A DNA stretch of 64,000 bases, taken from positions 10,425 through 74,424 of the forward strand of contig JAOAET010000041.1 of assembly GCA_026416665.1 (NCBI GenBank), given 5' to 3'. Positions 1-64,000 of the stretch are shown here, one piece after another. The translations under genes were made by a program, and so were the position numbers. This DNA comes from Candidatus Omnitrophota bacterium. GTDB lineage: Bacteria; Omnitrophota; Gorgyraeia; Gygaellales; Profunditerraquicolaceae. Under the pieces are notes generated by a model, which saw only the letters and a program-made list of their open reading frames with translations, was not told where the DNA came from and did not search any database. Numbering within the stretch: position 1 is the stretch's first letter; the number at the start of each line of letters is the position of its first letter.

Positions 1-1
1 T

Positions 2-475
2 CAAGCTTGTGTTTTAGTCTGCCCTAAAGGCGCAATAACACTAAATCAACAGAAGGCCACAGTAGACCAGAGGCTTTGTATTGGTTGCGCCAGTTGTATT
101 GCTGCATGTCGCTATCGAGCAATTGATGTCCCCTGGGAAAGTGGTGCAGATATTATACAAGAAAAGATGGTAGAATACGCCAATGCTGTTTTATCAAGAA
201 AGAAAGACAAAGCTGTTTTTATAAATTTTTGTCTAAAGATTACCGCTGAATGTGACTGCATTGCTAAAGATGATCCTGCGTTACTGCCAGATGTAGGAAT
301 TTTAGCAAGCAGTGATCCTGTGGCAGTGGATAAGGCAAGTATGGATTGTTGTATAGAATTAGCTGGTTATGATATTTTTAAGAAGGCACATCCCAAAAGA
401 GACGGTTTAAAACAGTTAATATATGCTGAAAAAATTGGTCTAGGGACGACCACTTATGAGCTAGTTCGTCTATAG
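2..475 (+). CDS. DUF362 domain protein with 4Fe-4S ferredoxin-type cluster motif (5' partial; ORF continues upstream of window in frame 2)
   Basis: Frame-2 translation from nt 2 reads ...CIGCASCIAACRYRAI... (CxxCxxCxxxC ferredoxin motif) and continues into the DUF362-like C-terminus of the listed ORF 167..475. Confidence 0.55.
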   Translation, partial: QACVLVCPKGAITLNQQKATVDQRLCIGCASCIAACRYRAIDVPWESGADIIQEKMVEYANAVLSRKKDKAVFINFCLKITAECDCIAKDDPALLPDVGILASSDPVAVDKASMDCCIELAGYDIFKKAHPKRDGLKQLIYAEKIGLGTTTYELVRL

Positions 476-505
476 TTATTTATTATAGAGTTTTAGAGAC
501 ATTTG

Positions 506-514
506 TGTTAAAAT
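506..514 (+). promoter_or_regulatory. candidate extended -10 element (TGnTAAAAT) upstream of 551..1249
   Basis: TGTTAAAAT sits 37 nt upstream of the ATG at 551. The -35 (TAGAGT-like) is weak. Confidence 0.3.
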
Positions 515-550
515 CAAATTGGTTCTCAGACAAAAGAAGAAAAAAGGCTA

Positions 551-1249
551 ATGAAGAGATTTTTGATTTTCGCAGGAATTATTGGTTCTGCGATTGGTAT
601 TTGGGTATGGGTATATTTCTTTCAGCAGGGACTGTTTTTCTTTCCACAAGAATCTTTTAACAAAAATCTGGAATTGAATTCAGAGATTAGAGCGAAATTG
701 GCCTATTTTCTAATGACCAGACTTAACTTATTAGAGGGTAAATTTGAGATCATTGACATAGTAGGTCTAAATGTCAAAGGTTTAGTTGGGGAAGATTATT
801 TTCTGGTAACCTTACGTGGTCCGGATGGAAGATTATATCAATTGACAATACAAAGAGGTTCACAGACTGCTTTTGAATGGCAGATAAACGAGGCAAGTTT
901 ACAACAAATTAACCTCACAGAATATAATGAGAATATAACAGATGAACACTTTTTTTCTTTTACGGATATGCTAAAAGAGAACGAAAAAGAAAAAAGATGG
1001 TTTAGTCTAATAGATGCATTTGCGCAGAAACAGCTTAAGAAGGAAGCAGATTTTTTATTTTTACAGCAACCAGTTGAACTTACCACAGAATCTTCTGTTG
1101 AAATAAATAACAAGAAAAACATTGGTTTTACCCCAACAATAGTCAATAATGTTGGACCTGATTCCATTTGGGTTATAGATTATCCTAAAGGTATAATTGG
1201 TCCGGGTTATAGGTCATATCTCTATCAGAAGATAAAAGGACAGAGGTAG
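551..1249 (+). CDS. hypothetical protein with N-terminal transmembrane anchor
   Basis: ORF 232 aa with a hydrophobic N-terminus (FLIFAGIIGSAIGIWVWVYFF). No recognisable domain. Confidence 0.45.
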   Translation: MKRFLIFAGIIGSAIGIWVWVYFFQQGLFFFPQESFNKNLELNSEIRAKLAYFLMTRLNLLEGKFEIIDIVGLNVKGLVGEDYFLVTLRGPDGRLYQLTIQRGSQTAFEWQINEASLQQINLTEYNENITDEHFFSFTDMLKENEKEKRWFSLIDAFAQKQLKKEADFLFLQQPVELTTESSVEINNKKNIGFTPTIVNNVGPDSIWVIDYPKGIIGPGYRSYLYQKIKGQR

Positions 1250-1252
1250 ATT

Positions 1253-1534
1253 ATGGATAAAAAAAGATTGTCTTTTATTACGGTGATTGGTAAAGATAAA
1301 AAGGGAATTGTTGCCCGTATTGCGAATTTGCTTTACAGAAATAATATTAATATTGAGGATATCTCGCAAAAAATTATGGAAGGGTTTTTTGTTATGGCTA
1401 TGTTAGTGGACATGGCCGATTGTAAGAAAGACAGAGCTGTTTTTGCAAAAGAGTTAAAGAATTTGGGTGAGAAGATGGGTTTAACTGTTCAGATTCAGGA
1501 TGAGGAAATTTTTAAGAGAATGCATAGGATATAA
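1253..1534 (+). CDS. ACT domain protein, UPF0237 family
   Basis: ITVIGKDKKGIVARIANLLYRNNINIEDISQKIMEGFFVMAMLV matches the UPF0237 ACT-domain consensus. It is the conserved partner of UPF0210 immediately downstream. Confidence 0.75.
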   Translation: MDKKRLSFITVIGKDKKGIVARIANLLYRNNINIEDISQKIMEGFFVMAMLVDMADCKKDRAVFAKELKNLGEKMGLTVQIQDEEIFKRMHRI

Positions 1535-1536
1535 AA

Positions 1537-2895
1537 ATGGCACTTACTGTAGAAGAGGTTTTTGAAACAGCTAGGATGATTATACATCAAAACTTAGATA
1601 TTCGTACAGCCACGCTTTCTTTAAATCTACGCGATTGTGTGCACTCTGATTTTCAAATTTTTTTAAGAAGGGTTAAAAATAAAATTATTACTGTGGGGAG
1701 AAAACTTGTTCAACAAGCAGAGGTTATTGAACAAAAATACGGCATCCCCATTGTAAATAAGAGGATTGCGGTAACACCGGTTACGCTGTTACTAAATAGC
1801 AATGCCAGTAAAAAAGATTTCTTAAAGTTTGCAAAAACACTGGATTATGCATCACAGTTAGCTGGTATTGATTTTATTGGAGGTTTTGGTGGTTTTTGTC
1901 AGAAGCGGATAACTAAAAGTATTTCTACCTTACTTGATTGTTTACCTGAAGTGTTGGCACAAACAAATAGGGTTTGTTCCTTTCTGAATGTTGGAACAAC
2001 CACCAGCGGATTAAATATAGACGTCATTAACTTATTAGGACCAATGCTTAAGGCTACGGCAGCTAAAAGTCGAAATGGTGTTGGGTGTGCAAAGTTTGTA
2101 GTTTTTGTTAATGCACCTGAAGATAATCCCTTTATGGCTGGTGCCTTTTGTGGTCCGGGTGAGCCAGATGCAGCACTAAATATAGGTATTAGTGGACCTG
2201 GGGTGGTTAGGTCAGTCATAGAGAAAAATAAAGATTGTGACTTAATAGAGTTATCAGACATTATAAAACGAACTGTCTTCAAAATAACCCGCGCAGGAGA
2301 ACTTATTGGAAAGGAAATTGCTACGCAGTTAGGTGTTCCTTTTGGTATTGTGGATATCTCACTTGCTTCCACTACTAAAGCAGGTGACTCTGTAGCCAAG
2401 GCTTTAGAGGCAATGGGTATAGAATCCTTTGGAGCACCAGGGTCAACTTTAGCGGTAGCGTTACTTATGGATGCAGTGAAAAAAGGCGGGGCAATGGCTT
2501 CTAGCTGTGTTGGCGGTTTAAGTGGAACATTTCTGCCAGTTAGTGAAGACAGCGCAATGGTAGAAGCAGTAAAACGTGGGTCTTTAAGTTTAGAAAAGTT
2601 AGAGGCATTGAGTGCAGTTTGTTCAGTTGGATTAGATATGGTAGCAATTCCGGGTTCTACAGATGCCAATACCATAAGTGCCATTATTGCTGATGAGCTT
2701 GCAATAGGGATTATTAATAACAAAACAACCGCAGTGCGTATTCTTCCTATTCCCCGAAAAAAAGTAGGTAGTATTGTGCATTTAGGTGGATTACTAGGTA
2801 CAGCTATTGTTATGCCTGTAAAAAAATGGAGTGCCAAAAATTTTCTAAAAAGAGGAGGCAGGCTACCTGCGCCCTTGATTGGTTTGCGTAATTAG
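1537..2895 (+). CDS. UPF0210 family protein (PFL-like, DUF711)
   Basis: 452 aa. The N-terminus NLDIRTATLSLNLRDC matches the UPF0210 signature. It is adjacent to UPF0237 as in many genomes. Confidence 0.75.
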   Translation: MALTVEEVFETARMIIHQNLDIRTATLSLNLRDCVHSDFQIFLRRVKNKIITVGRKLVQQAEVIEQKYGIPIVNKRIAVTPVTLLLNSNASKKDFLKFAKTLDYASQLAGIDFIGGFGGFCQKRITKSISTLLDCLPEVLAQTNRVCSFLNVGTTTSGLNIDVINLLGPMLKATAAKSRNGVGCAKFVVFVNAPEDNPFMAGAFCGPGEPDAALNIGISGPGVVRSVIEKNKDCDLIELSDIIKRTVFKITRAGELIGKEIATQLGVPFGIVDISLASTTKAGDSVAKALEAMGIESFGAPGSTLAVALLMDAVKKGGAMASSCVGGLSGTFLPVSEDSAMVEAVKRGSLSLEKLEALSAVCSVGLDMVAIPGSTDANTISAIIADELAIGIINNKTTAVRILPIPRKKVGSIVHLGGLLGTAIVMPVKKWSAKNFLKRGGRLPAPLIGLRN

Positions 2896-2985
2896 TGCTC
2901 GTTTAAGGTTTATTTTTAAGATAAAAAATATCTATCAGTCAATCACCTTTCCAAAAGTAAATAAAAATTTTTCAATAGTGCGAAA

Positions 2986-3819
2986 ATGAAAACTGAATCT
3001 TCGGACCTAATTTTTGACACCCAGAGTAATCTCTTTTATCGTCGATGGCTTACTGAAAAAAGCCAGGCTTGTTTATTGTTAGTGCATGGTTTATTTGCGC
3101 ATTCTGGAAGATGGCAGCCTTTGGCTGAGTATTTTTTAAATAAAGGGGTTTCTTCTTATGCCTTAGATTTAGAAGGATTTGGGGCAACAAAAGGCAGAAG
3201 AGGTGATATTGAGTCTTTCGAAGTATATTTTGAACAGATTAGGCAGTTGCAGAAAATTATTGCCACTTGTATGCAGCAGTTACCCACTTTTCTTGTTGGA
3301 GAAAGCTTTGGAGGATTATTGGCTTATCTTTTTAGTTATCGTTATGCTAGGCTTTTTAAAGGGTTAATATGCCTATCGCCGGCGTTTAGTGTAAAATTAC
3401 AAATAAGTTGGTGGGAATACACCAGGGTATTTTTACATTTCTTTATTAATCCTCAGAGACAATTTAGACTCAGATTAGCAGGAGATATGTGTACACGAGA
3501 TCCTGAATTTCAAGAACAGATAGATAACGACATTTTGGGACACAATTTTATTAGTGCACGTTTTGTGCTTAATTATTTTACTGCAGAAAGGACTGCTCGT
3601 AACAGCGTTTTTGTAATTCCTATACCTGTTTTATTTCTTATTGCAGGAAACGACCGGATTATTGACCCACATTTTAGTAAGATTGTTTTTTATCGGTTGG
3701 TTTGCGAGGATAAACAGATGATAAAATACCCTGAGATGTATCATGCTTTATCCGTAGAATATGGTAAAGAAAAAGTCTTCGAAGACATTTGGCAATGGAT
3801 AAAAAAACATATTAACTAA
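2986..3819 (+). CDS. alpha/beta hydrolase, lysophospholipase/monoacylglycerol lipase-like
   Basis: HGLFAHSGRW oxyanion region and GESFGG (GxSxG) nucleophile elbow. 277 aa. Confidence 0.65.
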   Translation: MKTESSDLIFDTQSNLFYRRWLTEKSQACLLLVHGLFAHSGRWQPLAEYFLNKGVSSYALDLEGFGATKGRRGDIESFEVYFEQIRQLQKIIATCMQQLPTFLVGESFGGLLAYLFSYRYARLFKGLICLSPAFSVKLQISWWEYTRVFLHFFINPQRQFRLRLAGDMCTRDPEFQEQIDNDILGHNFISARFVLNYFTAERTARNSVFVIPIPVLFLIAGNDRIIDPHFSKIVFYRLVCEDKQMIKYPEMYHALSVEYGKEKVFEDIWQWIKKHIN

Positions 3820-3858
3820 TATTTTTTAAAATAAGGAAATTTATGTTAGAATAACGCT

Positions 3859-5331
3859 ATGGAAAAAATTCGTTTTGACTTTAACAATATGTTTGATTTT
3901 AATATAGGTTCTCAACATGGCGTGCGTATGTCTGAGATAGCTAAAATGAAAAAAAAGATTTCCTCTGCAGACGCACATTTAAGAAAAGTAATTTCGTCAG
4001 AAAAGGATCGGATAAATCTTGGCTTAGAGTGGACACAGTTACCTTTTCAGGATGAAAAAACTATCAAGCAGATAGAGGAATTAGCCAGCCAGATTAGCGC
4101 AGGCTTCGAAAACGTTCTCTTCTTAGGAATAGGAGGATCATATCTAGGCCTAAAAGCAGCACAAGATGCCTTAACTTTTCCTTATTATAATGAATTCGAA
4201 CGCCTACGGAAGAAAAAACCACGCATATATTTTGAGGGTAACAATCTTGACCCCCAGACACTCTATGTGCTTCTTAAACAACTCGAACCCAAAAAGACAT
4301 TCGTAGTAGTTATCTCTAAGTCAGGAGAAACTACTGAGACGAAAGCGGCCTTTTTAGTAGTGCAGGACTGGTTAAAGAAAGCCTTAGGAAGCAGCTATGG
4401 TAGACAAATATTAGCAATTACTGATCCCCTGTCTGGGTCGTTACGTAAATTAGTAGAAGAGGAATCTGCAAAAGATAAACAAAGTTTTCGCAGCCTTCCT
4501 CTTCTGCGCGGGGTAGGTGGTAGATATTCAGAACTAAATATGGGACTTTTACACCTTAGTCTTATCGGGATAGATATACGCCACGTTCTTTCAGGAGCTG
4601 CAGATATGGCTTTACGTTGTCAGAATCGAAATTTATGGAAAAATCCTGCTTATCTTTATGCTACACTGCATACTATTCAATATTTAAATAAACATAAACC
4701 CATCACCATTATTATGCCTTTTTGTGAGGGATTAAAATCTACTGCTGACTGGTATTGCCAATTGCTTGCTGAAAGTACAGGTAAGAAATTTGGCCGTAAA
4801 ATAATTGTGGATAGATCCGGTAACGAGCGCTGGCTAGCGGATACTAAAAAAATAAAAAAAATAGGCAGAACCCCTATTGCTAGCCGTGGGACGAATGATT
4901 TACACTCTATTCAGCAGAACAATATTGAAGGAGAAAATAATAAAACTGTAACTTTTATTCGGGTAGAAAAGTTTGCTTGCGATATAAAGATTCCTAAAAA
5001 CCGTGATTTTCTCTCAGGGCTTTCTTATACCAAATTGTTGTCTTTGGCTCAGGAGGCAACAGAATGGGCATTAGTCAGAGAAAACCGACCTAACTGCACG
5101 GTGATTTTACCACAACTTAGTCCTTATTGTTGGGGTGGTCTTTTATATTTTTTTGAGATGGCTACTGCCTTCGAAGCAGAATTACTGAATGTTAACGCCT
5201 TTGATCAGCCAGGAGTTGAAGGATATAAAAACTATATGTATTATAAACTTAATAAGCCGGGGTTAGCTGAAGAGATTGCTGATGAGATTAGAAAAAATCC
5301 TTTAAAGAAACGTTGCGGTTTTATTATTTAA
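3859..5331 (+). CDS. pgi: glucose-6-phosphate isomerase
   Basis: FLGIGGSYLG and GVGGRYSELN phosphoglucose isomerase signatures. 490 aa. Confidence 0.8.
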   Translation: MEKIRFDFNNMFDFNIGSQHGVRMSEIAKMKKKISSADAHLRKVISSEKDRINLGLEWTQLPFQDEKTIKQIEELASQISAGFENVLFLGIGGSYLGLKAAQDALTFPYYNEFERLRKKKPRIYFEGNNLDPQTLYVLLKQLEPKKTFVVVISKSGETTETKAAFLVVQDWLKKALGSSYGRQILAITDPLSGSLRKLVEEESAKDKQSFRSLPLLRGVGGRYSELNMGLLHLSLIGIDIRHVLSGAADMALRCQNRNLWKNPAYLYATLHTIQYLNKHKPITIIMPFCEGLKSTADWYCQLLAESTGKKFGRKIIVDRSGNERWLADTKKIKKIGRTPIASRGTNDLHSIQQNNIEGENNKTVTFIRVEKFACDIKIPKNRDFLSGLSYTKLLSLAQEATEWALVRENRPNCTVILPQLSPYCWGGLLYFFEMATAFEAELLNVNAFDQPGVEGYKNYMYYKLNKPGLAEEIADEIRKNPLKKRCGFII

Positions 5332-5340
5332 AAGAAAGAT

Positions 5341-5706
5341 ATGGCGTTTAAAGTTCTTGTAGTGGATGATGAAGAAGATATACGTCAGATTATTGCTAAA
5401 CGGCTTAATCAGGAAGGTTTTGTTGTTTTTACAGCAGGAGATGGTTTTGAGGGTCTGTCTTTGGCAAAAAGAGAAATTCCTTCTTTGATTCTTTTAGATG
5501 TTGTTATGCCTTACTGTGATGGTTTTACTATGTTAAAAGAATTACAAAAAGATGAGGTTCTACGTCAAATTCCTGTTATTATGGTAACCGCTAAAGGGCA
5601 TACAGAATCAATATTTGAAGGTCAACGTTTGGGTGTAACAGATTATATTGTAAAACCAATAGACTTCCAGCAACTTCTTCATTATATCCGTAAATACTTG
5701 TATTAA
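5341..5706 (+). CDS. single-domain response regulator (CheY-like receiver)
   Basis: VLVVDDEEDIR ... LILLDVVMP ... DYIVKP receiver motifs. 121 aa. Confidence 0.8.
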   Translation: MAFKVLVVDDEEDIRQIIAKRLNQEGFVVFTAGDGFEGLSLAKREIPSLILLDVVMPYCDGFTMLKELQKDEVLRQIPVIMVTAKGHTESIFEGQRLGVTDYIVKPIDFQQLLHYIRKYLY

Positions 5707-5746
5707 TTAGAGGCTTGTTTTCTCCTTAATACTTTCCCTAATAACA

Positions 5747-7000
5747 ATGCTACGGCAATTTATTCCTAATATTTCTCATATACTTCGTGCTTTAAGGTAC
5801 CCTAATTACCGTTTATTCTTTACCGGCCAACTTGTTTCCTTAACAGGAACGTGGATGCAGCATTTGGCAGTAGGCTGGTTGGTATATCGCCTGACTAACT
5901 CTGCTTTTGCCTTAGGGCTAATTGGTTTTACCAGTCAAATAAGTACTTTCTTTATTTCACCTTTTGCAGGTGTGTGGGCCGACCATTGGAATAGGCGCCG
6001 TATTGTTTTGGTTACCCAAAGTCTAGCCATGTTACAGGCATTGGTGCTTGCTATTTTGACACTTTGGGGTAATATTCAAATCTGGCAAATAGTTTTTTTA
6101 AGTCTGTTATTGGGGGTAATTAGTGCCTTTGATATGCCTGTACGCCAGTCATTTACTGTTGACCTTATTGGGAATAAAGATGACCTTGGCAATGCTATTG
6201 CTTTAAATTCATTAGAATTTAACCTTGCACGTTTTATGGGGCCACCACTTGCAGGTATGGTGGTTTCTTGGTCAAATGAAGGGATATGTTTTTTGATAAA
6301 TGCCTTAAGTTACCTAGCTGTGGTCTTAGCACTAATAATTATTAGGACTAATCAACCTATCATTTTCAATAAAAAGAATAATATATTCGGCAGTATGCGA
6401 GAGGGTTTTCAGTATACTTTTAGAACACCAACAATGCGGTTTATCCTTATACTTATGGGAATAGTAAGTTTTGTGGTTATGCCTTATGCAGTATTATTAC
6501 CTGTTTTTGCTAGAGATGTCTTAAGAGGAGATGTCCAGACACTAGGGTATTTAATGGGAGCAGCAGGTTTAGGTGCGTTAACTGGTGCAATATTTTTAGC
6601 CAATAAGAGAACTATTCGCGGGATGGGTAAAATTATTGTTTTAGCTGATATTCTGCTTGCTTGCGGTTTAATAATGTTGTCTCTGTCTAGGACATTTCTT
6701 ATTTCAATAGGGCTTATGCTTTTAATTGGGTTTGGGATTATGATCCATATGGCAGCAAGCAATACTGTTTTACAGACATTGGTTGACGACGATAAACGTG
6801 GTAGAGTGATGAGTTTCTATATTATGGCTTTTATCGGAGTTACCCCTATTGGTAATTTATTAGCTGGTGTTATTGCCCAGCGTTTTGGTGCTCCTTTTAC
6901 AATTTTCTGTGCTGGTTTTATCTGCTTATCGGGTGCAGTATATTTCGGGTCTAAACTTCGTTCCTTATCTTTGGTCATTGATGCCCAGGCAAAAGAGTAA
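5747..7000 (+). CDS. MFS transporter
   Basis: 417 aa with about 12 predicted TM segments and an N-terminal YRLFFTGQLVSLTGTWMQ MFS motif. Confidence 0.75.
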   Translation: MLRQFIPNISHILRALRYPNYRLFFTGQLVSLTGTWMQHLAVGWLVYRLTNSAFALGLIGFTSQISTFFISPFAGVWADHWNRRRIVLVTQSLAMLQALVLAILTLWGNIQIWQIVFLSLLLGVISAFDMPVRQSFTVDLIGNKDDLGNAIALNSLEFNLARFMGPPLAGMVVSWSNEGICFLINALSYLAVVLALIIIRTNQPIIFNKKNNIFGSMREGFQYTFRTPTMRFILILMGIVSFVVMPYAVLLPVFARDVLRGDVQTLGYLMGAAGLGALTGAIFLANKRTIRGMGKIIVLADILLACGLIMLSLSRTFLISIGLMLLIGFGIMIHMAASNTVLQTLVDDDKRGRVMSFYIMAFIGVTPIGNLLAGVIAQRFGAPFTIFCAGFICLSGAVYFGSKLRSLSLVIDAQAKE

Positions 7001-7022
7001 TTTATCAATCTTATGAAGTTGT

Positions 7023-7652
7023 CTAGAATCGTTTTGTTAATATTCCCATTAAAAATACAATAGCAGAAATTATTAAGGCTGTTCCACAGATTGCAATCAT
7101 TATCTTATAAACCTTTTGAGAAATAAGTTTTTTTCCTTGATAACAACCCCAGGCAATACAACTATACCAAGCAAAGTCAGCACTGATATGGCTAATAAAA
7201 AATATCGTAAGACCGACAATTCCTTTCTTCAAACTTGCTAGTACCAGCCCAGCGCCAATAGTTAACCACCAGAAAAGCCAATAAGGATTAGCTAAACTAA
7301 CTGTTAATCCGAGAATAAAAGAATTATTCATTGCTTCTTTTTTGTCTATATTTTCAAAACTAATTTTACTTATTGATATTAACATACTTATTCCCAGCCA
7401 GAAAAGAATAGATGTTCCTAAAAGACCGATGGTGGATATAACCAAGGACATATGTTTTATCTTCGCAACACCTACTGCCAATATAATGACCATGATAAAC
7501 TCTAAGAAGGCATGTCCTAGGCAAATTAAAGGTCCTGACTTAAAGCCTCTTTTTGAACTTTGGGCAATTACCACCGCAAGGAGTGGACCGGGTATAAGCG
7601 CTCCTGACAAGGCTATTAAAAAAGATAACCAGGCAATTTTTAGATATTCCAT
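7023..7652 (-). CDS. LysE/RhtB-family amino-acid exporter
   Basis: LIPGPLLAVVIAQSSKRGFKSGPLICLGHAFLE N-terminal LysE signature. 209 aa polytopic membrane protein. Confidence 0.65.
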   Translation of the reverse strand: MEYLKIAWLSFLIALSGALIPGPLLAVVIAQSSKRGFKSGPLICLGHAFLEFIMVIILAVGVAKIKHMSLVISTIGLLGTSILFWLGISMLISISKISFENIDKKEAMNNSFILGLTVSLANPYWLFWWLTIGAGLVLASLKKGIVGLTIFFISHISADFAWYSCIAWGCYQGKKLISQKVYKIMIAICGTALIISAIVFLMGILTKRF

Positions 7653-7723
7653 AATTTTATTATATCAGAATGTTTTTCTTTGCTATATAATATTAATAGA
7701 ACTTTAAAGCAAGAAGGCAGGTA

Positions 7724-8941
7724 TTGCAAAAAAATAGCTATATGCCTGAGCATGTAAAAAGAATAGCTCTGGTTACTGATGATGAAAATTTAAAAAAAAT
7801 TCTGTATTTCTGTTTTGATGGTTGGGGATATGAGGTCTTCCTGTTATCTACAGCAGCTTTGAAGACCAATACTATTAAGAAAATATCTCCAGATGCAATT
7901 GTTATTGACGTAGCAGGTGCACGTAAGGAAGATTTAGCTTTTTGCTTACTTTTGAAACAAGACTTTATTACCGCCTTTATTCCACTTATTACCCTCATTG
8001 ACAAACGACATCTAAGACAAGAACTACTGCATTCTAAATACGGTGTTGATGACTATCTTATTAAACCACCAGACCCCTTAGATCTGAGAGTGCGTATTGA
8101 AATGGCGCTAAAACGGTCACGTTATAATTATTGTTGCCATCCTTTAACAGGTTTACCTGGTTCTCCATTAATTGAAGATGTACTAAATGATTGTATAAAA
8201 AGTAAAAAATCTTTTTTTCTTGGTTATGTTGACATTGACAACTTTAAATTCTATAACGATGTTTATGGCTATCTACGAGGAGATAGAATAATTATGCAAA
8301 CCGCTTATATACTTTACACCTCTTTAAAACACTTTGGAACTAAAAATGATTTTCTAGGACACATAGGCGGTGACGACTTTGTGTTTATAAGCTTTTCAGA
8401 AGATATAGAGCCGATTTGTCGCCACACCATTTTTTTGTTTGATGCCCTTATGCCTTTTCACTACACTAAGGAAGATAGACAGCGAGGTTATATTATTGCT
8501 AAAGACCGCAGGCGTAAATTTATTCAGGTAGGATTAGTTAGTTTATCTATTGCTTTAGTAAACCAGTCTTCTGAGCAACCTGTTCTTAGTATAATACAGA
8601 TAAATGAAAGAATTACAGAGCTTAAACGCTATCTTAAAGAAATACCTGGGTCTAAATTTATGGTTGATCGACGTAATCAGCCGAAGAATAGACAGATAAA
8701 GAATCACGCTCAGGGATTTTTGAAGAAAGATATATTTGGGCAAGTGTATCAACCACTTGGGCAAATCCTGCTAGAAAAAAAATTACTTACCTCTGAACAG
8801 CTGGATGAAGCCTTAAGGATACACTGGCGGCGTGATGTGCCTTTAGGTGATACACTCGTAGAAATGGGCTTGGTCAGCCCAGAACAAATACAAGCAGCTC
8901 TAATTGAACAAAAAGAGCGTTTACTGCCTGTTCTGGATTAG
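7724..8941 (+). CDS. receiver (REC)-GGDEF-like (variant GGDDF)-MshEN (T2SSE_N-type c-di-GMP-binding) domain protein
   Basis: The N-terminal REC-like domain reads VTDDEN...AIVIDV...DYLIKP. A central GGDEF-fold follows, with the motif written as HIGGDDFVFI. The C-terminus PLGDTLVEMGLVSPEQIQAALIEQ fits the MshEN 24-residue c-di-GMP-binding motif (LGxxLxxxGxxxxxxLxxALxxQ). Confidence 0.7.
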   Translation: MQKNSYMPEHVKRIALVTDDENLKKILYFCFDGWGYEVFLLSTAALKTNTIKKISPDAIVIDVAGARKEDLAFCLLLKQDFITAFIPLITLIDKRHLRQELLHSKYGVDDYLIKPPDPLDLRVRIEMALKRSRYNYCCHPLTGLPGSPLIEDVLNDCIKSKKSFFLGYVDIDNFKFYNDVYGYLRGDRIIMQTAYILYTSLKHFGTKNDFLGHIGGDDFVFISFSEDIEPICRHTIFLFDALMPFHYTKEDRQRGYIIAKDRRRKFIQVGLVSLSIALVNQSSEQPVLSIIQINERITELKRYLKEIPGSKFMVDRRNQPKNRQIKNHAQGFLKKDIFGQVYQPLGQILLEKKLLTSEQLDEALRIHWRRDVPLGDTLVEMGLVSPEQIQAALIEQKERLLPVLD

Positions 8942-8957
8942 TAAAAGGAGAAAGCCA

Positions 8958-9671
8958 ATGTCCTATACACTTTTATTAGTTGACGACGACGCCCAGTTTC
9001 GCGCAGAGTTTGCTGAAAGCTTTTCAGAGTTTTCTACTATTCAGGCAAAAGACGCTCAAGAGGCTTTAGAGATTCTAAGACGGCCTAATTTAATTGACCT
9101 GGTTATTGTTGATGTAAGGCTTCCTTCTATGAATGGTATTGAGTTAATACGGAAGATAAAACAGATAAAACCGGATCTTGGAATAGTTGTTTTAACAGGT
9201 TATAGTTCTAAGGATATAGCTATAGAAGCCCTTAAGGCCCATGTAGATGATTATCTTGAGAAGCCTATTGATATAGAGGTAGCAAAAAAAGTTATCTTAG
9301 AGCTATTGTTACAGCGAAGAGGAAAAGGCTCAAGAAACAACTATTATGAAGACAAAATATCTCAGGCAAAAGAAATTGTTTTACGTAATAGCGATAAAAA
9401 AATAAGCCTCAAAGAAGTAGCAGAGATTATTTGTCTTAGTCCCAAATACTTTAGTAGGCTATTTGAGGAAAAAGCAGGGATGCGTTTTACCGAGTTTCGT
9501 CTTAAGGCAAAAATTGACTATGCCAAGAAGCTGTTGAAGAATAGTTCTAAAACTATTGACCAGATATCTGATGAGTTAGGTTACAAAAATACTGAATCAT
9601 TTATTCGCCAGTTTAAGAAAAGAACCTCTTTTACACCTACAGAATTTAGACAAAAAAAGAAACGTTTTTAA
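8958..9671 (+). CDS. response regulator with AraC-type HTH output domain
   Basis: Receiver motifs LLVDDD ... LVIVDVRLP ... DDYLEKP, then an AraC HTH (ISLKEVAEIICLSPKYFSRLFEE...GYKNTESFIRQFKK). I chose the start at 8958 (AAGGAG RBS 7 nt upstream) rather than the overlapping ATG at 8904. Confidence 0.75.
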   Translation: MSYTLLLVDDDAQFRAEFAESFSEFSTIQAKDAQEALEILRRPNLIDLVIVDVRLPSMNGIELIRKIKQIKPDLGIVVLTGYSSKDIAIEALKAHVDDYLEKPIDIEVAKKVILELLLQRRGKGSRNNYYEDKISQAKEIVLRNSDKKISLKEVAEIICLSPKYFSRLFEEKAGMRFTEFRLKAKIDYAKKLLKNSSKTIDQISDELGYKNTESFIRQFKKRTSFTPTEFRQKKKRF

Positions 9672-9682
9672 GGAGTTTTACA

Positions 9683-10972
9683 GTGAAGCAGAAAGTGAGA
9701 AGACAAATCAATTTTAATGAGCAACTCCGAGTAATTAATAGCCGACTTAAACAAGAAATCCGTCAACGAAAGAAGGTTGAGGAAGAGTTAAAAAGTGCTT
9801 ACCAGCGTTTAGCAGATATTATAGAATTTCTGCCCGATCCAGTATTTGTTATTGATAAAGAAAAAAAGGTTATTGCTTGGAACAAGGCTTTAGAAGAAAT
9901 GACTTCTGTTAAAAAAGAAGAAATTATTGGCAAAGGTAACTTTGCTTATGCAGTGCCTTTTTACGGAAAGGCCAGACCTGTGCTTATTGACTTAATTTTT
10001 ATGGAAGATAAGGAAGTTGAAGCAAGATATAGTTTTGTGCGAAGGCAGGCAGATACGTTATTTGCTGAGGTTTTCGCACCGATGGTTTATGGTGGGAAAG
10101 GTGCCTTTCTGTGGCTTAAGGCATCACCATTATATGATAGCAAACATAACATAGTCGGTGCAATAGAGACAATTCGTGATATTACTCAACATAAAGAAGC
10201 AGAGGCGATTTTAAAGAAAGACAAAGAGAGTTTACAGCTACTAATGAAAGAACGTACAGAACAACTTCTTAAAGTGCAGAAGGAGTTAGCAGACGCAAGA
10301 CATTTATCAGAAATAGGCACACTTGCTGCCACAATAGCCCATGAGTTACGTAATCCTTTGGCAGCTATTCGTACAGCAGCCTATAACATAGGTAAAAAAA
10401 GTGATGACCAACGTTTAAAGCCGCATTTAGAGAATATCGATAAAAAAGTGGCGGAATGCGACCAAATCATTACTAATCTTTTGAACTATTCGCGGATTAA
10501 AACACCACATTTTGCTGAAGTAAAAATTCACCAGTTGTTAAACGAATGCATTGCACAAACACGTCAACGCTACAGTAGCTTAAAAATCAGATTAAGAAAA
10601 TTTTGTAATTGCAAAGAAAATGATACTATCTGCGCTGATGCTGTCCAGTTAAAAGAGCTTTTTAATAATGTCCTTAATAACGCCTTTGAAGCTTGTGAAC
10701 AAAATAAGGGTAGCATTACTGTGTATATTAATTATCAGCCCGCTAGTCATGTTACTGTGGTAATTGAGGATACAGGCATAGGTATACCTGCAGAGCATAT
10801 GAAACACCTTATGCAGCCATTTTTTACTACAAAGCAAAAGGGAACAGGTCTTGGTTTGGCAGTCTGTCAGCAATTAGTTAACTTACATCAGGGAACTATT
10901 AGTATTACCAGTAAGGTAGGTAAAGGTACACGCGTAACTATTAATTTACCCGCTGTTCATGACCGCTCATAA
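9683..10972 (+). CDS. PAS-domain sensor histidine kinase
   Basis: PAS region, H-box AHELRNPLAAI, and a HATPase_c G-box (GTGLGLAV). GTG start. Confidence 0.8.
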   Translation: MKQKVRRQINFNEQLRVINSRLKQEIRQRKKVEEELKSAYQRLADIIEFLPDPVFVIDKEKKVIAWNKALEEMTSVKKEEIIGKGNFAYAVPFYGKARPVLIDLIFMEDKEVEARYSFVRRQADTLFAEVFAPMVYGGKGAFLWLKASPLYDSKHNIVGAIETIRDITQHKEAEAILKKDKESLQLLMKERTEQLLKVQKELADARHLSEIGTLAATIAHELRNPLAAIRTAAYNIGKKSDDQRLKPHLENIDKKVAECDQIITNLLNYSRIKTPHFAEVKIHQLLNECIAQTRQRYSSLKIRLRKFCNCKENDTICADAVQLKELFNNVLNNAFEACEQNKGSITVYINYQPASHVTVVIEDTGIGIPAEHMKHLMQPFFTTKQKGTGLGLAVCQQLVNLHQGTISITSKVGKGTRVTINLPAVHDRS

Positions 10973-11187
10973 TCCTTTAAGTTATTTTTCTTTCTTAATT
11001 AATTGCTTTATCTCAAATTGAACTTTCAAAAATGCTGTTTTTTCAAGTAAAAGTAAAGTTGAAAACAAAGGTGGAAAAAAGTCAAAAGAAAGGGGAAAGA
11101 AGTGATTTACAAATTTATCAAATTATGTAAATATTTTAAGTGGGATAAAAGTACTTGATTTACAAAAGGATAAAATAGACAGAGATA

Positions 11188-11577
11188 ATGGAGAAAAAAA
11201 TTCTAGTAGTGGATGATGATAAAGAATTCTTAGAAGAACTACAAGAAACCTTAACTTTAAGTGGCTATGAGGTTAAGGCTATTTCTGATCCACGGAAGGC
11301 ATTGGCTGTAGCTATGCAACTTAAACCCGATATTATTGTGCTGGACCTAAAAATGCCAGGTATGACAGGATTTGAGGTAGTAAACAAAATTAAGAGTACA
11401 CCAGTTACTGAGCATATCCCTATTATTGCGATGAGCGGATTTTTTACTGCTGAGCAGGATGATAGTCTTTTGTCTTTTTTTCAGATTCATCATTACCTAC
11501 GTAAACCTTTTAATCCTCTTGACATAATTGCCCGTATTGAAGAGGTTTTTAAAGAAACAGCACATAAAAGGCATTAG
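11188..11577 (+). CDS. single-domain response regulator
   Basis: ILVVDDDKEF ... IIVLDLKMPGMTG ... YLRKP receiver motifs. 129 aa. Confidence 0.8.
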   Translation: MEKKILVVDDDKEFLEELQETLTLSGYEVKAISDPRKALAVAMQLKPDIIVLDLKMPGMTGFEVVNKIKSTPVTEHIPIIAMSGFFTAEQDDSLLSFFQIHHYLRKPFNPLDIIARIEEVFKETAHKRH

Positions 11578-11941
11578 CTGAAATATTAATAAAATATCAA
11601 TATCGTAAGTCTCTTATAATAAAACAGCACTCTTTAAATATCCCTGCCTATAATTTGTTACTTATTATTAAAAGTTATACTGTTTTATCGCTGTATTTTT
11701 GAAGATTCTGATTATCTATTAATTTTTCTCATAAGCAGAGAAGAATAATTAGATAAACTAAAAGTTACGTTAAAAATTATTTCTCAGACAGCATTGTTTC
11801 TGGCTCAGAGCTTATTTTAGGACATTAGCAGAATCTGTAGGAACCCAATTTTAAAAAAATTGCACAGGAGATTACATTATCAACGCTTTTTAGAAGGTTA
11901 ATTGATTGACTTTTATAAATAGCATTGATATAATCTGAATT

Positions 11942-13609
11942 ATGAAAATAGACAAACTTTTGACCATTGATGAGCGTAAAATCTTGCAGGGTAGCTCTAT
12001 TGCGCATTTTCTTATTGACAGAAACCACACCATTGTTGCTTGGAATCCTGCCTGTGAGGCATTAACTGGTTTTTCCGCCCGCCAAATGATAGGTACTTCT
12101 AATCAGTGGAAACCTTTCTATAATAATCCCCGGCCATGTTTATGTGATTTATTGGTAGACAAAGCTTCTTATCATACAATTAAGCGCCACTATAAGGGAA
12201 TGCAAATAAAACGTTGGGGATTAATCAGAGGGGCCTATGAGATAGAGGGCTTTTTTTCTGAAATGCATAAAAAAGGTAAATGGCTTCGCTTCACTGCGGC
12301 TCCTTTGTTAAATAAAAAAGGGGACATTATCGGTGCGATAGAAACACTTGAAGACATTACTGAACGTAAGCAAGCAGAAGAAAAAACAAAAGCGCTTAAT
12401 CGTAAACTTATTGTTACCAATCGCAAACTACGGATGGTTGCTCTTCGTGATATGCTTACAGGGCTTTTTAATCAACGGTATCTTGAAGAAGTCCTCGAAG
12501 CAGAGTTTTTGCGAGCAAAACGTTATGGGCAGGCCCTTTCTATTATTATGCTTGATATTGATTATTTTAAATCTATCAACGAACGCTATGGCCGTAAATT
12601 TGGAGACCAGGTACTTGTACAGTTAGCCGTATTTCTTAAAAAAATAGTAAGGAAATACGATATCCTAGTGCGTTATGGAGGTGAGGAATTTATAATTATT
12701 TCTCCTGGAAGTAACTTTTATCAAACCAGTGTTTTGGCTCGTAGAATAATGGATGAGATAAATCTGTATTCTTTTGGAGATACAAGACATTCTTTGAAGC
12801 TTAAACTAAGTATGGCTGTGGTTTGCTTGCCAGATGATAAAATAGTTAACAGTGAAGACCTTCTGCGTATTGGAGAAGAGTTGTTATTAAAGGCAAAAGA
12901 GGCAGGGGGCAACAGAATTTTCAGTAACCAAGATAAAAAACAACAAATTTTATCTACAAAGCAAAAACGTAAGCAAAAGGAAACTATTGAGAGTCTACGT
13001 TATCAACTACAGCAAATAACTAGGCGTGCTAATCAGAATTTGATGGAGGCAATTTTTGCTTTTGCTAAGGCGATTGAGTTACGTGACCATTATACTGGAG
13101 AACACGTTGAACAGACTGTTTATTATGCCACACAGATTGGACGTATGTTGAAACTAAGTGAGGAGGAGATTGAAAATATAAGGCAGGCAGCGGTGTTACA
13201 TGACCTTGGTAAAATTGGTATAAGCGATAATATACTTCTTAAGAAAGGTAAACTTTCTGAAGAAGAATATCTGCAGATTAAAAAACACCCCGAGATTGCT
13301 GCGGATATTTTAAGACCGATTCATTTTCTACGTTCGGTCATTCCTTACATACTTTATCACCACGAACGATGGGATGGTAAGGGTTATCCCAGTGGTCTTA
13401 AAGGGCAGCTTATTCCTGTGGGTGCAAGAATTATTGCCTTGGCTGATGTTTTTCAGGCACTGACTTCTAATCGTCCCTATCGAAAGGCTTTTACAAAAGA
13501 AGAAGCAATTCGTATCATTAAACAAGGTTCAGGTAAACAATTTGACCCAAAGATTGTAAGGGCTTTTTTAGCATTAATTAAGAAAAAAAATATCCACTCT
13601 GTTAAATAG
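11942..13609 (+). CDS. PAS-GGDEF-HD-GYP protein (diguanylate cyclase fused to c-di-GMP phosphodiesterase)
   Basis: N-terminal PAS domain. The GGDEF domain has an intact RYGGEEF motif. The C-terminal HD-GYP has HDLGKIG and HHERWDGKGYP motifs. Confidence 0.8.
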   Translation: MKIDKLLTIDERKILQGSSIAHFLIDRNHTIVAWNPACEALTGFSARQMIGTSNQWKPFYNNPRPCLCDLLVDKASYHTIKRHYKGMQIKRWGLIRGAYEIEGFFSEMHKKGKWLRFTAAPLLNKKGDIIGAIETLEDITERKQAEEKTKALNRKLIVTNRKLRMVALRDMLTGLFNQRYLEEVLEAEFLRAKRYGQALSIIMLDIDYFKSINERYGRKFGDQVLVQLAVFLKKIVRKYDILVRYGGEEFIIISPGSNFYQTSVLARRIMDEINLYSFGDTRHSLKLKLSMAVVCLPDDKIVNSEDLLRIGEELLLKAKEAGGNRIFSNQDKKQQILSTKQKRKQKETIESLRYQLQQITRRANQNLMEAIFAFAKAIELRDHYTGEHVEQTVYYATQIGRMLKLSEEEIENIRQAAVLHDLGKIGISDNILLKKGKLSEEEYLQIKKHPEIAADILRPIHFLRSVIPYILYHHERWDGKGYPSGLKGQLIPVGARIIALADVFQALTSNRPYRKAFTKEEAIRIIKQGSGKQFDPKIVRAFLALIKKKNIHSVK

Positions 13610-13618
13610 TTCTTATCT

Positions 13619-14305
13619 ATGTTTTCCTTCTTCTCTTACCCTATATTCTTTTATACGCTGGTTCTATTATTAATGGTTACATCCTTATGTGCTATTTTCT
13701 TACAAGAGAAGGAACAACGACGCACTATTCAAAAAAAGGAAAAACAGCTTGAAGAATATAGAAGACGAATTATGCAGTTAGAGGCATTAGGAAATAAAAA
13801 AGAAGAATTTCAGCAAAAGATACAACAATTAGAGAAGATTATTCAAGAAAACGAGGAAAATTTTGTAAAGTATTCAGAAGAAATTAAGCAAGCAACTGAA
13901 ACCAAGGAAATATTGACTAACCAATTAGTTTTATTACAATCACAATTAGACACAAAAGAAGATACACTCCAGCAGATGAAGCTTGCTAAGCAAAGGTTGG
14001 AAGAAGAAATTACCCGTCTACAACAAGAATTAGAAACAAGTAAGAGAGAATTAGAATTATCTAATCAGATGTATAACGGCCTTAAAGGTCAATTTGATGA
14101 GATGGAAGATAAATATAATCAACTTTTCCAGAAGTTTGTTGCATTACAGCAGAAACAGGAAAAAGAAAATACCAGAGATTATTCTTTAGATAATACACCT
14201 CATCCAGAACAGACTGAACAGCAAGACATTGCTGCAAAAATTAAAATACCAAATCTTGCTGCAGGGCTTCAGCAGTTCAATGAACCTAAGAACGATTCTT
14301 CTTAA
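13619..14305 (+). CDS. membrane-anchored coiled-coil protein
   Basis: N-terminal TM helix, then heptad-rich Q/E/K/L sequence. 228 aa. Confidence 0.5.
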   Translation: MFSFFSYPIFFYTLVLLLMVTSLCAIFLQEKEQRRTIQKKEKQLEEYRRRIMQLEALGNKKEEFQQKIQQLEKIIQENEENFVKYSEEIKQATETKEILTNQLVLLQSQLDTKEDTLQQMKLAKQRLEEEITRLQQELETSKRELELSNQMYNGLKGQFDEMEDKYNQLFQKFVALQQKQEKENTRDYSLDNTPHPEQTEQQDIAAKIKIPNLAAGLQQFNEPKNDSS

Positions 14306-14548
14306 TAATCCAAAGATTTATAAAGCAAAAGTTGGTCGGTGTTGTTTTCTTATTTATATTACAACTTATTAAATAAAAAAATTAGTAGGATATAGGTTTA
14401 CATATAAAACTATTTTTGGGGAAATACAATGAAGAGAAAGATTTTTCAGATAAAAAAGATTTGGATATGCCCAGACGGATTTTGTGTAGCTACTTGAAAG
14501 TTAGTAGAGTATCGCTGTAATTTATTCCAAAAGGTAAAGGAGTAAAAA

Positions 14549-14893
14549 ATGGATCGAAATACTGAAAAATTTGTGGGTTACTGTTTGTTAATATTGGGAT
14601 TATTTATCATTATTTTTTCGGCTTATCAGGTATACATTGTTTTTGTAGGCATAGCAAATCCACCGCGCGTGATGAATTTTGAAGATATTACTATGCAACT
14701 ACCTAATATTCAAGGGAAAGTTGAGATATTTGCTTCTGATATACTTAACAAAATAGGTAATCTAATACTATGGTATCTAGTTATGTTTTTTATGGTTAGT
14801 TGTGGGCATAAAATTGCTAACCTGGGAATTTTTCTTCTACGGCAGATTAAAGTCAGCGTGAAAGCAAAAGAGGATATTTCACAAGATAGTTAA
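14549..14893 (+). CDS. small hypothetical membrane protein
   Basis: 114 aa with two hydrophobic helices and an RBS-like AAAGGAG upstream. Confidence 0.4.
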   Translation: MDRNTEKFVGYCLLILGLFIIIFSAYQVYIVFVGIANPPRVMNFEDITMQLPNIQGKVEIFASDILNKIGNLILWYLVMFFMVSCGHKIANLGIFLLRQIKVSVKAKEDISQDS

Positions 14894-14898
14894 CTTAA

Positions 14899-15342
14899 TT
14901 GTTAAGAAAAATGTTTATTTTTTTAATAAGATGGATTATAGATGCGGTTAGCTTGGCGTTTGTAGTATGGTTATTTCCAAACGTTAGTGTGGATTCTTGG
15001 AGAACACTTCTCTTGGCGGCATTTTGCCTGGGGTTGGTTAATGCTACACTTAAACCTTTTTTATTATTGTGGACATTACCTCTTTCTTTATTAACATTCG
15101 GTTTTTTTACATTTGTTATCAACGGATTGCTTTTCTATGGGGTTTCAAAATTTGTGAAGGGCTTTTTTGTAGAGAACTTTACTAGTGCCTTCTTAGCCGC
15201 TTTAGTAATGTCGATAGTTAGTTTCATTGGAAATATTTTATTGGCACATCAAGGCAAGATGAATATTTATTTTTATCGTGACAATTGGTCTACGAGAAGG
15301 TATAAGGACAGTATTGATGTCAGAGCAAAAAAATTGAAATAA
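14899..15342 (+). CDS. DUF360 (YvlD/Phage_holin_4_2 family) membrane protein
   Basis: WIIDAVSLAFVVWLFPNVSV...LGLVNATLKPFLLLWTLPLSLLTFGFFTFVINGLLF matches the DUF360 consensus closely. Confidence 0.7.
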   Translation: MLRKMFIFLIRWIIDAVSLAFVVWLFPNVSVDSWRTLLLAAFCLGLVNATLKPFLLLWTLPLSLLTFGFFTFVINGLLFYGVSKFVKGFFVENFTSAFLAALVMSIVSFIGNILLAHQGKMNIYFYRDNWSTRRYKDSIDVRAKKLK

Positions 15343-15367
15343 TAAATTATTAAACAAGGTAATAGCA

Positions 15368-15970
15368 ATGGTAATGAGAAGATTAAAACAGTATTTTTTT
15401 GCGGGGATAGTTTTTATTGTCCCTCTGGCGGTTACTGTTTATGTCCTATTCGTTTTGTTTAGTTTCTTCGATTCTATTATTGGAAGATATATTCAACAAT
15501 ATATTCAGGATAAATTCGGATTTTACATTCCTGGTATAGGAGTAGCTTTACTTATTATTATTATCTTAATTACAGGATTTTTTGCCAACCGTTTTTTCAG
15601 ACACGGTTTCTTTATACGTATTGAGCAGTGGTTTAGTAAGTTACCTCTTGTAGCAAATCTCTATCCTACCTTAAAACAAGTTATCCTCTTTGTGGCTGCT
15701 CAGAAGGAATTCGGTTTTAAATCTGTGGTGCTTGTGGAATATCCACGTAAAGGTATATGGACATTAGGATTCTTGACTAATGAGCATTTCTCGGCAGTAA
15801 ATAAAGCGGCCAATCAGCAATTAATAGCAGTATATCTACCAATGTCACCTAATCCCCTCTCTGGCTATGTGGCTTTTTTTGAGCGCTCGGAAATAGTACC
15901 AGTGGATATGACGGTAGCCCAGGCACTTAATGTTATTCTATCAGCGGGAGTTTTTGGTTCACAAAAATAG
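15368..15970 (+). CDS. DUF502 family membrane protein
   Basis: FFAGIVFIVPLAVTVYVLFVLFSFFDSIIG N-terminal DUF502 pattern. 200 aa. Confidence 0.6.
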   Translation: MVMRRLKQYFFAGIVFIVPLAVTVYVLFVLFSFFDSIIGRYIQQYIQDKFGFYIPGIGVALLIIIILITGFFANRFFRHGFFIRIEQWFSKLPLVANLYPTLKQVILFVAAQKEFGFKSVVLVEYPRKGIWTLGFLTNEHFSAVNKAANQQLIAVYLPMSPNPLSGYVAFFERSEIVPVDMTVAQALNVILSAGVFGSQK

Positions 15971-16048
15971 TTGTTTTGATTTTTCTATTATGGTATTATA
16001 AAAAAACTTTAAAGGAAATCGTTTTTGGTCAGCTTATAAGGAGGCGAA

Positions 16049-16663
16049 ATGGGACATCTGATTATGAAGGGCGGGCCAGTAATGGTTCCGATTATTTTAG
16101 GTTCAATTTTTGGGTTCGCAATAGTAATAGAAAAGTTCATTTTTTTATTCCGTCTACGATATGATACAAGTTCCTTTGTTCAAGAGATATTTAAGGACCT
16201 AAAAGCAAACAAACCTCAACGGGCACTGTTGACCTGTGAACGTATGAGTAATTTTCCTTTAGCTGTAGTGTTTAAGATAGGTATTGAGCGAAGGATGCTT
16301 TCTGCAGAGCGTCTTGAAAAAATACTTGAGCAAGCGGGTAATAACCAGCTTCAACGTTTAGAAAAACGAATGGGTGCACTTGCTTCTATTATCGGGATAG
16401 AGCCTCTTTTAGGTTTTTTAGGAACGATAACCGGTCTTATCCGTGCCTTTATGATGTGGGAGCAAGCAGGAGCAAATATTACAGTCAGTGCATTAGCCAG
16501 TGGTATATATGAGGCGATGATTACTACCGCTACAGGTTTGGGGGTTTCTATACCTCTATATCTGTGCTATAACTACTTTATAAGCAGAATTAAATATCTA
16601 GCATGGGATTTAAATAACTATACTGTGCAGTTAGTAGAAGTTTTACAGGAATTAAAGGCATAG
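16049..16663 (+). CDS. MotA/TolQ/ExbB proton-channel family protein
   Basis: 204 aa with three TM helices and LASIIGIEPLLGFLGTITGLIRAF motif. Confidence 0.75.
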   Translation: MGHLIMKGGPVMVPIILGSIFGFAIVIEKFIFLFRLRYDTSSFVQEIFKDLKANKPQRALLTCERMSNFPLAVVFKIGIERRMLSAERLEKILEQAGNNQLQRLEKRMGALASIIGIEPLLGFLGTITGLIRAFMMWEQAGANITVSALASGIYEAMITTATGLGVSIPLYLCYNYFISRIKYLAWDLNNYTVQLVEVLQELKA

Positions 16664-16671
16664 AGCAAAAA

Positions 16672-17091
16672 ATGAAAATAATTCCCCGATATAATTACTT
16701 ATCCGGCTTAGAGTCTATTGCAATGACTGATATAATTCTTAATATGTTTATATTTTTCTTTATCTCGTTCAGTCTGCTTTATACCTTTAATCCTCACCGC
16801 ATACAAAAACTAGATGTAAAATTACCAAAAGCTTCACAAACTACAACTATTGGAGAACAAGAGCAGATAAATATAACCCTAAATAATGAAGGTCTGATAT
16901 TTGTAGGAGAGGATTTAGTAAGTCTTAAAGAACTAAAGGGTATAGTATCCACTAAATTACGAAATAATCCTGAGTTAATCGTCATTTTACGTGCTGACCG
17001 TCTGGTTAGTTTTAATAAGATCGTAGGAGTCTTAGATACCCTTACTGAACTAGGTATTACTAATTTACATATTGCTGCCATCAGAGAATAA
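16672..17091 (+). CDS. ExbD/TolR biopolymer transport protein
   Basis: 139 aa. Single N-terminal TM, and ELIVILRADRLVSFNKIVGVLDTL C-terminal ExbD fold motif. Confidence 0.75.
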   Translation: MKIIPRYNYLSGLESIAMTDIILNMFIFFFISFSLLYTFNPHRIQKLDVKLPKASQTTTIGEQEQINITLNNEGLIFVGEDLVSLKELKGIVSTKLRNNPELIVILRADRLVSFNKIVGVLDTLTELGITNLHIAAIRE

Positions 17092-17652
17092 ATGACTGTT
17101 TTAAATCTTATTCCTCAGCAGGTAACTTCGCGTATCTTAACTTTATTAGAACGCAAGAAACTCATAAAAACTTTAATACCTTCTCAAAAAATTCTCAATT
17201 GTAATGCTCCCCAAGGAGCATTAGAGGTAATTTACAAATCTTGCCACCGCTATGGTAGCCACAAGTTGATTTGCGTGAAGAAGAATTCTGAGCATATAAG
17301 ACTTACTTATCACGGAGATAATGAAGAATTCATTTTGGTAAATCCCAATGGTCATGTATATCGACCTCTATATATTGTCATTGCTCTTGATAAAAAAGAT
17401 GTTTTGTTACGGAAGATAAAAAATAGATGTTTAAGCAGTCGTGATTTTATGTGTCTTGTTATGGACTACCACAACCCAATGACTACGGTTTTTACTATGC
17501 TTAAAGACACTGTGCATTGTGAAGTTACTTCTAAGGGGAGGGGAAGAGGGCCTGTTTTCTTTGTAAGTGAGCCTAGTCGTTTGAAGGCTCATACAGTGCG
17601 TACTCCTGGATATCAACTTTTAATTTTAAACGGAATGCAAAGGAGAAGATAA
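17092..17652 (+). CDS. hypothetical basic protein, no recognisable domain
   Basis: 186 aa ORF directly abutting exbD. Not Pro-rich (not TonB-like). Confidence 0.4.
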   Translation: MTVLNLIPQQVTSRILTLLERKKLIKTLIPSQKILNCNAPQGALEVIYKSCHRYGSHKLICVKKNSEHIRLTYHGDNEEFILVNPNGHVYRPLYIVIALDKKDVLLRKIKNRCLSSRDFMCLVMDYHNPMTTVFTMLKDTVHCEVTSKGRGRGPVFFVSEPSRLKAHTVRTPGYQLLILNGMQRRR

Positions 17653-18269
17653 TGCCCTGTAAAACAATAAAAATTCTGATGTTACTTCTTATTCTAATTA
17701 TTCTAAGTATCTGTGAAAGAACACAGGCAGAAACGATACTTTTAGATGATTTTGAAGGAGCTATTACTGGTGGTGTTGAAGGAACAGTTGATTTTGGTGC
17801 AGGGAATGGGTCATCCGTAGCTGTTTGTGCATCAAGCGACATTAAACAGAGTGGAAATCAGTCATTAAAGATTACTTATCAAGCTGTAGAAGGTGGTTAT
17901 ATGTGGGTTGCGCGCGGTTTTCAGTTAGATGCAAAAAATGCTGTTTGGCTGGTAAAGCCCGAAACTATTCATTGGGAGAAATTTAAGGGTATTTCTTTTT
18001 ATATGTATGGTATGAATTCACTAGTAGATGTCGCTTTTGATATAAAAGACAATGGTGGTGAGATTTGGCGATATAAGATAACCGATGAGTTTACGGGGTG
18101 GAGAAAAATTACTTGTTACTGGGATGAGTTCTTTGCGCGTAACGACTGGCAGCCAGATAACGCTAATAAAAATAGAATTCTTGATTTCCCCCTAAAAAGT
18201 TTTCAATTTGAGGTGCTAACACCAGCAGAAGGTGTCCTTTATTTTGATAGAGTAGAGTTAGTTGACTAA
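17652..18269 (+). CDS. secreted protein, possible carbohydrate-binding (CIA30/CBM-like) beta-sandwich
   Basis: Signal peptide (MPCKTIKILMLLLILIILSICERTQA). The family assignment is tentative. Confidence 0.4.
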   Translation: MPCKTIKILMLLLILIILSICERTQAETILLDDFEGAITGGVEGTVDFGAGNGSSVAVCASSDIKQSGNQSLKITYQAVEGGYMWVARGFQLDAKNAVWLVKPETIHWEKFKGISFYMYGMNSLVDVAFDIKDNGGEIWRYKITDEFTGWRKITCYWDEFFARNDWQPDNANKNRILDFPLKSFQFEVLTPAEGVLYFDRVELVD

Positions 18270-19242
18270 GTTTATTATGCAAAGGAAAACAAGATTTATT
18301 TTAATCGTTAGCGTCTGTATATTATTGGTAATAGGGATTTATTGGGGATATTGCTATTTTATAGACTATCAGTCGACTTCAAAGCACCAGAAATTTTATT
18401 CAGAAAGATTATCAGCGTGGAAAAATCTTAAGAAGATTTTGGAGGACAAAATTGCAGAGTTTGATGGTGACAGTGCAGTTTTGGTTAAAGACCTTACTAT
18501 GGGTTGGAAATATAGTTATAACAAAGAAAAAGTTTTTCCTGCTGCAAGTTTAGTAAAGATACCTATTATGGCAAGCTGTTTTTTGGCAGAAAAAGAAGGT
18601 AAGCTTTCTCTTAAGGAAACTATTACATTGAAACAAAAGGACAAAACTGGTGGTTCGGGGATACTTAAATCTGTTAAATCTGGAACTTATTTTACTATAG
18701 AAGAATTAATTAAAATAATGATAGCCCACAGTGATAACACTGCTTCTAATATGCTAATCAGTAGACTTGGGTTAGAATATATTAATAATGCCTGTAGACA
18801 AATGGGGCTTAGGCATACTCATCTTGAACGAAAGATGATGGACTTCGTAGCAAGAAGACAAGGAAAAGAAAATTATACATCCGTTGAGGATATTGCCTAT
18901 CTTCTAGAAAAATTTTATAGAGGAAACTTTATAAATGCTAGAGTATCAAGAAAATGTATGGAGTTTTTGAAAGAACAGAAAATAAGAGACCGAATACCTA
19001 AGAAGTTACCCCCTGAAGTTCTAATTGCACATAAAACAGGGTTGGAACGTCGTGTTTGCCATGATGTGGGGATTGTCTTTACAGAAAAAGGAGATTTTCT
19101 TATTTGTGTTTTAACACACAGTCCCCAAAAGGCAAGCACTGTAAAAGATTTTATTGCTGACCTTGCCTGGGAAACCTATAAACAGTATTGCAGTTCTGAG
19201 GTAAATAATCAACCAAGGTTAAGTCTTCATTACGGTAAGTAG
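18262..19242 (+). CDS. serine hydrolase with class A beta-lactamase fold
   Basis: SxxK (SLVK), SDN (HSDNTA) and KTG (AHKTGL) motifs are in the correct order. N-terminal TM anchor. Confidence 0.7.
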   Translation: MTKFIMQRKTRFILIVSVCILLVIGIYWGYCYFIDYQSTSKHQKFYSERLSAWKNLKKILEDKIAEFDGDSAVLVKDLTMGWKYSYNKEKVFPAASLVKIPIMASCFLAEKEGKLSLKETITLKQKDKTGGSGILKSVKSGTYFTIEELIKIMIAHSDNTASNMLISRLGLEYINNACRQMGLRHTHLERKMMDFVARRQGKENYTSVEDIAYLLEKFYRGNFINARVSRKCMEFLKEQKIRDRIPKKLPPEVLIAHKTGLERRVCHDVGIVFTEKGDFLICVLTHSPQKASTVKDFIADLAWETYKQYCSSEVNNQPRLSLHYGK

Positions 19243-19278
19243 TAATAATAAATATTCTTATAGAAAGGAAAAATTAAG

Positions 19279-19581
19279 ATGTTTATTATAACCAATTTTC
19301 TCTTGGCGTTGTTATATGTCTTTGATTTAGCAGTAAACATCTATGTATTTTTAATTGTTGCAAGAGTGTTTATCTCTTGGGTTAATGCTGATATGCACAA
19401 CCCAGTTGTGCAATTCATTGTGGCAGTCACAGATATAGTGCTAGAACCAATCCGCAGGCTTTTACCTTCTAAATTTCGTTATCCTATAGATATCTCACCT
19501 ATGGTTGCTTGTTTTATCCTTATCTTTCTGCGGCAATTTCTTACTCCAACTGTTCATTCATTAATTGTAATGTTGCGTTAA
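19279..19581 (+). CDS. YggT family membrane protein
   Basis: 100 aa. YVFLIVARVFISWVN...PIDISPMVA YggT pattern. Confidence 0.7.
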   Translation: MFIITNFLLALLYVFDLAVNIYVFLIVARVFISWVNADMHNPVVQFIVAVTDIVLEPIRRLLPSKFRYPIDISPMVACFILIFLRQFLTPTVHSLIVMLR

Positions 19582-19807
19582 TTTATTAATAAAAATATAC
19601 TACCTATTTGTTGCCTTACATTATACTCTGTTTCGATTAGTAACTTAGTAACACCTTGATTTATAGTATTTTACCCACTTGTTTTTTATCTGACCTCTAA
19701 CTGCCTGATACGTTCGCTAAGATAATGTTCAGTTAATACAACAAGGTTTTATTCTATGTAATACTTAAGTAAAGACGGGCATTATAAACAGACCAAGTAA
19801 AATTTCC

Positions 19808-19836
19808 TTGACAAATCTTCTTAAAGAATTAAACTA
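19808..19836 (+). promoter_or_regulatory. sigma70-like promoter candidate (TTGACA-N16/17-TAAACT) for the cytochrome c gene
   Basis: A perfect -35 TTGACA at 19808..19813 and a 4/6 -10 about 17 nt downstream. A strong RBS AAGGAGGTGA is at 19843..19852. Confidence 0.4.
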
Positions 19837-19856
19837 AAAATAAAGGAGGTGATAAG

Positions 19857-20198
19857 ATGAAAAGATATAGTATTTTAGGCTTTGTTCTAGCATTAGTCAT
19901 AGCTGTAGTCTTGGCGATAAACGGTTATATTGCCGTTCAGGCACAGTCAGCCCCTGAGAAAGTTACTTTAAGTGGTGGTTCTTTTGGAGCAGTTACTTTT
20001 AATCATAGCAAACACGCTGAGACCATTGGATGCAAAGACTGCCATCATCAAGGAGAGTTGGACCAAAAATGCAATTCTTGTCATACTGCTGAGGCATCTG
20101 TGGATTCTAAAACAGCCTTCCATAAGAGCTGTATAGACTGTCACAAGGAGAAAGAACAGGGGCCTACAGGTTGTATGGATTGTCATAAAAAAGAATAG
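19857..20198 (+). CDS. small periplasmic tetraheme cytochrome c (cytochrome c3-like)
   Basis: Signal peptide plus four CxxCH haem-binding motifs (CKDCHH, CNSCHT, CIDCHK, CMDCHK) in 113 aa. Confidence 0.8.
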   Translation: MKRYSILGFVLALVIAVVLAINGYIAVQAQSAPEKVTLSGGSFGAVTFNHSKHAETIGCKDCHHQGELDQKCNSCHTAEASVDSKTAFHKSCIDCHKEKEQGPTGCMDCHKKE

Positions 20199-20217
20199 CT
20201 TAATGGTTTTTAAAAAA

Positions 20218-20256
20218 GCGGACATTGTTACTTATAGCAATGTCCGACTTTTTTTG
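20218..20256 (+). terminator. Rho-independent terminator
   Basis: GCGGACATTG / CAATGTCCG(A)C hairpin with a 10-nt loop, followed by a TTTTTTT run. Confidence 0.6.
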
Positions 20257-20293
20257 TTGAGGCTGAGAATGTTTTAAGCTATAATCAAAAAAT

Positions 20294-22303
20294 ATGGAAA
20301 ATACTACTTTACAAACTTATGGTAGTAAGTTTGTTTCTCAGCTTCTAACCACAATTCGGCTTATTTCCATTTATCCTGCCAAACATCCTCTTATTGTTAA
20401 CGCCTTGAAAACACTGATGAGCTACTTGGAATCTTTACTTACTACAGAAGACGTTCTAGAATTGGCTATTTCTCCAGATAACAGGGTTATTCTTAATCAA
20501 TTTGTTATTCAAGAAAAAGGTCAAGGTACAGTTAATGATTTTATTTCTCTATTTAAGAAACTAGAAGTAGAAAGTCTTATTTTTTCGCGGGGTCTAACCG
20601 TAGAAGAAATGGACAACTTTGTTAAATTTTTTATTAGTGATAAAGAAAAACTTAAATCCAAGCAAAACCTAAATACATTTTTCGAGGCACAGGGAATAAA
20701 GCATATCAAAGCCCGGCAGTATGAGTATCTGAAAATAGAAAAAGGTAAAGAGGCGACCCTTTTGGAAGGTAAGCTGAAAGACGTAGAGTTATTGAAGAAA
20801 AAAATAAAAGATTTTAGCCAAAAAAAGATATCAGAACCTGCTGATATACAAACTATTCAGGAAGGCGTTTTTAATCTAGTAAAAGAGGAATTCAAGCAAG
20901 AAGGAAAAATAAACAGTTCTATAAAAATACTTTTAAAAAAATTTATATTACATTCTTCAGACCATAATAATGTTCTAGAAAAATTGCGCCAAGCACTTAT
21001 TGATTTTGGTTGCCCCCCAGAACAAGTAGATAGTTTGATTAGCAGGATAAGGGAGGAAATTTCTCAGCCCCAGCAGTCTCGTGCGCGAATAACTAAAGAG
21101 GATTTGGAACTGTTACAGAGACAGAATAACCAGTTGAAAGAACAGTTAACAACTCTTCGTCAGGAAATAGAAAGACACAGATGGGCGTTAGAAGAACTAA
21201 AAAAAGAAAATAGAAAAATTATTAGTGAAAAACAGCGTATTGATAACATTGTTCATAATATGGCAGAGGGAATGGTGGTAGTTGACGCAGAGGGAAAAAT
21301 TATTTTGGTAAATCCTGCTGCCGAGCAGCTTTTAGGAATTACTAAAGAAGATATTGGTAAGCCCATACGCCAGGTAATTAAAGACGAACATCTATTGACC
21401 TTGACTAAGCAAATTACTGCCGATGCAGAAGGGATAGTAGAGAAAGACATTGAGTTGGTTTCAGCAGATGAATCTACCAAGCGGGTTCTACGAACTAGCT
21501 CTGCAGTAGTTGAAGATAATGAGGGACGAACTGTGGGTATGGTTACGATGCTAAATGATATTACTCGTCAGAAAGAAATTGAGAATCTAAAAAGTCAGTT
21601 TGTAGCAAGCGTTTCCCATGAGTTACGTACACCTTTAGTGGCTATTGAGAAGTCTATTAGTTTAATGTTAAGCAAAGCCGCAGGAGAAATTAACGAAACC
21701 CAGAGTCAATTCCTTAATATAGCAGAACGTAATCTTAAGCGCCTGACCGCGTTGATTAATGACCTTTTAGATTTGTCTAAACTTGAAGCAGGGAAAATGG
21801 TCCTAAAACGAAGACCTGTCTCGCTTGCTTCGCTTATTCAGGATGCCATAGAAAGTATGTTGAATTGGGCCGGGAGTAAATCTATTGCTCTAAAAAAAGA
21901 AATTGCGCAGGATTTGCCACTTATTGAACTTGACCCGGATCGGATTATTCAGGTTTTAAACAATCTTATTGGTAATGCTATTAAATATACTCCATCTGGA
22001 GGTCAGATTACTGTTAAAGCCAGATTTGTCAGTCAAGAGCACTGTGTGGAAGTAGAAGTAGAGGATACAGGTATTGGGATTCCTGAGGAGGATTTAGATA
22101 AGGTATTTGAAAAGTTTTACCAGGCAAAAGGACATGAGCAAACTGAGATTAAAGGCACAGGGATAGGTCTTGCAATAGTTAAAGAGATAGTCACCCTTCA
22201 TGGAGGAAAAGTATGGGTAGAAAGTCAGTTGGGTAAAGGGTCACGTTTCTTTTTTACTATTCCGCAGACAGGGGAGGAAGATAATGACAGACAACCAAAT
22301 TAA
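20294..22303 (+). CDS. PAS-domain sensor histidine kinase with long coiled-coil/HAMP-less N-terminal region
   Basis: PAS (VVDAEGKIILVNPAAEQLLG), H-box SHELRTPL, HATPase_c N/G boxes (NLIGNAIKYT, GTGIGLAIV). 669 aa. Confidence 0.8.
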   Translation: MENTTLQTYGSKFVSQLLTTIRLISIYPAKHPLIVNALKTLMSYLESLLTTEDVLELAISPDNRVILNQFVIQEKGQGTVNDFISLFKKLEVESLIFSRGLTVEEMDNFVKFFISDKEKLKSKQNLNTFFEAQGIKHIKARQYEYLKIEKGKEATLLEGKLKDVELLKKKIKDFSQKKISEPADIQTIQEGVFNLVKEEFKQEGKINSSIKILLKKFILHSSDHNNVLEKLRQALIDFGCPPEQVDSLISRIREEISQPQQSRARITKEDLELLQRQNNQLKEQLTTLRQEIERHRWALEELKKENRKIISEKQRIDNIVHNMAEGMVVVDAEGKIILVNPAAEQLLGITKEDIGKPIRQVIKDEHLLTLTKQITADAEGIVEKDIELVSADESTKRVLRTSSAVVEDNEGRTVGMVTMLNDITRQKEIENLKSQFVASVSHELRTPLVAIEKSISLMLSKAAGEINETQSQFLNIAERNLKRLTALINDLLDLSKLEAGKMVLKRRPVSLASLIQDAIESMLNWAGSKSIALKKEIAQDLPLIELDPDRIIQVLNNLIGNAIKYTPSGGQITVKARFVSQEHCVEVEVEDTGIGIPEEDLDKVFEKFYQAKGHEQTEIKGTGIGLAIVKEIVTLHGGKVWVESQLGKGSRFFFTIPQTGEEDNDRQPN

Positions 22304-22673
22304 GGTTTTAGTAACCGATGACGAAAAGGATTTTCGGGATCTTTTGGCATTTTGGTTAAAATCTAAAGGGTATGATGTAATCACAGCTAGTAACGGTATT
22401 GAGGCAGTAGAGAAGATTAAACAAGAATCTCCGGATGTTGTCTTTTTAGATTTAAATATGCCGGATAAGTACGGAACTGATACACTTAAAGAAATCAAAT
22501 CCTTTAATAAAGATTTACCCGTAATAATCATTAGCGCCCATGTAGACGACCGTAGAGCAAAGGAGGCAATGGATTTAGGTGTTGCTGGTGTATTTTATAA
22601 GGGCAGTGACTTTCAGCAAGGGCTTACTCTTTTAGAAGCAGCTCTCCATACCCATAAAAAGCTTAAGAAATAG
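22284..22673 (+). CDS. single-domain response regulator
   Basis: VLVTDDEKDFRD ... VFLDLNMPDKYG receiver motifs. Overlaps the kinase stop by 20 nt (translational coupling). GGGGAGG RBS. Confidence 0.8.
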   Translation: MTDNQIKVLVTDDEKDFRDLLAFWLKSKGYDVITASNGIEAVEKIKQESPDVVFLDLNMPDKYGTDTLKEIKSFNKDLPVIIISAHVDDRRAKEAMDLGVAGVFYKGSDFQQGLTLLEAALHTHKKLKK

Positions 22674-22698
22674 TTTTGTTTTTACTAAAAGAATTTAT

Positions 22699-22725
22699 CC
22701 GCAAGGTACCCTTGCGGTTTTTTTA
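22699..22725 (+). terminator. Rho-independent terminator
   Basis: CCGCAAGG-TAC-CCTTGCGG perfect 8-bp stem followed by TTTTTTTT. Confidence 0.65.
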
Positions 22726-22736
22726 TAAAAGATTTA

Positions 22737-22766
22737 TTGACAATTTAAAAAATTTTAGGATATAAT
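22737..22766 (+). promoter_or_regulatory. sigma70-like promoter (TTGACA-N18-TATAAT) for the secretin module A
   Basis: Consensus -35 at 22737..22742 and consensus -10 at 22761..22766, immediately after the terminator and 66 nt before the MerR-like gene. Confidence 0.55.
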
Positions 22767-22831
22767 AGATTTACGATAATTACCATAACTGTTAAAATTT
22801 TATAAAATCTAAATTCTAAGGAAGTGATTGT

Positions 22832-23089
22832 ATGATAAGAATAATTACCAAAAAATCTGGTGTTGACAATAAACTTATTTCAGCAAAACAGATAATGGCA
22901 AAGTATGGGATTACTTACCAGACAATAAATCACTATACTGATTTAGGGTTATTACCCTTAGTAGAAAAAAAAGGAAACGTTCGTTTCTATAATGAAAAAC
23001 AAGTATGTAAACGCTTATCTAAGATAAAGCATCTTGCTCAGGAAGGATATTCTCTTCGGCTTATTCGCAAAAAACTATTAGGCATATGA
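22832..23089 (+). CDS. MerR-superfamily HTH-only small DNA-binding protein (module A)
   Basis: 85 aa. ISAKQIMAKYGITYQTINHYTDLGLLP...GNVRFYNEKQV...GYSLRLIRKKL fits a MerR N-terminal winged HTH with no effector domain. Paralog of 30003..30233. Confidence 0.6.
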   Translation: MIRIITKKSGVDNKLISAKQIMAKYGITYQTINHYTDLGLLPLVEKKGNVRFYNEKQVCKRLSKIKHLAQEGYSLRLIRKKLLGI

Positions 23090-24102
23090 TATCAAAAAGA
23101 ATATTTTTTATTGTTGGGATAACCAGTCTGATTCTCTTTTTAAATAACAGCATGGTAGTTGCTGAAGAAGTTAAAGAACCACCTAGTAATACGCAAAAAA
23201 TGATTGGTGAGTTTTCTGGTTGGAATGTACCTGTGCCTGTTTCTAACTATAATTTTGTTAAGTATGCAATTTACCTGTTTGGAACTCGCTGGGGAGAGCA
23301 GCCGACTACTGAACAAGAATTAGAAGACAGGGTATGGGAACAACTTATTCTTTCCTATGAAGCTTTCAGGCGTAATATAAAAGTTGAGGAAGCTGAGATT
23401 GATGAAGAAATAGATAAGATGTTGAAGTCAGACAAAGTAAATTTTGACTGGCGCAAGGACCAAGATGCCTTTAAAAAGTGGGTAAAAGATAAAGCAAATA
23501 TTGAGATAAATTTGTTCCGTGAGATACTAAGGCACCTGTTGCAGCTAGAAAAACTTCGGAAAGAGGTATTAGATTCTTTCACCGTAAGTGTAACCGAAGA
23601 AGAGGCACTTAATGAATTTATTAATGAATATAATACTATGGAATTAGAATTGGTGCAATTTGACGAACTTAAAGATGCAGAGAAATTTTTTCAGGAGATG
23701 CAGGATCCTAAGAAGTGGCAAGAGCAGGCGGCTAAAGAACCCAAACGTTATCAACACCCCGGTTTTGTTTCTTTTGAGTTTTTAATTAATATGTGGAAAA
23801 TACCTAAAGAGGATCTTTATAAAATGCTAGAGATGGAGGTGGATTCTATTTATCCACCGCGTCCGATTTATCGCGGATGGGGTGTTTTTAGGATATTAAA
23901 AAAACGACCAGCTGATCCTAAAGAATTTCCCCAGGTACGCGATTCGTATTTTAAACAAGTAGAGATGCTTAAAAAATATGATAAGCTAAAAGAGTGGTTA
24001 AATAAATTAAAAGAGGATGCCAAAATAAAAATATACCCTAAGGTAGAAGAAGATAAAAAGTCTAGCAATAAACTTAACCCAAAGAGAATACTTTTCTGCT
24101 AA
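23086..24102 (+). CDS. secreted periplasmic protein, possibly SurA-N-like chaperone fold
   Basis: Signal peptide and a K/E-rich helical sequence. The domain call is weak. Confidence 0.35.
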   Translation: MISKRIFFIVGITSLILFLNNSMVVAEEVKEPPSNTQKMIGEFSGWNVPVPVSNYNFVKYAIYLFGTRWGEQPTTEQELEDRVWEQLILSYEAFRRNIKVEEAEIDEEIDKMLKSDKVNFDWRKDQDAFKKWVKDKANIEINLFREILRHLLQLEKLRKEVLDSFTVSVTEEEALNEFINEYNTMELELVQFDELKDAEKFFQEMQDPKKWQEQAAKEPKRYQHPGFVSFEFLINMWKIPKEDLYKMLEMEVDSIYPPRPIYRGWGVFRILKKRPADPKEFPQVRDSYFKQVEMLKKYDKLKEWLNKLKEDAKIKIYPKVEEDKKSSNKLNPKRILFC

Positions 24103-24105
24103 AAG

Positions 24106-24642
24106 ATGGCGAATAAAAAACGGGTTATTTTATTGGAAAATATTGTAAGATTCTTTTACGATGAAAGAAATCAATTGGATATCAAAAAAATTAATATTTT
24201 TCTCTTCTGTATCTTGATAGTAGTTATTCTTAATTTTGCGCGTCTGGTTATAACTTCCGCACAAGCAATAAGTAGGATTGATCTTGAAAAAGGCATTTCT
24301 TTGGAACCACCTGCTCTTTTGTCAACCCCAAAAGAAGACAGTAATTTACCAGAACTAAATAATTACTTACCGGCTATAAAACAACGCAATATCTTTAGAA
24401 TGGGAAAGTTTAGTCAACTGAGAGAGGAAACTACTTCTGGTAAGGCTCAGGAGATCAAGGCACAATATCAGCTAGTAGGTATTTCTTGGTCAGATGACCC
24501 TGATGCACTCATTGAAGACACTAAGCTACAGAAGACTTATTTTGTAAAAAAAGGCCAGTTGGTCGGAGATATGAAGGTAGAAGCAATCTATCGTGATAGG
24601 GTGGTATTGCGGTTAGGACAAGACCTTATTGAGTTAAAATGA
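24106..24642 (+). CDS. PilP/GspC-like secretin-interacting protein (N-terminal TM + C-terminal beta domain)
   Basis: TM helix. The C-terminus YQLVGISWSDDPDALIEDTKLQKTYFVKKGQLVGDMKVEAIYRDRVVLRLGQDLIEL follows the PilP/GspC HR-domain pattern (G.VKV..I..D.VVL). Confidence 0.45.
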   Translation: MANKKRVILLENIVRFFYDERNQLDIKKINIFLFCILIVVILNFARLVITSAQAISRIDLEKGISLEPPALLSTPKEDSNLPELNNYLPAIKQRNIFRMGKFSQLREETTSGKAQEIKAQYQLVGISWSDDPDALIEDTKLQKTYFVKKGQLVGDMKVEAIYRDRVVLRLGQDLIELK

Positions 24643-26474
24643 GATATTTCTTTGTAAGAGGGTTTAAAATCAAGTTTTGCTTTTTCGTTTTTTGTTTAGT
24701 AGCTTTTTTTTACATACTTGATTTTTTAAAAGTTGAGGCAGAAGAATTGAAGCAACTTGCTCAGGTACCCTCAATTACTCCTTTGATGGTGGGCCCTTCC
24801 TATGAAGAAAACAAAGTAAATATAGGTATGCAGGGAACTATTTCTCTTGACTTACGTAATATAGATATTGTAGATGCATTAAAGTTTCTTGCTACAAAGG
24901 CAAAAATAAATATTATCACCACCAAAAATGTTGCAGGAAGAGTTACATTGTTGGTAGAGAATGCAGTTATTCAAGATGTCTTTGATATAATATTGCGCAG
25001 TAATAATCTTGCTTACGATAAGAAAGGTGACATATATAATGTGATGACCCAAGAAGAATACCGTATCTTATATGGGAAAAACTTCTCAGATGTAAGACAA
25101 GTAAAAGTGTTTTATCTTAAATATGCAATCCCTGAACAGGCTTTTGCTCTTATTGATATGTTAAAAAGTGAAATAGGTCGCGTTTTGGTTGATCCAGAGA
25201 CAGGTAGTATTATGGTGATGGATTCTCCTGAAAGGCTTACTTTGATTGAAGAGGTATTGAAAGATTTTGAAGCAAAAAATACCATTAAGGTTATAAAACT
25301 CAATTATGCAAAGGCAAAAGATATTGAAGAGGCTTTAAAGAATCAACTTGATATCAAAAAGGTAGGATTAATTAAGGCAGACGAGCGTGGTAATCAGATA
25401 ATTGTCCAGACACTGCCGGAACGGATGGAACAGATTGAGGCATTAGTGAAAGCTTTAGACCAAAAGACAAGACAAATCATTATTGAAGTAAGTATAGTAC
25501 AAATCAATTTAAATGATATACTTACACAAGGAATTCAATGGGAAGGCCTGTTTAATCTTTTTTCTAATTCCAAGAAGCTATTGTATCTTGGTTCCTATCC
25601 TTTCAGCTCTGTTCAAGCTTCTAACGACCCTTGGCGGTCAAGATATTCCACCTGGCAGACAGTAGGAAATGTAGGTTCTTATCCTTTTAGTGGCACTACT
25701 TCTAACTACTCAGCCAGCAGACCAGTAATTTCAACTAGCACTATGCATTTAGGTCTAGTAGGCACACAAGACTTTGATATATTGTTGCAATATCTTCAGA
25801 CATTGGGTAGTACTCGTATAATCTCTAATCCTAAGATTGCAGTAACCAACAATCAAGAGGCGAAGATTCATGTAGGACAAAAAGAGGCATATGTAACCAC
25901 AACAACTACTACTGGTCAGACTACTAATACTGTCTCAGAAGAGGTGAATTTTGTTGATGTCGGTGTGATATTGTCCGTAGTTCCCACTATTAATGAAGAG
26001 GGTTTTATTAATTTAAAGGTAAAAGCAGAGGTAAATTCAGTTATTGATACCCTAATTACTCCGACTGAAAATAAAATACCTATTATTGATACTTCCTTAG
26101 CAGAAACCACTGTTCTTGTGAAAGAAGGTGCCACAGTTATTATTGGGGGATTACGTAAAGATACAAAAAATGAGCTGATTAAACAAACTCCCTATTTAAG
26201 TAAAATACCATTATTCGGAAATCTTTTTAAATTTAAGACCAAAGAAACTGTGCACAGCGAGTTAATGATTGTAATGACACCGAAAATTATAAGTGGAGAG
26301 GTATTTGTAGCTACTGCGGAAGGAAAACTTGCTGGACAGTCAGGCTTAAAACCCACAAGAGATTATGAAAGTAAATTGGAGGATTTTAAGCCACAACCTT
26401 CAGCTGATAAGGTATATGTACCAATAGGAAAAGATGAAAGACTACAACTTAGACCATTACGAAAACAAAACTAA
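24639..26474 (+). CDS. secretin (PilQ/GspD/MshL-like outer-membrane channel), module A
   Basis: N-terminal secretin_N-type repeats. C-terminal secretin domain: NPKIAVTNNQEAKIHVG...VKEGATVIIGGL...TPYLSKIPLFGNLFK...ELMIVMTPKII. Confidence 0.8.
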   Translation: MRYFFVRGFKIKFCFFVFCLVAFFYILDFLKVEAEELKQLAQVPSITPLMVGPSYEENKVNIGMQGTISLDLRNIDIVDALKFLATKAKINIITTKNVAGRVTLLVENAVIQDVFDIILRSNNLAYDKKGDIYNVMTQEEYRILYGKNFSDVRQVKVFYLKYAIPEQAFALIDMLKSEIGRVLVDPETGSIMVMDSPERLTLIEEVLKDFEAKNTIKVIKLNYAKAKDIEEALKNQLDIKKVGLIKADERGNQIIVQTLPERMEQIEALVKALDQKTRQIIIEVSIVQINLNDILTQGIQWEGLFNLFSNSKKLLYLGSYPFSSVQASNDPWRSRYSTWQTVGNVGSYPFSGTTSNYSASRPVISTSTMHLGLVGTQDFDILLQYLQTLGSTRIISNPKIAVTNNQEAKIHVGQKEAYVTTTTTTGQTTNTVSEEVNFVDVGVILSVVPTINEEGFINLKVKAEVNSVIDTLITPTENKIPIIDTSLAETTVLVKEGATVIIGGLRKDTKNELIKQTPYLSKIPLFGNLFKFKTKETVHSELMIVMTPKIISGEVFVATAEGKLAGQSGLKPTRDYESKLEDFKPQPSADKVYVPIGKDERLQLRPLRKQN

Positions 26475-26488
26475 CCAAAGAGCTCTTT

Positions 26489-29400
26489 ATGAGAAAAATA
26501 ATTTTTAACAAAAAAATTGTGGAAGAGGCATTGTTAATATCAATTATTGGGTTAGTTATTGCAGGTTTAAACGAACCAACATTTGCAAAGGAAAGAAGTA
26601 AATCAAAAACAGAAACCCAACTTCGGGAAGTAGACATTCTTAGGAAAGAATTGTTGAAGGCCCAAGAGGCTTTGGCTAATTTAAAATCCTTATATGCTGA
26701 TAAAGAAATTCAAGTGAAGCAGCTTTCTTTAAAATTGACTAAACTTGAAGAGGATTTTAGACAAGCACAGGAAACAGTTATTAGATTAAGAAGAGACAAA
26801 GAGGAATTAAGCCAACTTCAGACAAAACTTTCTTTGCAGCTAAAATCTTTAGAGACAGAAAAAGCAATTTTAAAGAAACAAAATGAGCTTCTTTCAACTT
26901 GTAATGAGGAAAATAAGGCGAAGACAAAAGAATTAACGGTACTGAGGGCAAACTGCGCTAAACAAAATCAAGACTTTTTGAATAAACAACAAGAGCTAGA
27001 GGCTACAATTGCAGCTTATGAAAACAAAAATCAACAGCTTATACAACAAAAGGCAGAATTAGAGTTAAAATATGCTTCTTGTAGTCAAGCCTTAACTGAA
27101 CGTAAAAACTTTGAAATTAGTTGCTTGGCACAGAAAGAGTCACTGCTAAAAGAATTACAAGACGTTAGACGGCAAAGAGATATGTTACAGAAAGATTTGG
27201 CTTCTGCTCAGGCTCAGACTGCAGAGGTATCTAATCTTTACGAGCGCCTAAAGCAACAACAGCAGATGGAAGAAGAACTTGGTCAGTTGCGTCGTAACGT
27301 TGCGCAGTTGCAAAATGAACTGAAAATATCACAAGAGCAAAATAAAAAGCTTTCGGAGATAGCTTCTAAATACAATAAACAAGCAGACTTAGCTGATCAG
27401 CTGTATCAACTACGAAAGCAATTGTCTATTTGTGAGGCGCAACGGATCCAACTAGAAAAACAACAACAGCAGCCCGATGTTCAAATTAGCCGTTTACGTT
27501 CTGAGATTGCACAGCTTGAAAAACAAAAATTGATGTTGGAAGAGACTTGTAATAAAGCTAAAAAGCAGCATGATGAATTAGGACGCAAGCTATCCGAAAT
27601 GAGCAAAAAATTACAGTTACTGCAAAATGAAAATAAGATGCTTAAGGAAAGTGTTTTGGCTTCGGATAAACAGACGTTGCTAAAAGAACTTGAGCTTCTA
27701 CGTAGGGATTTAGAAAAGAGCCAAGAAGAGAAGAAAAAGATAGAAGATTCCGCAAGACAAAATAAGCAAGAAACCCAAAAGGCACAACAACAGCTTGAGG
27801 TATTACGTAATAAACTAACTGCTTTAAAGACCTGTGAAGAAAATATAGAAAAACAAAGACAGCAATTAGCGGATTGTCAAGAACGTGTAAATCAAATAGA
27901 GTTACTTAAAAAGGAATTAGAATCCTTACGCACTAAGAATCAACATTTACAACAGCAAGTTCAGCAATGCACAGCGACTAATCAGCAGGGAAATACTTCC
28001 TTAAATAAAGAATTGGAGAAAGCTAATAAAGAACTGGAATTATTGCGTCATACTAACCAGCAGTTAGAGAAAAAAGCGCAAGAAATTTTTACCTTAAGAC
28101 AGAAAGAATCAGATGAGAAAACAAAGGAAATAGCTCTCCTCAAGAAAGAAATGGAAGATTTACGTAATATAAACAATAAACTCCAGCAAAGAATACAGCA
28201 GGCCGATGAAGAAGTAAAAGAGAAGAAAAAATGTGCTGAAGAGATTAATCTATTAAAAAGAGAACTTAAACAGGTGAATGACAAAAATAGGCAACTAAGT
28301 AAAAAAATAGAAGGGTGCCAAGCAGGAAGTCAACAGCAGCTGGTTGAATGTAACAAGAGAGTTGAATATCTTAACAAAGAATTAGAACAACTACGTAGCG
28401 TAAATAAAAAATTACAACAGAAAAGCGAAGAGGTTCTGACAACTCCAAAAGATTCCGCGCAGGAGAATAAAGAATACATTCAGTTAAAAGAAAAATATAG
28501 GCAATTAGAACAGGAACGCAATCGCCTTCAAGAAGAAATTAAGCAATTACAAAAACAACAGGCAGATTTAGTTACTCAATATGAAGCACGGTTAAAGAAA
28601 GAACCTATGCTTTCTAAGTCTTCCACTGATAGTAGCGAAACCGTCGCAATCCTCAAACAGGAGTTAACTAAAGCGCAGGAATTGTCCTATCAACTGGTTA
28701 AGGAGAAAGCGGATTGCCAGAAACGGTACGAGGAGCTTAGCGAACAGCTAAATAAAGCTTTATTAGTTAAAGAAGCTCAAGAGAAAGAAAAACAGGATAT
28801 AGAGCGGAAAAATAAAGAACTAGAAGAACAATACAAAAACTTATCATTACAGCTTTCGCGGCTAATGATACAGTATGGAGAATTAGGACAACAAAATCAA
28901 CAACTAACCAATGCTAACGCCAATTGCCGTAGTGAAATTGTTTCTGTTCAGAACAAACTACAACAAGCAGAACAATTGGTATCTTCACTTCAGTTAGAAG
29001 TGGAAAGGATGAAAAAAGAAAATAATGACCTCAATGTAAAGTTTTTTAACGAAAAGTTACAACGAGAACAAGATGTTGCTTTGGTGCAGGCGCAATGTAA
29101 CCAGCAGATTGCCTTAAAAGAGGGTGAATATGTTCAGCTTTCGAAAAAATTTGAAGATTTTCGTAATCAAAAACAGGTTCAGGTTACTGCTTTAGAAAAT
29201 GAACTTGCTTCGGTTAAGAAAGAATTAGCCGATGCACAAAATCTTTCCTTTCAGATGGTTCAGGAAAAAGGTTCCCTTTCCGGGCAACTTAAAAAGCTAA
29301 CAGAACAGTTACAAGCCACAGAAAATCAAAATACTCTTTTAATACAGCAAAAGACAGAATTAGAAAAACAAAATGCTTTCTTAAAGGAACAGTATATCTC

Positions 29401-30016
29401 TATATCCCAGGAATTAAAAAAGGTTCAGGAAGATACCAAACGAATAGAAAAAGTAAAGATTCCGCAGGAATTAGAGCGTTGTGTAAGTGAATTAAATTCT
29501 CTTAAGAGAGAGCTTGCTAATAAAGATGCTGAGTATCTTAAGAAGATAAAAGAATATGAACAGAAGTATAAAGAAACCAGTAGTACAGATAAGAATAAAC
29601 AAAGTCTTATTAAGGAACTTGCGCAGTTAAAAACCAAGTATGAGGAATTAGAAAGAAGATACCAGATGTCTGAGAAGATTCGTAAAGATTTAGAGGCAAT
29701 TAAAGAGCGTTATGGTAAATTACCCGAAGAGAATGCCAATCTTCACTATAATTTAGGGGTTTTATACGCAGAAAAGAAAGATTACGATAAGGCAATAACA
29801 GAATTTAAAAAGGTTATTGAGCTTAAACCTCGTGATGCAGAGGCGCATTATAATCTTGGAGTAATTATTGGTGAGTATTTAGGTAACCGCAAAGAAGCAC
29901 TACCATATCTTGAAAAATTTCTAGAATTAGCACCGCAGGACCCCGAAGCAGATAAGATTCGCAAATATATTGTTACCTGGAAAACTTTTAGTGAGGGACA
30001 AGATGACCAGCGCTAA
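26489..30016 (+). CDS. giant (1175 aa) membrane-anchored coiled-coil protein with C-terminal TPR domain
   Basis: N-terminal TM, about 1000 aa of Q/E/K/L heptad sequence, and a C-terminal TPR (HYNLGVLYAEKKDYDKAITEFKKVIELKPRDAEAHYNLG). Confidence 0.7.
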   Translation: MRKIIFNKKIVEEALLISIIGLVIAGLNEPTFAKERSKSKTETQLREVDILRKELLKAQEALANLKSLYADKEIQVKQLSLKLTKLEEDFRQAQETVIRLRRDKEELSQLQTKLSLQLKSLETEKAILKKQNELLSTCNEENKAKTKELTVLRANCAKQNQDFLNKQQELEATIAAYENKNQQLIQQKAELELKYASCSQALTERKNFEISCLAQKESLLKELQDVRRQRDMLQKDLASAQAQTAEVSNLYERLKQQQQMEEELGQLRRNVAQLQNELKISQEQNKKLSEIASKYNKQADLADQLYQLRKQLSICEAQRIQLEKQQQQPDVQISRLRSEIAQLEKQKLMLEETCNKAKKQHDELGRKLSEMSKKLQLLQNENKMLKESVLASDKQTLLKELELLRRDLEKSQEEKKKIEDSARQNKQETQKAQQQLEVLRNKLTALKTCEENIEKQRQQLADCQERVNQIELLKKELESLRTKNQHLQQQVQQCTATNQQGNTSLNKELEKANKELELLRHTNQQLEKKAQEIFTLRQKESDEKTKEIALLKKEMEDLRNINNKLQQRIQQADEEVKEKKKCAEEINLLKRELKQVNDKNRQLSKKIEGCQAGSQQQLVECNKRVEYLNKELEQLRSVNKKLQQKSEEVLTTPKDSAQENKEYIQLKEKYRQLEQERNRLQEEIKQLQKQQADLVTQYEARLKKEPMLSKSSTDSSETVAILKQELTKAQELSYQLVKEKADCQKRYEELSEQLNKALLVKEAQEKEKQDIERKNKELEEQYKNLSLQLSRLMIQYGELGQQNQQLTNANANCRSEIVSVQNKLQQAEQLVSSLQLEVERMKKENNDLNVKFFNEKLQREQDVALVQAQCNQQIALKEGEYVQLSKKFEDFRNQKQVQVTALENELASVKKELADAQNLSFQMVQEKGSLSGQLKKLTEQLQATENQNTLLIQQKTELEKQNAFLKEQYISISQELKKVQEDTKRIEKVKIPQELERCVSELNSLKRELANKDAEYLKKIKEYEQKYKETSSTDKNKQSLIKELAQLKTKYEELERRYQMSEKIRKDLEAIKERYGKLPEENANLHYNLGVLYAEKKDYDKAITEFKKVIELKPRDAEAHYNLGVIIGEYLGNRKEALPYLEKFLELAPQDPEADKIRKYIVTWKTFSEGQDDQR

Positions 30017-30233
30017 ATATATAACTGCAAAAGAAATTGCTCAGAAATATGCCCTTTCTTATCAAAGTATAAACCGCTATTCTGACGCAGGTCTTTTACC
30101 AGTTGCTTTCAAAAAAGGAAATATTCGTTATTTTGAACGTTCAGTAGTAATTAAACGAATGAAAACTATCTTAGAAATGAGTAAGGATGGGTACTCTTTG
30201 TTGTTGATACGCAAAAAAATTTTGGGTATTTAA
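30003..30233 (+). CDS. MerR-superfamily HTH-only small DNA-binding protein (module B paralog)
   Basis: MTSAKYITAKEIAQKYALSYQSINRYSDAGLLP...GNIRYFERSV...GYSLLLIRKKILGI. The start was chosen at the internal ATG 30003. Overlaps the stop of the 1175 aa gene. Confidence 0.6.
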   Translation: MTSAKYITAKEIAQKYALSYQSINRYSDAGLLPVAFKKGNIRYFERSVVIKRMKTILEMSKDGYSLLLIRKKILGI

Positions 30234-30234
30234 T

Positions 30235-31977
30235 ATGCGTTTTTGTGGAATAGTTTATTTAATTATCTGGGGCATTTTCATTACGGCTAAATGTGGTTTA
30301 GCTCAGCAAAGCGGTTTTCGTGATTTGGATTTTCCTCAGAAACGTATTTCTTTGGACCTAAAGGATATGGATATTATCGAAGCATTAAAATATATTGCCA
30401 CAAAAGCCCAGATGGATATTATCCCCACCAAAGAGGTTTCAGGTAGAGTTTCTCTTACGGTTCAGGATGTCCCTGTTAAAGATGTTTTTGAGATTATCTT
30501 ACGCAGCAACAATCTTGTTTACGAAAAACGGGGTTCTATCTACAATGTAATGACTGAAAATGAATATAAGAATCGTTTTGGGAGAAGTTTTTATGATAAT
30601 AGAATTTTTAAAGTAATTCAGCTACAATACGCCTCTCCTGAACAGGCATTGACTCTTTTAAATTCAATGAAAAGTGATGTTGGCAAGGTGCTTATTGACC
30701 CTGATTCTGGAATTATACTTATTCTTGATACCCCTGAAAGGGTAGCAAATATGGAGGCTACTTTAAGGGCAATGGATCAGAAAAGTATAATAAGAGTTTT
30801 TAATTTAAAGTATGCCCGTGCCAAAGATATGGAAGAAAAGCTTAAAACACAACTTGACCTTAAAAAAGTTGGTTCAGTAAAAGCTGATGAGCGAACAAAT
30901 CAATTGATTGTTCAGACGTTACCACAGAGAATGGAAGAAATAGCCAAGTTAATTGAAAGCCTTGACCAGAAGACACGACAGATTCTTATTGATGCCAAAA
31001 TAATTCAGGTGCAGTTAAATGATGCAACAAGCTCAGCGGTAGAGTGGGAAGGTCTTTTTCAGCTTAGTAAAAAGCACGGCATGACTTATTTAGGGTCATA
31101 CCCTTTTAGTTCAGTTCAGGCATCCACAGACAGTTGGCGTTCACGTAAAGATACACTTACAGAGGTAGGATACGTAGGGTCTTTTCCTTTTTCTGGCACA
31201 ACCTCAAATTACTCTGCAGGCAGGCAAAGTGTGGGGATTCAAGAAATGCATTTAGGAGTTATTGGCAAAAATGATTTTGATGTTATAATAAAGTATCTGC
31301 AGTCATTGGGACAGACCCGTATTCTTTCTAATCCTAAGTTAGCAGTGGTAAACAACCAAGAGGCAAGAATTCATGTTGGCGAGCGACAAGCTTATATTAC
31401 TACTACCACCACTCAGACGCAGACTTCTACTACTGTATCTGAAGCAGTAACGTATGTAGACGTGGGGATTCAGTTAGCAGTAACTCCCACTATCAATGAG
31501 GATGGATTTGTTACTGTAAAGATAAAGCCTGAGATTTCTAGTGTGGTTAGTTATCTTGAGACTTCCAGTAATAACAAAATACCTATAATTGATACTTCTA
31601 CTGCAGAAACTATTGTAATGGTAAAAGACGGAACAAGTATCTTAATAGGAGGTCTTAGTAAACAGGAAAAGGTAAATACCTCTGAAGGTGTACCCTTGTT
31701 GCAGAAGGTTCCTGTTTTAGGAAAGATATTTTCCAATAAGGTTGATAAAACAAAACGCTCGGAACTAATGGTATTGTTGACTCCGCATGTAGTAGAAGGC
31801 GATGAGTTAGTTACTGGTTCTCAGAGTGACTTCGGTTATAAATTAGATAAAGAATATCAAAAATACCCTGAGTTCTTAGATGAACCAGTAGAATTGGAAC
31901 CGAAACCTTATCAAACGTATCCACCACTTAGAGGTGAGCAAAGTTTACCAACTTTAAAACCTGAGCGTAGTTTTTAG
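30235..31977 (+). CDS. secretin (PilQ/GspD/MshL-like), module B paralog
   Basis: The same architecture as 24639..26474 with collinear similarity throughout (e.g. NPKLAVVNNQEARIHVG, LIGGLSK, VPLLQKVPVLGKIF, ELMVLLTPHVV). Confidence 0.8.
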   Translation: MRFCGIVYLIIWGIFITAKCGLAQQSGFRDLDFPQKRISLDLKDMDIIEALKYIATKAQMDIIPTKEVSGRVSLTVQDVPVKDVFEIILRSNNLVYEKRGSIYNVMTENEYKNRFGRSFYDNRIFKVIQLQYASPEQALTLLNSMKSDVGKVLIDPDSGIILILDTPERVANMEATLRAMDQKSIIRVFNLKYARAKDMEEKLKTQLDLKKVGSVKADERTNQLIVQTLPQRMEEIAKLIESLDQKTRQILIDAKIIQVQLNDATSSAVEWEGLFQLSKKHGMTYLGSYPFSSVQASTDSWRSRKDTLTEVGYVGSFPFSGTTSNYSAGRQSVGIQEMHLGVIGKNDFDVIIKYLQSLGQTRILSNPKLAVVNNQEARIHVGERQAYITTTTTQTQTSTTVSEAVTYVDVGIQLAVTPTINEDGFVTVKIKPEISSVVSYLETSSNNKIPIIDTSTAETIVMVKDGTSILIGGLSKQEKVNTSEGVPLLQKVPVLGKIFSNKVDKTKRSELMVLLTPHVVEGDELVTGSQSDFGYKLDKEYQKYPEFLDEPVELEPKPYQTYPPLRGEQSLPTLKPERSF

Positions 31978-31985
31978 GAGAGAAA

Positions 31986-32930
31986 ATGATAAGATTATTT
32001 AAAATAAGTTTAATAGCTGTTATACTCAGTCATATAATAGATATCTCTTCTGTCTTTGCGCAAGCAACATTACAAGAAGAGTTCAATAAGTTAAAGAAGC
32101 AGTATGAATTGGTGGTCGCCGACAGAGATAATATTTTAGCCCAGACAAAGGGATTACTTGAATATAAAAATCGTTATAAGGAATTAGAAACAGAGTATGA
32201 CAAACTAAAAAAAGAAAATGACCAACTGAAAATAGACCTTCAATTAGCTAAAGAACAAATTACTAATCTCCAGCAGCTGCAAGGTGAATGGGAGATAACT
32301 AAAGGTCAGCTTGAACGAGAAAATAAAGAGTTAAAGGCATCTTTAGAAAAGGTTACTGTGGAATACAAGATGCTTCCGGAATTACGTAAGGAGTTAAATT
32401 CAATTAAAAATGAAAACACAGCACTTAGACGTTCTATGCAGTCACTTGAAGCAAAGGTAAAACAGCTAAATCAACAAAAACTTAATGACGATGCACAGCT
32501 TGAGATATACCGTATCCAAATAAAAGATTTAAAGAAACGTTATGAACAGGCACTGGCAAAAAATAGAGAATTAGAAAAACGAGCACAAAACCTACCTAAA
32601 CGTTTTGCAGAGTTGGCTCGTGAGAACAAAATGCTTATTAAAGAGACAGCACTAATGCATTATAATTTAGGTGTCTTTTATACAAAGAATAAGGAATTTT
32701 CACGGGCAATAGCGGAGTTTGAAAAAGCAGCAGAGCTTAATCCTGAAGACCCAGCAGTTTATTATAATCTTGGTTATATCTATGCAGAATACCTAGTAAA
32801 TAGGCCTAAGGCAATTGAATACTTTAAAAAGTATCTAGGTGTAGCCAAACCAGGGGATAAGGATATGGACTGGGTTAAGAAATATATTGTAACATGGGAA
32901 ACGTGGGAGGGTAAAAAACCAATGAAATAA
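31986..32930 (+). CDS. coiled-coil protein with C-terminal TPR domain (short paralog of the 1175 aa protein)
   Basis: Signal/TM, about 200 aa of coiled coil. The C-terminus MHYNLGVFYTKNKEFSRAIAEFEKAAELNPEDPAVYYNLGYIYAEY...KKYIVTWE is collinear with the C-terminus of 26489..30016. Confidence 0.65.
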   Translation: MIRLFKISLIAVILSHIIDISSVFAQATLQEEFNKLKKQYELVVADRDNILAQTKGLLEYKNRYKELETEYDKLKKENDQLKIDLQLAKEQITNLQQLQGEWEITKGQLERENKELKASLEKVTVEYKMLPELRKELNSIKNENTALRRSMQSLEAKVKQLNQQKLNDDAQLEIYRIQIKDLKKRYEQALAKNRELEKRAQNLPKRFAELARENKMLIKETALMHYNLGVFYTKNKEFSRAIAEFEKAAELNPEDPAVYYNLGYIYAEYLVNRPKAIEYFKKYLGVAKPGDKDMDWVKKYIVTWETWEGKKPMK

Positions 32931-32945
32931 GAAGGAGGGGCGAGA

Positions 32946-33530
32946 ATGAAGAGAGCGATAGTTTTTACCGCAGTTTTTAGTCTTCTACTGTTAGTTGTAA
33001 ATGAGGTACTTGCTTGGTCTATATTTGGAAAGAAGAAAGAAACTTCACCAACAACCACACAACAAGATACTGCCAAATCCACACCAACTCCTGCAGTCGC
33101 TTCACCTCAGAAGACACCTGAGGAGTTGAAACGCGAAGAGGCACTTAAAGTACGTAAAGCACAGGCACAACGTAAATTAGCGGAGCTTAATAATACTGAA
33201 TGGCAGATTGAGTTAACTCCTCTTTATAGTAAAGGAAAGAAAGAAACAGATACAGTAGTTTTCAAAGAAAATAAAGTTTCTTTGGTTAACTTTAGTAAGA
33301 AAGGATTTGGTCCTACTAATTTTACTTTAACCGTTCAAGAAGATGGAATGGTAGTTTGGGAGACAATGCAGACCTCTGAAAAAGGGCAATTAGTATTTTG
33401 GCGAGGTGAGATGGATACAGATTTAAAGCAAATGCGGGGAGTAGCCAGCTATCAAATAGACCAGAACAACAAACAGGATTATTCTTTCATAAGTATATCA
33501 AAGAAGAATCTACCTATTACGGATAAGTAA
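32946..33530 (+). CDS. secreted protein with Thr/Pro-rich linker, unknown function
   Basis: Signal peptide, a low-complexity TSPTTTQQDTAKSTPTPAVASPQKTP linker, and a globular C-terminus. Located immediately upstream of the ExeA-like ATPase. Confidence 0.45.
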   Translation: MKRAIVFTAVFSLLLLVVNEVLAWSIFGKKKETSPTTTQQDTAKSTPTPAVASPQKTPEELKREEALKVRKAQAQRKLAELNNTEWQIELTPLYSKGKKETDTVVFKENKVSLVNFSKKGFGPTNFTLTVQEDGMVVWETMQTSEKGQLVFWRGEMDTDLKQMRGVASYQIDQNNKQDYSFISISKKNLPITDK

Positions 33531-33531
33531 T

Positions 33532-34440
33532 ATGTATGAGGCCTACTGGGGGCTAACAGAAAAACCATTTGAAAATACCCCTGACCCACGTTTTTTCTAC
33601 TACTCACAACAACATAAAGAGGCAATTGCCCGCATGCTCTATGTGGTGCGTGAGCATAAAGGGGCAGCTCTTTTTACAGGAGAATATGGTTGCGGGAAAA
33701 CACTTCTTTCACGTATCTTATGGCAGGAATTACAACAGGAGAATCGCTACCAACCTGTATTTATCTTAAATCCCCGCCTGTCGGGTGTAGAGTTTATTCA
33801 AGAAATTGTCCATCAGTTAGGAGGTGCTTTTGAATCTCAGGCAAAGATTGATTTATTTCATTGTCTACATAAGATACTCTACGCCAACCATAACGCAAAT
33901 AAACACAGTGTTATTATTATTGATGAGGCACAGGCAATTAAAGATAAAGATACTTTCGAAGAGATAAGATTGCTTTTAAATTTCCAGTTGGATAATGCCT
34001 TTCTTTTAACCATTATCCTGTTGGGACAACCAGAGTTAAAATTTACTGTAATGAGTCTTCCACAATTTATGCAAAGAATGGCGGTTCGTTTTCATTTGAA
34101 GGCCTTTAATGAAATAGAGACCAGACAATATATTGAACATCGCTTAGCAGTCTGTGGAGTGAAACGACAACTGTTTGCGGACGAGGCATATAAAGAGATA
34201 TATGTTGTTACCGGTGGCATACCCCGTCGTATTAATACCATATGTGATTTGGCTTTGTTAGTTGGTTTTGGTTTAGGTTTGACTATTATAGACCACCAAA
34301 CCATCATAAAAATTAATCAGGACTTAGAATCACCTGATTTTAACGGTTCACTTCAACAACCTCTACAGACCGCTAGTGATAATTCTACAAATAACGGAGC
34401 AAGTCAGATTGATTCCTTAAAAGTCAAACCACAGACATAG
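33532..34440 (+). CDS. ExeA/GspA/MshM-like AAA+ ATPase
   Basis: N-terminal YWGLTEKPFENTPDPRFFYYSQQHKEA...LFTGEYGCGKTLLSR (ExeA signature plus Walker A) and a Walker B IIIIDEAQ. Confidence 0.75.
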   Translation: MYEAYWGLTEKPFENTPDPRFFYYSQQHKEAIARMLYVVREHKGAALFTGEYGCGKTLLSRILWQELQQENRYQPVFILNPRLSGVEFIQEIVHQLGGAFESQAKIDLFHCLHKILYANHNANKHSVIIIDEAQAIKDKDTFEEIRLLLNFQLDNAFLLTIILLGQPELKFTVMSLPQFMQRMAVRFHLKAFNEIETRQYIEHRLAVCGVKRQLFADEAYKEIYVVTGGIPRRINTICDLALLVGFGLGLTIIDHQTIIKINQDLESPDFNGSLQQPLQTASDNSTNNGASQIDSLKVKPQT

Positions 34441-34463
34441 AATAATAGCAATAATTAATAAAG

Positions 34464-35564
34464 ATGTTAAGTATTCTAAATGTATTGAAAAAATATTATG
34501 AAGAGAAGAAGAAGACAGCTGAAGGTGTATCTTCTAATTCTGAAAAAGAGCGTTCAGATGTAACTTCAATAGTACAGAATTTAGAACTTCCTTCCTTGGC
34601 AGACTGCGGTGCTACAAGAGAATCAATAAGTATTTTTACTGTGGTAAACAGACAGTCAGAGGAAGAGAAGGCTCAGAAAGCAAGAGAATTTTATTTTAAT
34701 CTTGTAAATTGGCTAAGAAAGATTTATACAACAGAATTCCAAGCGAATGCACAATTTAAAGAAGAGTGTTTTAGTTTTATTGATGAGCAGTTAACGTATC
34801 TTAACACTGCCGTTGAGGAATTGATTCATCAAGCAAATAGTGACTATCCTGTTGATGAGACCTGGCTTGCTTCTCATGCAGCAGCAGTAAGTGTGATTGC
34901 TTTAGAGATAGCCAAGGGGTTAGAATATAATAGGCAGAAGCTTATGGAACTGGCAGCTTGTGTATTCTTTCATGATATTGGAATGCTTAAGATTTTGGAC
35001 ATTGTCCAGAAACAATCACAATTAAGCAAAGAAGAGTTGGCGCAGATAAGACAACATCCTATTATGGGGACAAGTCTTTTAGGGACGATGAATCTTGGAC
35101 TATTTAGTTGTATAGGTGAGGTTATATTACAAGAGCATGAGCGGATAGATGGTAGTGGGTATCCTCAAGGTTTAAAGCAAGATACAATTAATGAATATGC
35201 AAAGATATTGGGCCTTGCGGATATTTACGAAGCACTTACTCATAATCGCCCTTATCGTAGAAGAATTACACCACCTAAGGCAATAAACTTGATTCTAAAT
35301 AACAAACATCTGTTTGATGCGAAAGTTTTGAAAAAACTTTTAGAACGCATAGGGGTCTTTCCAGCAGGGAGTCTGGTGCGTCTAAATACAAAAGAAATTG
35401 GGGTGGTCACGAAGATTAACCATCAGCTTCCACTTAGGCCCACAGTGTTAGTTTTATTTGAAGAGAAAGGAACAAGACTTTCGGCACCAAAAGAACTTGA
35501 CCTCTCAAAAAATTTTTTACTTTGTATTGAGGAGTGTATTGAGGAAAATGTAACAGTATCTTAA
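34464..35564 (+). CDS. HD-GYP domain protein (c-di-GMP phosphodiesterase family)
   Basis: HDIGMLKI and HERIDGSGYPQGL motifs in the C-terminal half. The N-terminal half has no recognisable domain. Confidence 0.75.
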   Translation: MLSILNVLKKYYEEKKKTAEGVSSNSEKERSDVTSIVQNLELPSLADCGATRESISIFTVVNRQSEEEKAQKAREFYFNLVNWLRKIYTTEFQANAQFKEECFSFIDEQLTYLNTAVEELIHQANSDYPVDETWLASHAAAVSVIALEIAKGLEYNRQKLMELAACVFFHDIGMLKILDIVQKQSQLSKEELAQIRQHPIMGTSLLGTMNLGLFSCIGEVILQEHERIDGSGYPQGLKQDTINEYAKILGLADIYEALTHNRPYRRRITPPKAINLILNNKHLFDAKVLKKLLERIGVFPAGSLVRLNTKEIGVVTKINHQLPLRPTVLVLFEEKGTRLSAPKELDLSKNFLLCIEECIEENVTVS

Positions 35565-35573
35565 AATAAATCT

Positions 35574-37346
35574 ATGTGGCAGAGCAAGGGCTTATTTACA
35601 ATTGGCATTGTGGGATTTGGATTAGTTGCGCTAACCACTTTTGTTGCTACAGAATTATCACGGCAAAAGGAAATTCAAATTCAGCTTAACCAGCTTCTTT
35701 CAGATGCCTATAAAGAAAAAGAGTCACTTTCTGGAACAATAGAACAGCTAAAAGAAGACCTTAACCAGAAGCAACAACTACTATCTAAACTCTCGGATGT
35801 GCAGGCGATCCATCAGGCATTGATTACTGCACAACAAAATGTAGAGATGTTAACCGCAGAAGTAAATAGACTTAATAAGGAACGTTCTAACTTACAGGCA
35901 GAAAATGTTAGTTTAAATACACGCTTTCAAAATACTACTAAAGAATATATGAAAGTGTTAGCAGAACTGAAAGCCGTAAAAGAAGAATTGAATCGTGTTA
36001 ATCAGCAGGCTGCCCCTGAACGTAAAAAGCTTGAACAGGTAAATAAGCTTTTAGAAGAAAAAACACAAGAATTCCTGAAACAGCAAAAGGAGTTGGAGGC
36101 AATAAAAGCACAACTAAAGAATGTAAACGACAATAATAAAAATCTTCAAAATAAAGTGGTAAGCCTTGAGCAAGAAAGACAAAAACTTCTTTCACAGGTT
36201 AAATCTTTAGAAACACAATTAAATAGTCGTGTTCCGTCTTCGCGAAATTGGGAGCAGACAATATCCGAGTTAAAAAGAACCTTAGCTGAGCGTGATAAGG
36301 AAATTACACAGCTTCAAGAACGCCTACAGCAGGTGCAGGAACAATCCACAAAGGCTATCCAAACGAGTTCCTTAACAGATAGACAAAAACAGATGCCACA
36401 ATTAAAGGATGAGAGACTTCAACGCCAAATAGATGAACTTCACAAGATAAATACACAGCTTAAAGAAGAAGTCACACGTCTCTCAGATGAATTGGCCCAG
36501 GAGCGTCAAAAGGTTAATCGGTTGGCACGTAGTTCACAGATAGTTTCGCCCGATATTAAGAAAATAGAAACTATGCAGGAAGAAATGAAGCGTCTGTCTG
36601 ATATTCTTATGCGAAAAGAGTTTGAGATAGATGAAGCTAAAAAAGAAACCTTAAGCTATAAAGAGAAACTTATTGAGATGCAAGAAAAGTTAAATCGTTT
36701 AGAGGCTTATGCAAACTCCACACGAGTAGCCAAAGATCAGTTGTTGGAATTACAGAATCAGAAGGCTCTATTAGAGTCGCGTCTTGCTGAAGCACAGGCA
36801 CAGCTTGCTAAGAAAAATGAGCTAATTGAGTCTTTACAAAAGAACATTGACTTCTTGAATCAAGATATAGCAAAAAAAGATGAACAAATACGTAAGATAG
36901 AAAATGAACTTTCTTTCTTAAGCAGAAAATCTAAGGAGGAATTGGAACAGGAAAAAGCACGGTCTACTGAAATTAATTTATTGTATTCCAGTCTTAAAGC
37001 ACAGCTTGCCCAGTATGCTGACGCCCTAAAACTTAAAGATGCACAGAGTGAACAAGACCGCAAACAGATTGCCAAACTACAGGAAGAGATTTTACAAGTT
37101 CGGCAAAAGGCTGAGAGATTAGAAACGGAGTTAGCTGAAGCGCGTGAACGACAACGGAAAGCTATGGATGATTTGTCTGCAGCAGTTCGGCTCAATGCAG
37201 TTTTACAGGAAAGACTTTTTGGTACATCCGAAAAATCTAACATCTCTTATAACCTTACAGATACCTTAGAATCAGAAAGCCAACGGCTCAAGGCAGAGGA
37301 GATGCGTAAGAAAATAGAAGTTATTCTTGAGCCAAAGAAGAATTAA
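35574..37346 (+). CDS. membrane-anchored coiled-coil protein (590 aa)
   Basis: N-terminal TM (LFTIGIVGFGLVALTTFVA), then continuous heptad-rich sequence. Confidence 0.55.
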   Translation: MWQSKGLFTIGIVGFGLVALTTFVATELSRQKEIQIQLNQLLSDAYKEKESLSGTIEQLKEDLNQKQQLLSKLSDVQAIHQALITAQQNVEMLTAEVNRLNKERSNLQAENVSLNTRFQNTTKEYMKVLAELKAVKEELNRVNQQAAPERKKLEQVNKLLEEKTQEFLKQQKELEAIKAQLKNVNDNNKNLQNKVVSLEQERQKLLSQVKSLETQLNSRVPSSRNWEQTISELKRTLAERDKEITQLQERLQQVQEQSTKAIQTSSLTDRQKQMPQLKDERLQRQIDELHKINTQLKEEVTRLSDELAQERQKVNRLARSSQIVSPDIKKIETMQEEMKRLSDILMRKEFEIDEAKKETLSYKEKLIEMQEKLNRLEAYANSTRVAKDQLLELQNQKALLESRLAEAQAQLAKKNELIESLQKNIDFLNQDIAKKDEQIRKIENELSFLSRKSKEELEQEKARSTEINLLYSSLKAQLAQYADALKLKDAQSEQDRKQIAKLQEEILQVRQKAERLETELAEARERQRKAMDDLSAAVRLNAVLQERLFGTSEKSNISYNLTDTLESESQRLKAEEMRKKIEVILEPKKN

Positions 37347-37349
37347 AGA

Positions 37350-38225
37350 ATGAGAATTATTTTGCGTATTTTTATAGTTGTTATCAACGTTTTTTGGTTT
37401 TCTTTACTTTTAGCTGGTGATGACGATATTGAAAAAGCCCGACAATATTATGAATTAGGGAACATTCTCTATCAAGAAGGCAAATATGACCAGGCACAAC
37501 AACAGTATCAGAAGGCATTGGAGTTGTTACAGAAAAAGCAATCTTCTTCTTTGACTTCAACACCTTCTTCAATACCTTTACCATCTCCAACTCAGCAGAG
37601 CCAGTTACCAGAAGTTCCTAAAAGAAAAGAGGAGCCACGCCTTATAACCGAGTACAGAATAGGTGATGAGGATATCCTGAAAATTTCTGTTTGGCAGAAT
37701 GATGACTTAAACCAAGAAGTTATTGTTCGTCCTGATGGTAAGATTTCTTTTCCACTTATTGGTGATGTCCCTGCACGCGGTTTAACTATTCCTGAGTTAG
37801 ATGAAGAGATTACCCACCGACTTTCAGAATATGTACGTTCACCAGAAGTTTCTATTTCACTGGTTAAGATGGGTGGGTCTCGGGTTATTATTTTAGGGCA
37901 GGTACACAGACCTGGTGTTTATAATGTATCAGGGGCAAAGACAATTTTAGAAGCAATTGGTTTAGCCGGTGGTTTTACTAATGATGCGGTACCTTCCAGT
38001 ACCATTCTTATTAGAGGTGGGTTTATTGACCCTAAACCACAACGGATTAATTTAAGTAAAGCCCTCAAAGGAAAAAACGCCGAGGCGTTTAGAATTTCGT
38101 TACAACCTGAAGATATAATCTATGTTCCAAAGAAGTTTATCGCCGATATTAATTACGTCCTTTCCCTTATTGTCGACCCTATTGCCAAAGGTACTTATAT
38201 TAAAGATACCTATGAAAAATGGTAA
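37350..38225 (+). CDS. polysaccharide export protein, Wza/KpsD family (Poly_export + SLBB)
   Basis: YRIGDEDILKISVWQNDDLNQEVIVRPDGKISFPLIGDV (Poly_export) and GQVHRPGVYNV...ILEAIGLAGGFT (SLBB) motifs. The N-terminus has a TPR-like helix pair and an S/T/P-rich linker. Confidence 0.75.
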   Translation: MRIILRIFIVVINVFWFSLLLAGDDDIEKARQYYELGNILYQEGKYDQAQQQYQKALELLQKKQSSSLTSTPSSIPLPSPTQQSQLPEVPKRKEEPRLITEYRIGDEDILKISVWQNDDLNQEVIVRPDGKISFPLIGDVPARGLTIPELDEEITHRLSEYVRSPEVSISLVKMGGSRVIILGQVHRPGVYNVSGAKTILEAIGLAGGFTNDAVPSSTILIRGGFIDPKPQRINLSKALKGKNAEAFRISLQPEDIIYVPKKFIADINYVLSLIVDPIAKGTYIKDTYEKW

Positions 38226-38372
38226 AGTGGTAATGGGGCCAGAATTATTTCTGTCTTAAGTTTAATTTCTTTTTAAAACCAACATCTAATTCCAGAGACA
38301 GTAACATTTAAGATTAAATTTTTGATTACATATATATCTTTTTTTAATAAAAACTATGGTAAAATAAATTAT

Positions 38373-38660
38373 ATGGATACACTCTACGAAAAAAATCCTG
38401 ACGTTATTTTTAGAAAAATTGCTGGTGAATATCTGCTTATGCCCATAAAACAAAAGGCAGTAGATTTAAGAAGTATCTATACCTTAAACGAAACAGCTTC
38501 CTGTATCTGGCAACTTCTTGATGGTAAAACAACTATTGGTGATATACAAAAAGCACTTTGTGAGCAATTTGATATTACTTCAGAGCAAGCACTTTGGGAT
38601 ATTCAAGAATTTGTTAGTCAACTGGAGGCGTTAGGTTTTATTCATAGAATAAGCCGATAG
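38373..38660 (+). CDS. PqqD-like protein (RiPP recognition element, RRE)
   Basis: About 95 aa. NETASCIWQLLDGKTTIGDIQKALCEQFDITSEQALWDIQEFVSQLEALGFI is the PqqD/RRE pattern. The start was chosen at the internal ATG 38373. Confidence 0.6.
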   Translation: MDTLYEKNPDVIFRKIAGEYLLMPIKQKAVDLRSIYTLNETASCIWQLLDGKTTIGDIQKALCEQFDITSEQALWDIQEFVSQLEALGFIHRISR

Positions 38661-38661
38661 T

Positions 38662-40419
38662 ATGAAGCAGGTGCTTTTATGTATTCCGCCTGACTACGAC
38701 CATGAATATCCTGCCTTAGGAACAGCGGTTCTTCAGGCGTATCTTAAGAAACACAAGGTTTCTTGTTTACAAATCGACTTAAATCTTGCTTATCGAAAAT
38801 TTCTTGCCCAGCATGTCTGGGCAGAAACAGAGCTTACTTTAGAGGAACAAATTTTTTTCCTACCTTGGCTTATAAAGAAATTCTTTCGCAACTGTCTTAA
38901 AGGTCGTTATTACGAAGATTGTCTTGCCCGCCAATCAGATGGAATCTTTCCAGAGTTGCCTTATGGTAACAACACCAACAGTTCCTTCTTTTTCTGTGAG
39001 CATTTACTTTCTTCAGAATATCTATTTAGATATCTTGAAGATGAAGAAGAAAATACCTTTTGGCAGTTTTTTACACAAAGTGGCATCTTAGATATAATTC
39101 AACAAGAAGACATAAAACTAGTAGGAATCTCTATTATTTCTCCTTCACAGGCAATTGCTTCATTGACATTAGCTTTACTGATTAAGAAGAGATTTCCCCA
39201 AGTGCATGTAAATATCGGTGGACAGTGGCCTACGCTTTACAGACGTCAAATTTTAGAACATAGACAGTTATTTAGATGTTTTGATAGTGTAATCGTCTTT
39301 GAGGGAGAAGTTGCTTTACTAGAATTAGCAAGAAGAGTTTGCGCAAACAAAGAAATTACAGGTATTGCTAATGTTATTACCAAAGATACAAAACTAAATG
39401 AGCACTTTAGAATTGCTGAGATAGATATGCGTAGACTGCCACCACCTGATTTTGAAGGCCTTCTCCTAGGAGAATACGACGGTGCAAGGGATGGCCAGAT
39501 TAGTTTAACTTTTGAGAGTTCTCGAGGTTGTTACTGGGGGCGTTGTGCCTATTGTGTAGATTTACCTTTACCTAAACCCAGTTATCGTATAAAATCAGCA
39601 CAATTAGTAGTAAGAGATATGTGTTATTTAAAGGATAAATTTGGAGCAAGCTTTTTACTATTGAGTGACCCTGGACTTTCTTGTCGTCAGATGGTAGAGA
39701 TTTCGGAAGAGATTATTCGGCAGGGAGTAAAAATTAATTGGTGGACAATGGCACGGCTTGATCCTGGATTTAAGAAAGAACATTTTGAACTTGCCCATAA
39801 AGCAGGCCTTTGCCAGATAAATTTTGGTTTTGAAACAGCATCTGAACGTCTAAGTAAACTTTTAGACAAGGGGAACCTAAGAGAACGTAGTTCTCGCATT
39901 ATCCGAGACTGTGCCTTAAGTGGTATAAAGGTGGATTTGCAGACAATGCTGGGGTTACCGCAGGAAACTTATGAAGAGGCTCTAGAAACAATAGATTTCT
40001 TGCTAGAACACAAAGAGTTTATCAGCCATGTTACCTTTAATATCTATTACCTTACACCTGAGAATTATGTGTATTATAACCCTTACAGGTATGGTATAAG
40101 TTATGACAAAGAAAAAGTTTTGCCTTTTTCTTTCTTTATTCCTTTTCAAAATTTATATGGGATAGATATGGAGAAAGCAGCACAGATAGAAAAAATTTAT
40201 TATGCCTTGGTAGAAAAAGAAAAAATAACAAGCAAAGCCAAAGAAGAAATTGGGAAAATAGACTTATTTAGTTCTACTGAAACAGAAAACAGCCAGCTTT
40301 TAAAAGAGGTGTTTATAACTTTGTTAGATCAAACAGTAAGTATTAAATATTACTATGATGAAAAGACTGATACCTGTACTTTTTTAGAAGAAGAGGATGT
40401 CTTTTCGCAAAGAAGGTAA
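38662..40419 (+). CDS. B12-binding-domain radical SAM enzyme
   Basis: N-terminal cobalamin-binding-like Rossmann segment, then SSRGCYWGRCAYC (Cx4Cx2C radical SAM cluster motif). 585 aa. Confidence 0.75.
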   Translation: MKQVLLCIPPDYDHEYPALGTAVLQAYLKKHKVSCLQIDLNLAYRKFLAQHVWAETELTLEEQIFFLPWLIKKFFRNCLKGRYYEDCLARQSDGIFPELPYGNNTNSSFFFCEHLLSSEYLFRYLEDEEENTFWQFFTQSGILDIIQQEDIKLVGISIISPSQAIASLTLALLIKKRFPQVHVNIGGQWPTLYRRQILEHRQLFRCFDSVIVFEGEVALLELARRVCANKEITGIANVITKDTKLNEHFRIAEIDMRRLPPPDFEGLLLGEYDGARDGQISLTFESSRGCYWGRCAYCVDLPLPKPSYRIKSAQLVVRDMCYLKDKFGASFLLLSDPGLSCRQMVEISEEIIRQGVKINWWTMARLDPGFKKEHFELAHKAGLCQINFGFETASERLSKLLDKGNLRERSSRIIRDCALSGIKVDLQTMLGLPQETYEEALETIDFLLEHKEFISHVTFNIYYLTPENYVYYNPYRYGISYDKEKVLPFSFFIPFQNLYGIDMEKAAQIEKIYYALVEKEKITSKAKEEIGKIDLFSSTETENSQLLKEVFITLLDQTVSIKYYYDEKTDTCTFLEEEDVFSQRR

Positions 40420-41872
40420 TCTTATAAAAATGAGAGCATTTCCTGTATCAATGATGGAAGACCACGACCAGGCCTATTTTTTCTGGAAGAAGCAAGGTCT
40501 AAAAGGATTTACTCTTTTACATATTGATGCACATCTTGACTTTGGTTGGTTGCCAGAACTTGACTGGCAACAATTGCCCACTATTTCTTTTTCACAATTA
40601 CCTGCTTTGCAATCACAACTGTTGCTTAATCCTTTTATTACTTCAAAAGAAAAACTACTTAATATTGGTAATTTTATTTGCTCTGCTATTAGAGATGGTA
40701 TTGTTAGACGGTTGTTTTGGATTGTTCCTGAGCCAACATTAAATTGTCTGCGCGGAAATTATTTCTTGCAGAAGCAGATAAAACAAATCTTACGGCTAAA
40801 AAAAACCGATACAGGTAGCTTTTTGATAAAGCAAAGAAGTATTAATTTCCGCTTGGCAGGAGTTGAGGTTACTGTTTGTGGTTTAAGTGACTTCTGTTAC
40901 GTAGAAGAGCCAGTGCTTCTGGATATAGATGTAGATTTTTTGGTTACTGGCTATATCTGGAATGACGTTGATCCTTGTCGTATTCCTTGGATATACCCTG
41001 ACCAGTTATATGAGTTGGTAAGTAAGAAAATTTCTCAAATTGAGGCCTTAACTATAGCCTATTCAGTGGAAGGAGGCTTTACCCCTCTAAAATTCAAATT
41101 CCTTGGTGATTACCTGCGACTTTACTTTACAGAGGACTTTAGCAAAGAAGATGAAGACAGTTTAGAGAGAAGAAAAGAGGCAATATATTTAGAAGAACAG
41201 AAGCAATACGACAAAGCAGAAGCCATTTATGAGGAACTTTTAAAAATTAACCCAAAAGATGCCTCAATTTATTTTGCTCTTTATTTGTTGAACTTAAACA
41301 GTCACATAGCCGATATTACAAAAGCGAGAAATTATTTCTACAGGGCTATTCAAATTGACCCGACATATTCCACAGAATATAATAATTACGGCATTCTCTA
41401 TGCACGCAATGGCCGTTATAGCCAGGCAAAAAAGTATTACCAAAGGTTCTTAGAGATGTGTCCGACTAATGCTTCTTGCTGGGAAGGATTAGGTTTTATT
41501 GCTTTAAGAGAAAGAGATTACACAGCCTCTCTGAGATTTTTTAAAAAGTCCTTAGAATATGATTCACAAAGATTAGCTAGTCAATTGGGTGTAGCAATTA
41601 TTCATTTTTATCAAGGGGTTTTAGATAAGGCAGAAGAGATGCTTTTTTCGTTAAAAGAGAAGTTAACTGATAATTTTGAAATCTATTGGTGGCTGGCACG
41701 CATTGCCCATAAAAAAGGGCTTAATAAACAGGCAATTAATTACTACAAGAAGGCAGTTTTAACTGGTGGTGAAGGAGTAGCTGTTCACTGGTATCTGGCA
41801 AGTTTGTATTTAAAAGAAAAAAATTTTTTCAGAGTAACAGAAGAATTAAGCCGTATTATTCAACAGATTTAA
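40397..41872 (+). CDS. TPR-repeat protein with N-terminal UPF0489/arginase-like domain
   Basis: N-terminal FTLLHIDAHLDFGW (DAHxD-like metal-site motif). The C-terminal half has at least 5 TPR repeats. The start may instead be the ATG at 40430. Confidence 0.5.
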   Translation: MSFRKEGNLIKMRAFPVSMMEDHDQAYFFWKKQGLKGFTLLHIDAHLDFGWLPELDWQQLPTISFSQLPALQSQLLLNPFITSKEKLLNIGNFICSAIRDGIVRRLFWIVPEPTLNCLRGNYFLQKQIKQILRLKKTDTGSFLIKQRSINFRLAGVEVTVCGLSDFCYVEEPVLLDIDVDFLVTGYIWNDVDPCRIPWIYPDQLYELVSKKISQIEALTIAYSVEGGFTPLKFKFLGDYLRLYFTEDFSKEDEDSLERRKEAIYLEEQKQYDKAEAIYEELLKINPKDASIYFALYLLNLNSHIADITKARNYFYRAIQIDPTYSTEYNNYGILYARNGRYSQAKKYYQRFLEMCPTNASCWEGLGFIALRERDYTASLRFFKKSLEYDSQRLASQLGVAIIHFYQGVLDKAEEMLFSLKEKLTDNFEIYWWLARIAHKKGLNKQAINYYKKAVLTGGEGVAVHWYLASLYLKEKNFFRVTEELSRIIQQI

Positions 41873-41875
41873 GAT

Positions 41876-42154
41876 ATGTTTTTACAGAATAAACTAAAGA
41901 GGTGTTTTCAAAAAAACGAAGATATTATTGAAGAAGAAAAAGACAGGATAATTACTCTTTTTGACCCGTATCGTAGAGTAGCAATTAGATTAAGTCCTAC
42001 TGGATATAGGATTTGGCAGTTAATAGATGGTCGCCGTCAAGTATCCGATATTATTGAAGAATTGAAAAAAGATTTTGAGGTCAATGAAAAAACCATCTGT
42101 AGAGATGTTATATGTTTTCTGGATAAGTTAGCTAAAAGAGAGATAATCAAATAA
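41876..42154 (+). CDS. PqqD-like protein (second discrete RRE)
   Basis: 92 aa. RLSPTGYRIWQLIDGRRQVSDIIEELKKDFEVNEKTICRDVICFLDKLAKREII is the PqqD pattern. Confidence 0.55.
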   Translation: MFLQNKLKRCFQKNEDIIEEEKDRIITLFDPYRRVAIRLSPTGYRIWQLIDGRRQVSDIIEELKKDFEVNEKTICRDVICFLDKLAKREIIK

Positions 42155-43275
42155 TGTTTTGTTCAATTCAGCAAAGAAAATTTGCGGATTTATGTAACGA
42201 ACTCGATTCTGTGGCTATTAAAGAAAAGATTCCTTATATGTGTGCCTTTGAACTTACTTATCGGTGCAATTTATCCTGCTGTCACTGTTATTGCAATTTA
42301 CCAGCAAATCATCCCAACAAAGAAAAGGAGATTCCCACAAATAAGGTTAGGCAACTTCTTGATGAAATGGTAGATAGTGGGTGTTTATGGTTATTGTTGA
42401 CAGGGGGTGAGGTGTTTTTACGTGAAGATTTTTGGCAAATCTATCTGTATGCCTTAAGAAAAGGTTTTCTTATTGACCTGTTTACCAATGCGACATTACT
42501 AGATGAGGAGAAAGTGAAACGTCTTTCCGATTACCCACCTCTTTCTCTAGAAATAAGTTTATATGCTGCAAAGGAACAAATTCATGATAATATAACTGGA
42601 GTGTGTGGTTCATTTAAGCGGTTAATGAATGCTATCACTGCCCTTAAAAAATACAATGTACCTTTCTCATTAAAAAGTATTTTGATGAAAGAGAACATTG
42701 CTGAACTTACTGCTATGCGTAAATTAGCCAAGGATTATCAGGTAAGTTTTCGTTATGATACATTAATCTGTCCTCGCTTAGATGGAGGTAACTTGCCCTT
42801 GATTCATCGGTTAAGCGAATGGGAAATGGCACAATTGGATATATTAGATGATTACCCTATTTTGGAGAAGATTTTTCAGGAATATTGGGCTAAACCAATG
42901 TCAGAGCCACTTATCTGCGGAGCAGGGGTATTTGCCTTTAATATTAATCCATACGCAGTGTTAAGCCCTTGCACGATGTTTAAGAGTTTTCAATATTCGT
43001 TACATAATGTGTCTTTTTTGGAAGCTTGGAAAAAGATGACTGGTGAGTTTGAAAAAAAAATAAAATATCTTCTGGAACCTCTTTGCCAAAAATGTAATAT
43101 GGTTTATATTTGTCCCAATTGTCCTGCCTGGAGTGAGTTGGAGACAGGCAGTTTAAAGGGTATTGTCAGACATATCTGCCTATATGCCAAGACACTAGAA
43201 AAGATTTACAGGATAACAAAGGAGGGCAATAATGGAGAAAAAGCCTTATCAAAAACCAACAATGCAGGAGGTTAA
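42154..43275 (+). CDS. radical SAM enzyme with C-terminal SPASM domain (peptide-modifying maturase family)
   Basis: CAFELTYRCNLSCCHCY (Cx3Cx2C) and a Cys-rich C-terminus CQKCNMVYICPNCPAWSE typical of SPASM auxiliary clusters. Confidence 0.8.
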   Translation: MFCSIQQRKFADLCNELDSVAIKEKIPYMCAFELTYRCNLSCCHCYCNLPANHPNKEKEIPTNKVRQLLDEMVDSGCLWLLLTGGEVFLREDFWQIYLYALRKGFLIDLFTNATLLDEEKVKRLSDYPPLSLEISLYAAKEQIHDNITGVCGSFKRLMNAITALKKYNVPFSLKSILMKENIAELTAMRKLAKDYQVSFRYDTLICPRLDGGNLPLIHRLSEWEMAQLDILDDYPILEKIFQEYWAKPMSEPLICGAGVFAFNINPYAVLSPCTMFKSFQYSLHNVSFLEAWKKMTGEFEKKIKYLLEPLCQKCNMVYICPNCPAWSELETGSLKGIVRHICLYAKTLEKIYRITKEGNNGEKALSKTNNAGG

Positions 43276-43390
43276 ACTTTCTATTGATGATACTTTATTA
43301 TCTGCCTGTCGTAAGACAGCAACTTCACGGGTCAATCCTAAACGGGGAACTTCTTGCCGTGCCTGCAGAACAACCTATCGTTCTTCATAA
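43232..43390 (+). CDS. candidate RiPP precursor peptide (52 aa, not in the supplied ORF track): MEKKPYQKPTMQEVKLSIDDTLLSACRKTATSRVNPKRGTSCRACRTTYRSS
   Basis: ATG at 43232 with an AAAGGAGGG RBS 6 nt upstream. It overlaps the last 44 nt of the rSAM-SPASM gene in another frame. The leader has a lasso-type YxxPxL element (YQKPTM). The core is Cys/Thr/Ser/Arg-rich with 3 Cys. Confidence 0.45.
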   Translation: MEKKPYQKPTMQEVKLSIDDTLLSACRKTATSRVNPKRGTSCRACRTTYRSS

Positions 43391-43408
43391 AACAGTTACC
43401 TCCTTATA

Positions 43409-44293
43409 ATGAAAGATGATATTGGAGTAAGTAATAGCTTTAGTGTCTTACTTAACATAGCAGGTTTAGGCCTGTCTATTAAAAGTAGTGTGCCTTTTCG
43501 TTGTTTTAAGGATTTTAGTTTCTATGAAAAGTTCATTGTAAATGAATTTCCTGAGATATCGTGTTTTCTTACCCATCGAATAGGAGTGCCGAATCTTTAT
43601 TTAAATACTGCCACAGAAACTTTTACTACCCAAAATTGGCTACTTCAAACCACTACAGACAAAAAAATTCTTATTGTTGGTCCACAACAAAAAAACAAAC
43701 TAGTAGATAATGTAGCAGTATTTAACTCAGATTATAGTCAGGGTATTTTGTATCAGAAACATATCTATGAGATATTTCGTAGGTTTATAGACCAGTTTTT
43801 ATTTATCAATATTTTAAGTAGAAGAAAAGGATTTCTATTTCACGCCTCAGGTGTAATTTACCAGAATAAAGGACTTTGTTTTGCTGGCGTATCTGGAAGC
43901 GGAAAATCTACTTTACTTAGTCTTTGGCGAAGAGAAGTCCCAGAGGATGCTTTATTAAACGATGACAGAGTAGCATTGCGTAGAATAAAAAGAAGGTGGT
44001 TAATTTTTGGAACGCCTTGGTATGGTGAGTCAAAAGTTGCTACCAACAAATCGGCACGGTTAAATACCATTTTTTTTATTCGCCATGCGGATAAGACTTT
44101 TCTTAAGCCGATATCCGTAAACCAGGCATTAGCAAAGTTAGGGGTACTGGCTTTATTACCTTTATGGGATAAATCTTCTGTTAAGCAGGTATTATCTTCC
44201 TTTGAGATGTTGGTAAAAGAGGTTCCTATGTATGAATTTGGTTTCCGACCTGATAAAACGGCAGTAGAAACAATAAAAGAGCTCTTATGCTAA
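43409..44293 (+). CDS. HPr-kinase-C-like P-loop kinase
   Basis: GLCFAGVSGSGKSTLLS Walker A in an HprK_C-like context. Homologues occur as precursor-peptide kinases in lasso-type clusters. Confidence 0.55.
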   Translation: MKDDIGVSNSFSVLLNIAGLGLSIKSSVPFRCFKDFSFYEKFIVNEFPEISCFLTHRIGVPNLYLNTATETFTTQNWLLQTTTDKKILIVGPQQKNKLVDNVAVFNSDYSQGILYQKHIYEIFRRFIDQFLFINILSRRKGFLFHASGVIYQNKGLCFAGVSGSGKSTLLSLWRREVPEDALLNDDRVALRRIKRRWLIFGTPWYGESKVATNKSARLNTIFFIRHADKTFLKPISVNQALAKLGVLALLPLWDKSSVKQVLSSFEMLVKEVPMYEFGFRPDKTAVETIKELLC

Positions 44294-46455
44294 TGGAGGT
44301 TGTTTGTTCTCAGCAAGAATTTGATAAATTATTGACACAGATACGCTCAAAGGTAAACTATGTTACTTTTCAGGCAAGAGGAGCAAGTATGTTTGCCTTT
44401 ATCAAGAAAGGGGATTGGTTAAAAATAGAAATTCTGCCTCAGAACAGCGATTGTTTAATTCGTAAGGGAGACGTTGTCCTTTTTAAAAAACAAGATATGC
44501 TTTTTCTACATAGAGTTATACGGATAAATAAGGAAGGATTTTTAGTAAAAGCAGATGCCTCTTTAGGAAGTGACGGAGTTATTTTGCCTGATGAGATTAT
44601 AGGAAAACTTATTACTATTCAAAGAGGCAGAAAATTGATAGATTTAGATAAACGAGTTTACCGTTTGGTAGCATTAGGTATAGCCAATTTAAGTAATCTG
44701 TTTTCTTGCTTATGGTTTATTTTCGATAAACTGTGCATGTTTTATCTTAAGATACTGCATTGCTTACAGAAAGTTTCCCTCTACAGAAAAATAGCCCGTA
44801 TGTTTTGTGGAGATATTATTATTCGGCAAGCAACTACAAATGACCAACAGCAGTTACGTGATTTGTATCGTATGGCTGGTATTGATGTACAAGAAGGGCT
44901 GAGTAAAATAAAGTTAGAAGGATTTTGGTTAGTAGCCCAGAGAAATAAAAAGATAGCCGCAGCGGTTACTATTTCTGCCAGTGAAAGTGACCCAAGTTTT
45001 TGGCTTATCTTTGGCTTGGAAGTAAAGCCATGGTTGCGCGGTATGGGAATCGGGAAAAAAATTATTCAACACGCAATAAGCATGGCCAAGGAAAGAGGTG
45101 CAAAAAAGATAGGTTTGTTTGTATCCAAAAAAGCAACCGCTGCAGTTAATCTTTATCGGTCTTTGGGTTTTATTCCCACAGAAGAAGTTCCCGAAGGTTA
45201 TAATCGCTGGCAAGAAGATTTGTTTTTAGTATACAGTGATTGTTTTAAGAAGAGAAAAAAACAACAAGGAGAAGCAAAAAAAATGTATTCAGAAGAGCCA
45301 CTTAGTTCTTCCTTAAAGGCTTCCTTAAAGGCCCTTATTCAACTGGTTTGCTTAGATAATCAATCTAGAAGTAACTTTAATTATAGAAATTTTTCTGTTA
45401 TACAGTGGCAAGATTTACTAAAACTCTCCATTAAGGAAGGATTATTTTTTCCTTTCTGGCAGGGTTTACAAAGATATTTTCATCTACAACAGAAAACTCA
45501 AAACTCTCCATTAACCTTTACAAAGATGAACTTCATCAAAGAGATTATTCCTGAGCAAGTAGCAGAAGAGTTTATGGATAACTATTACCATCATCTTGCC
45601 GCAAGTATGATGTTTAGTTCAGCGGTAGAATCAATTCTAAACCATCTAGAGAATCATCAAATACTTACACTTCTTATGAAAGGTCCAACGGTAGATAATA
45701 TTATTTACGGTGACTACTTACGTAGCCGTGGCGATTTAGATATTGTGGTGAAACAAAAAGATTGGCCTTTACTTACTAGGGTTTTAGAAAATATAGGATA
45801 TTTTATACAACTACCGCCAAGAGATTACCCATTATTTGAATACCAGAATAGTCTTTTATTCTTACCTAAAAAAGAAGGCATACCCATTCATCTACATAAT
45901 AACTTATTTAATAATTTATATTTAGGCGTTGATGGGCTATTTTTGCCTTCTATGGAAAAAGTTTGGCAAGAGACTATACCGCTTAAGAATTACCAGTGGA
46001 TTCGTGCTTTGCAACCTGAAATGCAGATTATTTATCTTTGTGAACATGCAGTTAAACATAATTTTGAACAGTTGGTTTTAGCTTATGAAATCCAGAGGAT
46101 AATTCTTATATATGCGAATTCTCTGGACTGGAATAAATTAGTGATTCTTACCCAATCAATGGGGTTAACCCAGGTTGTATATACTGCCTTAGAAGTGGTC
46201 AGAGACCTGTTTAACATAGATTTACCTGTTGAACGGTTAAAGAGATTACAACCGAAGCTTACTGTTGTCCAGAGATGTTTTCTAAGAAAAGTAAGAGATA
46301 GGAAGATATCTTATTGGACTTGTTATCCTTTATATCTTAGTATGCGCAAAAAATTTTTTTATAAACTGCGTTTTATCTGGTACAGTTTTTTCCCACCTGG
46401 TTTTCCTTTGCGAGGATATCTTACTAGGATAAGGAAATTAATACTGGCACAATGA
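44287..46455 (+). CDS. tri-domain fusion: S24/S26-peptidase-like N-terminus + GNAT acetyltransferase + uncharacterised nucleotidyltransferase (NTP_transf_5-like)
   Basis: GASMFAFIKKGDWLKIE (peptidase S24/S26 fold), a GNAT core (RGMGIGKKIIQHAISMAKERGAKKIGLFV) and a C-terminal LLMKGPTVDNIIYGDYLRSRGDLDIVV nucleotidyltransferase motif. 722 aa. Confidence 0.55.
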   Translation: MLMEVVCSQQEFDKLLTQIRSKVNYVTFQARGASMFAFIKKGDWLKIEILPQNSDCLIRKGDVVLFKKQDMLFLHRVIRINKEGFLVKADASLGSDGVILPDEIIGKLITIQRGRKLIDLDKRVYRLVALGIANLSNLFSCLWFIFDKLCMFYLKILHCLQKVSLYRKIARMFCGDIIIRQATTNDQQQLRDLYRMAGIDVQEGLSKIKLEGFWLVAQRNKKIAAAVTISASESDPSFWLIFGLEVKPWLRGMGIGKKIIQHAISMAKERGAKKIGLFVSKKATAAVNLYRSLGFIPTEEVPEGYNRWQEDLFLVYSDCFKKRKKQQGEAKKMYSEEPLSSSLKASLKALIQLVCLDNQSRSNFNYRNFSVIQWQDLLKLSIKEGLFFPFWQGLQRYFHLQQKTQNSPLTFTKMNFIKEIIPEQVAEEFMDNYYHHLAASMMFSSAVESILNHLENHQILTLLMKGPTVDNIIYGDYLRSRGDLDIVVKQKDWPLLTRVLENIGYFIQLPPRDYPLFEYQNSLLFLPKKEGIPIHLHNNLFNNLYLGVDGLFLPSMEKVWQETIPLKNYQWIRALQPEMQIIYLCEHAVKHNFEQLVLAYEIQRIILIYANSLDWNKLVILTQSMGLTQVVYTALEVVRDLFNIDLPVERLKRLQPKLTVVQRCFLRKVRDRKISYWTCYPLYLSMRKKFFYKLRFIWYSFFPPGFPLRGYLTRIRKLILAQ

Positions 46456-47241
46456 GCCATCTTTTTGGACTCTTCTTATTGCCCAGTCAAACATAAGAAT
46501 GGAAAAAGGTAAAAGGGTTATAGAAAAAAAGAAGAGGAAAAAAATCTGAGGTAACAGTTTCTCCAAAGAATAATTTTTATACACTGCAGATTGTATTGCC
46601 TCAATAGCGTAGGTAATGGGAAATAAACGTGCACAAATTTGAAGCCAAAAAGGCAATACTGTAATTGGGAAATACACGCCTCCGAGTAATCCTTCCAGAG
46701 TTCCGATTAACCAACTCAAAGGATTGGCTCGTTTAGTTATCATTACAAAGCTTGCAGAAAGTATACCTAAACCAGAAAAAGAGGTAATGGTAAGAAAAAG
46801 AATAACCGCGCAAGACACTATATTTATTTGCTGAAAGTCAATACGAAATAAAAAGACAGCTAAAAGAAGATAAATTATTAGGTCAACAGTAGCAATAATT
46901 AGATTCCACAGAACCAGTGAGAACAAAAAGACACTTATTCTAGTAGGTGTAGCAACAATAGCTTCAAGGGTACCTTGCTGTTGTTCTAAACGCAGACGGT
47001 CTGAGAATGCCCCTAAGCCCACACCAGCATAACCAAAAAATGCGCTACTTAGTAAGACGTAAGCAAAATAATTTACGCCAAAAGGTTCGAGATGCCTGAC
47101 TATGGTATGACCAAATAGTTTATCAATAAAGAAATAACTTAATAAATTAAAAAAGATACCGAGGATATTTAGAAAAAATGACAGACGGTAACTTGTCTCT
47201 TGAAGAAAATCTTTTTTAAGAAAAGCAAATACTCTACGCAT
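46438..47241 (-). CDS. ABC-2 type transporter permease
   Basis: 267 aa. Six TM segments and an ABC-2 membrane pattern. Confidence 0.65.
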   Translation of the reverse strand: MRRVFAFLKKDFLQETSYRLSFFLNILGIFFNLLSYFFIDKLFGHTIVRHLEPFGVNYFAYVLLSSAFFGYAGVGLGAFSDRLRLEQQQGTLEAIVATPTRISVFLFSLVLWNLIIATVDLIIYLLLAVFLFRIDFQQINIVSCAVILFLTITSFSGLGILSASFVMITKRANPLSWLIGTLEGLLGGVYFPITVLPFWLQICARLFPITYAIEAIQSAVYKNYSLEKLLPQIFFLFFFSITLLPFSILMFDWAIRRVQKDGSLCQY

Positions 47242-47242
47242 T

Positions 47243-48073
47243 CTATTTTTCTTGCTTAGAGGTTAATTCCAAAAACAACTCTTTAACAGATGCCTTAGGG
47301 TTGCGGGTCGCCTGTCTTAACTCTTCTTGAGTTCCAAAACCACAGACCCTGCCTTGTTTGATAATAAGATATAAGGTGGCTAACTCTTCTGCTTCTTCCC
47401 AGCGATGGGTGGTAAAAATTACAGTTGCTTTCTGACGTCCAAGTATTTCGTGTTTTAAGAATTCACGCAATTTTAGACAACAGCGGTAATCTAGACTTTT
47501 ACTTGGCTCATCCAACAGCAGAAGACGAGGTTCATGCATAAAAGCACGCACAAGTCCTATTTTTTGTTGCATCCCTGTAGAGTAATTGTCAAAGCGTTTA
47601 TCTAAAAAATCTATTTCAAACAGGTTAGATAACTTCTCAATTTGTTGGGAAGTTTGTTTTTTGGATAGGCCATAGAGAGAAGCAAAAAACTCTAAATTCT
47701 GTCTTCCGGTTAATCGCCAATAAAAAGTTCTTTCACTATTCGTTACCAGACCAATTAAACGTTTCAGTTTATAACCATTTTTGGTAGAATTAAGGCCATC
47801 AAAGATTATTTCTCCCTTATCAGGTAAAAGAATATTGGCAACAATCTTTAGGAGAGTAGTTTTGCCTGCTCCGTTAGGACCAAGTAGTGCTAATACTTGA
47901 CCAAATTCTAAAGAAAAAGATACATCAGATAGGGCAACTAATGGTTGTCGTGACGGGTGTCTAAAAAAAGGTAAGTTGTTTAAAACTAAGGGAAAAAAAA
48001 TCTTTGTAATACCTTTTACTTTTAGCATAGTTTTAAGTTTAGCAGATAAGTATCTGTGCGTCAACAGTAGCAA
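47243..48073 (-). CDS. ABC transporter ATP-binding protein
   Basis: Walker A LLGPNGAGKTTLLK, ABC signature YSTGMQQKIGL, Walker B LLLLDEPS. Confidence 0.8.
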   Translation of the reverse strand: MLLLTHRYLSAKLKTMLKVKGITKIFFPLVLNNLPFFRHPSRQPLVALSDVSFSLEFGQVLALLGPNGAGKTTLLKIVANILLPDKGEIIFDGLNSTKNGYKLKRLIGLVTNSERTFYWRLTGRQNLEFFASLYGLSKKQTSQQIEKLSNLFEIDFLDKRFDNYSTGMQQKIGLVRAFMHEPRLLLLDEPSKSLDYRCCLKLREFLKHEILGRQKATVIFTTHRWEEAEELATLYLIIKQGRVCGFGTQEELRQATRNPKASVKELFLELTSKQEK

Positions 48074-48216
48074 AAAATGAGTTGTTAATGGATGTTTGCC
48101 ATTTTAAGGATTTCTTATTACTTCATATTTTTCTTGACATTTCTTATTGGAAGTATTAAAGTTAAAAAAAGAAATTAAGATAGCATTAAAATTCTTTAGA
48201 AAGGAGGTAGAAGAAT

Positions 48217-49098
48217 ATGGGTAGAAAAAAGGTAGTTATTATGTCGTGTTTAATTTTTTGTATCCTCATACTTATGAAGGATTTTGTTAATGCAGAGACA
48301 AAAGATAATAGTCAGGTGCCTGAGTGGCTTAAGCGCACCAGTTACGGAATAAATATTGACTCATCTCAGAAACCGAGAATTTATATTGAGACAGTACAAC
48401 CACTCTATCAGGATGAAGACAAGATAGATACTTTTTTTACCCATGGGCGTATAAATATTCAAAACGAAAGAGGTATTTACAACTTGGGTTTGGGCTATCG
48501 CAGGTTACTTACAGAAGAATTTTTAGCAGGGATAAATACCTTTTTTGACTACCAAGATTTACATAACCACTATCGCACAGGTTTTGGTTTAGAAGCAATT
48601 GGCAAGCGTGCTGAAGCAAGATTAAATACTTATTTTGGACTTTCACCGACTCGCAAAGTTAAAGAGACCGCCAGCTCTACTCAATATGAAAAGGCCGTAG
48701 ATGGTTTCGATGTAGAACTTGGAGGACCGGTGCCCTATTTACCTTGGTTAAAATTATTTGGTAGTTATTATCAATATGACTTTAAGAAATTTAAAGATAT
48801 GCAAGGTTCAAAAATTCGTAGTGAAATAAAATTGATAAAATGCCTGACTATTAATTTAGAGACATATGATGATAATAAAGGTGAGCGTGAATATGCAATG
48901 GACACCAGATTTAATTTTGCCTTTGATAATTTTAGTTTCAAGGATTTTTTGAGTGCTTTCAAGTTGGAGAACGAAAAATATAAAGAAGTCAACTTGCGTG
49001 ACCGTACCTTAGACAGGGTAGAGAGAAACTTTAATATTCAGGTAGAAAAATGGGCTGAGGTTACAGGTATGACTGTGGAGATCGGAAGGGGAAGTTAA
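48217..49098 (+). CDS. outer-membrane beta-barrel resembling the inverse-autotransporter (intimin/invasin) beta domain, without passenger
   Basis: Signal peptide. YNLGLGYRRLL...GINTFFDYQD...YRTGFGLEAIG...GFDVELGGPVPYLPWLKLFGSYYQYD is collinear with the intimin beta-domain motif series. Confidence 0.45.
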   Translation: MGRKKVVIMSCLIFCILILMKDFVNAETKDNSQVPEWLKRTSYGINIDSSQKPRIYIETVQPLYQDEDKIDTFFTHGRINIQNERGIYNLGLGYRRLLTEEFLAGINTFFDYQDLHNHYRTGFGLEAIGKRAEARLNTYFGLSPTRKVKETASSTQYEKAVDGFDVELGGPVPYLPWLKLFGSYYQYDFKKFKDMQGSKIRSEIKLIKCLTINLETYDDNKGEREYAMDTRFNFAFDNFSFKDFLSAFKLENEKYKEVNLRDRTLDRVERNFNIQVEKWAEVTGMTVEIGRGS

Positions 49099-49118
49099 GA
49101 ATTAAGGAGGTTAGGTAA

Positions 49119-49772
49119 ATGGAAAAAAAATTAATATTAGGATTAATAATATTATTTACCTTGCAAGTATCATCTTATGGTGATAACGTGGCTGTTACTC
49201 CTCAAGAATACATAGTTACTATTAATAAAATTGAATTCTATAACGAAGATACCTCTTCTTGGATCACCGTTGGTGAAGGAAAGCTTAGTTTTGATATTGC
49301 TTCAGTTAATGCCGGACAGACAGTGGGTAGTTATGTAGATGCTAGTGCCGTTGCCGAAGGTACTTATACGCAGGGAAGAGTTTATGTTTCACTTACCTTT
49401 TATTTAAAGGCCAGTGCTACTATTGATGGGACTACTTACTACACAACTGAAGGCGGATACGAGAATCCTTTCCCTGATTCTGAACTTCAAGGTTACATTG
49501 CTGCAAAAACTACAACGGATCCTAATCGCGCTTCCAGGGGAATATCGGTTCTTACCGAACAGGCTTTAGAAAGAGCAGGTTTTGATGTTGTAGGAGATAG
49601 TTTTATATTTGAAGGAGAAGTTCTATTACCTATTGTAGTAAAAAAAGGTTTTACCAAAAAGGTCAGAATTAATTTTAATGTAACAAATAGTGTAGCCTTT
49701 GAAGAGATTCCTTCCGGCGACGTGGTGTGTTATCCTTTACCGCCAGTACTTACTTTTAAGGTAATTGACTAA
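49119..49772 (+). CDS. secreted hypothetical protein
   Basis: Signal peptide (LILGLIILFTLQVSSYG). 217 aa, beta-rich composition. Confidence 0.4.
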   Translation: MEKKLILGLIILFTLQVSSYGDNVAVTPQEYIVTINKIEFYNEDTSSWITVGEGKLSFDIASVNAGQTVGSYVDASAVAEGTYTQGRVYVSLTFYLKASATIDGTTYYTTEGGYENPFPDSELQGYIAAKTTTDPNRASRGISVLTEQALERAGFDVVGDSFIFEGEVLLPIVVKKGFTKKVRINFNVTNSVAFEEIPSGDVVCYPLPPVLTFKVID

Positions 49773-50072
49773 CAGGATTTTATATAAAATTTTTCCAGGT
49801 TTACGATATTGTTCTATATAAGGCATAAATTGAATTAAGAGTAAAAGCATGTTATTTTACTTACAACAGCGTCAAGAGCAATAAGAAAAAATAAGTGACC
49901 ATCAGTTTTTACAATTAACTTTTAACTTCCTACCTAATCGCCCTTGTTATTGACTAAAGATTAATTACAAAGGTTAAAAATAAACACTTCTTTTTAGTCC
50001 ACTTTGGATAAAAATCCCTTGCTAACCCCTTGATTCTATGGTAAGTTAGAAAAAAATAAGAAGGAAATAAAA

Positions 50073-52055
50073 ATGGCACAATACGAACTTAATTTACGAG
50101 ATTATCTAAGGATTCTGCGTAAACGTAAGTGGGTTATTTTTCTTACTTTTGCAGTGGTTAGCATCATAAGTATTTTAGTGTTAAGTAGTGGCGAAAAAAT
50201 ATATCGGGCCACTGCCACTGTTAAAATTCAAGAGCGTAAAACCATTGCAGGGCTTTTGACTGAGATGTTTGTTTATAGCCCTGGGGATATTATGACTACT
50301 GAGTCGCAATTTGTAACAAGTTTTCCTATTGCGCTTAACGTATGCTTACGTATGGATAAATTAAAAGATGATTGGCTTAGTCGAAAACGTAAGATGGGAG
50401 AGATAGAGTACATAGAACCAGAGGATGTTAAACCCGAGTTTATTGAAGAAGTAAATCAAGTTGTTGGGGAATTGCAGAGTAAGATAAAAGTAGAAATAGT
50501 ACAAAATACCAATATGTTACGCATAAGCGCAGAGTCAAGTGTTCCTGTTGAGGCCATGGATATTGCTAATATGGTAGCCACAGTTTATATAGAAGCAAAC
50601 TTAAGAGAAAAGAATAAACACGCTGCCCATGCCCGCCAGTTTATTGAAGAACAATTGCAGACTTTAGAAGCTAACTTGCGCCGTTCCGAAGATGAGAAAC
50701 TGCAAAAGTTTGGTGAAGGTGCTGAGATGGTAAAACTTGCCCAACCCATTGAAGATAAATTGGTAGAACTGCAGTTTAAACTCTCTGAACTTCTACAAAA
50801 ATATACCGAACGCCATCCTCAAGTTATTCAATTACGCCAGCAGATTAAGAGTTTAGAAGAACAAGTTCAAGGTGTTTCCGGCAGACAACTAGAATATGCA
50901 CGGTTAGTCCGAGAAATTGAAGTAAATAAAAAACTTTATGAAATGCTTAAGGAGAAATTGGAAGAGGCACGTATCACCGAGGCACAAAGAGTAAGTGATG
51001 TCTCTTTTGTTGAACGAGCAGTTATGCCTGAAGAACCTCTAAGTGGTGACCGCACACTTAAGATTGTTATGGCTTCCTTTTTGGGATTAATTTTAGGGGT
51101 ATCTATGGCTTTTATTTTAGAAACAATGGATACCTCTATTGGTACTATTGAAGATGTGGAGAATGTGATAAAACTTCCTGTTTTAGGTGTTGTCCCACCT
51201 ATTGAGTGGGAAACAAAGACATATACTATTTTACATCGAATAAAGGAACAATTTTTCCCTTCTAACAAAAATGATGCCGAAGAACGTCTTGTTCACCTCT
51301 ACGCCCATTTTAAACCGCAGTCACCTACAACAGAAGCATTTCGCAATATACATACCAATCTTAAACTTAATACTACAAGAAAAGTGTTAATTATCACCAG
51401 TTCTGGTCCTAGAGAAGGGAAGAGCACAGTGGTTTGTAACTTAGGGTTAGTTATGGCACAGATAGGGTTACGGACTCTTTTAGTATCTTGTGATTTACGC
51501 AGACCAGTTATCGCTAAAATATTTGGGATTAAGCGCGAACCAGGTTTAAGTGAATTAATAAGGGGTAGTGCTTCTTTAGATGAAGTCCTTTATAATATTA
51601 CAGATTTGTTACTTGGTGATTTGGGGTTTGATGTGATACGTAAAACCCCTGGGATGGAGAATATTTGGATATTACCTTCTGGACATCTTCCTTCTAACCC
51701 CGTTGAAATTTTAGAATCAAAGGCAATGTCAGATATAATTGTTCAGCTGAGAGAAAAATTTGACGTTGTTCTTTTTGATACCCCGCCAGTTTTACCGGTT
51801 ACTGATGCCAGTTTATTAGCCAGTAAAGTAGATGGGGTAGTCATTGTGTATGAGATTGGGCGTACAGGTAGAGAAGGACTTATGCGCACAAAAGTGCAAC
51901 TTGAGGCAGTAGGCGCTAAAATCTTAGGCGTTGTCCTAAATCACACAATGCCTCAGACAGAGTTAGTATCACCTTATCCTTACTACCATAAGTATGCCTA
52001 CTATAGTGAAGAAAAACAGATTAACAAAAAAAATACAAATCGTGAAAAGACCTAA
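50073..52055 (+). CDS. polysaccharide co-polymerase/BY-kinase (Wzc/CapAB-like: Wzz domain + tyrosine autokinase + C-terminal Tyr cluster)
   Basis: Two TM segments flanking a periplasmic coiled-coil. Walker A ITSSGPREGKST (CapB-like), Walker B VLFDTPPV, C-terminal PYPYYHKYAYYSEE tyrosine cluster. Confidence 0.8.
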   Translation: MAQYELNLRDYLRILRKRKWVIFLTFAVVSIISILVLSSGEKIYRATATVKIQERKTIAGLLTEMFVYSPGDIMTTESQFVTSFPIALNVCLRMDKLKDDWLSRKRKMGEIEYIEPEDVKPEFIEEVNQVVGELQSKIKVEIVQNTNMLRISAESSVPVEAMDIANMVATVYIEANLREKNKHAAHARQFIEEQLQTLEANLRRSEDEKLQKFGEGAEMVKLAQPIEDKLVELQFKLSELLQKYTERHPQVIQLRQQIKSLEEQVQGVSGRQLEYARLVREIEVNKKLYEMLKEKLEEARITEAQRVSDVSFVERAVMPEEPLSGDRTLKIVMASFLGLILGVSMAFILETMDTSIGTIEDVENVIKLPVLGVVPPIEWETKTYTILHRIKEQFFPSNKNDAEERLVHLYAHFKPQSPTTEAFRNIHTNLKLNTTRKVLIITSSGPREGKSTVVCNLGLVMAQIGLRTLLVSCDLRRPVIAKIFGIKREPGLSELIRGSASLDEVLYNITDLLLGDLGFDVIRKTPGMENIWILPSGHLPSNPVEILESKAMSDIIVQLREKFDVVLFDTPPVLPVTDASLLASKVDGVVIVYEIGRTGREGLMRTKVQLEAVGAKILGVVLNHTMPQTELVSPYPYYHKYAYYSEEKQINKKNTNREKT

Positions 52056-52096
52056 GAGTTGGAATATTTTTCCGACGAATGGGTTATAAAGAAATT

Positions 52097-52123
52097 GGGG
52101 ATACAGGTATCCCCGTTTTTTTT
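52097..52123 (+). terminator. Rho-independent terminator between wzc-like and wzy-like genes
   Basis: GGGGATA-CAGG-TATCCCC hairpin followed by a run of eight T. Confidence 0.65.
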
Positions 52124-52136
52124 AGAATAAGAAATT

Positions 52137-53516
52137 ATGCCTCTGGCTTATCCCAAAATACCCCTTCAGATATTAATCTTTCTTTTTGTAAGCACACTTA
52201 TCTTTGTTTTTCTTCTTTTTGGTTTCCCCATACAGAATACCATTGTTCTTTTTTTAGCAACTGTGGTTTTTGTTATTGCCTTTCTTAATACTAATATTGC
52301 ACTTATTATCATTATTATTTCAATGCTCCTTTCCCCAGAGATACAGGCAGGTAGAGTAGCTACACGCACGGTTAATCTTAGAGTAGAAGATATTTTTATC
52401 TTTGTTGTTTTTTTTGGTTGGCTGGCGCGTATGGCTATACGTAAAGAACTTGGATTGCTTCGTAAGAATCCCCTTAACGCACCAATTATTATTTACTTTA
52501 CTATTTGTGTGGTTTCTACCCTTCTTGCTTTATTAGAGGGAAAAGGTTTTCCTAAAGATGCCTTTTTTTATCTTCTGAAATACTTTGAGTATTATCTTAT
52601 CTTTTTTATGGTAACAAACAATCTGCACAGTGTCTTTCAGGCAAAGGTTTTTGTTTATACTATGCTGATTACCTGCTTTATTGTCTGCGCTATTGCCTGG
52701 ACACAAATACCTACAGGGCAACGTCTATCCGCACCTTTTGAAAGTGAAGGAGGAGAACCCAACACCTTTGCTGGATATTTAAATTTAATGATGGCGCTTA
52801 TCATTGCCTTTGCCATTTATGCCAAGACACTGAAAATGCGTTTAGTTTGGATTGGGTTTTTTTTCTTTGCGTTTGTGCCTTTTCTTTACACGCTCTCGCG
52901 TGAAGGATGGATAAGTTTTATTCCTTTACTTTTTGCTTTTATTGTCTTAAATAAGAGGGCGCGAGCAGTTCTTATTTTATTCTCTTTAACTTCATTTGTT
53001 TTTCTTCCTCCTTTGTTGCCAAAGCACATCCATAAAAGGGCCCAAGATACATTTGCAAAGGAAAAGTCATATAAATTATTTGGAAGAAAAATCTATGTGT
53101 CTGAGTCAACTGCTGACCGTATTGAGGCGTGGAAAAAAGCAATGGTAAAGATTCGCCGAAAACCTATTCTTGGAAGAGGTGTGCCTGGCGGTTCGGTTAT
53201 TGATAACCAATACACCCGAGTTCTTACTGAAACAGGTCTTGTGGGTTTTACCAGTTTTATGTGGATAATTATACTGCTATTTCGTTTTGCTTTAAGAACT
53301 TATCGTCAGACCGAAGATGATTTTATCAAAGCCATAAGTTTAGGTTTTCTTGGAGGGTTTGTGGCACTGCTTTTTCAAGGTTTAGGTGCAGCAGTTTTTA
53401 TTCTCATTCGTATAATGGAACCATTCTGGTTTCTAGCAGCATTGGTATTGACTCTACCTGAGGTTAAGGCAGAAGAAAGGATGCAACTATTAAATAACAC
53501 TGAATATGTGCGATAA
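52137..53516 (+). CDS. O-antigen ligase / Wzy-like polymerase family membrane protein
   Basis: 459 aa, about 10-12 TM segments with a large periplasmic loop. O-antigen ligase-like pattern. Confidence 0.6.
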   Translation: MPLAYPKIPLQILIFLFVSTLIFVFLLFGFPIQNTIVLFLATVVFVIAFLNTNIALIIIIISMLLSPEIQAGRVATRTVNLRVEDIFIFVVFFGWLARMAIRKELGLLRKNPLNAPIIIYFTICVVSTLLALLEGKGFPKDAFFYLLKYFEYYLIFFMVTNNLHSVFQAKVFVYTMLITCFIVCAIAWTQIPTGQRLSAPFESEGGEPNTFAGYLNLMMALIIAFAIYAKTLKMRLVWIGFFFFAFVPFLYTLSREGWISFIPLLFAFIVLNKRARAVLILFSLTSFVFLPPLLPKHIHKRAQDTFAKEKSYKLFGRKIYVSESTADRIEAWKKAMVKIRRKPILGRGVPGGSVIDNQYTRVLTETGLVGFTSFMWIIILLFRFALRTYRQTEDDFIKAISLGFLGGFVALLFQGLGAAVFILIRIMEPFWFLAALVLTLPEVKAEERMQLLNNTEYVR

Positions 53517-55086
53517 AGATGTCTCCGACAAAATAATTCGTAACACTGCTTTTAATATCTTAGCAAAAGTATGGTTTTCCATTTTGGGTTTATTATTGAC
53601 CCCTTATATTATGCAACATTTGGGGGTAGAACGGTTTGGCGTTTTGTCACTAGTAGGAGTGTTAACTAGTTATTTGGGGCTTCTTGATTTAGGGGTAGGA
53701 AATTCTTTTGTAAAATATGTTTCACAGTTTTATGCAATAAAGGATTTTTTAGCACTTAATCGGTTAGTGGTAACTGGCTTTTTATTCTATGCTATCTTAG
53801 GTGTCCTTATGTTATCATCAAGTTTTTTTCTTATTAAATTACTTGTTTTATTTTTCAAAATACCTGTGTTTTTATCTTCAGAAGCAGAGTTTGTTTTTCT
53901 GTTGGGTATTGCTACTCTGTGTGTCTCCAATGCCTTTGGGCCTTTTATAGCTATAATTCCCGGACTACAACGAATGGATATAGCAAACATAATTAGTATT
54001 TTGGTTTCCTTTGTAACAGTAATAGGAACAGTATTTTCTTTGAAACAAGGATGGGGTTTATCGGGTTTGATGATAACCAACGCAACGGTTGTTCTATTGA
54101 CAGTATTGGCTAATATGATAATTACTCATCGTCTACTGCCTCAGTTTAGTTTTCACTTTAGGTTTTTTGATGGTTCATTGTTAAAACGTATATTTAAATT
54201 TGGCTTTCAGGTACAATTTAGCCGTATTTCCTCAACAATTACTACCCACACCGACAAATTATTAATAACCTATTTTTTGAATTTAGCGTTAGTTTCTTTT
54301 TATCAATTGGGTTCAACTATTGTTTCTTATGCAATGTCAATTCCTGCGCTTCTTGTTTCTCCTTTTGTGCCTGCATTTTCTGAGTTGTCTGCCAGACAAC
54401 AGAGACAGAAGTTAATAGATGTCTATTTAAGAAGTACAAAATATCTGGCTTTTGTTACTGTCCCAATTTTTATGGCAATTGCTGTGCAAAGCCACCGAAT
54501 TATGCGTGTATGGATGGGAAGTGGTTTTGAACAGGCGGGGTTGGTAATTCAAATTTTATGTTCCGCTTATCTATTAAATATGTTTGCTCGATTATCTTCA
54601 GCCTTTGCAATGTCAATAGAAAAGACTGATATTATGATGAAGAGTTCACTTATTACCATTATAGTAAACATCATCGCAAGTATTTTATTTATTAAACTTC
54701 TGGGTTTTGCGGGTGTTGCTTGGGGCACGGCAATAGCGGTTAATTTAGGCACTTGGTATTTTCTTAGGCAACTTCATAAAAAGATAAATATAACCTGGTC
54801 AGCTTATACCAAGGTAACAATGCCCTTTTTAGGGTGTGGAATTCTGGCTTTTTTTGTTCAGATTATTTTAGATATCTGGTTAAATTATTTTAAGACATCG
54901 CGATTAATAGAAGCAGTAATAATGGTAGCCTGCTTAATATTTTCTTCAGTGATTTATATGATTTTGGTTCTGGTAGTAAAGATTTTTGATGATACTGACA
55001 GAAGTTTTATTAAGGAAAAATTTCCTGCCTTTAGCAATTGGTTAGAAAGATGGTTGGGCAAAATTGCCGCATCTGTAAAAATGTAG
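53506..55086 (+). CDS. Wzx-type flippase (polysaccharide biosynthesis protein, MOP superfamily)
   Basis: 526 aa, about 14 TM segments. N-terminal IIRNTAFNILAKVWFSILGLLLTPYI flippase-type motif. Confidence 0.7.
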   Translation: MCDKDVSDKIIRNTAFNILAKVWFSILGLLLTPYIMQHLGVERFGVLSLVGVLTSYLGLLDLGVGNSFVKYVSQFYAIKDFLALNRLVVTGFLFYAILGVLMLSSSFFLIKLLVLFFKIPVFLSSEAEFVFLLGIATLCVSNAFGPFIAIIPGLQRMDIANIISILVSFVTVIGTVFSLKQGWGLSGLMITNATVVLLTVLANMIITHRLLPQFSFHFRFFDGSLLKRIFKFGFQVQFSRISSTITTHTDKLLITYFLNLALVSFYQLGSTIVSYAMSIPALLVSPFVPAFSELSARQQRQKLIDVYLRSTKYLAFVTVPIFMAIAVQSHRIMRVWMGSGFEQAGLVIQILCSAYLLNMFARLSSAFAMSIEKTDIMMKSSLITIIVNIIASILFIKLLGFAGVAWGTAIAVNLGTWYFLRQLHKKINITWSAYTKVTMPFLGCGILAFFVQIILDIWLNYFKTSRLIEAVIMVACLIFSSVIYMILVLVVKIFDDTDRSFIKEKFPAFSNWLERWLGKIAASVKM

Positions 55087-56033
55087 AAGGTAACCGTCTG
55101 CATAAGGTTAGAGAAATGATGTTTGGTAGAAAAGAGTTCTTTCTATACCTTGAATGTGGTAATTGTGGATGTTTACAGCTGATGGATATCCCTTTAGATT
55201 TAGGGCAGTATTATCCTAAAGAATATTATTCTTTTGCTATACCTGAAGCACTCGGTAAGAAAGACAATTCCTTCAAGCGTTTTTTACGAATAGTGCGGAG
55301 TAGATATCTGTTAGGTCACAGCGATATTTTGGGGCTATTAATAAACTTCTTGCTACCGCCTGCCGAGAAGATAAAAGAGTATCTTCTTATCCTTAAAAGA
55401 TGCAATATAGACCTTAGTCAGAAGATACTTGATGTTGGTTGTGGAGAAGGTAATTGGCCCGCAGAGCTATCTTGGTATGGTTTTAAACACATAGTGGGAA
55501 TTGACCCATACATGCGCCAAGAAAGAAAATTCCCGGGGTTAGAACTTTATAAACGCGACATTTTCGCTATGGATGGTTGTTTTGATATCATTTTGTTTCG
55601 TCATTCTTTTGAACATTTAGATAACCCTTGGGATATTCTTAAGAAAGCAAGAGAAATTATTTCCGCTGACGGCTGGTTAATCATACGAACTCCTTTTGTT
55701 CCTTGTTATGCTTGGAAGGAATATGGTTGCAACTGGGTGGCAATTGATGCACCTCGTCATATCTTTATCTACTCAGAAAAGGCAATGGAAATTTTGGCTA
55801 ATCAGGCAAATTTTAGAATCGTTGATACTGTATTTGTATCCGATGCCTTTCAGTTTTGGGCAAGTCAACAATATGCCCAAGATATACCACTAAAATCTGA
55901 ACGTTCTTATGCAGTTACTCCACAGAAGAGTATTTTTAAATTAAAGGATATCCAGCGTTTTAATAAGTTGGCAAGACAACTTAACAAGAATAAAGAGGGC
56001 GATGAGGTTTGTTTCTATTTGAGGCCACAATAG
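55038..56033 (+). CDS. class I SAM-dependent methyltransferase with N-terminal 4-Cys zinc ribbon
   Basis: CRIC...CGNCGC zinc ribbon. Motif I ILDVGCGEGNW. The start is uncertain (ATGs at 55038, 55050 and 55116). Overlaps the flippase stop. Confidence 0.6.
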   Translation: MVRKMVGQNCRICKNVEGNRLHKVREMMFGRKEFFLYLECGNCGCLQLMDIPLDLGQYYPKEYYSFAIPEALGKKDNSFKRFLRIVRSRYLLGHSDILGLLINFLLPPAEKIKEYLLILKRCNIDLSQKILDVGCGEGNWPAELSWYGFKHIVGIDPYMRQERKFPGLELYKRDIFAMDGCFDIILFRHSFEHLDNPWDILKKAREIISADGWLIIRTPFVPCYAWKEYGCNWVAIDAPRHIFIYSEKAMEILANQANFRIVDTVFVSDAFQFWASQQYAQDIPLKSERSYAVTPQKSIFKLKDIQRFNKLARQLNKNKEGDEVCFYLRPQ

Positions 56034-56058
56034 ATTTTTTTAGAACATCTTTGGCAGT

Positions 56059-56940
56059 ATGTTAGAAGATTTTCCTGTAATAGATATTATTACTGTAAAT
56101 TATAATGGAAGACATTTTTTAGAAGAATTTTTTACAGCTATCGTAAATCTGTCTTATCCCAAAGATAAAATTCGCCTTATTTTTATAGACAATAATTCAA
56201 AAGATGGCTCTATAGAATGGGTAAAAAGTCAGAAAACAGATTTTTCAGTTATTCTGCTAACAAATAAAAAAAATCTTGGTTTTGCGACAGCCAACAATCT
56301 TGCTTTTAGAATATGCAAAGCAGAGTTTATTGCATTATTAAACAACGATACTAAAGTTGAACCTGACTGGCTTGTTTGGCTTGTTCGAGCAATAAGAAGC
56401 GACAGTGGTATTGGGATAGTAAGTTCAAGACAACTGCCTAAGGAATCACCGAGGTTAATTGACCCTCAAAGCAACGAAACCAGTTGGTGTAGTGGAGGTC
56501 ATTGTCTTATTCGAAGAAGTTGTCTAGAGAAGGTAGGTTACTTTGATGATAAATTTTTTATGTATGGAGAAGATGTAGATTTATCTTGGCGTATGTGGCT
56601 TCATGGCTACAAGTGTCTTTATGTGCCAGAGGCGATTTGCTATCATCATTATAAGAGCCCTGAACGTTTTATAGAACGTAGGCTTATGTTTCATGTGAGA
56701 AATTCTATATTGCTTCGTTACACTTATGGAAGACGGTATGACATTCTAAGACAAGTTTGGAAGTGGATTAAAGAAGCATTCGCCTTTGCCCTAAAAAGGG
56801 GTGACTTTAAAAAAGCATTTGCGATATGCTCAGGAGTTTTTCTACATGCATTCTGCATAGCGCATTTTATTCAAAAAGGTAGGCGATTAAAAAGATTCTC
56901 TTCTTTCGAACAGGTGAAGCAAAAATGGATAACTCTGTAG
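56059..56940 (+). CDS. glycosyltransferase family 2
   Basis: IDIITVNYNGRHF...IFIDNNSKDGS...ALLNNDTKVE GT2 (GT-A, DxD) pattern. Confidence 0.7.
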   Translation: MLEDFPVIDIITVNYNGRHFLEEFFTAIVNLSYPKDKIRLIFIDNNSKDGSIEWVKSQKTDFSVILLTNKKNLGFATANNLAFRICKAEFIALLNNDTKVEPDWLVWLVRAIRSDSGIGIVSSRQLPKESPRLIDPQSNETSWCSGGHCLIRRSCLEKVGYFDDKFFMYGEDVDLSWRMWLHGYKCLYVPEAICYHHYKSPERFIERRLMFHVRNSILLRYTYGRRYDILRQVWKWIKEAFAFALKRGDFKKAFAICSGVFLHAFCIAHFIQKGRRLKRFSSFEQVKQKWITL

Positions 56941-57704
56941 GGCCGAAGATTTCGGCAGTAGTAATGATTTACAACGAAGAAAGGCAAATCAAGGATTGTC
57001 TAGAAACTATCAAATGGGTTGATGAAATAGTTATCTGTGACTCTTTTTCTACGGATAGAACCGTGGAGATATGCCGTAAATATACTGATAAGATATTTCA
57101 GAGGAAATTTGATAATTTCGGAAATCAGAAAAAATGGCTTTTAGATAAACCTTCCTACCAGTGGGTTTTGTTTGTTGAGGCAGACGAGCGGTTTAGTCCT
57201 GAATTAGCTGTAGAGATACGCCAACGCCTAGCAATAGATGAAGGCTATGATGGATATTGGATACCTTTTAAGAATTTTGTTTTCGGACAACAGATGAAAG
57301 GAGATTTTTGGAATTTTAAGAAGATTAAACTGTTTAAGAAGGAAAAAGGTAGTTGGCAAGATAAGTTTGTCCATGCTGGATTCATACTAAATGGAGTTGC
57401 CGGTTGTTTATCTAATTACGTTTTTCATTATCCTTATCCTAATCTTAAAATAATGTTAACAAAGCAGTCAAGGGCTGTTCGTCTTGAGGCAAGACAACTT
57501 TTAAACAGCAACAAGAGAATCGGTTGGGGGGATGCATTTCGGGCTTTATACTGGGTGCCTCTTAGGTTTATCAAATTTTTTTTCTTGATGAAGGATTATA
57601 AAAGTGGATTTGCAGGTTTAATATTTTGTTTGGTTACCTCATTTTATGAGATTGGAATAATTTATCATTACTGGAAATTAAAGCTATGGGAAAAGCAGGT
57701 TTAG
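56925..57704 (+). CDS. glycosyltransferase family 2 (small, LPS-core-type)
   Basis: ISAVVMIYNEERQI...VICDSFSTDRT...VLFVEADERF pattern. Confidence 0.6.
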   Translation: MDNSVGPKISAVVMIYNEERQIKDCLETIKWVDEIVICDSFSTDRTVEICRKYTDKIFQRKFDNFGNQKKWLLDKPSYQWVLFVEADERFSPELAVEIRQRLAIDEGYDGYWIPFKNFVFGQQMKGDFWNFKKIKLFKKEKGSWQDKFVHAGFILNGVAGCLSNYVFHYPYPNLKIMLTKQSRAVRLEARQLLNSNKRIGWGDAFRALYWVPLRFIKFFFLMKDYKSGFAGLIFCLVTSFYEIGIIYHYWKLKLWEKQV

Positions 57705-58636
57705 TTTCGGTTATTATTATTAACTATAATGGCTGTGATTTACTTAAGGAATGCCTTTCTTCGGTAACAGCACAAAGTTATGCTCCTATTGAGATTATTG
57801 TAGTAGACAACGGCTCAGTTGATTCTTCTGTGGAATTTTTAAGAAATAATTACCCACAGGTAAAACTGATATTGAATAAAGAAAATCTCGGTTTTGCCGA
57901 GGCAGCGAATCAGGGAATACTTAAAGCAAAAGGAGAATTTATTGCTTTATTGAATAACGACGCTTGTGCCGACCCACATTGGATTTCTTCTTTGGTAAAA
58001 GTAATGTTAGAAAATCCTCAGATAGGTAGTTGTGCATCAAAGTTAATTAATTATAACGACCATAAGATAATTGACGCAGTGGGATTGTTGTTACATCGTG
58101 CAGGATTTGCTAAAAGCAGAGCACATCAACAAGTTGATAGTGGACAGTTTGACATAATTGAAGAGGTCTTTGCTTGCCACGGAGCGGCTGCCTTTTACCG
58201 AAAGAAAATGTTAGAAGAGATTGGTCTATTTGATGCTGATTACTTTGCCTATAATGAAGAGTTTGATTTGGGGTTGCGTGCACAACTTGCTGGTTTTCGG
58301 TGTTTATATGTGCCACAGGCAGTGGTTTATCATCAAGGTGGAAAAACACGTGCAAAACAGGATGAGGAGTTTCGCCTTTATCATATGGAGCGTAATCGGC
58401 TATGGACGATCTTCAAAGACTGGCCGATTGGTTTTTTCTTTTTTTGTTTTCCTTATTTTTTAAAGTATGAGTTAGAAATTTTATTGAATTTAAATAAGTA
58501 TAATAAAAAAGCAGTGATAAAAGCACGAATAGATTTTTTAAAAAGGCTACCACAGATTCTGAAGAAAAGATATTATATCCAACGTAAAAGAAAAGTTTCA
58601 ATTAAGTATTTACGTAACCTGATTAAGAATAATTAA
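57686..58636 (+). CDS. glycosyltransferase family 2
   Basis: VSVIIINYNGCDLL...IIVVDNGSVDSS...ALLNNDACAD GT2 pattern. Confidence 0.75.
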   Translation: MGKAGLVSVIIINYNGCDLLKECLSSVTAQSYAPIEIIVVDNGSVDSSVEFLRNNYPQVKLILNKENLGFAEAANQGILKAKGEFIALLNNDACADPHWISSLVKVMLENPQIGSCASKLINYNDHKIIDAVGLLLHRAGFAKSRAHQQVDSGQFDIIEEVFACHGAAAFYRKKMLEEIGLFDADYFAYNEEFDLGLRAQLAGFRCLYVPQAVVYHQGGKTRAKQDEEFRLYHMERNRLWTIFKDWPIGFFFFCFPYFLKYELEILLNLNKYNKKAVIKARIDFLKRLPQILKKRYYIQRKRKVSIKYLRNLIKNN

Positions 58637-58641
58637 AAAGT

Positions 58642-59757
58642 ATGCATATTGGTTTTGATATAAGACCGCTAATATTTACTAAGGCAGGTATTGCTCATTA
58701 TTTATATGGATTGATAAGCTATCTTTCACAAAACATGTGGCTACAGTTGCATCTATTTTCTTCGGGAAAAACTAATATAAAGTGGAATTCTTCGAATATT
58801 GTAGAACATCTTTTGCGGTTACCCCACCTAAATAATCTCTGTGAACAATTTTGGCAGGAGGTCCTTCTTCCTTGGGCAGTTGATGCCAATAAAATAGATG
58901 TTTTCCACGGCTGTCGTTTTCATATCCCTAGGTATTTACATTGCCCTTCAGTAGTAACTATTCACGATTTAGCTTTTAAAAAGTATCCTCAATTTGTTGT
59001 TTTAAGCGCAACGAAACTATTTGATAGGTATATTACTATTTCTTCACAGAAAGCCGACACTATTATTGTTCTTTCAGAGACTACTAAGAAAGACCTAATT
59101 AATTTTTATGAAGTAGATCCAATTAAGATTAGAGTTATTCCCCTTGCACCTTGTATTGATTACATACCAACAGCGGAACATATAGAAGTGACTAAACAAG
59201 AATTCTCAATTAAAGGTGAATACATTTTATTTTTTGGGACCATTGAACCACGAAAGAACCTGACTACCCTAATTAAGGCATATGCCAATTCTTCTTTTAA
59301 GGATAAATATTACTTAGTTATTGCAGGGCCTAAGGGCTGGCTTTATGAAGAGGTATTTAAAACTGCAGAAAGATACAATCTTTCTAACAGGATAATTTTC
59401 ACAGGGTTTGTTACCGAACAACAAAAAGCCTGTTTGTATGCCGGATGTAAAGTGTTTGTTTTTATCTCTTGGTATGAAGGGTTTGGTATACCTGTAGTGG
59501 AGGCAATGCACTTTGGTAAGGCAACAGTTATTTCCAATACTTCCTCTTTAGCAGAGTATTTTAAAGATGCCAGTTGTATGGTTGAGCCTGATTCTATTGA
59601 GTCAGTCAAAAACGCCCTTGAGCAGGTTTTAGAAGATCGGCATTTCAGAGAAGAATTAGAGAAACGTTCTAGAGAGAAAGTCAAAGAGTTTAGTTGGCAG
59701 AAGACAGCTTCTTTGACCTTACAAGTATATAAAGAGGTTTACGACAAAAGAAAATGA
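58642..59757 (+). CDS. glycosyltransferase family 1 (GT4)
   Basis: C-terminal YEGFGIPVVEAMHFGKATVIS (EX7E-type GT-B motif). Confidence 0.75.
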   Translation: MHIGFDIRPLIFTKAGIAHYLYGLISYLSQNMWLQLHLFSSGKTNIKWNSSNIVEHLLRLPHLNNLCEQFWQEVLLPWAVDANKIDVFHGCRFHIPRYLHCPSVVTIHDLAFKKYPQFVVLSATKLFDRYITISSQKADTIIVLSETTKKDLINFYEVDPIKIRVIPLAPCIDYIPTAEHIEVTKQEFSIKGEYILFFGTIEPRKNLTTLIKAYANSSFKDKYYLVIAGPKGWLYEEVFKTAERYNLSNRIIFTGFVTEQQKACLYAGCKVFVFISWYEGFGIPVVEAMHFGKATVISNTSSLAEYFKDASCMVEPDSIESVKNALEQVLEDRHFREELEKRSREKVKEFSWQKTASLTLQVYKEVYDKRK

Positions 59758-60884
59758 GACGTAAGATATTAATGATTGATGTTGGTGGTTGGGGTGGAAT
59801 TACCCACTATACTTATAACCTTATGCAGGCATTAGCAGAATGTAAAGAAATAGAAGTAGCGCTTTTAACCAATAAAGATTATGAGTTAGACCATTTACCC
59901 AAGAAGTTTAGCATCTTCAAAGTCCCTTTACTTGGTCAGTCATATTTACGGACAATACACAATATTTTCTCGGTTATTTTCTGTTACAAACCCCAAATTA
60001 TTCATATCCAGACAATGGTAAGTGCCCGTAAGGATTGGTTCTGGTTTATGTTAGCAAAACTTATAGGCAAGAAAATAATTCTCACCTGCCATAATGTTTT
60101 ACCTCACGAGGATATTGAAAAAAATGCTTTTTTTATGAAAACTGCTTTTCGGATTATTTATTCATCAGCAGAAAAAATTATTGCTCATTCTCAATATAGT
60201 CGTAACCGATTAAATAATTTTTTTCAAATTGATTTAGCCAAAATTGTAATTATCCCTCATGGGAATTATTTATTTTTTAGAAAACAAGAATTATCTCCCA
60301 AAGAAGCAAGGAAAAAATTATCTATTGCAGAAGACAAAAAAGTAATCATAAATTTTGGAGCACTACGATATTACAAAGGAGTAGATGACCTGTTGTGTGC
60401 TTTGGATTTGTTGCGCAAGAAGAGGGATAATGTTCTGCTTATTTTGGCAGGTAAACCTATGCATGTACCGGAGAATTATTTTGAGAAGTTAATTGAACAG
60501 AAACAGTTAACCGACTATGTCCTTTTTAAGAAGGGTTATATCTCGTTTGAGGATATTGCTGTTCTTTTTTTTGCAAGTGATTTAGCTGTGTTTCCCTATC
60601 AAGAAATAGATACAAGTGGCTCACTACAACTTGCTTATGCATTTGCTAAGCCCGTAGTAGCAACCAAAACTGGCAGTATGCCAGAGGTAATTGAAGACGG
60701 AGTAAATGGTATTTTAGTTGAACCTGGTAATGTTCAGGCACTTGCTGAAGCAATGGAAAAAATCTTGTTTAATTCCGATATTACTAGTATGTCAGAGGCT
60801 TGTTTTCATTTAGCTAAAGAAAGATTTAGTTGGGATTTAATTGCACAAAAAACAGAGCAGTTGTATAAAGAGATTAAAATATGA
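59754..60884 (+). CDS. glycosyltransferase family 1 (GT4)
   Basis: FPYQEIDTSGSLQLAYAFAKPVVATKTGSMPEVIEDGVNG GT-B C-terminal motif. Confidence 0.75.
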   Translation: MRRKILMIDVGGWGGITHYTYNLMQALAECKEIEVALLTNKDYELDHLPKKFSIFKVPLLGQSYLRTIHNIFSVIFCYKPQIIHIQTMVSARKDWFWFMLAKLIGKKIILTCHNVLPHEDIEKNAFFMKTAFRIIYSSAEKIIAHSQYSRNRLNNFFQIDLAKIVIIPHGNYLFFRKQELSPKEARKKLSIAEDKKVIINFGALRYYKGVDDLLCALDLLRKKRDNVLLILAGKPMHVPENYFEKLIEQKQLTDYVLFKKGYISFEDIAVLFFASDLAVFPYQEIDTSGSLQLAYAFAKPVVATKTGSMPEVIEDGVNGILVEPGNVQALAEAMEKILFNSDITSMSEACFHLAKERFSWDLIAQKTEQLYKEIKI

Positions 60885-62362
60885 AACAAAATTTCTTTTT
60901 GATATTTATTATTATTTCCTTTTTACTGTTGGGTGGAATTGGTATTAAACCGCTATTAGGTCCTTATGGTGATAATGCCCGTTATCTTGTTCTTGCTCAG
61001 TCACTGTTAAAGAAGAAAGGTATGCGCCTAATAAACTATCCTCATCAGCCTCCTGAACCCAAGGTGCCTATAGGTTATCCTTTAGTTTTGGCTACTGTTA
61101 TGACTTTATTTGGGCAAAACTTTGTGTTACTGAAATGCAGTTCTTTATTTTTTATGGCAGCTGGTTTTTTTACTTTTTATTTTGTCCTTAGAGGATACAA
61201 TTTTTATGGGTTATCTACTATTTTAGTTCTAATGACTGCTATTTTTAACATGCATTTTTTAGAGCATAGCCGTGATTTGTTTGTTGAACCGTTATTTATT
61301 TTACTTTTTATGCTGGTATGTTTGTTTATGGCAAAATATGAACAGGGAAATAAAAAATTATACCTTAAAATAGCATTTATTCTCTCATTAATTACTTTCT
61401 TCGTCCGACAGATTGGCGTCATCTTGCTTTTGGCAGAAGCCATAGTTTTGGCGCGTAGGAAAGAACGTTTATTATCGCTTTTCTTTGTTATTGTTTTTTT
61501 ATGTTTAGTAGCATTTTGGATATTTCAAAATATGCAGTTAGAAAACACTTATCTTAAAGAATTTTTAAGCCAAGGTTCTTATCTACTGCCCAGTCCTAAA
61601 AAAATAACTTTCTTCAGTCTGATAAAGCGCTATAGTTATGAGACACTGGTTTATCTGGGAGATATAGTAATTGATTTTCTTTTTCCTTTAGCAGGTTACA
61701 TAAAACCAAGAACAAATTTTTGGGCCCTTAAAATATTCTTTTCCTTGAGCGCTTGCGGATTAACCCTATTTGGATTTTTACGGTTACCATTGTTGCACCG
61801 TAAAAGTTTTCTGGCAATTACCTCTATTTTATATGCGCTTTGTCTTCCTTTATTTCCCACCTATGGTATCCGTTATTTACTGCCGATAGGATTGGTTATT
61901 ATTTTTTATTTTGTATGGGGTATAAGGAATATAAAACTGCCGAGGGCAATTATTTTAGTTATTGTTATCTTGTTAGTTATTGGTAATCTTTTTTCGGCAA
62001 TAAGTGATTTATTCAAACCCCAGCGTATTTTTTCTGATAGCGTTAAGAATTTCTATGCAGCGTTAGAATTTCTTAAGAAAAATGTTTCTCCTGCGGTTAT
62101 TGTCTGTAGAAAACCATATTTAGGTTATATTATTTCAGGCCACAAAACCTTGGGATTTTCTACCTCTACAGATGTGGCTTATCTTTACCAAGAAATGATT
62201 AATCAAGGTGCTACCCATGTGATTGTTGATAATATTGATATTGCTGGAATAAACCTTACCAGAAAATACGTTGAACCAGTAGTTAGAACCTTTAAAAGTA
62301 ATTTTAGACTTATTTATAGGTTAGAACACCCCCTTACAGAAGTTTATGAGATTATCCGATGA
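60881..62362 (+). CDS. polytopic membrane protein, possibly ArnT/PMT-like (GT39/GT83) glycosyltransferase
   Basis: 493 aa, more than 10 TM segments, N-terminal periplasmic-loop acidic residues. The family assignment is tentative. Confidence 0.4.
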   Translation: MKQNFFLIFIIISFLLLGGIGIKPLLGPYGDNARYLVLAQSLLKKKGMRLINYPHQPPEPKVPIGYPLVLATVMTLFGQNFVLLKCSSLFFMAAGFFTFYFVLRGYNFYGLSTILVLMTAIFNMHFLEHSRDLFVEPLFILLFMLVCLFMAKYEQGNKKLYLKIAFILSLITFFVRQIGVILLLAEAIVLARRKERLLSLFFVIVFLCLVAFWIFQNMQLENTYLKEFLSQGSYLLPSPKKITFFSLIKRYSYETLVYLGDIVIDFLFPLAGYIKPRTNFWALKIFFSLSACGLTLFGFLRLPLLHRKSFLAITSILYALCLPLFPTYGIRYLLPIGLVIIFYFVWGIRNIKLPRAIILVIVILLVIGNLFSAISDLFKPQRIFSDSVKNFYAALEFLKKNVSPAVIVCRKPYLGYIISGHKTLGFSTSTDVAYLYQEMINQGATHVIVDNIDIAGINLTRKYVEPVVRTFKSNFRLIYRLEHPLTEVYEIIR

Positions 62363-62457
62363 TTACTTTTGTTTAAGGGCAAATAATGATTTTAATAAGA
62401 GTTAAGTAAAATTGGTTATTTAAAATATTTACTTCAAAATTCAGTATAGGCAGATAT

Positions 62458-63306
62458 ATGTGGAAAATAGCAGTGGTTGTTGTAACACGTAATAACTGTG
62501 ATATGCTTAAACAGTTAATTAATGATTTAGAAAAACAAACATTTAAGCCGAAACAAATTTGGATTATTGATAATGCTTCTTCGGATGGAACCGAAGCATT
62601 TTTACAGAATTTTTCACCTCCCTTTTTTTATGTTCGGTTTAGTCAGAATACAGGCAGTGCTGGCGGTTACTACGAAGGAATTTTGAGAGCAAAGCAGGAT
62701 AATGATGCGGTATGGCTTCTTGATGATGATGTAACCGTTTCTGAAAATGCCTTAGAAGAATTAGTTAAACATCTTGATTTGCTAGTAAAAAAGAAGCCCA
62801 TTGGAGCAGTTCGTAGTTGGTGTGCAAGCGATTGTCCCTATAAAGAACCGTTTTGCACTGACAGTTTTGCTTGGCGTGGCACCTTAATTACTGAGGAAGC
62901 AATTTCTACTGTGGGTCTGCCACAGAGAGATTACTTTCTCTATGCTGATGATACTGAGTATGCTTTACGTATAAAAGAAGCCGGTTTTTCAATTTTTTGG
63001 GTTCCCTCCAGTCGTGTTATTGAGAAGCGATTAGCGGATAAAGAACTAATTGGTAAGGGGGTCTTTAAGACAACACTTGTTAGAGAGCCGGCCAAACTTT
63101 ATTATGCCTTTCGTAATCAACTGCATGTAGGAATAAAATACAAGAAATGGTGGCAGGTTGTTAAAACATTTTTGTTTGCCGTTAAAGTTATTTTTGTTTT
63201 TTCTTTAGGCAAGAGAAAAGAGAGTGAAAAAATTATTGCGGTAAAATTGGCACTGAAAGATGGTTTTTGTGGTCGTTTAGGAAGACATCCACATTATATT
63301 CTATGA
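62458..63306 (+). CDS. glycosyltransferase family 2
   Basis: IAVVVVTRNNCDML...IWIIDNASSDGT...VWLLDDDVTV GT2 pattern. Confidence 0.7.
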   Translation: MWKIAVVVVTRNNCDMLKQLINDLEKQTFKPKQIWIIDNASSDGTEAFLQNFSPPFFYVRFSQNTGSAGGYYEGILRAKQDNDAVWLLDDDVTVSENALEELVKHLDLLVKKKPIGAVRSWCASDCPYKEPFCTDSFAWRGTLITEEAISTVGLPQRDYFLYADDTEYALRIKEAGFSIFWVPSSRVIEKRLADKELIGKGVFKTTLVREPAKLYYAFRNQLHVGIKYKKWWQVVKTFLFAVKVIFVFSLGKRKESEKIIAVKLALKDGFCGRLGRHPHYIL

Positions 63307-63439
63307 GGTAAGTTTATAGTTATTTTGAAATTAACATTTACAGCTGATACAAAAAAAGTCATCTGACGGTAATCATCTTAAAAAGTAGTTGTAAATTAAT
63401 TTTATCCTGTTTTTAATAAAAGGTAATATTTTCAATTTA

Positions 63440-64000
63440 TGGCAAGGCGGATTCTTTACATTACAGATACCGGTGAGATTCGTGGTGGAGGAGAGATAAG
63501 TCTTTTACTGCTTCTGCAAAATATCTGCCGTAATAAATACATTCCTGTAGTAGGTGCGCCAACTTCGGGAAGTTTTACAGAGCAGATTTCTGCATTGGGT
63601 ATTAAGGTTAAAAAATTTAATTACCGCAAGATAACTAATCTCATTAATATCGTTGTTACACTTAAAACAATTAAGCATTTATGTGAAATTATTGACGAAG
63701 AGAAGATAAATCTTGTACATACTAATTCTACGGGTGGGGTAGTTTTGTTAGCAAGTATTGCTTGTTTGTTAAAGCATACACCTTTGGTTTGCCACACAAG
63801 ATTGCTTTACCCTGGGTTTTTAACAGAACTAATTCAAATTATTTTTGCTAAGAAAATAGTGGCTATATCCCAAGCAGTGGCTAAGAAGCCCTTATATCGT
63901 TTATTTTCAAACAAAGTGGTATGTATCTATAATGGTTTAGAGTTACCTGTTGTTACGGATAAAATAGATAAAGAAATATTCATAAGAGAGCTTGGTTTGT
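63440..64000 (+). CDS. glycosyltransferase family 1 (GT4), 3' partial at window end
   Basis: N-terminal RILYITDTGEIRGGGEISLLLL GT4 N-domain pattern. The ORF runs off the end of the window. Confidence 0.55.

Follow-up and report, generated by a model that had tools for sequence, protein, structure and literature searches.

A probable radical SAM RiPP gene cluster with a conserved 52-residue precursor in an exopolysaccharide locus of an Omnitrophota bacterium

Results

Gene organization of the cluster

The window analyzed here is a 64,000-nucleotide stretch of a Candidatus Omnitrophota contig, and its positions 38373-48073 hold ten ORFs (Table 1). All ten were found in the order, at the positions and with the domains given in the initial annotation: the region opens at 38373 with the ATG start codon of PqqD gene no. 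1, and at its other end, 48073, the minus-strand ORF for the ABC ATPase begins. Judging from sequence comparison of the related loci, the core of the family is a set of four genes, namely, those for the radical SAM (rSAM)/SPASM enzyme, the precursor, a discrete PqqD, and the HprK-like kinase. In the window, this core is supplemented by a further PqqD with a B12-binding rSAM, an arginase-TPR fusion, a peptidase/GNAT/nucleotidyltransferase fusion, and an ABC-2 exporter. The identical gene order, including the small ORF, was seen again in dozens of unrelated contigs, a recurrence that places the cluster far beyond chance. We found no published work on the rSAM/precursor/PqqD/kinase cassette in the literature.

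Table 1. Features of the cluster and its surroundings (window coordinates)
Feature	Coordinates	Strand	Basis
XrtA/PEP-CTERM-type ATPase	33532-34440	+	TIGR03015 E 1.3e-65
HD-GYP-like HD-domain protein	34464-35564	+	c-di-GMP phosphodiesterase-type HD domain E 1.6e-23
Wza-like polysaccharide export protein	37350-38225	+	TIGR03027 pepcterm_export E 3.5e-34
PqqD-family RRE chaperone no. 1, paired with B12-rSAM	38373-38660	+	PF05402 E 1.9e-18
B12-binding rSAM, putative peptide C-methyltransferase	38662-40419	+	PF02310 + PF04055
Peptide arginase-like domain (residues ~12-250) + TPR	40397-41872	+	PF12640, NF052474
PqqD-family RRE chaperone no. 2, paired with rSAM/SPASM	41876-42154	+	PF05402 E 1.7e-15
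rSAM/SPASM peptide maturase, predicted core enzyme	42154-43275	+	Radical_SAM, CX3CX2C, C-terminal Cys
Precursor peptide, 52 aa	43232-43390	+	SD, overlap with rSAM gene, conserved position
HprK-like P-loop kinase, putative C-terminal Ser kinase	43409-44293	+	TIGR04355 HprK_rel_B E 8e-8
S24/S26-like Ser/His peptidase (~1-120) + GNAT (~180-320) + NTP_transf_5 (~370-645) fusion	44287-46455	+	
ABC-2 type exporter permease	46438-47241	-	PF01061 E 7e-16
ABC exporter ATPase, DrrA-like	47243-48073	-	PF00005 E 3e-28; TIGR01188 drrA E 2e-52
Inverse-autotransporter beta-barrel ORF	48217-49098		
217-aa protein without assigned function	49119-49772		
Wzc-like chain-length determinant/tyrosine kinase	50073-52055	+	Wzc E 4e-58; eps_fam E 7e-47

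The precursor peptide and its family

The ORF of the 52-residue peptide (MEKKPYQKPTMQEVKLSIDDTLLSACRKTATSRVNPKRGTSCRACRTTYRSS) overlaps the rSAM/SPASM gene by 44 nt and is preceded, 6 nt 5' of it, by the Shine-Dalgarno sequence AAGGAGG. The peptide had been described as unannotated; GenBank does list it, as 'hypothetical protein N2606_04735'. A profile search with the peptide returned 421 database proteins, every one labelled 'hypothetical', and 1,529 cluster representatives were assigned to the family by an exhaustive profile search. The small ORF was kept at the equivalent position in approximately 60 fetched loci, which span Omnitrophota, Deltaproteobacteria/Thermodesulfobacteriota, Nitrospirota, Acidobacteriota, Verrucomicrobiota, Chloroflexota, Aminicenantes, Planctomycetia, and Elusimicrobia.

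Residues P9, C26, C42, C45, and S52 were invariant in the alignment and Y6 was invariant or nearly so, and a YxxPxΦ leader was common to the precursors of the family. In two sets of peptides, the second one consisting of family representatives, exactly three Cys were present in 124/124 and 142/146 peptides, the C-terminal Ser in 122/124 and 142/146, and a 'CK' dipeptide in 120/124 and 142/146. 'CR' replaces 'CK' in the subfamily of the window, to which all four 'CR' peptides of the 124-peptide set belong. The cores were hypervariable except at the Cys, K, and GS positions. Judged by this sequence conservation, the precursor is a real, conserved peptide gene, and its family is large, widespread, and so far unstudied, occurring within exopolysaccharide (EPS) export loci in several phyla.

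The rSAM enzymes and their PqqD partners

The rSAM/SPASM enzyme carries the cluster motif CX3CX2C (C38/C42/C45). Its designation as SPASM-type is based on the pattern of seven invariant C-terminal Cys, a Pfam search having reported no SPASM match for 42154-43275. The enzyme has 598 homologues at E<1e-10. In NCBIfam, the heme b synthase AhbD ranked first, matching the N-terminal core only, followed by MftC, PqqE, WgkB, AlbA, and ScmE. Profile matches in the PDB were SkfB (1e-25), PqqE (5e-19), and CteB (2e-10), and Foldseek placed SkfB, SuiB, PqqE, CteB, anSME, and EpeE closest to the AF2 model (pLDDT 90.5). By sequence and predicted fold, the core rSAM groups with the peptide maturases SkfB, SuiB, PqqE, and CteB, not with sugar enzymes. 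The initial annotation, which had read the region as a RiPP-like rSAM cluster, had named two findings that would speak against this reading, namely, a small ORF not conserved beside rSAM-SPASM homologues and rSAM enzymes affiliated with sugar or EPS enzymes; both points were examined, and the opposite was found in each case, which supports the RiPP-like reading.

A PqqD gene adjoins the rSAM/SPASM gene in nearly all of 81 related loci, and the order of PqqD no. 1 followed by the B12-rSAM is repeated in four loci (L081, L163, L164, and L165). The Cx4Cx2C motif reported for the B12-rSAM reads CYWGRCAYC, and the form GCYWxxCxYC is kept in seven orthologues. In NCBIfam it matched best to TIGR03975, the family of RiPP maturation rSAM C-methyltransferases, with a score of 119 bits where the cutoff is 282.

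The HprK-like kinase

The assignment of the kinase is weak, every score lying below its curated cutoff: the family profile matched HprK (1jb1/2qmh, E 0.006) and PEPCK (E 0.01) in the PDB, and a single-sequence AF2 model reached a pLDDT of only 31.5. The invariant residues H145, G160, S162, G165, K166, D185, D186, and R187 form the pattern H...GxSGxGKS...DDR of an HprK/PEPCK-type P-loop, and the orthologues in the same four loci carry Pfam PF27840 ScmC. The kinase occurs together with the rSAM in 81 loci, and even the minimal four-gene cassettes include it. This near-universal company of rSAM and precursor indicates that the kinase is a core part of the family; the gene is present as first annotated, but its description as a borrowed lasso-type accessory did not hold. 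The clade with peptides devoid of the C-terminal Ser is precisely the one in which GEDQ takes the place of the (S/N)D(D/E)R motif of the kinase; kinases with GEDQ probably all belong to one clade, and the covariation figures ignore shared ancestry.

Tailoring genes and exporter

The protein previously called TPR/arginase-like proved to combine an N-terminal UPF0489/peptide-arginase domain with TPRs. At scores below the curated cutoffs, the domain matched NF052474 (peptide arginase, FlmR/OhkR family) with E 1.2e-9 and PF12640 with E 1.6e-4. It lacks none of the three metal-binding motifs known from peptide arginases: MEDHDQAY, DAHLD, and LDIDVDF, kept in most orthologues, can be compared with EEH(N/H)EAF, DXHXD, and LDIDLDYF (PMC10028609). 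Cores encoded beside an arginase gene held 2-8 Arg compared with mostly 0-2 elsewhere (Mann-Whitney p ~1e-5, without correction for phylogeny).

In the three-domain fusion, the peptidase assignment is weak for Peptidase_S24 (E 7.6e-5; 22.8 bits against a cutoff of 23.3), with sigpep_I_arch at E 5e-7, and the other domains matched Acetyltransf_1 (E 2e-15) and NTP_transf_5 (E 9e-31). The peptidase motifs G.SM.P, HR, and GD are kept in 32 loci, usually directly 3' of the kinase gene. In L081, L163, and L164, these domains are encoded by individual genes or are joined in different combinations; in L164, a GT2 domain stands in place of NTP_transf_5 after the kinase. A convergent ABC pair follows the cassette in nine related loci, and the exporter accompanies it even without EPS genes, as in L164, which has none nearby.

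Exopolysaccharide surroundings

The cassette lies between Wza-like and Wzc-like genes of XrtA/PEP-CTERM type. Two further ORFs, for an inverse-autotransporter beta-barrel and a 217-aa protein, are located between the exporter and wzc. Wza homologues adjoin the cassette in nine other loci, and a Wzc gene follows it in six loci and on the P0010 contig. This synteny was seen in Omnitrophota (the window and three loci), Thermodesulfobacteriota (L163), Verrucomicrobiota (one locus), and six contigs without an assigned phylum. The ATPase-HD pair of the window recurs in L163 and L165, where it lies directly upstream of the cassette, and HD homologues adjoin the cassette in approximately 10 loci. However, Wza/Wzc were present in only 7 of 33 long loci; most loci have no EPS genes within 10 kb of the core cassette, and neither of the two minimal cassettes, L166 and L167, has Wza/Wzc. 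The recurring adjacency of Wza/Wzc, the PEP-CTERM-type ATPase, and the HD protein therefore marks a recurrent module in that subset, so that the position noted in the initial annotation stands, but its wording of an insertion interrupting the EPS locus is misleading. This placement points to a possible connection with the exopolysaccharide or biofilm biology of the lineage to which the window belongs.

Discussion

We consider it likely, at a probability of roughly 0.8, that 38373-48073 is a complete RiPP biosynthetic gene cluster whose substrate is the 52-aa product of the small ORF and which belongs, as an elaborate form, to a large family still without a name.

As a real RiPP, the peptide might serve this lineage not as an antibiotic but in EPS or biofilm biology, either as a signal or regulator in concert with Wzc and the HD-GYP-like protein or, in phospho-glycosylated form, by being attached to the polymer or priming it. 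The synteny across three phyla and the upstream ATPase and HD genes described above fit this idea, a sugar-extended phosphate on a C-terminal Ser is known chemistry, and the EPS genes as far as 63.3 kb included no priming phosphoglycosyl transferase. However, the priming enzyme may lie outside the window, EPS genes are absent from the vicinity of most family members, and synteny among related lineages may be mere inheritance; we regard such a role as rather unlikely.

Improbable, in our view, is a peptide-derived cofactor or redox carrier for intracellular use, similar to PQQ or mycofactocin. MftC matched over nearly its full length (E 3.5e-29), PqqE was also close, and both systems typically have discrete PqqD chaperones. 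MftA ends in a C-terminal Val-Tyr, which the invariant C-terminal dipeptide of the family recalls. However, the scores are far under the equivalog cutoffs (102 versus 265 and 90 versus 381), the cassette comes with a signal-peptidase-like protease and an ABC-2 exporter of its own, the annotated loci hold no genes for partner dehydrogenases or an MftF-type glycosyltransferase, and the hypervariable cores fit a secreted product better.

It is very improbable that the rSAMs and transferases modify sugars, lipid carriers, or polymer and that the small ORF is incidental. The cluster does lie within a Wza/Wzc/Wzy/Wzx/glycosyltransferase locus, capsular polysaccharides are among the substrates of ABC-2 transporters (with a weak KpsM match, E 0.0026), and the sugar-nucleotide rSAM BlsE is among the structural neighbors. 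By contrast, each rSAM has its own PqqD peptide-binding chaperone, the conserved small ORF co-varies with the arginase and the kinase motif, most cassettes stand apart from EPS genes, and the nearest relatives are peptide maturases. A degenerate or split lasso-peptide cluster with its cyclase and B2 protease elsewhere in the genome is scarcely credible: the YxxPxΦ leader, discrete PqqD, HprK-like C-terminal Ser kinase, NTP_transf_5, GNAT, and ABC exporter are known lasso-cluster components, but, as first annotated, no asparagine-synthetase-like cyclase or transglutaminase-like protease was found at 18-63 kb of the window or in the related loci with Pfam annotation, the rSAM/SPASM enzyme is the partner that invariably accompanies the peptide, and the cores, with their three invariant Cys, lack a conserved Asp/Glu at positions 7-9 from which a macrolactam could form.

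For the RiPP cluster, we infer the cross-link type, phosphorylation, and nucleotidyl or glycosyl transfer from analogy. PqqD no. 2 would bind the YxxPxΦ leader and offer the core to the rSAM/SPASM enzyme, which would cross-link it at the three invariant Cys, most likely through sacti- or ranthipeptide-like thioether bridges. The kinase would then phosphorylate the invariant C-terminal Ser on its side chain, and the NTP_transf_5 domain may add a sugar or nucleotide to the phosphate. Three steps would be specific to the subfamily: C-methylation of the peptide by PqqD no. 1 and the B12-rSAM, conversion of Arg to ornithine by the Mn-type peptide arginase, including the Arg found after Cys1 in place of a Lys that is invariant in the rest of the family, and acetylation of an amine by the GNAT domain. 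The Ser/His signal-peptidase-like domain would remove the leader, and the ABC-2 pair would export the product.

Known ranthipeptides have acidic or Thr acceptor residues, whereas the alignment of this family contains no conserved one in the core; thioether formation is therefore a guess. In mycofactocin biosynthesis, MftC acts on the C-terminus of its peptide, and since it is the second-best NCBIfam match of the core rSAM, the invariant C-terminal Gly-Ser could instead be the target of this enzyme. In lasso precursors, the C-terminal Ser is a substrate of HprK homologues, which phosphorylate it, and the hexose on the phosphate requires a PF14907-type protein (PMC6993621, PMC8498205). The lasso counterparts of the window kinase, PadeK and PsmK, act on the same side chain, and the NTP_transf_5 domain is a putative counterpart of PsmN, on which hexosylation of the phosphate in the lasso peptide pseudomycoidin depends. 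In lasso peptides, however, the kinase is an accessory, whereas in the present family it belongs to the core.

Gene content of the cluster and its flanks

An ORF map combined with Pfam and NCBIfam scans reproduced exactly the gene list of the initial annotation, which had described a RiPP-like radical SAM (rSAM) cluster inserted between wza-like and wzc-like genes. The cluster motif Cx4Cx2C claimed for the B12-binding rSAM protein was also found. The 52-aa peptide had been called unannotated, a description that does not hold, as GenBank lists it as hypothetical protein N2606_04735.

Genes of the radical SAM cluster and its flanks, with positions in the window
Feature	Position	Strand	Remarks
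PqqD no. 1	38373-38660	+	ATG at 38373; E 1.9e-18
B12-binding rSAM protein	38662-40419	+	Cluster motif CYWGRCAYC (CX4CX2C), kept in seven orthologues
N-terminal UPF0489/peptide-arginase domain with C-terminal TPRs	40397-41872	+	Pfam/NCBIfam scans
PqqD no. 2	41876-42154	+	Pfam/NCBIfam scans
rSAM protein (SPASM-type)	42154-43275	+	CX3CX2C and seven invariant C-terminal Cys
Small ORF, 52 aa, precursor	43232-43390	+	Conserved; AAGGAGG upstream
P-loop protein, 294 aa, weak HprK-family similarity	43409-44293	+	HprK-related kinase B (NCBIfam TIGR04355), E 8e-8
Fusion of S24-like, GNAT and NTP_transf_5 domains, 722 aa	44287-46455	+	NTP_transf_5 E 9e-31
ABC-2 permease	46438-47241	-	Convergent with the cassette
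ABC exporter ATPase	47243-48073	-	Convergent with the cassette
PEP-CTERM-type ATPase	33532-34440		Flank; XrtA/PEP-CTERM-type EPS gene
HD-GYP-like HD-domain protein	34464-35564		c-di-GMP phosphodiesterase-type domain, E 1.6e-23
Wza-like exporter	37350-38225		Flank; XrtA/PEP-CTERM-type EPS gene
Wzc	50073-52055		Flank
Wzy_C	52137-53516		Flank
Flippase	53506-55086		Flank
Methyltransferase and six glycosyltransferases	55038-63306		Flank

Two extra genes (48217-49772) separate the ABC exporter from wzc; the first encodes a 293-aa protein without a passenger, made up solely of an inverse-autotransporter beta-barrel domain (PF11924, E 2e-31), and the second a secreted-looking 217-aa protein without a family match. 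Both are missing from the otherwise syntenic relatives (loci L081 and L165 and the contig of the database peptide P0010). Upstream of the PEP-CTERM-type ATPase gene, two secretin genes (24639-26474 and 30235-31977; PF00263, E ~1e-43 to 1e-47) flank a gene for a 1,175-aa TPR protein, a doubled arrangement (24639-31977) that is unusual beside an EPS locus. Further genes of note are one for a class A beta-lactamase family protein in this Omnitrophota genome (18262-19242; PF13354, E 7e-65) and a 493-aa ORF amid the glycosyltransferase genes (60881-62362). At E up to 5, neither the peptide nor the 217-aa and 493-aa ORFs had any Pfam match, and the kinase gave P-loop noise only. No priming phosphoglycosyl transferase was seen among the EPS genes up to 63.3 kb, and an Rfam scan of the window found no RNA family. 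Scans for promoters and terminators did no better than chance, and therefore no operon boundaries are claimed.

A conserved family of precursor peptides

The small ORF has a Shine-Dalgarno sequence (AAGGAGG) 6 nt on its 5' side and shares 44 nt with the 3' end of the rSAM/SPASM gene. Homologues of the rSAM/SPASM protein (598 at E < 1e-10) were aligned as A1, through which 80 genomic and 80 metagenomic loci were obtained; seven more were fetched by exact protein look-up. A tblastn search of all window proteins against these loci revealed 81 that carry both an rSAM/SPASM gene and a kinase-like gene. In these, a PqqD gene is almost always adjacent, and a small ORF of 50 to 70 codons and of one recognisable type almost always fills the space after the rSAM gene. 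Across 40 aligned peptides (A2), P9, C26, C42, C45 and the C-terminal S52 are invariant and Y6 is nearly so. The family consensus is a K-rich N-terminus followed by Y-x-K-P-x-Φ-x-x-Φ-x-L-x-x-E-E-x-Φ-L-x-x-C-K-x(12-15)-C-x4-C-x(3-5)-G-S, and the window peptide has the leader PYQKPTM and ends in ...YRSS.

A profile search of 5.8 billion proteins gave 421 members, all labelled hypothetical and all without a Pfam domain. Among 1.84 billion cluster representatives, searched exhaustively, 1,529 matched at E ≤ 0.001 (199 at E ≤ 1e-10), so that the family comprises some 1,500 clusters when grouped at 50% identity. In two samples that hardly depend on each other, exactly three Cys were present in 124/124 and 142/146 peptides, a C-terminal Ser in 122/124 and 142/146, and 'CK' at the first Cys in 120/124 and 142/146. 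The initial annotation had allowed that the small ORF might not be conserved next to rSAM-SPASM homologues in related genomes; its recurrence across the loci, in A2 and in the profile searches decisively settles this doubt, and it is a real peptide gene.

A motif scan of the window for other YxxPxΦ small ORFs found no second precursor. A database protein of 1,823 aa (P0324), to which the leader part of the profile matched eight times, was rejected as an unrelated repeat protein. Locus L120 carries four tandem precursor-like genes (11037-13349) for longer peptides (85-99 aa). All four peptides have the common leader MPKKxKFKPxITxVKLNPEQxVL and SS or TS at the C-terminus, and genes for a kinase and an arginase-TPR protein lie alongside. 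L120 seems to represent a branch of the family with several precursors and long cores.

Radical SAM enzymes as predicted peptide maturases

In A1, the C-terminal part of the rSAM/SPASM protein has seven invariant Cys, the pattern of a predicted SPASM domain that holds two auxiliary clusters. MftC, PqqE, WgkB, AlbA and ScmE are among its strongest NCBIfam matches, all below their cutoffs; the heme enzymes AhbD and NirJ also matched, over the N-terminal core only and again below cutoff. Against the PDB, the family profile found SkfB (1e-25), PqqE (5e-19) and CteB (2e-10). An AF2 model built on the alignment was confident (pLDDT 90.5), and its Foldseek neighbours SkfB, SuiB, PqqE, CteB, anSME and EpeE are all peptide- or protein-modifying enzymes. 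The B12-rSAM protein has both B12-binding and rSAM domains and its own PqqD partner; it is closest to the RiPP C-methyltransferase family TIGR03975 (119 bits versus a cutoff of 281.85) and to ApyD. On these matches, both rSAM proteins are predicted peptide maturases. The initial annotation had named a clustering with sugar-modifying or cofactor enzymes of the EPS pathway as refuting its view, and the matches speak against such a clustering; a reading as EPS sugar enzymes was rejected because of the pairing with PqqD, the covariation with the peptide described below and the many loci free of EPS genes.

The three invariant Cys of the core are compatible with putative Cys-to-carbon thioether cross-links. 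The core holds no conserved acceptor residue, and the cross-link type of the rSAM/SPASM product would be a guess. Given its likeness to MftC, the enzyme might instead act at the precursor C-terminus.

In the Thermodesulfobacteriota cluster L163, a toxin-antitoxin-like DUF4160/DUF2442 pair and an unrelated 52-aa ORF (4471-4978) separate the B12-rSAM gene from the first PqqD gene.

An HprK-like kinase and the C-terminal serine

The kinase-like protein scored below the cutoffs of kinase A of the HPr-rel-A system (TIGR04352, 15.5 versus 200) and of HprK-related kinase B (TIGR04355, 31.7 versus 200); the score for the PqqD model of the HPr-rel-A system was also below cutoff (TIGR04353, 17.6 versus 35). 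Searched alone against the PDB with phmmer, the kinase-like protein gave only generic P-loop noise, and its single-sequence AF2 model was unusable (pLDDT 31.5). With a profile of 12 kinase sequences (A3), the P-loop region matched structures of HprK at E 0.006 and PEP carboxykinase at E 0.01. Invariant in A3 are H145, the Walker A residues G160, S162, G165 and K166, and D185-D186-R187; the window kinase carries GVSGSGKST and NDDR. By sequence, these residues correspond to the predicted HprK active-site elements, namely Walker A GxSGxGKS/T, the catalytic His and the acidic DD pair. Orthologues of the kinase carry Pfam PF27840 'ScmC' in six loci, L081 and L163-L167 (those of L081, L163, L164 and L165 at 37-49% identity), and the window kinase itself returned no PF27840 match even at E up to 5.

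The smallest cassettes (L166 and L167) consist of rSAM, peptide, PqqD and ScmC genes, so the kinase is a core component of the family, unlike in lasso clusters. The likeness to lasso-peptide genes noted in the initial annotation stands, but the kinase is not a mere accessory. A gene for a giant gingipain-like Peptidase_C25 protein lies upstream of both minimal cassettes, directly adjacent in L167 (5011-8793) and with several genes between in L166 (1-2449).

The HprK homologues of lasso clusters act on the linear precursor, whose C-terminal Ser they phosphorylate, and the D158A/D159A mutant of PsmK is inactive, the DD pair being essential (PMC6993621, PMC8498205). Because of this precedent and the near-invariant C-terminal Ser of the present family, phosphorylation of Ser52 by the putative kinase would be the best-supported step of the pathway. 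In five loci (L008, L098, L111, L113 and L152), the precursor ends in Pro, Gln or Asp and the kinase has GEDQ at the site of the (S/N)D(D/E)R motif; these loci probably form one clade and are therefore counted as a single observation. For two peptides ending in Thr, the kinase still has DDR. This covariation is consistent with phosphorylation of the C-terminal Ser.

Tailoring enzymes and a putative leader peptidase

The NTP_transf_5 domain of the 722-aa fusion is of the type needed for the phospho-Ser hexose of pseudomycoidin. PF14907-type proteins of lasso clusters are needed for a hexose on the phosphate and are sometimes fused to the leader protease (PMC6993621, PMC8498205); the window domain is also fused to a protease-like domain. 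In the Elusimicrobia locus L164, a GT2 glycosyltransferase domain takes the place of NTP_transf_5, which supports glycosylation. The S24-like domain scored just below the Pfam cutoff and matched archaeal-type signal peptidase I (E 5e-7). Its G-x-S-M, H-R and G-D motifs are kept in 32 loci, usually directly 3' of the kinase gene, and it is taken to be a putative leader peptidase.

Peptide arginases have six metal ligands in the motifs EEH(N/H)EAF, DXHXD and LDIDLDYF (PMC10028609). The arginase domain holds all three motifs as MEDHDQAY, DAHLD and LDIDVDF; DXHXD is kept in 11/11 orthologous ORFs, and the other two each in 7 or 8 of the 11. It scored below the curated cutoffs (PF12640, 22.6 versus 27; NF052474, 38.1 versus 350), and in a phmmer search of the whole protein against the PDB, TPR matches swamped the result. 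The core contains 2-8 Arg in the nine arginase loci and mostly 0-2 in 58 others (Mann-Whitney p ~1e-5); the covariation statistics ignore shared ancestry. Moreover, the peptides of the window, L001, L081 and L164 have 'CR' in place of the otherwise invariant 'CK', as do the three closest ones in the database. If the arginase turned this Arg into ornithine, a primary amine would be regained at the site; this speaks independently for the small ORF as the substrate.

In L164 (5863-13229), B12-rSAM, peptide arginase and TPR are joined in a single 955-aa protein, and a second fusion, of 681 aa, combines S24-like, GT2 and methyltransferase domains; the precursor of this locus has five Cys and seven Arg.

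Scores below threshold together with motif conservation point to the kinase, arginase and S24 assignments, and all chemical steps of the pathway are inferred.

Recurrent placement in exopolysaccharide loci

L081 and the P0010 contig (53% identity) have the identical gene order, followed by Wzc-Wzy-Wzx. The order is ATPase-HD-cassette-ABC-Wza-Wzc-Wzy-Wzx in L165, ATPase-HD-cassette-ABC-Wza-Wzc in L163 and Wza-simple cassette-Wzc on the Omnitrophota chromosome L005. Wza and/or Wzc also lie near the cassette in L035 (Verrucomicrobia), L037, L086, L087, L094 and L096. The setting between wza-like and wzc-like genes stands as first described, but the cassette is not a one-off insertion, since the synteny recurs. 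Of 33 loci that extend 8 kb or more to each side, only seven have detectable Wza/Wzc, and the commonest subfamily, represented by L166 and L167, is without them; the EPS link is therefore recurrent in a subset and not in the whole family. Homologues of the HD-domain protein lie directly upstream of or beside the cassette in about 10 loci (L006, L033, L086, L087, L094, L128, L132, L139, L163 and L165), which suggests that this HD-GYP-like protein may be a regulatory partner of the cassette.

In Omnitrophota, Thermodesulfobacteriota and Verrucomicrobiota, the cassette might be a working part of the EPS machinery. The cross-linked peptide would then be phosphorylated on its C-terminal Ser, and the nucleotidyltransferase or glycosyltransferase domain would extend the phosphate with a sugar. 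The resulting peptide-phospho-glycan conjugate could serve as a primer, cap or anchor of the polymer, or as a signal read by the HD-GYP-like protein and Wzc. We regard this proposal as unlikely; if true, a Wza/Wzc export system would have a ribosomal peptide built in as one of its parts or as a regulator. The repeated placement beside Wza/Wzc gives rise to a testable idea, namely that some RiPPs act in polysaccharide or biofilm biology.

Comparison with known systems

It is the combination of core enzyme and precursor that defines a RiPP class. What is new here is a defined precursor family and an unusual obligatory kinase within a known kind of RiPP pathway. Full-text literature searches found no paper on the cassette, and the pairing of a three-Cys, C-terminal-Ser precursor with rSAM/SPASM, a discrete PqqD and an obligatory HprK-like kinase appeared in no Pfam, NCBIfam or full-text search. 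The family is large and spread over many mostly uncultured, often anaerobic phyla. In the window version, five or six chemistries would be stacked on one 28-residue core; with a B12-rSAM protein and a TPR-fused peptide arginase among them, the cluster is a rich enzyme source for peptide engineering.

Sactipeptide and ranthipeptide pathways (SkfB, CteB/SCIFF, PapB, AlbA) share with the cluster an rSAM enzyme with a seven-Cys SPASM-type C-terminal domain, Cys-containing cores and RRE dependence, and the window enzyme has both the CX3CX2C motif and the seven C-terminal Cys, as well as a modelled fold matching SkfB, SuiB, CteB and anSME. However, their RRE is an N-terminal domain of the enzyme, whereas it is a separate PqqD protein here; identity to the characterised enzymes is 15-20%, and no acceptor pattern of Asp, Glu or Thr is conserved in the present family. 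Neither sactipeptides nor ranthipeptides are known to have an obligatory kinase or an invariant C-terminal Ser.

The SynChlorMet (SCM) cassette (ScmC, ScmD, ScmE, ScmF) likewise combines PqqD, rSAM/SPASM and an ScmC-type (HprK-like) protein for a predicted peptide modification. It has two SPASM enzymes (TIGR04248/04250/04251), whereas the window cluster has one, and the window proteins fall short of the SCM equivalog scores (ScmD, 39.5 and 33.4 versus 100; ScmE, 76.4 versus 400; ScmF, 50.6 versus 400). To our knowledge, the SCM precursor has never been identified; in contrast, the precursor family of the window cassette is defined, so that 'ScmC'-type kinase-like proteins, flagged by curators without a known precursor, now have a defined candidate substrate.

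Mycofactocin and PQQ pathways (MftA/B/C, PqqA/D/E) also use a small peptide, a discrete PqqD chaperone and an rSAM/SPASM enzyme, and MftC and PqqE are among the best matches, although below the equivalog cutoffs (102 versus 265 and 89.8 versus 381). The window cluster differs in its exporter, protease, kinase and tailoring enzymes and has no cofactor-dependent dehydrogenases nearby; MftD/E/F and PqqB/C genes were absent from the scanned stretch of the window and the annotated loci.

Peptide arginases (OspR of landornamide, FlmR, OhkR; PF12640) share the three metal-binding motifs and an Arg-rich core encoded beside the gene (PMC10028609, PMC12703449). The window arginase differs in its C-terminal TPR fusion (in L164 also to B12-rSAM) and in belonging to an rSAM/kinase pathway; in the landornamide pathway, a lanthionine synthetase and an epimerase act alongside the arginase (PMC10028609).

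The paeninodin (pade) and pseudomycoidin (psm) lasso clusters have in common with the window cluster a discrete PqqD-type RRE, a YxxPxL-type leader, an ABC exporter, an HprK-homologous kinase acting on a C-terminal Ser and a PF14907-type nucleotidyltransferase-like protein (PMC6993621, PMC8498205). Two PqqD-like RRE genes and a YxxPxL-type leader, in which Y6 and P9 are invariant or nearly so, are present in the window. As the initial annotation had stated, there is neither lasso cyclase nor B2 protease: no asparagine-synthetase-like macrolactam synthetase and no transglutaminase-like B2 peptidase were found in the ORFs of 18-63 kb or in the annotated related loci (L081, the P0010 contig and L163-L167); the sole protease-like domain of the cluster is S24/S26-like (Ser/His). 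A lasso cluster is rejected for these two absences. Furthermore, the class-defining enzyme here is rSAM/SPASM, the kinase belongs to the core throughout the family, whereas lasso clusters have it as an occasional accessory, and the cores have three invariant Cys. The suggestion of a hybrid or novel RiPP class is thereby upheld, except for the accessory role given to the kinase: together with its new precursor family, the cluster appears to work as a cross between an RRE-dependent rSAM RiPP pathway and the lasso tailoring set.

Follow-up and report, generated by a model that had tools for sequence, protein, structure and literature searches.

A conserved 52-residue peptide as the probable precursor of a PqqD/radical SAM-SPASM/ScmC-type cassette in an Omnitrophota bacterium

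What do the maturation enzymes encoded at this locus act on? The window (the whole stretch of 64,000 nucleotides analysed here, from a contig of a Candidatus Omnitrophota bacterium) encodes two PqqD-family proteins, two radical SAM proteins and a putative kinase, and a 52-codon frame begins inside the 3' end of the second radical SAM gene. Our comparison of related loci suggests that this frame encodes the precursor peptide on which a multi-enzyme maturation cassette acts as on its substrate, a reading to which we give a probability of about 0.85. By the same comparison the cassette is one that recurs in several bacterial phyla; its enzymes so far carry annotations no more specific than "hypothetical", "PqqD family" or "radical SAM". 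The cassette has eight genes, in the order PqqD, B12-binding radical SAM, arginase-like/TPR, PqqD, radical SAM-SPASM, peptide, HprK-like ScmC kinase and S24/S26 peptidase-GNAT-PF14907 nucleotidyltransferase; these and the features around the peptide are as follows.

38322..38660, plus strand: PqqD-family protein 1 (Pfam PqqD, 1.9e-18), conserved upstream of the B12-binding radical SAM gene
38662..40419, plus strand: B12-binding radical SAM protein resembling RiPP C-methyltransferases (Pfam B12-binding and Radical_SAM)
40397..41872, plus strand: peptide-arginase-like N-terminal domain fused to TPR repeats (NF052474, 1.2e-9; PF12640)
41876..42154, plus strand: PqqD-family protein 2, putative RRE for the SPASM enzyme (Pfam PqqD, 1.7e-15), directly upstream of the radical SAM gene in all loci
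42154..43275, plus strand: radical SAM protein with a SPASM-type C-terminal Cys domain, proposed crosslinking maturase (Radical_SAM, 4.4e-20)
43218..43226, plus strand: Shine-Dalgarno sequence AAAGGAGGG of the peptide gene, read directly from the DNA
43232..43390, plus strand: peptide gene, 52 codons (GenBank MCX7927424.1), with homologues 54-81% identical at the matching position of L001-L011 and L016
43232..43306, plus strand: inferred leader, residues 1-25, MEKKPYQKPTMQEVKLSIDDTLLSA, the low-entropy block of 114 aligned family peptides
43307..43387, plus strand: inferred core, residues 26-52, CRKTATSRVNPKRGTSCRACRTTYRSS, with three conserved Cys, six Arg and a C-terminal Ser
43409..44293, plus strand: ScmC-family (PF27840) P-loop protein, putative peptide Ser/Thr kinase (PF27840 precomputed for the identical protein P0120)
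44287..46455, plus strand: S24/S26-like peptidase, GNAT and PF14907 nucleotidyltransferase domains in one protein (Pfam/NCBIfam matches)
46438..48073, minus strand: ABC-2 type transporter, permease and ATPase, candidate exporter (Pfam ABC2_membrane and ABC_tran)

The first-pass annotation of this DNA had described a 52-codon frame with a ribosome-binding site at 6-nt spacing and a 44-nt overlap with the radical SAM gene, and the DNA reads exactly so: the start ATG lies at 43232 and the stop TAA at 43388-43390; the translation is the peptide which that annotation had given; the gap from AAAGGAGGG to the ATG is 5 nt, or 6 nt if counted from the end of GGAGG; and the frame shares 44 nt with the gene at 42154..43275. 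The annotation had also called the frame unannotated, which is wrong for GenBank, where the identical protein stands as MCX7927424.1, "hypothetical protein N2606_04735", from a Candidatus Omnitrophica MAG. An ORF of 52 codons is unremarkable alone, so support has to come from comparison between loci. Such short frames are plentiful here (92 ORFs of at least 30 aa overlap the 16 kb from 36 to 52 kb in this AT-rich window) and the first 15 codons overlap a real gene, as would be expected had the frame arisen by chance from overlap with the radical SAM 3' end and had no product. The comparison leaves that alternative hardly any room. In the 37 codons that do not overlap the radical SAM gene, pN is 0.12-0.19 and pS 0.51-0.97, with 15-30 third-position vs. 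3-5 second-position differences per pair; no close homologue departs from this length or frame; the peptide gene stands free of the radical SAM gene in L006, L011 and L013-L015; and profile matches reach an E value of 1e-20 against 1.8 billion proteins. We therefore consider the chance-ORF reading, on this sequence evidence, effectively refuted.

Conservation of the reading frame in orthologous loci had been named beforehand as the test of the peptide gene, and both frame and length are kept, with pN far below pS. Over the whole gene pN is 0.08-0.19 vs. a pS of 0.51-0.97, differences cluster at third codon positions, and synonymous sites are saturated while non-synonymous change is low; every one of the five alternative frames contains stops in three or all four of the loci compared. 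GGAGG precedes the start in three of these four (the window, L001 and L002), the fourth, L003, having the variant GGGGAGGGG. Judged by this substitution pattern, the 52-codon frame is a real gene under purifying selection. Wherever a related locus extends over this position, a homologue of equal length is found there, and all 12 close loci (L002-L011, L016 and L001, the last a duplicate of L007) carry the peptide just after the radical SAM gene in the same gene order. These close loci come from MAGs of Omnitrophota, Planctomycetia and Deltaproteobacteria, all sources being uncultured MAGs or metagenomes. There is one peptide match per locus, and the reverse test gave the same answer: L016, retrieved via the kinase alone, has the peptide immediately upstream of the kinase gene. 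The 44-nt overlap is confined to the window's clade; elsewhere the overlap is 4 nt, or a gap of 5-92 nt separates the two genes. A 41-aa ORF in the +1 frame at 43284..43409, which overlaps the peptide gene, was rejected because it is open in the window only and not in three compared homologous loci. An Rfam search of 37-47 kb returned no RNA families, and promoter-like and terminator-like sites are no commoner than in shuffled sequences.

Profile searches place the peptide in a family of about 115 unnamed relatives of 50-60 aa that share one architecture: a leader of the form KKxYxKPx[ILMV]xxVKLxxEEAVLAAC[KR], a variable core with three Cys, and a C-terminal [GA][ST]. The first-pass annotation had likened the N-terminus to the YxxPxL element, the conserved leader motif of lasso precursors (PMC10368454), and the likeness extends to the whole family: [YWF]xxPx[ILMV] is present in 115/115 peptides, with an invariant Pro and a Tyr in 112/114; in the window it reads Y6-x-x-P9-x-M11 (Y6-Q-K-P9-T-M11) and is the proposed PqqD/RRE-binding element. 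Relative to the Tyr, positions K-3 to [KR]+21 mostly show an entropy of about 1.5 bits or less, whereas positions past [KR]+21 show at least 2.9 bits, except at the Cys residues and the C-terminal [GA][ST]. The conserved N-terminal part spans 25-27 residues, and the leader/core boundary at residues 25/26, set from alignment conservation, is approximate. The core Cys of the window are C26, C42 and C45; C26 and the last Cys are invariant across the family, exactly three Cys occur in 107/115 peptides, and the stretch between them is hypervariable in both sequence and spacing. CxxC occurs among the Cys in the window's clade. A Ser or Thr ends 108/115 peptides, and peptides ending in ...APLP or ...QGG form two clades that lack it. 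The strongly basic C-terminal half noted in the first-pass annotation holds for the window's clade and is not general to the family. No Pfam or NCBIfam model matches the window peptide, and for 28 aligned family peptides NCBIfam gave only weak, scattered matches. We also considered a lipoprotein signal peptide, as the L-[AST]-[AG]-C junction resembles a lipobox, and rejected it: the N-terminus carries many charges and lacks a hydrophobic core.

A conserved leader followed by a more variable core, and a short ORF beside maturase genes in the same orientation, are both hallmarks by which RiPP precursors are recognised, and the family has both. The first-pass proposal of a precursor for the radical SAM-SPASM/PqqD cluster is accordingly strengthened by purifying selection, by the leader/core pattern and by a fixed position in the 12 close loci and in 10 more distant ones; all 10 of the latter that were examined show the order PqqD-radical SAM-peptide-ScmC. 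Among the close loci the peptide gene is the most conserved of the eight (54-81% identity vs. 33-59% for the enzymes), and this holds for the entire peptide with its core. Antimicrobial RiPPs do not usually show this pattern, with which a cofactor-like or structural role would be compatible too.

The enzymes around the peptide resemble several named families at a distance, and no NCBIfam match to a named RiPP enzyme reaches its curated cutoff. The radical SAM-SPASM identity proposed earlier stands, given the Pfam Radical_SAM match and the presence of SPASM-type Cys motifs: CX3CX2C (CNLSCCHC), C-x12-[G/A]-x4-C, CX2CX5CX2C and one more Cys after these are shared by 13 homologues, the window having Ala where the SPASM motif has Gly. 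As the Pfam SPASM model gave no match to this protein, the SPASM call rests on these motifs; its best PDB sequence matches are SkfB and PqqE, and it reaches no NCBIfam equivalog cutoff. The ScmC protein follows the peptide immediately in every locus. PF27840.1 is assigned to P0120 and to most homologues; the P-loop (GVSGSGKS) and acidic pair (LLNDD) are conserved; and HprK_rel_B (TIGR04355; 8.3e-8 and 31.7 bits vs. 200) and HprK_rel_A (TIGR04352; 15.5 vs. 200) match below their cutoffs. Its AF2 model (pLDDT 92) matches PEPCK (1e-7) and HprK/P (1e-5) in Foldseek, so that the predicted fold is that of PEPCK/HPr kinase; a PDB sequence search with the kinase gave nothing significant, and the relation came from the fold search only.

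In the three-domain protein, the peptidase covers residues ~1-130 (Peptidase_S24 about 1e-4; archaeal-type signal peptidase TIGR02228, 5e-7), GNAT ~200-310 (Acetyltransf_1, 2.1e-15) and PF14907 ~370-645 (NTP_transf_5, 8.8e-31; 107.8 bits, above the gathering cutoff of 31.2). Ser-Met, His-Arg and Gly-Asp are conserved in eight homologues, and in other loci the protein is divided between separate genes. The listed ORF of PqqD protein 1 begins at TTG, its start being provisional, and the single PqqD of minimal cassettes is closer to this protein than to the second. The B12-binding radical SAM protein matches TIGR03975 at 2.1e-34 (119 bits, below the cutoff of 282), and the arginase-like protein matches NF052474 at 38 bits (cutoff 350); the motifs MMEDHDxAY, HxDAHxDFG and LLDIDxDF of the latter are invariant in five homologues (EDHDQAY, DAHLD and LDIDVDF in the window), and this module is found in only part of the peptide family's loci. 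The ABC-2 transporter also adjoins the cassette in L004, L011, L012 and L016, and its link to the cassette is uncertain.

The closest known systems share parts of the cassette and differ from it in others. Phosphorylated and phosphoglycosylated lasso peptide systems (paeninodin PadeA/B1/B2/K, pseudomycoidin PsmA/K/N and Bradymonas Bsf) have in common with it a PqqD-type recognition protein, a YxxPxL-type leader, a precursor mostly ending in Ser, a kinase of the HprK superfamily and an uncharacterised NTP transferase, in some cases fused to the protease that removes the leader (PMC6993621, PMC8498205, PMC10368454). There, HprK homologues place a phosphate on the C-terminal Ser of the precursor, and hexoses are attached to this phosphate by a PsmN-type NTP transferase (PMC6993621, PMC8498205). 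Lasso systems, however, have an Asn-synthetase-like cyclase (C protein) and a transglutaminase-type B2 protease, neither of which was found by Pfam/NCBIfam among the window ORFs scanned and whose places are filled here by the radical SAM-SPASM enzyme and the S24/S26-like peptidase; they have an Asp/Glu macrolactam acceptor at core position 7-9, whereas CRKTATSRVNPKRGTSCRACRTTYRSS contains neither Asp nor Glu; and their core starts 11 residues past the motif, whereas the first Cys here lies 14 residues past it. Sactipeptide and ranthipeptide systems (radical SAM-SPASM/twitch thioether RiPPs such as those of subtilosin AlbA, SkfB and SCIFF/CteB) share a PqqD-like RRE, a radical SAM enzyme bearing Cys motifs for auxiliary clusters, and a short precursor in which several Cys are conserved, and SkfB is the best match by sequence among solved structures; but the window enzyme scores far below the cutoffs of the named maturases AlbA, SkfB, StsB and CteB-like (AlbA 77 vs. 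850, SkfB 58 vs. 300), those classes lack the kinase, nucleotidyltransferase, S26-like peptidase, arginase and B12-binding radical SAM protein, and the leader family of the window is distinct and unnamed.

The SynChlorMet (SCM) cassette, whose names ScmC, ScmD (PqqD-like) and ScmE/ScmF (radical SAM-SPASM) come from NCBIfam and Pfam, shares the adjacent PF27840 "ScmC" protein and sub-threshold matches to ScmD (33-40 bits vs. 100), ScmE (76 vs. 400) and ScmF (51 vs. 400). The ScmC model TIGR04249 is not matched here at E ≤ 0.01, and the window has one SPASM enzyme instead of the ScmE/ScmF pair; given the sub-cutoff scores and the single SPASM enzyme, we regard the cassette as a relative of SCM and not as a member of the equivalog set. 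To our knowledge, no precursor was identified when the SCM cassette was defined. PQQ and mycofactocin biosynthesis (PqqA/D/E; MftA/B/C) share a small, highly conserved, single-copy precursor beside PqqD and radical SAM-SPASM genes, and the best matches of the window's radical SAM-SPASM enzyme include PqqE and the mycofactocin maturase, all with scores below cutoffs; the window peptide is unrelated in sequence to PqqA and MftA, and no PQQ or mycofactocin genes lie downstream. With the peptide arginases (OspR of landornamide; FlmR/OhkR) the locus shares an Arg-rich core and three arginase-type motifs in the N-terminal domain of the 491-aa protein, the published motifs being EEH(N/H)EAF, DXHXD and LDIDLDYFSC (PMC12703449). 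Unlike FlmR, OhkR and OspR, however, the enzyme of the window is fused to TPR repeats and stays at 38 bits against the cutoff of 350, and its presumed substrate lacks the DD(I/V)LF of FlmR/OhkR precursors. Our literature searches found no published description of the cassette or of the peptide family, one query being drowned by unrelated "SCMC" acronyms.

From these likenesses we infer a chemistry of thioethers, Arg-to-Orn conversion, methylation, Ser phosphorylation/glycosylation and leader removal. The leader (KKxYxKPx[ILMV]xxVKL...) would be bound as a β-strand by the PqqD-type recognition proteins, which would present the core to the radical SAM-SPASM enzyme for crosslinking of the three Cys, most simply as Cys-to-carbon thioethers. 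In the window's clade, the peptide-arginase-like enzyme may turn some of the six core Arg into ornithine, and the B12-binding radical SAM protein may C-methylate the peptide. The ScmC kinase would phosphorylate Ser/Thr, most likely the near-invariant C-terminal Ser, and the PF14907 nucleotidyltransferase would decorate that phosphate, as in pseudomycoidin; the Ser/His S26-like peptidase would cut off the leader close to the conserved L-x-A-C junction; the N-terminus so exposed may be acetylated by the GNAT domain; and the finished peptide would be exported. Thioether crosslinking, and action of the kinase and nucleotidyltransferase on Ser/Thr, each have a little under an even chance of being correct, and Arg-to-Orn conversion and methylation of the peptide are offered more tentatively. 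The expectation that clades without a C-terminal Ser/Thr would lack ScmC failed: both the ...APLP and the ...QGG clade keep ScmC with an intact P-loop, so that the C-terminal Ser cannot be the universal kinase target and is only its most likely one. The count of core Arg shows no clean correlation with the presence of the arginase (P0119 has four core Arg and no arginase nearby), and, because some family members have a larger residue just ahead of Cys26, the cleavage site is uncertain.

Two other roles for the gene product have to be weighed. It could be a real small protein that is not a substrate at all: an accessory subunit with Cys residues, a partner that binds metal or Fe-S, or a regulator of either the radical SAM enzyme or the kinase. 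Its three invariant Cys (including the CxxC of the window's clade), the high conservation of its entire sequence within the clade and its translational coupling to both flanking enzymes would all suit such a protein. We nevertheless consider it improbable: the Cys-spanning part is hypervariable and the N-terminal 25 residues conserved, which is the pattern of a precursor and not of a folded partner; the N-terminus bears the YxxPx[ILMV] element typical of RRE-bound leaders; and two PqqD proteins, a peptidase and tailoring enzymes would be left with no other candidate substrate, there being a single peptide match in each locus.

The precursor reading itself is shared by the other proposal, which differs only on the role of the product: the modified peptide would be a dedicated component of the surrounding exopolysaccharide (EPS) pathway and not a secreted antibiotic; phosphorylated and glycosylated at its C-terminus, for instance, it could act as a primer, an anchor or a regulator when the polymer is made or exported. 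Contexts of the peptide family often lie in exopolysaccharide loci, and the order PEP-CTERM-type AAA_22 ATPase, HD-GYP, cassette, ABC-2, Poly_export, Wzc-like kinase, Wzy is repeated in the window and in the L001/L007, L009, L012, L015, L016 and P0042 contigs, despite an identity of only 30-55% between their peptides. The peptide gene lies very close to its neighbours on either side or overlaps them, an arrangement that points to roughly stoichiometric production; members of the clade show very strong conservation of the core; and a PsmN-type enzyme adds hexose to phospho-Ser (PMC6993621). Linkage, however, is not function; the cassettes of L013, L014, L018 and L020 have no obvious EPS genes in the available DNA; and only about 10 independent contexts were examined. 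We know of no precedent for a peptide-primed bacterial EPS. Giant Peptidase_C25 proteins adjoin the cassette in two of the four loci just named. On balance an EPS role is possible but unlikely, and slightly less likely still is the full combination, in which the family is the missing substrate of ScmC-type PqqD/radical SAM-SPASM systems, is crosslinked and Ser-phosphorylated/glycosylated, and serves as an integral, non-antibiotic component of a widespread EPS pathway (a primer, an anchor, or a control element of polymerisation or export).

In conclusion, the peptide supplies a concrete probable substrate for a poorly annotated cassette and makes the chemistry of that cassette directly testable by co-expression. 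The unnamed family of about 115 precursors has a clear leader signature that genome-mining tools can use, and the cassette joins modules that are known separately: the leader, kinase and nucleotidyltransferase of lasso type, a SPASM crosslinker, a peptide arginase and a B12-binding radical SAM protein. Its repeated placement in exopolysaccharide loci of several phyla suggests that the modified peptide possibly takes part in polysaccharide production.

Our comparisons at the sequence level show that the peptide is the product of a real gene and support its interpretation as a RiPP precursor. The reading frame runs from an ATG at 43232 through 52 sense codons to a TAA at 43388–43390 (translation MEKKPYQKPTMQEVKLSIDDTLLSACRKTATSRVNPKRGTSCRACRTTYRSS), follows a Shine-Dalgarno sequence (AAAGGAGGG, 43218–43226), and shares its first 44 nt with the end of the radical SAM gene at 42154..43275. 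The first-pass annotation had the frame, the ribosome-binding site and the overlap right; its description of the peptide as unannotated does not hold, since an identical protein is already public as GenBank MCX7927424.1 ("hypothetical protein N2606_04735", from a Candidatus Omnitrophica MAG). With 92 ORFs of 30 aa or more overlapping 36–52 kb, the size of a 52-codon ORF carries little weight by itself.

A word-indexed search returned three 52-aa homologues (77–81% identity), each encoded directly 3' of a radical SAM gene. Among these three loci and the window, pN was 0.08–0.19 versus a saturated pS of 0.51–0.97 (Nei-Gojobori; the whole peptide gene and its 37 non-overlapping codons); each pair differs at 15–30 third codon positions versus 3–5 second positions; and stop codons interrupt all five alternative frames, each in three or more of the four loci. 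GGAGG precedes the start in three of them, and L003 has the variant GGGGAGGGG. Searching species-representative genomes with the radical SAM enzyme (rSAM) yielded eight loci from Omnitrophota, Planctomycetia and Deltaproteobacteria MAGs, all eight with a 52-aa homologue at the same place (54–79% identity); L016, a locus found through the downstream kinase alone, likewise has the peptide, and a family HMM matches exactly one ORF per locus. A chance ORF is excluded by the substitution pattern, the third-position bias, the broken alternative frames and the homologues at the same place; the claim that the frame would be conserved with a coding-type synonymous/non-synonymous pattern is thus borne out.

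Cassette genes in the window (product calls from Pfam and NCBIfam, the peptide excepted)
38322–38660, PqqD-family protein 1
38662–40419, B12-binding radical SAM enzyme, RiPP C-methyltransferase-like
40397–41872, peptide-arginase-like domain fused to TPR repeats
41876–42154, PqqD-family protein 2
42154–43275, radical SAM enzyme, SPASM-type
43232–43390, the peptide
43409–44293, HprK-related P-loop protein
44287–46455, S24/S26-like peptidase + GNAT + PF14907 nucleotidyltransferase

All close loci share this gene order, and the peptide is the most conserved member (54–81% identity versus 45–55% for rSAM, 43–52% for the kinase, 38–43% for arginase-TPR and 35–46% for PqqD2). The rSAM, which among solved structures matches SkfB and PqqE best by sequence, carries CX3CX2C, C-x12-G-x4-C, CX2CX5CX2C and one further Cys, kept in 13 homologues. 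The window enzyme has Ala for the Gly of the SPASM motif CX9–15GX4C (residues ~255–273, PYAVLSPC); this Gly is kept in 11 of the 12 homologues examined, and in L016 the pattern match fell on a different, earlier stretch. The rSAM C-terminal tail (…GEKALSKT…; 43232–43275 and its L001–L010 equivalents) varies in length and stop position among loci, and what little conservation it shows looks like the peptide's conserved MEKKPYQKP start seen through the +2 frame, not like constraint acting on the enzyme.

The kinase-like protein carries Pfam PF27840 (ScmC); its AF2 model (pLDDT 92) matches the fold of PEP carboxykinase and HPr kinase/phosphorylase, and its P-loop and acidic pair are conserved. 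The peptidase domain (TIGR02228, 5e-7) retains Ser-Met, His-Arg and Gly-Asp, which we take to be the Ser/His pattern of ER/archaeal-type signal peptidases. Peptidase, GNAT and nucleotidyltransferase form a single 722-aa protein in the window (44287–46455), L004, L008 and L016, and are split into two or three genes elsewhere (L001 11007–13065; L012 10022–11686); minimal cassettes lack the GNAT domain. In the arginase-like domain, MMEDHDxAY, HxDAHxDFG and LLDIDxDF are invariant and are the counterparts of the three defining motifs of peptide arginases (PMC12703449).

Searched exhaustively with an HMM, 1.84 billion representatives gave 23 matches, and a profile search of a 5.8-billion-protein set gave 106 peptides. 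Almost all are 50–60 aa long; none is named or has a Pfam domain, and no convincing NCBIfam model match was found among them. The YxxPxL-like leader element proposed in the first-pass annotation recurs as [YWF]xxPx[ILMV] in 115/115 family peptides, with the first Cys exactly 14 residues past it in 109. Exactly three Cys occur in 107 of the 115, the last usually seven residues from the end, and 108 end in Ser/Thr (GS 64, AS 19). The basic, Arg-rich core is a feature of the window's clade, not of the family at large. Positions from two Lys ahead of the Tyr through C-[KR] have low entropy, which then rises to ~3 bits and falls only at Cys residues and the C-terminal [GA][ST]; the consensus is KK-x-Y-x-K-P-x-I-x-x-V-K-L-x-x-E-E-A-V-L-A-A-C-K, then a variable core. 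A conserved leader followed by a variable core is how a RiPP precursor would be expected to be built. Two sub-clades (L018 6850–7002; L020 5774–5941) end in …APLP or …QGG, not [GA][ST]; in one of them the core CHSSPNLTPKDPDC is conserved, and in their ScmC proteins E-D replaces D-D after the P-loop.

Ten distant contexts of family members (two P0042 contigs, L012–L015 and L018–L021, L021 being too short for flanks) all have the order PqqD, rSAM, peptide, ScmC. Most also have the S24/S26-like peptidase (exceptions: L015 and the short L021), and PF14907 was detected in five; the accessory module of B12-binding radical SAM enzyme, arginase-TPR and second PqqD was seen nowhere outside the window clade, L016 and the P0042 contigs. 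In the window, L001/L007, L009, L012, L015, L016 and P0042, the cassette lies inside a recurrent exopolysaccharide-locus order: PEP-CTERM-type AAA_22 ATPase, HD-GYP, cassette, ABC-2 transporter, Poly_export, Wzc-like kinase, Wzy. L013, L014, L018 and L020 have no obvious exopolysaccharide neighbours in the available DNA; in L013 (2339–7579) and L020 (6955–12992) the cassette adjoins genes for giant Peptidase_C25 (gingipain-like) and cadherin-repeat proteins instead.

In the window, the cassette is housed in a large surface-polymer locus (20294–63306) with a sensor kinase, two secretins (24639–26474, 30235–31977), very long coiled-coil proteins (26489–30016, 31986–32930, 35574–37346), the AAA_22 ATPase (33532–34440; TIGR03015 221 bits, under the cutoff of 324), the HD-GYP gene (34464–35564), Poly_export, Wzc-like kinase, Wzy_C, a flippase, a methyltransferase and six glycosyltransferases; the window ORFs scanned include no exosortase. 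The ABC-2 transporter is separated from the Wzc-like kinase by an inverse-autotransporter beta-domain protein (48217–49098) and a 217-aa protein without family match (49119–49772). Several c-di-GMP signalling proteins are encoded upstream (7724–13609), among them a GGDEF protein, a PAS histidine kinase and a PAS-GGDEF-HD-GYP protein; together with the HD-GYP gene beside the cassette, they hint at c-di-GMP control of the locus.

The cassette resembles kinase-containing lasso systems, judged from its genes, at the level of leader, kinase and nucleotidyltransferase, but it is not a lasso system: the window ORFs scanned include no cyclase and no B2 protease, and the core has no acidic ring acceptor. 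It resembles sactipeptide/ranthipeptide systems at the RRE and SPASM level and reaches no named NCBIfam cutoff of those families; it is related to SynChlorMet via ScmC, but has a single SPASM enzyme and does not reach the ScmD/E/F equivalog cutoffs. Full-text literature searches found no paper on the cassette or the peptide family.

We propose that the PqqD proteins would bind the YxxPx[ILMV]-bearing leader, by analogy with lasso B1 proteins, which bind YxxPxL leaders (PMC10368454); the SPASM enzyme would crosslink the three Cys; and, in the window's clade, the arginase-like and B12-binding enzymes would tailor the Arg-rich core. The S26-like peptidase would cut off the leader, ScmC would phosphorylate Ser/Thr, and the PF14907 enzyme would decorate the phosphate. 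There are precedents for these steps: in lasso precursors, PadeK/PsmK act on the C-terminal Ser and PsmN adds hexoses to that phosphate; some lasso clusters fuse a nucleotidyltransferase to the leader protease, paralleling the peptidase/PF14907 fusion here (PMC6993621; PMC8498205). Because it is near-invariant, the C-terminal Ser is the likeliest target of the kinase, though not a certain one: BsfK phosphorylates an internal Ser, and in two clades whose peptides lack a C-terminal Ser/Thr, ScmC still appears intact.

In conclusion, comparison shows that the peptide is conserved, that it has a leader/core architecture, and that its gene keeps its place beside a PqqD/rSAM-SPASM pair and the gene for an HprK-fold protein; together these support the precursor interpretation first put forward. 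What is new is the precursor family, so far unnamed, and the way in which known RiPP modules are combined. Most unusual are the very high whole-peptide conservation within the clade and the cassette's repeated location inside exopolysaccharide loci, which leave room for a possible non-antibiotic, pathway-integrated role of the peptide.

Follow-up and report, generated by a model that had tools for sequence, protein, structure and literature searches.

A predicted peptide kinase and a peptidase-GNAT-nucleotidyltransferase fusion protein in a putative RiPP-like cassette of an Omnitrophota exopolysaccharide locus

The gene pair and its cassette

Translation of the window, by which we mean the whole 64,000-nucleotide stretch of Candidatus Omnitrophota DNA that was analysed, returned both open reading frames of the original prediction, ORF1 and ORF2, on the + strand and at their predicted positions (Table 1), together with the two peptides GASMFAFIKKGDWLKIE and LLMKGPTVDNIIYGDYLRSRGDLDIVV that had been singled out. 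The frames overlap by 7 nt (ATGCTAA). That they encode an HprK-superfamily kinase followed by a peptidase/GNAT/PF14907 fusion was borne out by fold, motifs, Pfam and profile search.

Table 1. Coordinates of the cassette, its borders and the domains of ORF2 (positions in the window).
Feature	Position	Strand	Remarks
Wza-like polysaccharide export protein	37350..38225	+	upstream cassette border; TIGR03027 pepcterm_export E 3.5e-34
First PqqD-family RiPP recognition protein	38322..38660	+	PF05402 E 1.9e-18
B12-binding radical SAM protein	38662..40419	+	PF02310 + PF04055; closest to RiPP C-methyltransferases
Peptide-arginase-like N-terminal domain (FlmR/OhkR type) + TPR repeats	40397..41872	+	
Second PqqD-family protein	41876..42154	+	PF05402 E 1.7e-15
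Radical SAM/SPASM-type peptide maturase	42154..43275	+	PF04055 E 4.4e-20
Candidate precursor	43232..43390	+	52 aa, MEKKPYQKPTMQEVKLSIDDTLLSACRKTATSRVNPKRGTSCRACRTTYRSS; overlaps end of rSAM/SPASM gene
ORF1, kinase gene	43409-44293	+	294 aa
ORF2, tri-domain gene	44287-46455	+	722 aa, 2169 nt
ORF2 domain 1, residues 1-122	44287..44652	+	Sec11/SipW-like S26 serine peptidase, predicted leader peptidase
ORF2 long predicted helix, residues 123-175	44653..44811	+	joins peptidase to GNAT; moderately hydrophobic
ORF2 domain 2, residues 176-320	44812..45246	+	GNAT acetyl/acyl-transferase
ORF2 inter-domain linker, residues 321-365	45247..45381	+	apparent relic RBS + ATG
ORF2 domain 3, residues 366-722	45382..46455	+	PF14907 (NTP_transf_5) pol-beta-type nucleotidyltransferase; PsmN-like by annotation
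ABC-2 type transporter permease	46438..47241	-	PF01061 E 6.9e-16
ABC transporter ATPase (DrrA-like)	47243..48073	-	PF00005 E 3.3e-28; TIGR01188 E 2.1e-52
Wzc-like chain-length determinant/tyrosine autokinase	50073..52055	+	downstream cassette border

The pair belongs to a conserved nine-gene cassette of two PqqD genes, a B12-binding radical SAM (B12-rSAM) gene, an arginase-TPR gene, an rSAM/SPASM gene, the precursor, the kinase, the tri-domain gene and an ABC-2 exporter. The B12-rSAM protein scores 119 bits with TIGR03975 (rSAM_ocin_1), under the cut-off. In the arginase-like protein, residues 16-182 match NF052474 (pept_arginase, E 1.2e-9) and PF12640 matches weakly, the TPR families match strongly, and the translation shows the metal-site motifs HIDAHLD and DIDVD. 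The top NCBIfam matches of the maturase are all rSAM/SPASM families (AhbD, mycofactocin, PqqE, WgkB, AlbA, ScmE) under their cut-offs. The permease gene is convergent with the tri-domain gene, covers 18 nt of its 3' end and is kept at the same position in the related loci L001, L002, L003 and L008. Neighbourhood statistics, suggested as a check alongside the original prediction, support the association: among the 29 metagenome loci with sufficient upstream DNA, the kinase is present in 23, the peptidase in 20, PqqD in 25 and rSAM/SPASM in 24. We regard such cassettes, described here by bioinformatics, as a RiPP-like family that is widespread in uncultured bacteria.

The kinase

ORF1 encodes a kinase-like P-loop protein of HprK/PEPCK fold and is predicted to phosphorylate peptide serines. 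It is assigned to Pfam ScmC (PF27840; precomputed annotation of the identical protein P0005; 60 homologues), and its AlphaFold model (pLDDT 91.8) has as top Foldseek matches ATP-PEPCK (E 1.9e-7) and HprK/P (1knx, 7e-6; 1kkl, 6e-5). All 33 sequences compared keep His145, the P-loop G160-x-S-G-x-G-K-S-T168 and N184-D-D186. The label "HprK-like" thus holds for the fold, for these invariant HprK catalytic motifs and for a weak match to TIGR04355 (HprK_rel_B, 32 against a cut-off of 200), but not for Pfam HprK_C, which gave no sequence match; the HprK models of NCBIfam stayed below threshold, and TIGR04249 (ScmC) did not match at E <= 0.01. Because these scores are sub-threshold, the analogy to the substrates of PadeK and PsmK is drawn from the fold, the motifs and the precursor's C-terminal Ser. 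In L046, L060 and L062 the kinase is fused to an rSAM/SPASM protein.

The peptidase domain

Domain 1 of ORF2 is, as far as profiles and conserved residues can tell, a Sec11/SipW-like peptidase of the S26B type with the catalytic residues Ser34-His75-Asp90. A profile of 34 sequences matched SEC11C (4.6e-13), SEC11A (8.4e-12), SpsB (5e-7) and LexA (2e-4) in the PDB, and the GxSMxP, HR and KGDxxxxxD motifs fall on the catalytic Ser, His and Asp residues of human SEC11A/C in the alignment. Among 89 homologues, Ser34 is kept in 85, Met35 in 88, Asp96 in 65, and His75, Arg76 and Asp90 in all. The call of an S24/S26 peptidase was thus right as to peptidase but not as to type, the domain not being a Ser/Lys S24 enzyme: the presumed dyad lysine, Lys88, is K in just 55 of the 89 and is not conserved. 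With family models the full 722-aa protein reached only 19.3 bits for Peptidase_S24 (residues 20-107; cut-off 23.3), and the domain scored 29.7 with TIGR02228 (cut-off 51.85). The profile matches to SEC11, the Pfam matches of the 34 profile sequences (all to S24, 14 to S26) and the modelled fold, which is like those of SipA, SpsB and LexA, turn the weak S24 match into a solid call.

The domain shares the clan SF beta-barrel fold with the signal peptidases of Sec11, SipW and archaeal type I (S26B), but it lacks their N-terminal membrane anchor, and its presumed substrate is a RiPP leader rather than a Sec signal peptide. Classical S26 peptidases work outside the membrane; this one is probably cytoplasmic, since it is fused upstream of enzymes presumably needing acetyl-CoA and nucleotides. 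The leader peptidase role that had been proposed stays a prediction and is the most economical reading, because domain scans found no further protease in the conserved cassette and no peptidase domain in the ABC transporter.

Alternatively, the domain could resemble LexA/UmuD, cleaving itself or serving regulation, or could be a catalytically silent peptide-binding module of the SipA kind, and so control or dock the enzymes to which it is fused. The Foldseek list of the AlphaFold model (pLDDT 90) is headed by SipA, a homologue of signal peptidases that is not catalytic, and also contains SpsB and the C-domains of LexA; Pfam S24 matches 34/34 domain members (S26 only 14); and no convincing Ala-x-Ala-type signal-peptidase site can be read in the Omnitrophota or metagenome precursors. 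However, silent homologues of the SipA type have lost their catalytic residues, which are near-invariant here, and the domain also occurs standalone (150-180 aa) beside kinase and rSAM genes, where there is nothing fused for self-cleavage to release. We thus consider this alternative improbable.

The helix and the two transferase domains

The helix that follows the peptidase (DSSP residues 123-174 of the predicted model) has a Kyte-Doolittle 19-residue maximum of 1.79 at residues 127-146, a borderline value for a membrane span, and its hydrophobicity is not kept in distant homologues. The GNAT assignment is based on PF00583 (residues 211-295, E 2.1e-15, 57.4 bits), with PF13508 and PF13673 also matching; the top NCBIfam match, RimI (E 3.2e-9), is under its cut-off. 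R251-G252-x-G254 is invariant in the orthologues. In the nucleotidyltransferase (NTase), K465-G-P467 and D483-x-D485 are invariant, and PF14907 covers residues 372-643 at E 8.8e-31, its 107.8 bits clearing the cut-off of 31.2. Sequence search found no solved structure related to the NTase domain. Nucleotidylation, the activity originally ascribed to it, is one candidate among others, as PsmN, alone among such relatives in having been studied, is required for adding a hexose onto phospho-Ser (PMC6993621).

The fusion

The fusion of ORF2 is real and labile. All three domains recur in the orthologues P0003 and P0004 in syntenic clusters, which speaks against the artefact that the original prediction had allowed for, and five related Omnitrophota cassettes are fused (window, L001, L002, L004, L008) while three have the NTase split off (L003, L009, L010). 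Fused and split versions interleave in a rough tree; L008 (fused) shares 60% identity with L003 (split). The supposedly new architecture is found in other proteins as well: peptidase-NTase, peptidase-GNAT and tri-domain proteins are all common among uncultured bacteria. Of 150 database cluster representatives, 17 combine all three domains, 35 have peptidase and GNAT, 35 have peptidase and NTase, and 1 has a permuted arrangement.

The linker before the NTase contains AAGGAG (45266-45271) and a well-spaced ATG (45283-45285, Met333), apparently relics of the point at which an independent NTase gene once began. In the split orthologues that gene begins at the equivalent point (MALDK.../MANPN...), overlapping the stop of the GNAT gene. 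As this linker is inserted sequence that the other fused orthologues do not share, and the exact sequence is carried by one MAG only, the fusion might be a recent or artefactual read-through, with the NTase wholly or partly made separately from this internal start. We find this quite improbable, given that the frame stays open over the junction and along all 2169 nt and that the independent fusions in L001, L002, L004, L008 and many metagenome clusters mark fusion as a tolerated state; initiation at Met333 would supplement the fusion protein, not supplant it.

Precursor and proposed pathway

The candidate precursor has three Cys, is Arg-rich and ends in Ser; AGGAGG lies 6 nt upstream of its ATG. 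Pfam and NCBIfam gave no match, but homologous peptides are placed equivalently in 7 further Omnitrophota loci and 21 metagenome loci. The C-terminal Ser is found in 8/8 Omnitrophota and 20/21 metagenomic peptides (28/29 together).

We think it fairly probable that ORF1 and ORF2 act late, as tailoring and processing enzymes, in a conserved RiPP-like cassette within an exopolysaccharide (EPS) locus and do so via pseudomycoidin-like steps, whose substrates and order we infer as follows. The PqqD proteins would hold the precursor via its leader, and the rSAM/SPASM enzyme would then modify the three Cys, with the B12-rSAM methyltransferase and the peptide arginase contributing further modifications in this lineage. 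The kinase would then phosphorylate the C-terminal Ser, by analogy to PsmK, and the NTase, by analogy to PsmN, would decorate the phospho-Ser with a hexose or nucleotide. The Sec11-like Ser-His-Asp peptidase would cut off the leader, and the GNAT would acetylate or acylate an amine, most likely the N-terminus newly made by the peptidase, since the two domains are constantly fused, or alternatively an Orn or Lys side chain. The three activities of ORF2 would thus sit in one cytoplasmic polypeptide, and the convergent ABC-2 transporter would export the product.

Association with exopolysaccharide genes

In the window, L001 and L002 the cassette has the Wza-like gene on one side and the Wzc-like gene on the other, and it adjoins such genes in L003, L004 and the KSB1 locus L007; the Wza-like gene keeps its position in L001 and L002, and the Wzc-like gene is kept downstream in L001-L004, L009 and L010. 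The Wzc-like protein matches Wzc, eps_fam, pepcterm_ChnLen and pepcterm_TyrKin, and XrtA/PEP-CTERM EPS families are the top matches of the flanking genes. Poly_export and GNVR genes directly follow the NTase gene in 16/27 metagenome loci, a linkage that a simple secreted-peptide model leaves unaccounted for.

The module might thus serve mainly EPS biogenesis rather than the making of a free bioactive peptide. In that case kinase, NTase and GNAT would produce a peptide carrying a phospho-sugar, for priming, anchoring or regulating the Wza/Wzc-exported polymer, or would directly modify sugars or lipid-linked intermediates. We know of no description of a peptide-primed polysaccharide. In L038 and L042 a single polypeptide comprises peptidase, NTase, signal-anchor and then Poly_export, L001 and L002 have a GT2 gene after the tri-domain gene, and the PsmN-dependent Ser-phosphate-hexose is similar to a phosphoglycosyl primer (PMC6993621). 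However, the core partners follow the grammar of a RiPP cluster: next to PqqD and rSAM/SPASM there are a protease, an ABC exporter and a short precursor that contains Cys and has a conserved leader. The EPS linkage is, moreover, absent in 11/27 loci. We therefore hold a mainly EPS-directed role to be unlikely, while giving it some weight.

Comparison with known systems

The window has PqqD, rSAM/SPASM and a ScmC/HprK-related P-loop protein in common with Haft's SynChlorMet (Scm) and HPr-rel-A/B systems (TIGR04248-04251, TIGR04352-04355), which are reportedly defined by bioinformatics alone. The weak top matches of the window proteins fall on these models, with scores far under the equivalog cut-offs (ScmE 76 against 400, ScmD 39 against 100).

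In selidamide pathways, a peptide arginase (KspR/PhaR) acts first and a GNAT (KspN/PhaN) then acylates the ornithine. The window likewise combines a GNAT with an FlmR/OhkR-like arginase domain, and its core peptide is rich in Arg, but it has neither a lanthionine synthetase nor an NHLP/Nif11 leader. Related loci lend no support to an arginase-then-GNAT sequence of this kind, as both genes occur in 0/6 of them (GNAT only in 3, arginase only in 3).

The paeninodin-type lasso-peptide setting of the original prediction is a different matter. An HprK-superfamily kinase adjoining an NTase and PqqD, with a precursor ending in Ser, is typical of the paeninodin and pseudomycoidin clusters (PMC8498205, PMC6993621) and is also what the window shows. 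However, the Asn-synthase-like cyclase and the transglutaminase-like B2 protease are absent from the cassette, the other scanned ORFs and the eight syntenic loci, and 7/8 Omnitrophota precursors have no macrolactam Asp/Glu past the conserved Cys (the L001 peptide has one Glu), so that we regard a lasso tailoring pair as very improbable. The window's protease is S26-like, whereas B2 is a transglutaminase-fold cysteine protease; its scaffold enzymes are rSAM/SPASM, plus B12-rSAM and arginase in this lineage; its kinase is ScmC-type without a Pfam HprK_C match, unlike PadeK/PsmK; and the cassette is tied to an EPS locus.

For the RiPP-like reading that we prefer, the likeness lies in the late steps. 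In lasso precursors, HprK homologues target the C-terminal Ser for phosphorylation largely irrespective of the remaining peptide (PMC8498205). The essential D158/D159 of PsmK (PMC6993621) are matched by Asp185-Asp186 of ORF1, and D134/D136 of PsmN (PMC6993621) are analogous to Asp483/Asp485 of ORF2, PsmN being taken for a PF14907 member because it is described as an "uncharacterized nucleotidyltransferase"; kinase DD and NTase DxD are thus conserved in both systems. The protease-NTase fusion, too, has a known parallel, as the NTase of lasso clusters is sometimes fused to the leader protease B2 (PMC8498205), while in ORF2 a GNAT is inserted between the two.

Architecture of the tri-domain protein

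ORF2 encodes a 722-aa protein in which an S26-like peptidase, a GNAT acetyltransferase and a PF14907 nucleotidyltransferase (NTase) domain follow one another. Both peptide strings quoted in the original prediction are present in its translation, and an identical NCBI entry from a Candidatus Omnitrophica MAG is named "GNAT family N-acetyltransferase". A fusion artefact can be dismissed: two orthologues (P0003 and P0004, ~33% identical to the window protein) carry all three domains and their clusters are fully syntenic, and the fused form occurs in five of the eight Omnitrophota cassettes (window, L001/L011, L002, L004 and L008). The other three (L003, L009, L010) have the split form, a peptidase+GNAT gene and an NTase gene that overlap by 8 nt. 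Since fused and split forms interleave in a rough tree, with 60% identity between the fused L008 and the split L003, fusion or fission has occurred more than once. The ORF2 linker contains the sequence AAGGAG (45266-45271) and an in-frame ATG (45283-45285, Met333) where split relatives start the NTase gene. This site is either left over from a recent gene fusion or functional as an internal start.

When related loci were searched with the tri-domain alignment, four tri-domain loci titled Omnitrophota were found, one a duplicate of L001; the other matches were a truncated GNAT+NTase locus titled Planctomycetales and an unrelated Aeromonas GNAT. An exhaustive search yielded 1096 cluster representatives at E <= 1e-10, and the best 150 of these included 17 tri-domain, 35 peptidase+GNAT, 35 peptidase+NTase and 58 NTase-only proteins and one permuted form. 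The tri-domain fusion is real, but it is not unusual in sequence space, and to call the architecture unique would overstate it.

Assignment of the three domains

The GNAT and PF14907 identities are unambiguous at the sequence level. PF00583 (GNAT) scores 57.4 bits against a threshold of 20.7, and R251-G252-x-G254 is invariant among orthologues; the acetyl-CoA-binding motif of GNATs is R/Q-x-x-G-x-G/A. PF14907 (NTP_transf_5) matches over profile positions 3-249 of 249 with 107.8 bits (threshold 31.2), and the pol-beta NTase motif (G-x(n)-D-x-D), here K465-G466-P467...D483-x-D485, is invariant. By analogy, D483/D485 would correspond to D134/D136 of PsmN, the nucleotidyltransferase of the lasso peptide pseudomycoidin, which is inactivated by mutation of this pair (PMC6993621). 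A single-sequence search of the PDB returned no solved structure related by sequence to the NTase domain.

For the N-terminal domain, the S24 profile PF00717 scores 19.3 bits with the full protein (gathering score 23.3) and exactly 23.3 bits with the isolated domain, and 34 of 34 homologues match it at E <= 0.1. TIGR02228 (archaeal-type signal peptidase I) scores 29.7, below its cut-off of 51.85. Conservation was counted in 89 homologous domains taken from the exhaustive representative search: His75, Arg76 and Asp90 are present in all 89, Met35 in 88, Pro37 in 86 (the window protein itself has Ala), Ser34 in 85 and Asp96 in 65. The Ser/Lys catalytic dyad of S24 enzymes (LexA/UmuD type) was not encountered among these 89 domains; Lys88, the sole nearby lysine, is K in only 55/89, and the general-base position is His75 in 89/89. 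A 34-sequence profile of the domain found human SEC11C (E 4.6e-13) and SEC11A (E 8.4e-12), followed by bacterial SpsB (5e-7) and LexA (2e-4). It aligns to SEC11 residue by residue (GxSMxP / HRV / KGD...D against SGSMEP / VHRV / TKGDNN..DD), and the Ser-His(-Asp) residues of the S26B motifs SM-P, HR and GD-x5-D are present. The domain model (pLDDT 90) matches SipA, SpsB and LexA C-domains, and a single-sequence PDB search gave nothing useful. The conserved Ser/His/Asp residues, the SEC11 profile matches and the model fold thus identify the domain as a Ser-His-Asp peptidase of clan SF, of the Sec11/SipW (S26B) type, and set it apart from S24 enzymes with a Ser/Lys dyad.

A hydrophobicity scan found no N-terminal membrane anchor and no hydrophobic N-terminal segment in ORF2. 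The one long helix behind the peptidase (residues 123-174) may be a membrane span that would place the peptidase outside the cell; its hydrophobicity is borderline, at 127-146 only (Kyte-Doolittle 1.79), and is not conserved in distant homologues. The Sec11-like serine peptidase used by this peptide family is probably cytoplasmic. Standalone peptidases of 150-180 aa lie beside the same partner genes in one Terriglobales locus and one KSB1 locus.

The predicted kinase encoded by ORF1

ORF1 is co-directional with ORF2, overlaps it by 7 nt and is annotated by NCBI as a hypothetical protein (294 aa). Searches of Pfam at E <= 10 returned generic P-loop families only, with no match to HprK_C (PF07475). 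TIGR04355 (HprK-related kinase B) gave a weak local match (31.7 bits, cut-off 200, residues 131-195) and TIGR04352 15.5 bits; no HprK_C or HprK NCBIfam sequence profile was matched above threshold. A protein identical to ORF1 and most of its ~60 homologues (40-52% identical) carry the precomputed database annotation PF27840 "ScmC"; the NCBIfam ScmC-family model (TIGR04249) does not match ORF1 at E <= 0.01. Single-sequence PDB searches were of no use, the kinase profile found generic P-loop matches only among PDB sequences, and the kinase alignment yielded zero confirmed loci in species-representative genomes.

An AlphaFold model based on 33 homologues (pLDDT 91.8) was more informative. Its best Foldseek match in the PDB is ATP-dependent PEPCK (E 1.9e-7, probability 1.00), and HprK/P is also matched with probability 1.00 (1knx, E 7e-6; 1kkl, E 6e-5, target TM-score 0.51). 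ATP-PEPCK and HPr kinase/phosphorylase make up the HprK/PEPCK P-loop superfamily, and the HprK catalytic pattern consists of a His followed by GxSGxGKS/T and, some 17 residues further on, a DD pair. All 33 homologues share His145, the P-loop G160-x-S-G-x-G-K-S-T168 and N184-D185-D186, an arrangement that, judged from these residues, is that of HprK/P. In the pseudomycoidin kinase PsmK, D158/D159, the equivalent of D185/D186, are essential (PMC6993621). The predicted "HprK-like kinase" is thus supported by modelled fold and motifs as a member of the HprK superfamily, whereas HprK_C membership by sequence is not supported.

The cassette and its candidate precursor

The cassette, which ORF1 and ORF2 close, has nine genes, from the first PqqD to the convergent ABC-2 transporter; they are listed below with those of its flanks. 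A 52-aa precursor-like ORF lies directly upstream of the kinase gene and overlaps the 3' end of the rSAM/SPASM gene. It is kept in 8/8 Omnitrophota loci with the consensus KKPYQKP..EVKL..EDTLL(S/T)ACR...C(R/S)(A/R)C(R/M)(T/V)TYRxS, in which three Cys are invariant and the C-terminal Ser is found in all eight. The leader KKxYxKPxIxxVxLxxE(E/D)AVLxxC(K/R) is common to precursor homologues in 28 other loci. No signal-peptidase-type cleavage site is consistent across 29 precursors.

Features of the cassette and its surroundings in the window
Feature	Position	Strand	Remarks
Signalling region, first part	7724-13609	+
Signalling region, second part	20294-22303	+
Secretin (PilQ/GspD-like)	24639-26474	+
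SMC-like coiled-coil protein	26489-30016		1175 aa
Secretin (PilQ/GspD-like)	30235-31977	+
Coiled-coil protein	31986-32930
pepcterm_ATPase-like	33532-34440		upstream of cassette
HD-GYP-like response regulator	34464-35564
Coiled-coil protein	35574-37346
Wza-like	37350-38225
PqqD	38322-38660
B12-rSAM	38662-40419
FlmR/OhkR-like arginase fused to TPR repeats	40397-41872	+
PqqD (second)	41876-42154
rSAM/SPASM	42154-43275
Precursor-like ORF	43232-43390	+	52 aa; strong RBS, three Cys, many Arg, C-terminal Ser
Kinase (ORF1)	43409-44293	+
Tri-domain protein (ORF2)	44287-46455	+
ABC-2 transporter	46438-48073		convergent with ORF2
Barrel-like protein	48217-49098	+	293 aa
ORF	49119-49772		217 aa
Wzc-like	50073-52055
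Wzy_C (Wzy-like)	52137-53516
MOP flippase	53506-55086
GT2/GT4 glycosyltransferases	56059-60884
Small GT2	56925-57704	+

The arginase domain carries the metal motifs HIDAHLD and DIDVD, with the TPR array C-terminal to it. Precursors in Omnitrophota, where the arginase is present, are Arg-rich ("ACR...CRACR"); in most relatives that lack the arginase, these positions are occupied by Lys ("ACK...CK"). Such a pattern suggests that ornithine substitutes for lysine.

Relatives in metagenomes

A metagenome scan with a peptidase-NTase alignment gave 80 loci, which were mapped with HMMs from our own alignments; partners were counted in those 29 that extend 4.5 kb or more upstream of the NTase gene. These loci are not all independent and were picked by similarity, and so the counts are indicative and not a census: kinase 23/29, peptidase 20/29, PqqD 25/29, rSAM/SPASM 24/29, arginase 3/29, GNAT 3/29. 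B12-rSAM was not found in the 29. Immediately 5' of the kinase gene, 21 distinct homologues of the precursor were identified, which end in Ser (20/21), mostly Gly-Ser (15/21), and contain exactly three Cys in 18 cases. B12-rSAM, arginase and GNAT are accessories, and the underlying peptide system is broader than the single tri-domain protein. It spans uncultured phyla (Omnitrophota, KSB1, Terriglobales) and many unbinned metagenome contigs. Three loci (L046, L060, L062) contain 679-aa ORFs on the minus strand in which an rSAM/SPASM maturase is fused to a ScmC-type kinase, together with several extra rSAM/SPASM genes.

In selidamides a GNAT acylates ornithine made by an arginase (PMC8784127), and the Omnitrophota cassette has both enzymes. 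We downgraded a selidamide-like role for the GNAT because the two do not occur together outside this cassette: three metagenome loci have the GNAT only, three the arginase only, and none both.

Linkage to polysaccharide export

The window's cassette is part of an exopolysaccharide locus, with a Wza-like gene on one side and a Wzc-like gene on the other, and L001 and L002 show the same bracketing. L003, L004, L009 and L010 have a Wzc-like gene downstream, with no Poly_export gene detected upstream, and the KSB1 locus L007 has both EPS genes upstream of the cassette. Among the metagenome loci with enough downstream DNA, 16/27 have Poly_export and GNVR genes after the NTase gene. The best NCBIfam matches of the flanking EPS genes are XrtA/PEP-CTERM EPS families, all below cut-off, and no exosortase was seen among the window ORFs scanned. 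Two metagenome loci (L038, 2649-5384, 912 aa; L042, 9782-12619, 946 aa) encode in one ORF an S26-like peptidase, a PF14907 NTase, a signal-anchor-like hydrophobic segment (…RRLRKICLVLLLCMPVLSVSSANA…) and a Wza-like Poly_export/SLBB part. This order is an indication that the peptidase-NTase part lies in the cytoplasm, in physical connection with an export protein. The recurrent fusions (peptidase-GNAT, peptidase-NTase, tri-domain, rSAM-kinase, peptidase-NTase-Wza) are ready constructs for finding the function of PF14907. The strong tie to export loci could mean that ribosomal peptides are linked to capsule or EPS assembly.

Several neighbouring genes deserve mention in their own right. The small GT2 has SunS peptide S-glycosyltransferases as its best NCBIfam match (E 2.4e-13, 49.7 bits, cut-off 350). 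The 293-aa protein between the ABC transporter and the Wzc-like gene weakly resembles the N-terminal beta-barrel of inverse autotransporters (intimin/invasin), and the 217-aa ORF that follows matches no family. In L003, L004 and the contig of P0016, a giant PATR/RCC1-repeat protein (~3450-3490 aa) sits just upstream of the cassette and replaces the Wza-like gene. Two secretin genes flank the SMC-like protein, and further coiled-coil proteins lie nearby. The signalling region encodes two PAS histidine kinases besides a GGDEF protein and a PAS-GGDEF-HD-GYP protein, a density that would fit regulation of the adjoining surface-polymer genes by c-di-GMP.

A possible biosynthetic route

In lasso clusters, HprK homologues place a phosphate on the C-terminal Ser of the linear precursor, largely irrespective of the peptide that precedes it; PsmN, the NTase neighbour of such a kinase, is needed to put one or two hexoses on the phosphate, and the NTase is sometimes fused to the lasso leader protease B2 (PMC8498205, PMC6993621). 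The original prediction had been framed around lasso peptides of the paeninodin type. This framing was given up: neither an Asn-synthase-like cyclase nor a transglutaminase-like B/B2 protease occurs among the cassette genes, the other scanned ORFs or the syntenic loci.

We propose that ORF1 would phosphorylate Ser52 of the precursor and that the PF14907 domain would then decorate the phosphate. Leader removal would fall to the S26-like domain, as the cassette's only protease. The GNAT is predicted to modify an amine, most likely the new N-terminus, because direct fusions of it to the peptidase are so frequent and its best named relative, a weak one, is the N-alpha-acetyltransferase RimI. The ABC-2 pump would finally export the product.

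A more speculative reading, which we consider improbable, is that the product is a ribosomal peptide with a phosphodiester-linked sugar on its C-terminal Ser, wired into Wza/Wzc export as primer, covalent anchor or gatekeeper of the exopolysaccharide. If true, it would be a phosphoglycosyl peptide and not a free antibiotic-like RiPP. Such a product would explain why kinase, NTase and peptidase genes lie between Wza-like and Wzc-like genes across phyla, why a signal-anchor joins peptidase-NTase to a Wza-like protein in L038 and L042, and why GT2 genes directly follow the tri-domain gene in L001 and L002. The recurrent fusions (peptidase-GNAT, peptidase-NTase, tri-domain, rSAM-kinase, peptidase-NTase-Wza) are ready constructs for finding the function of PF14907.

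Comparison with known systems

In the open literature we found no account of this cassette, of its family of precursors or of a RiPP leader peptidase of the S26 type. PF14907 returned an unrelated phosphonate paper only, and nothing relevant was found on SynChlorMet or ScmC, nor anything specific that joins PEP-CTERM with PqqD or Omnitrophota with RiPPs; in the RRE-mining papers, kinases, NTases and signal peptidases go unmentioned. The resemblance of the cassette to Haft's Scm and HPr-related systems is at sub-threshold scores only. With S26B enzymes the ORF2 peptidase shares the catalytic signature, but not their anchoring or score thresholds. As in paeninodin and pseudomycoidin tailoring, the precursor ends in Ser and its gene adjoins the kinase gene. 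The cassette enzymes would work like the PsmK/PsmN pair, although the cassette is not a lasso system. The literature found reports phosphorylation of the HprK type and decoration of the PsmN type on a C-terminal Ser only as optional lasso tailoring; by analogy, the same enzyme logic would here belong to the conserved core of a different, widespread family of peptides built by rSAM/SPASM enzymes.
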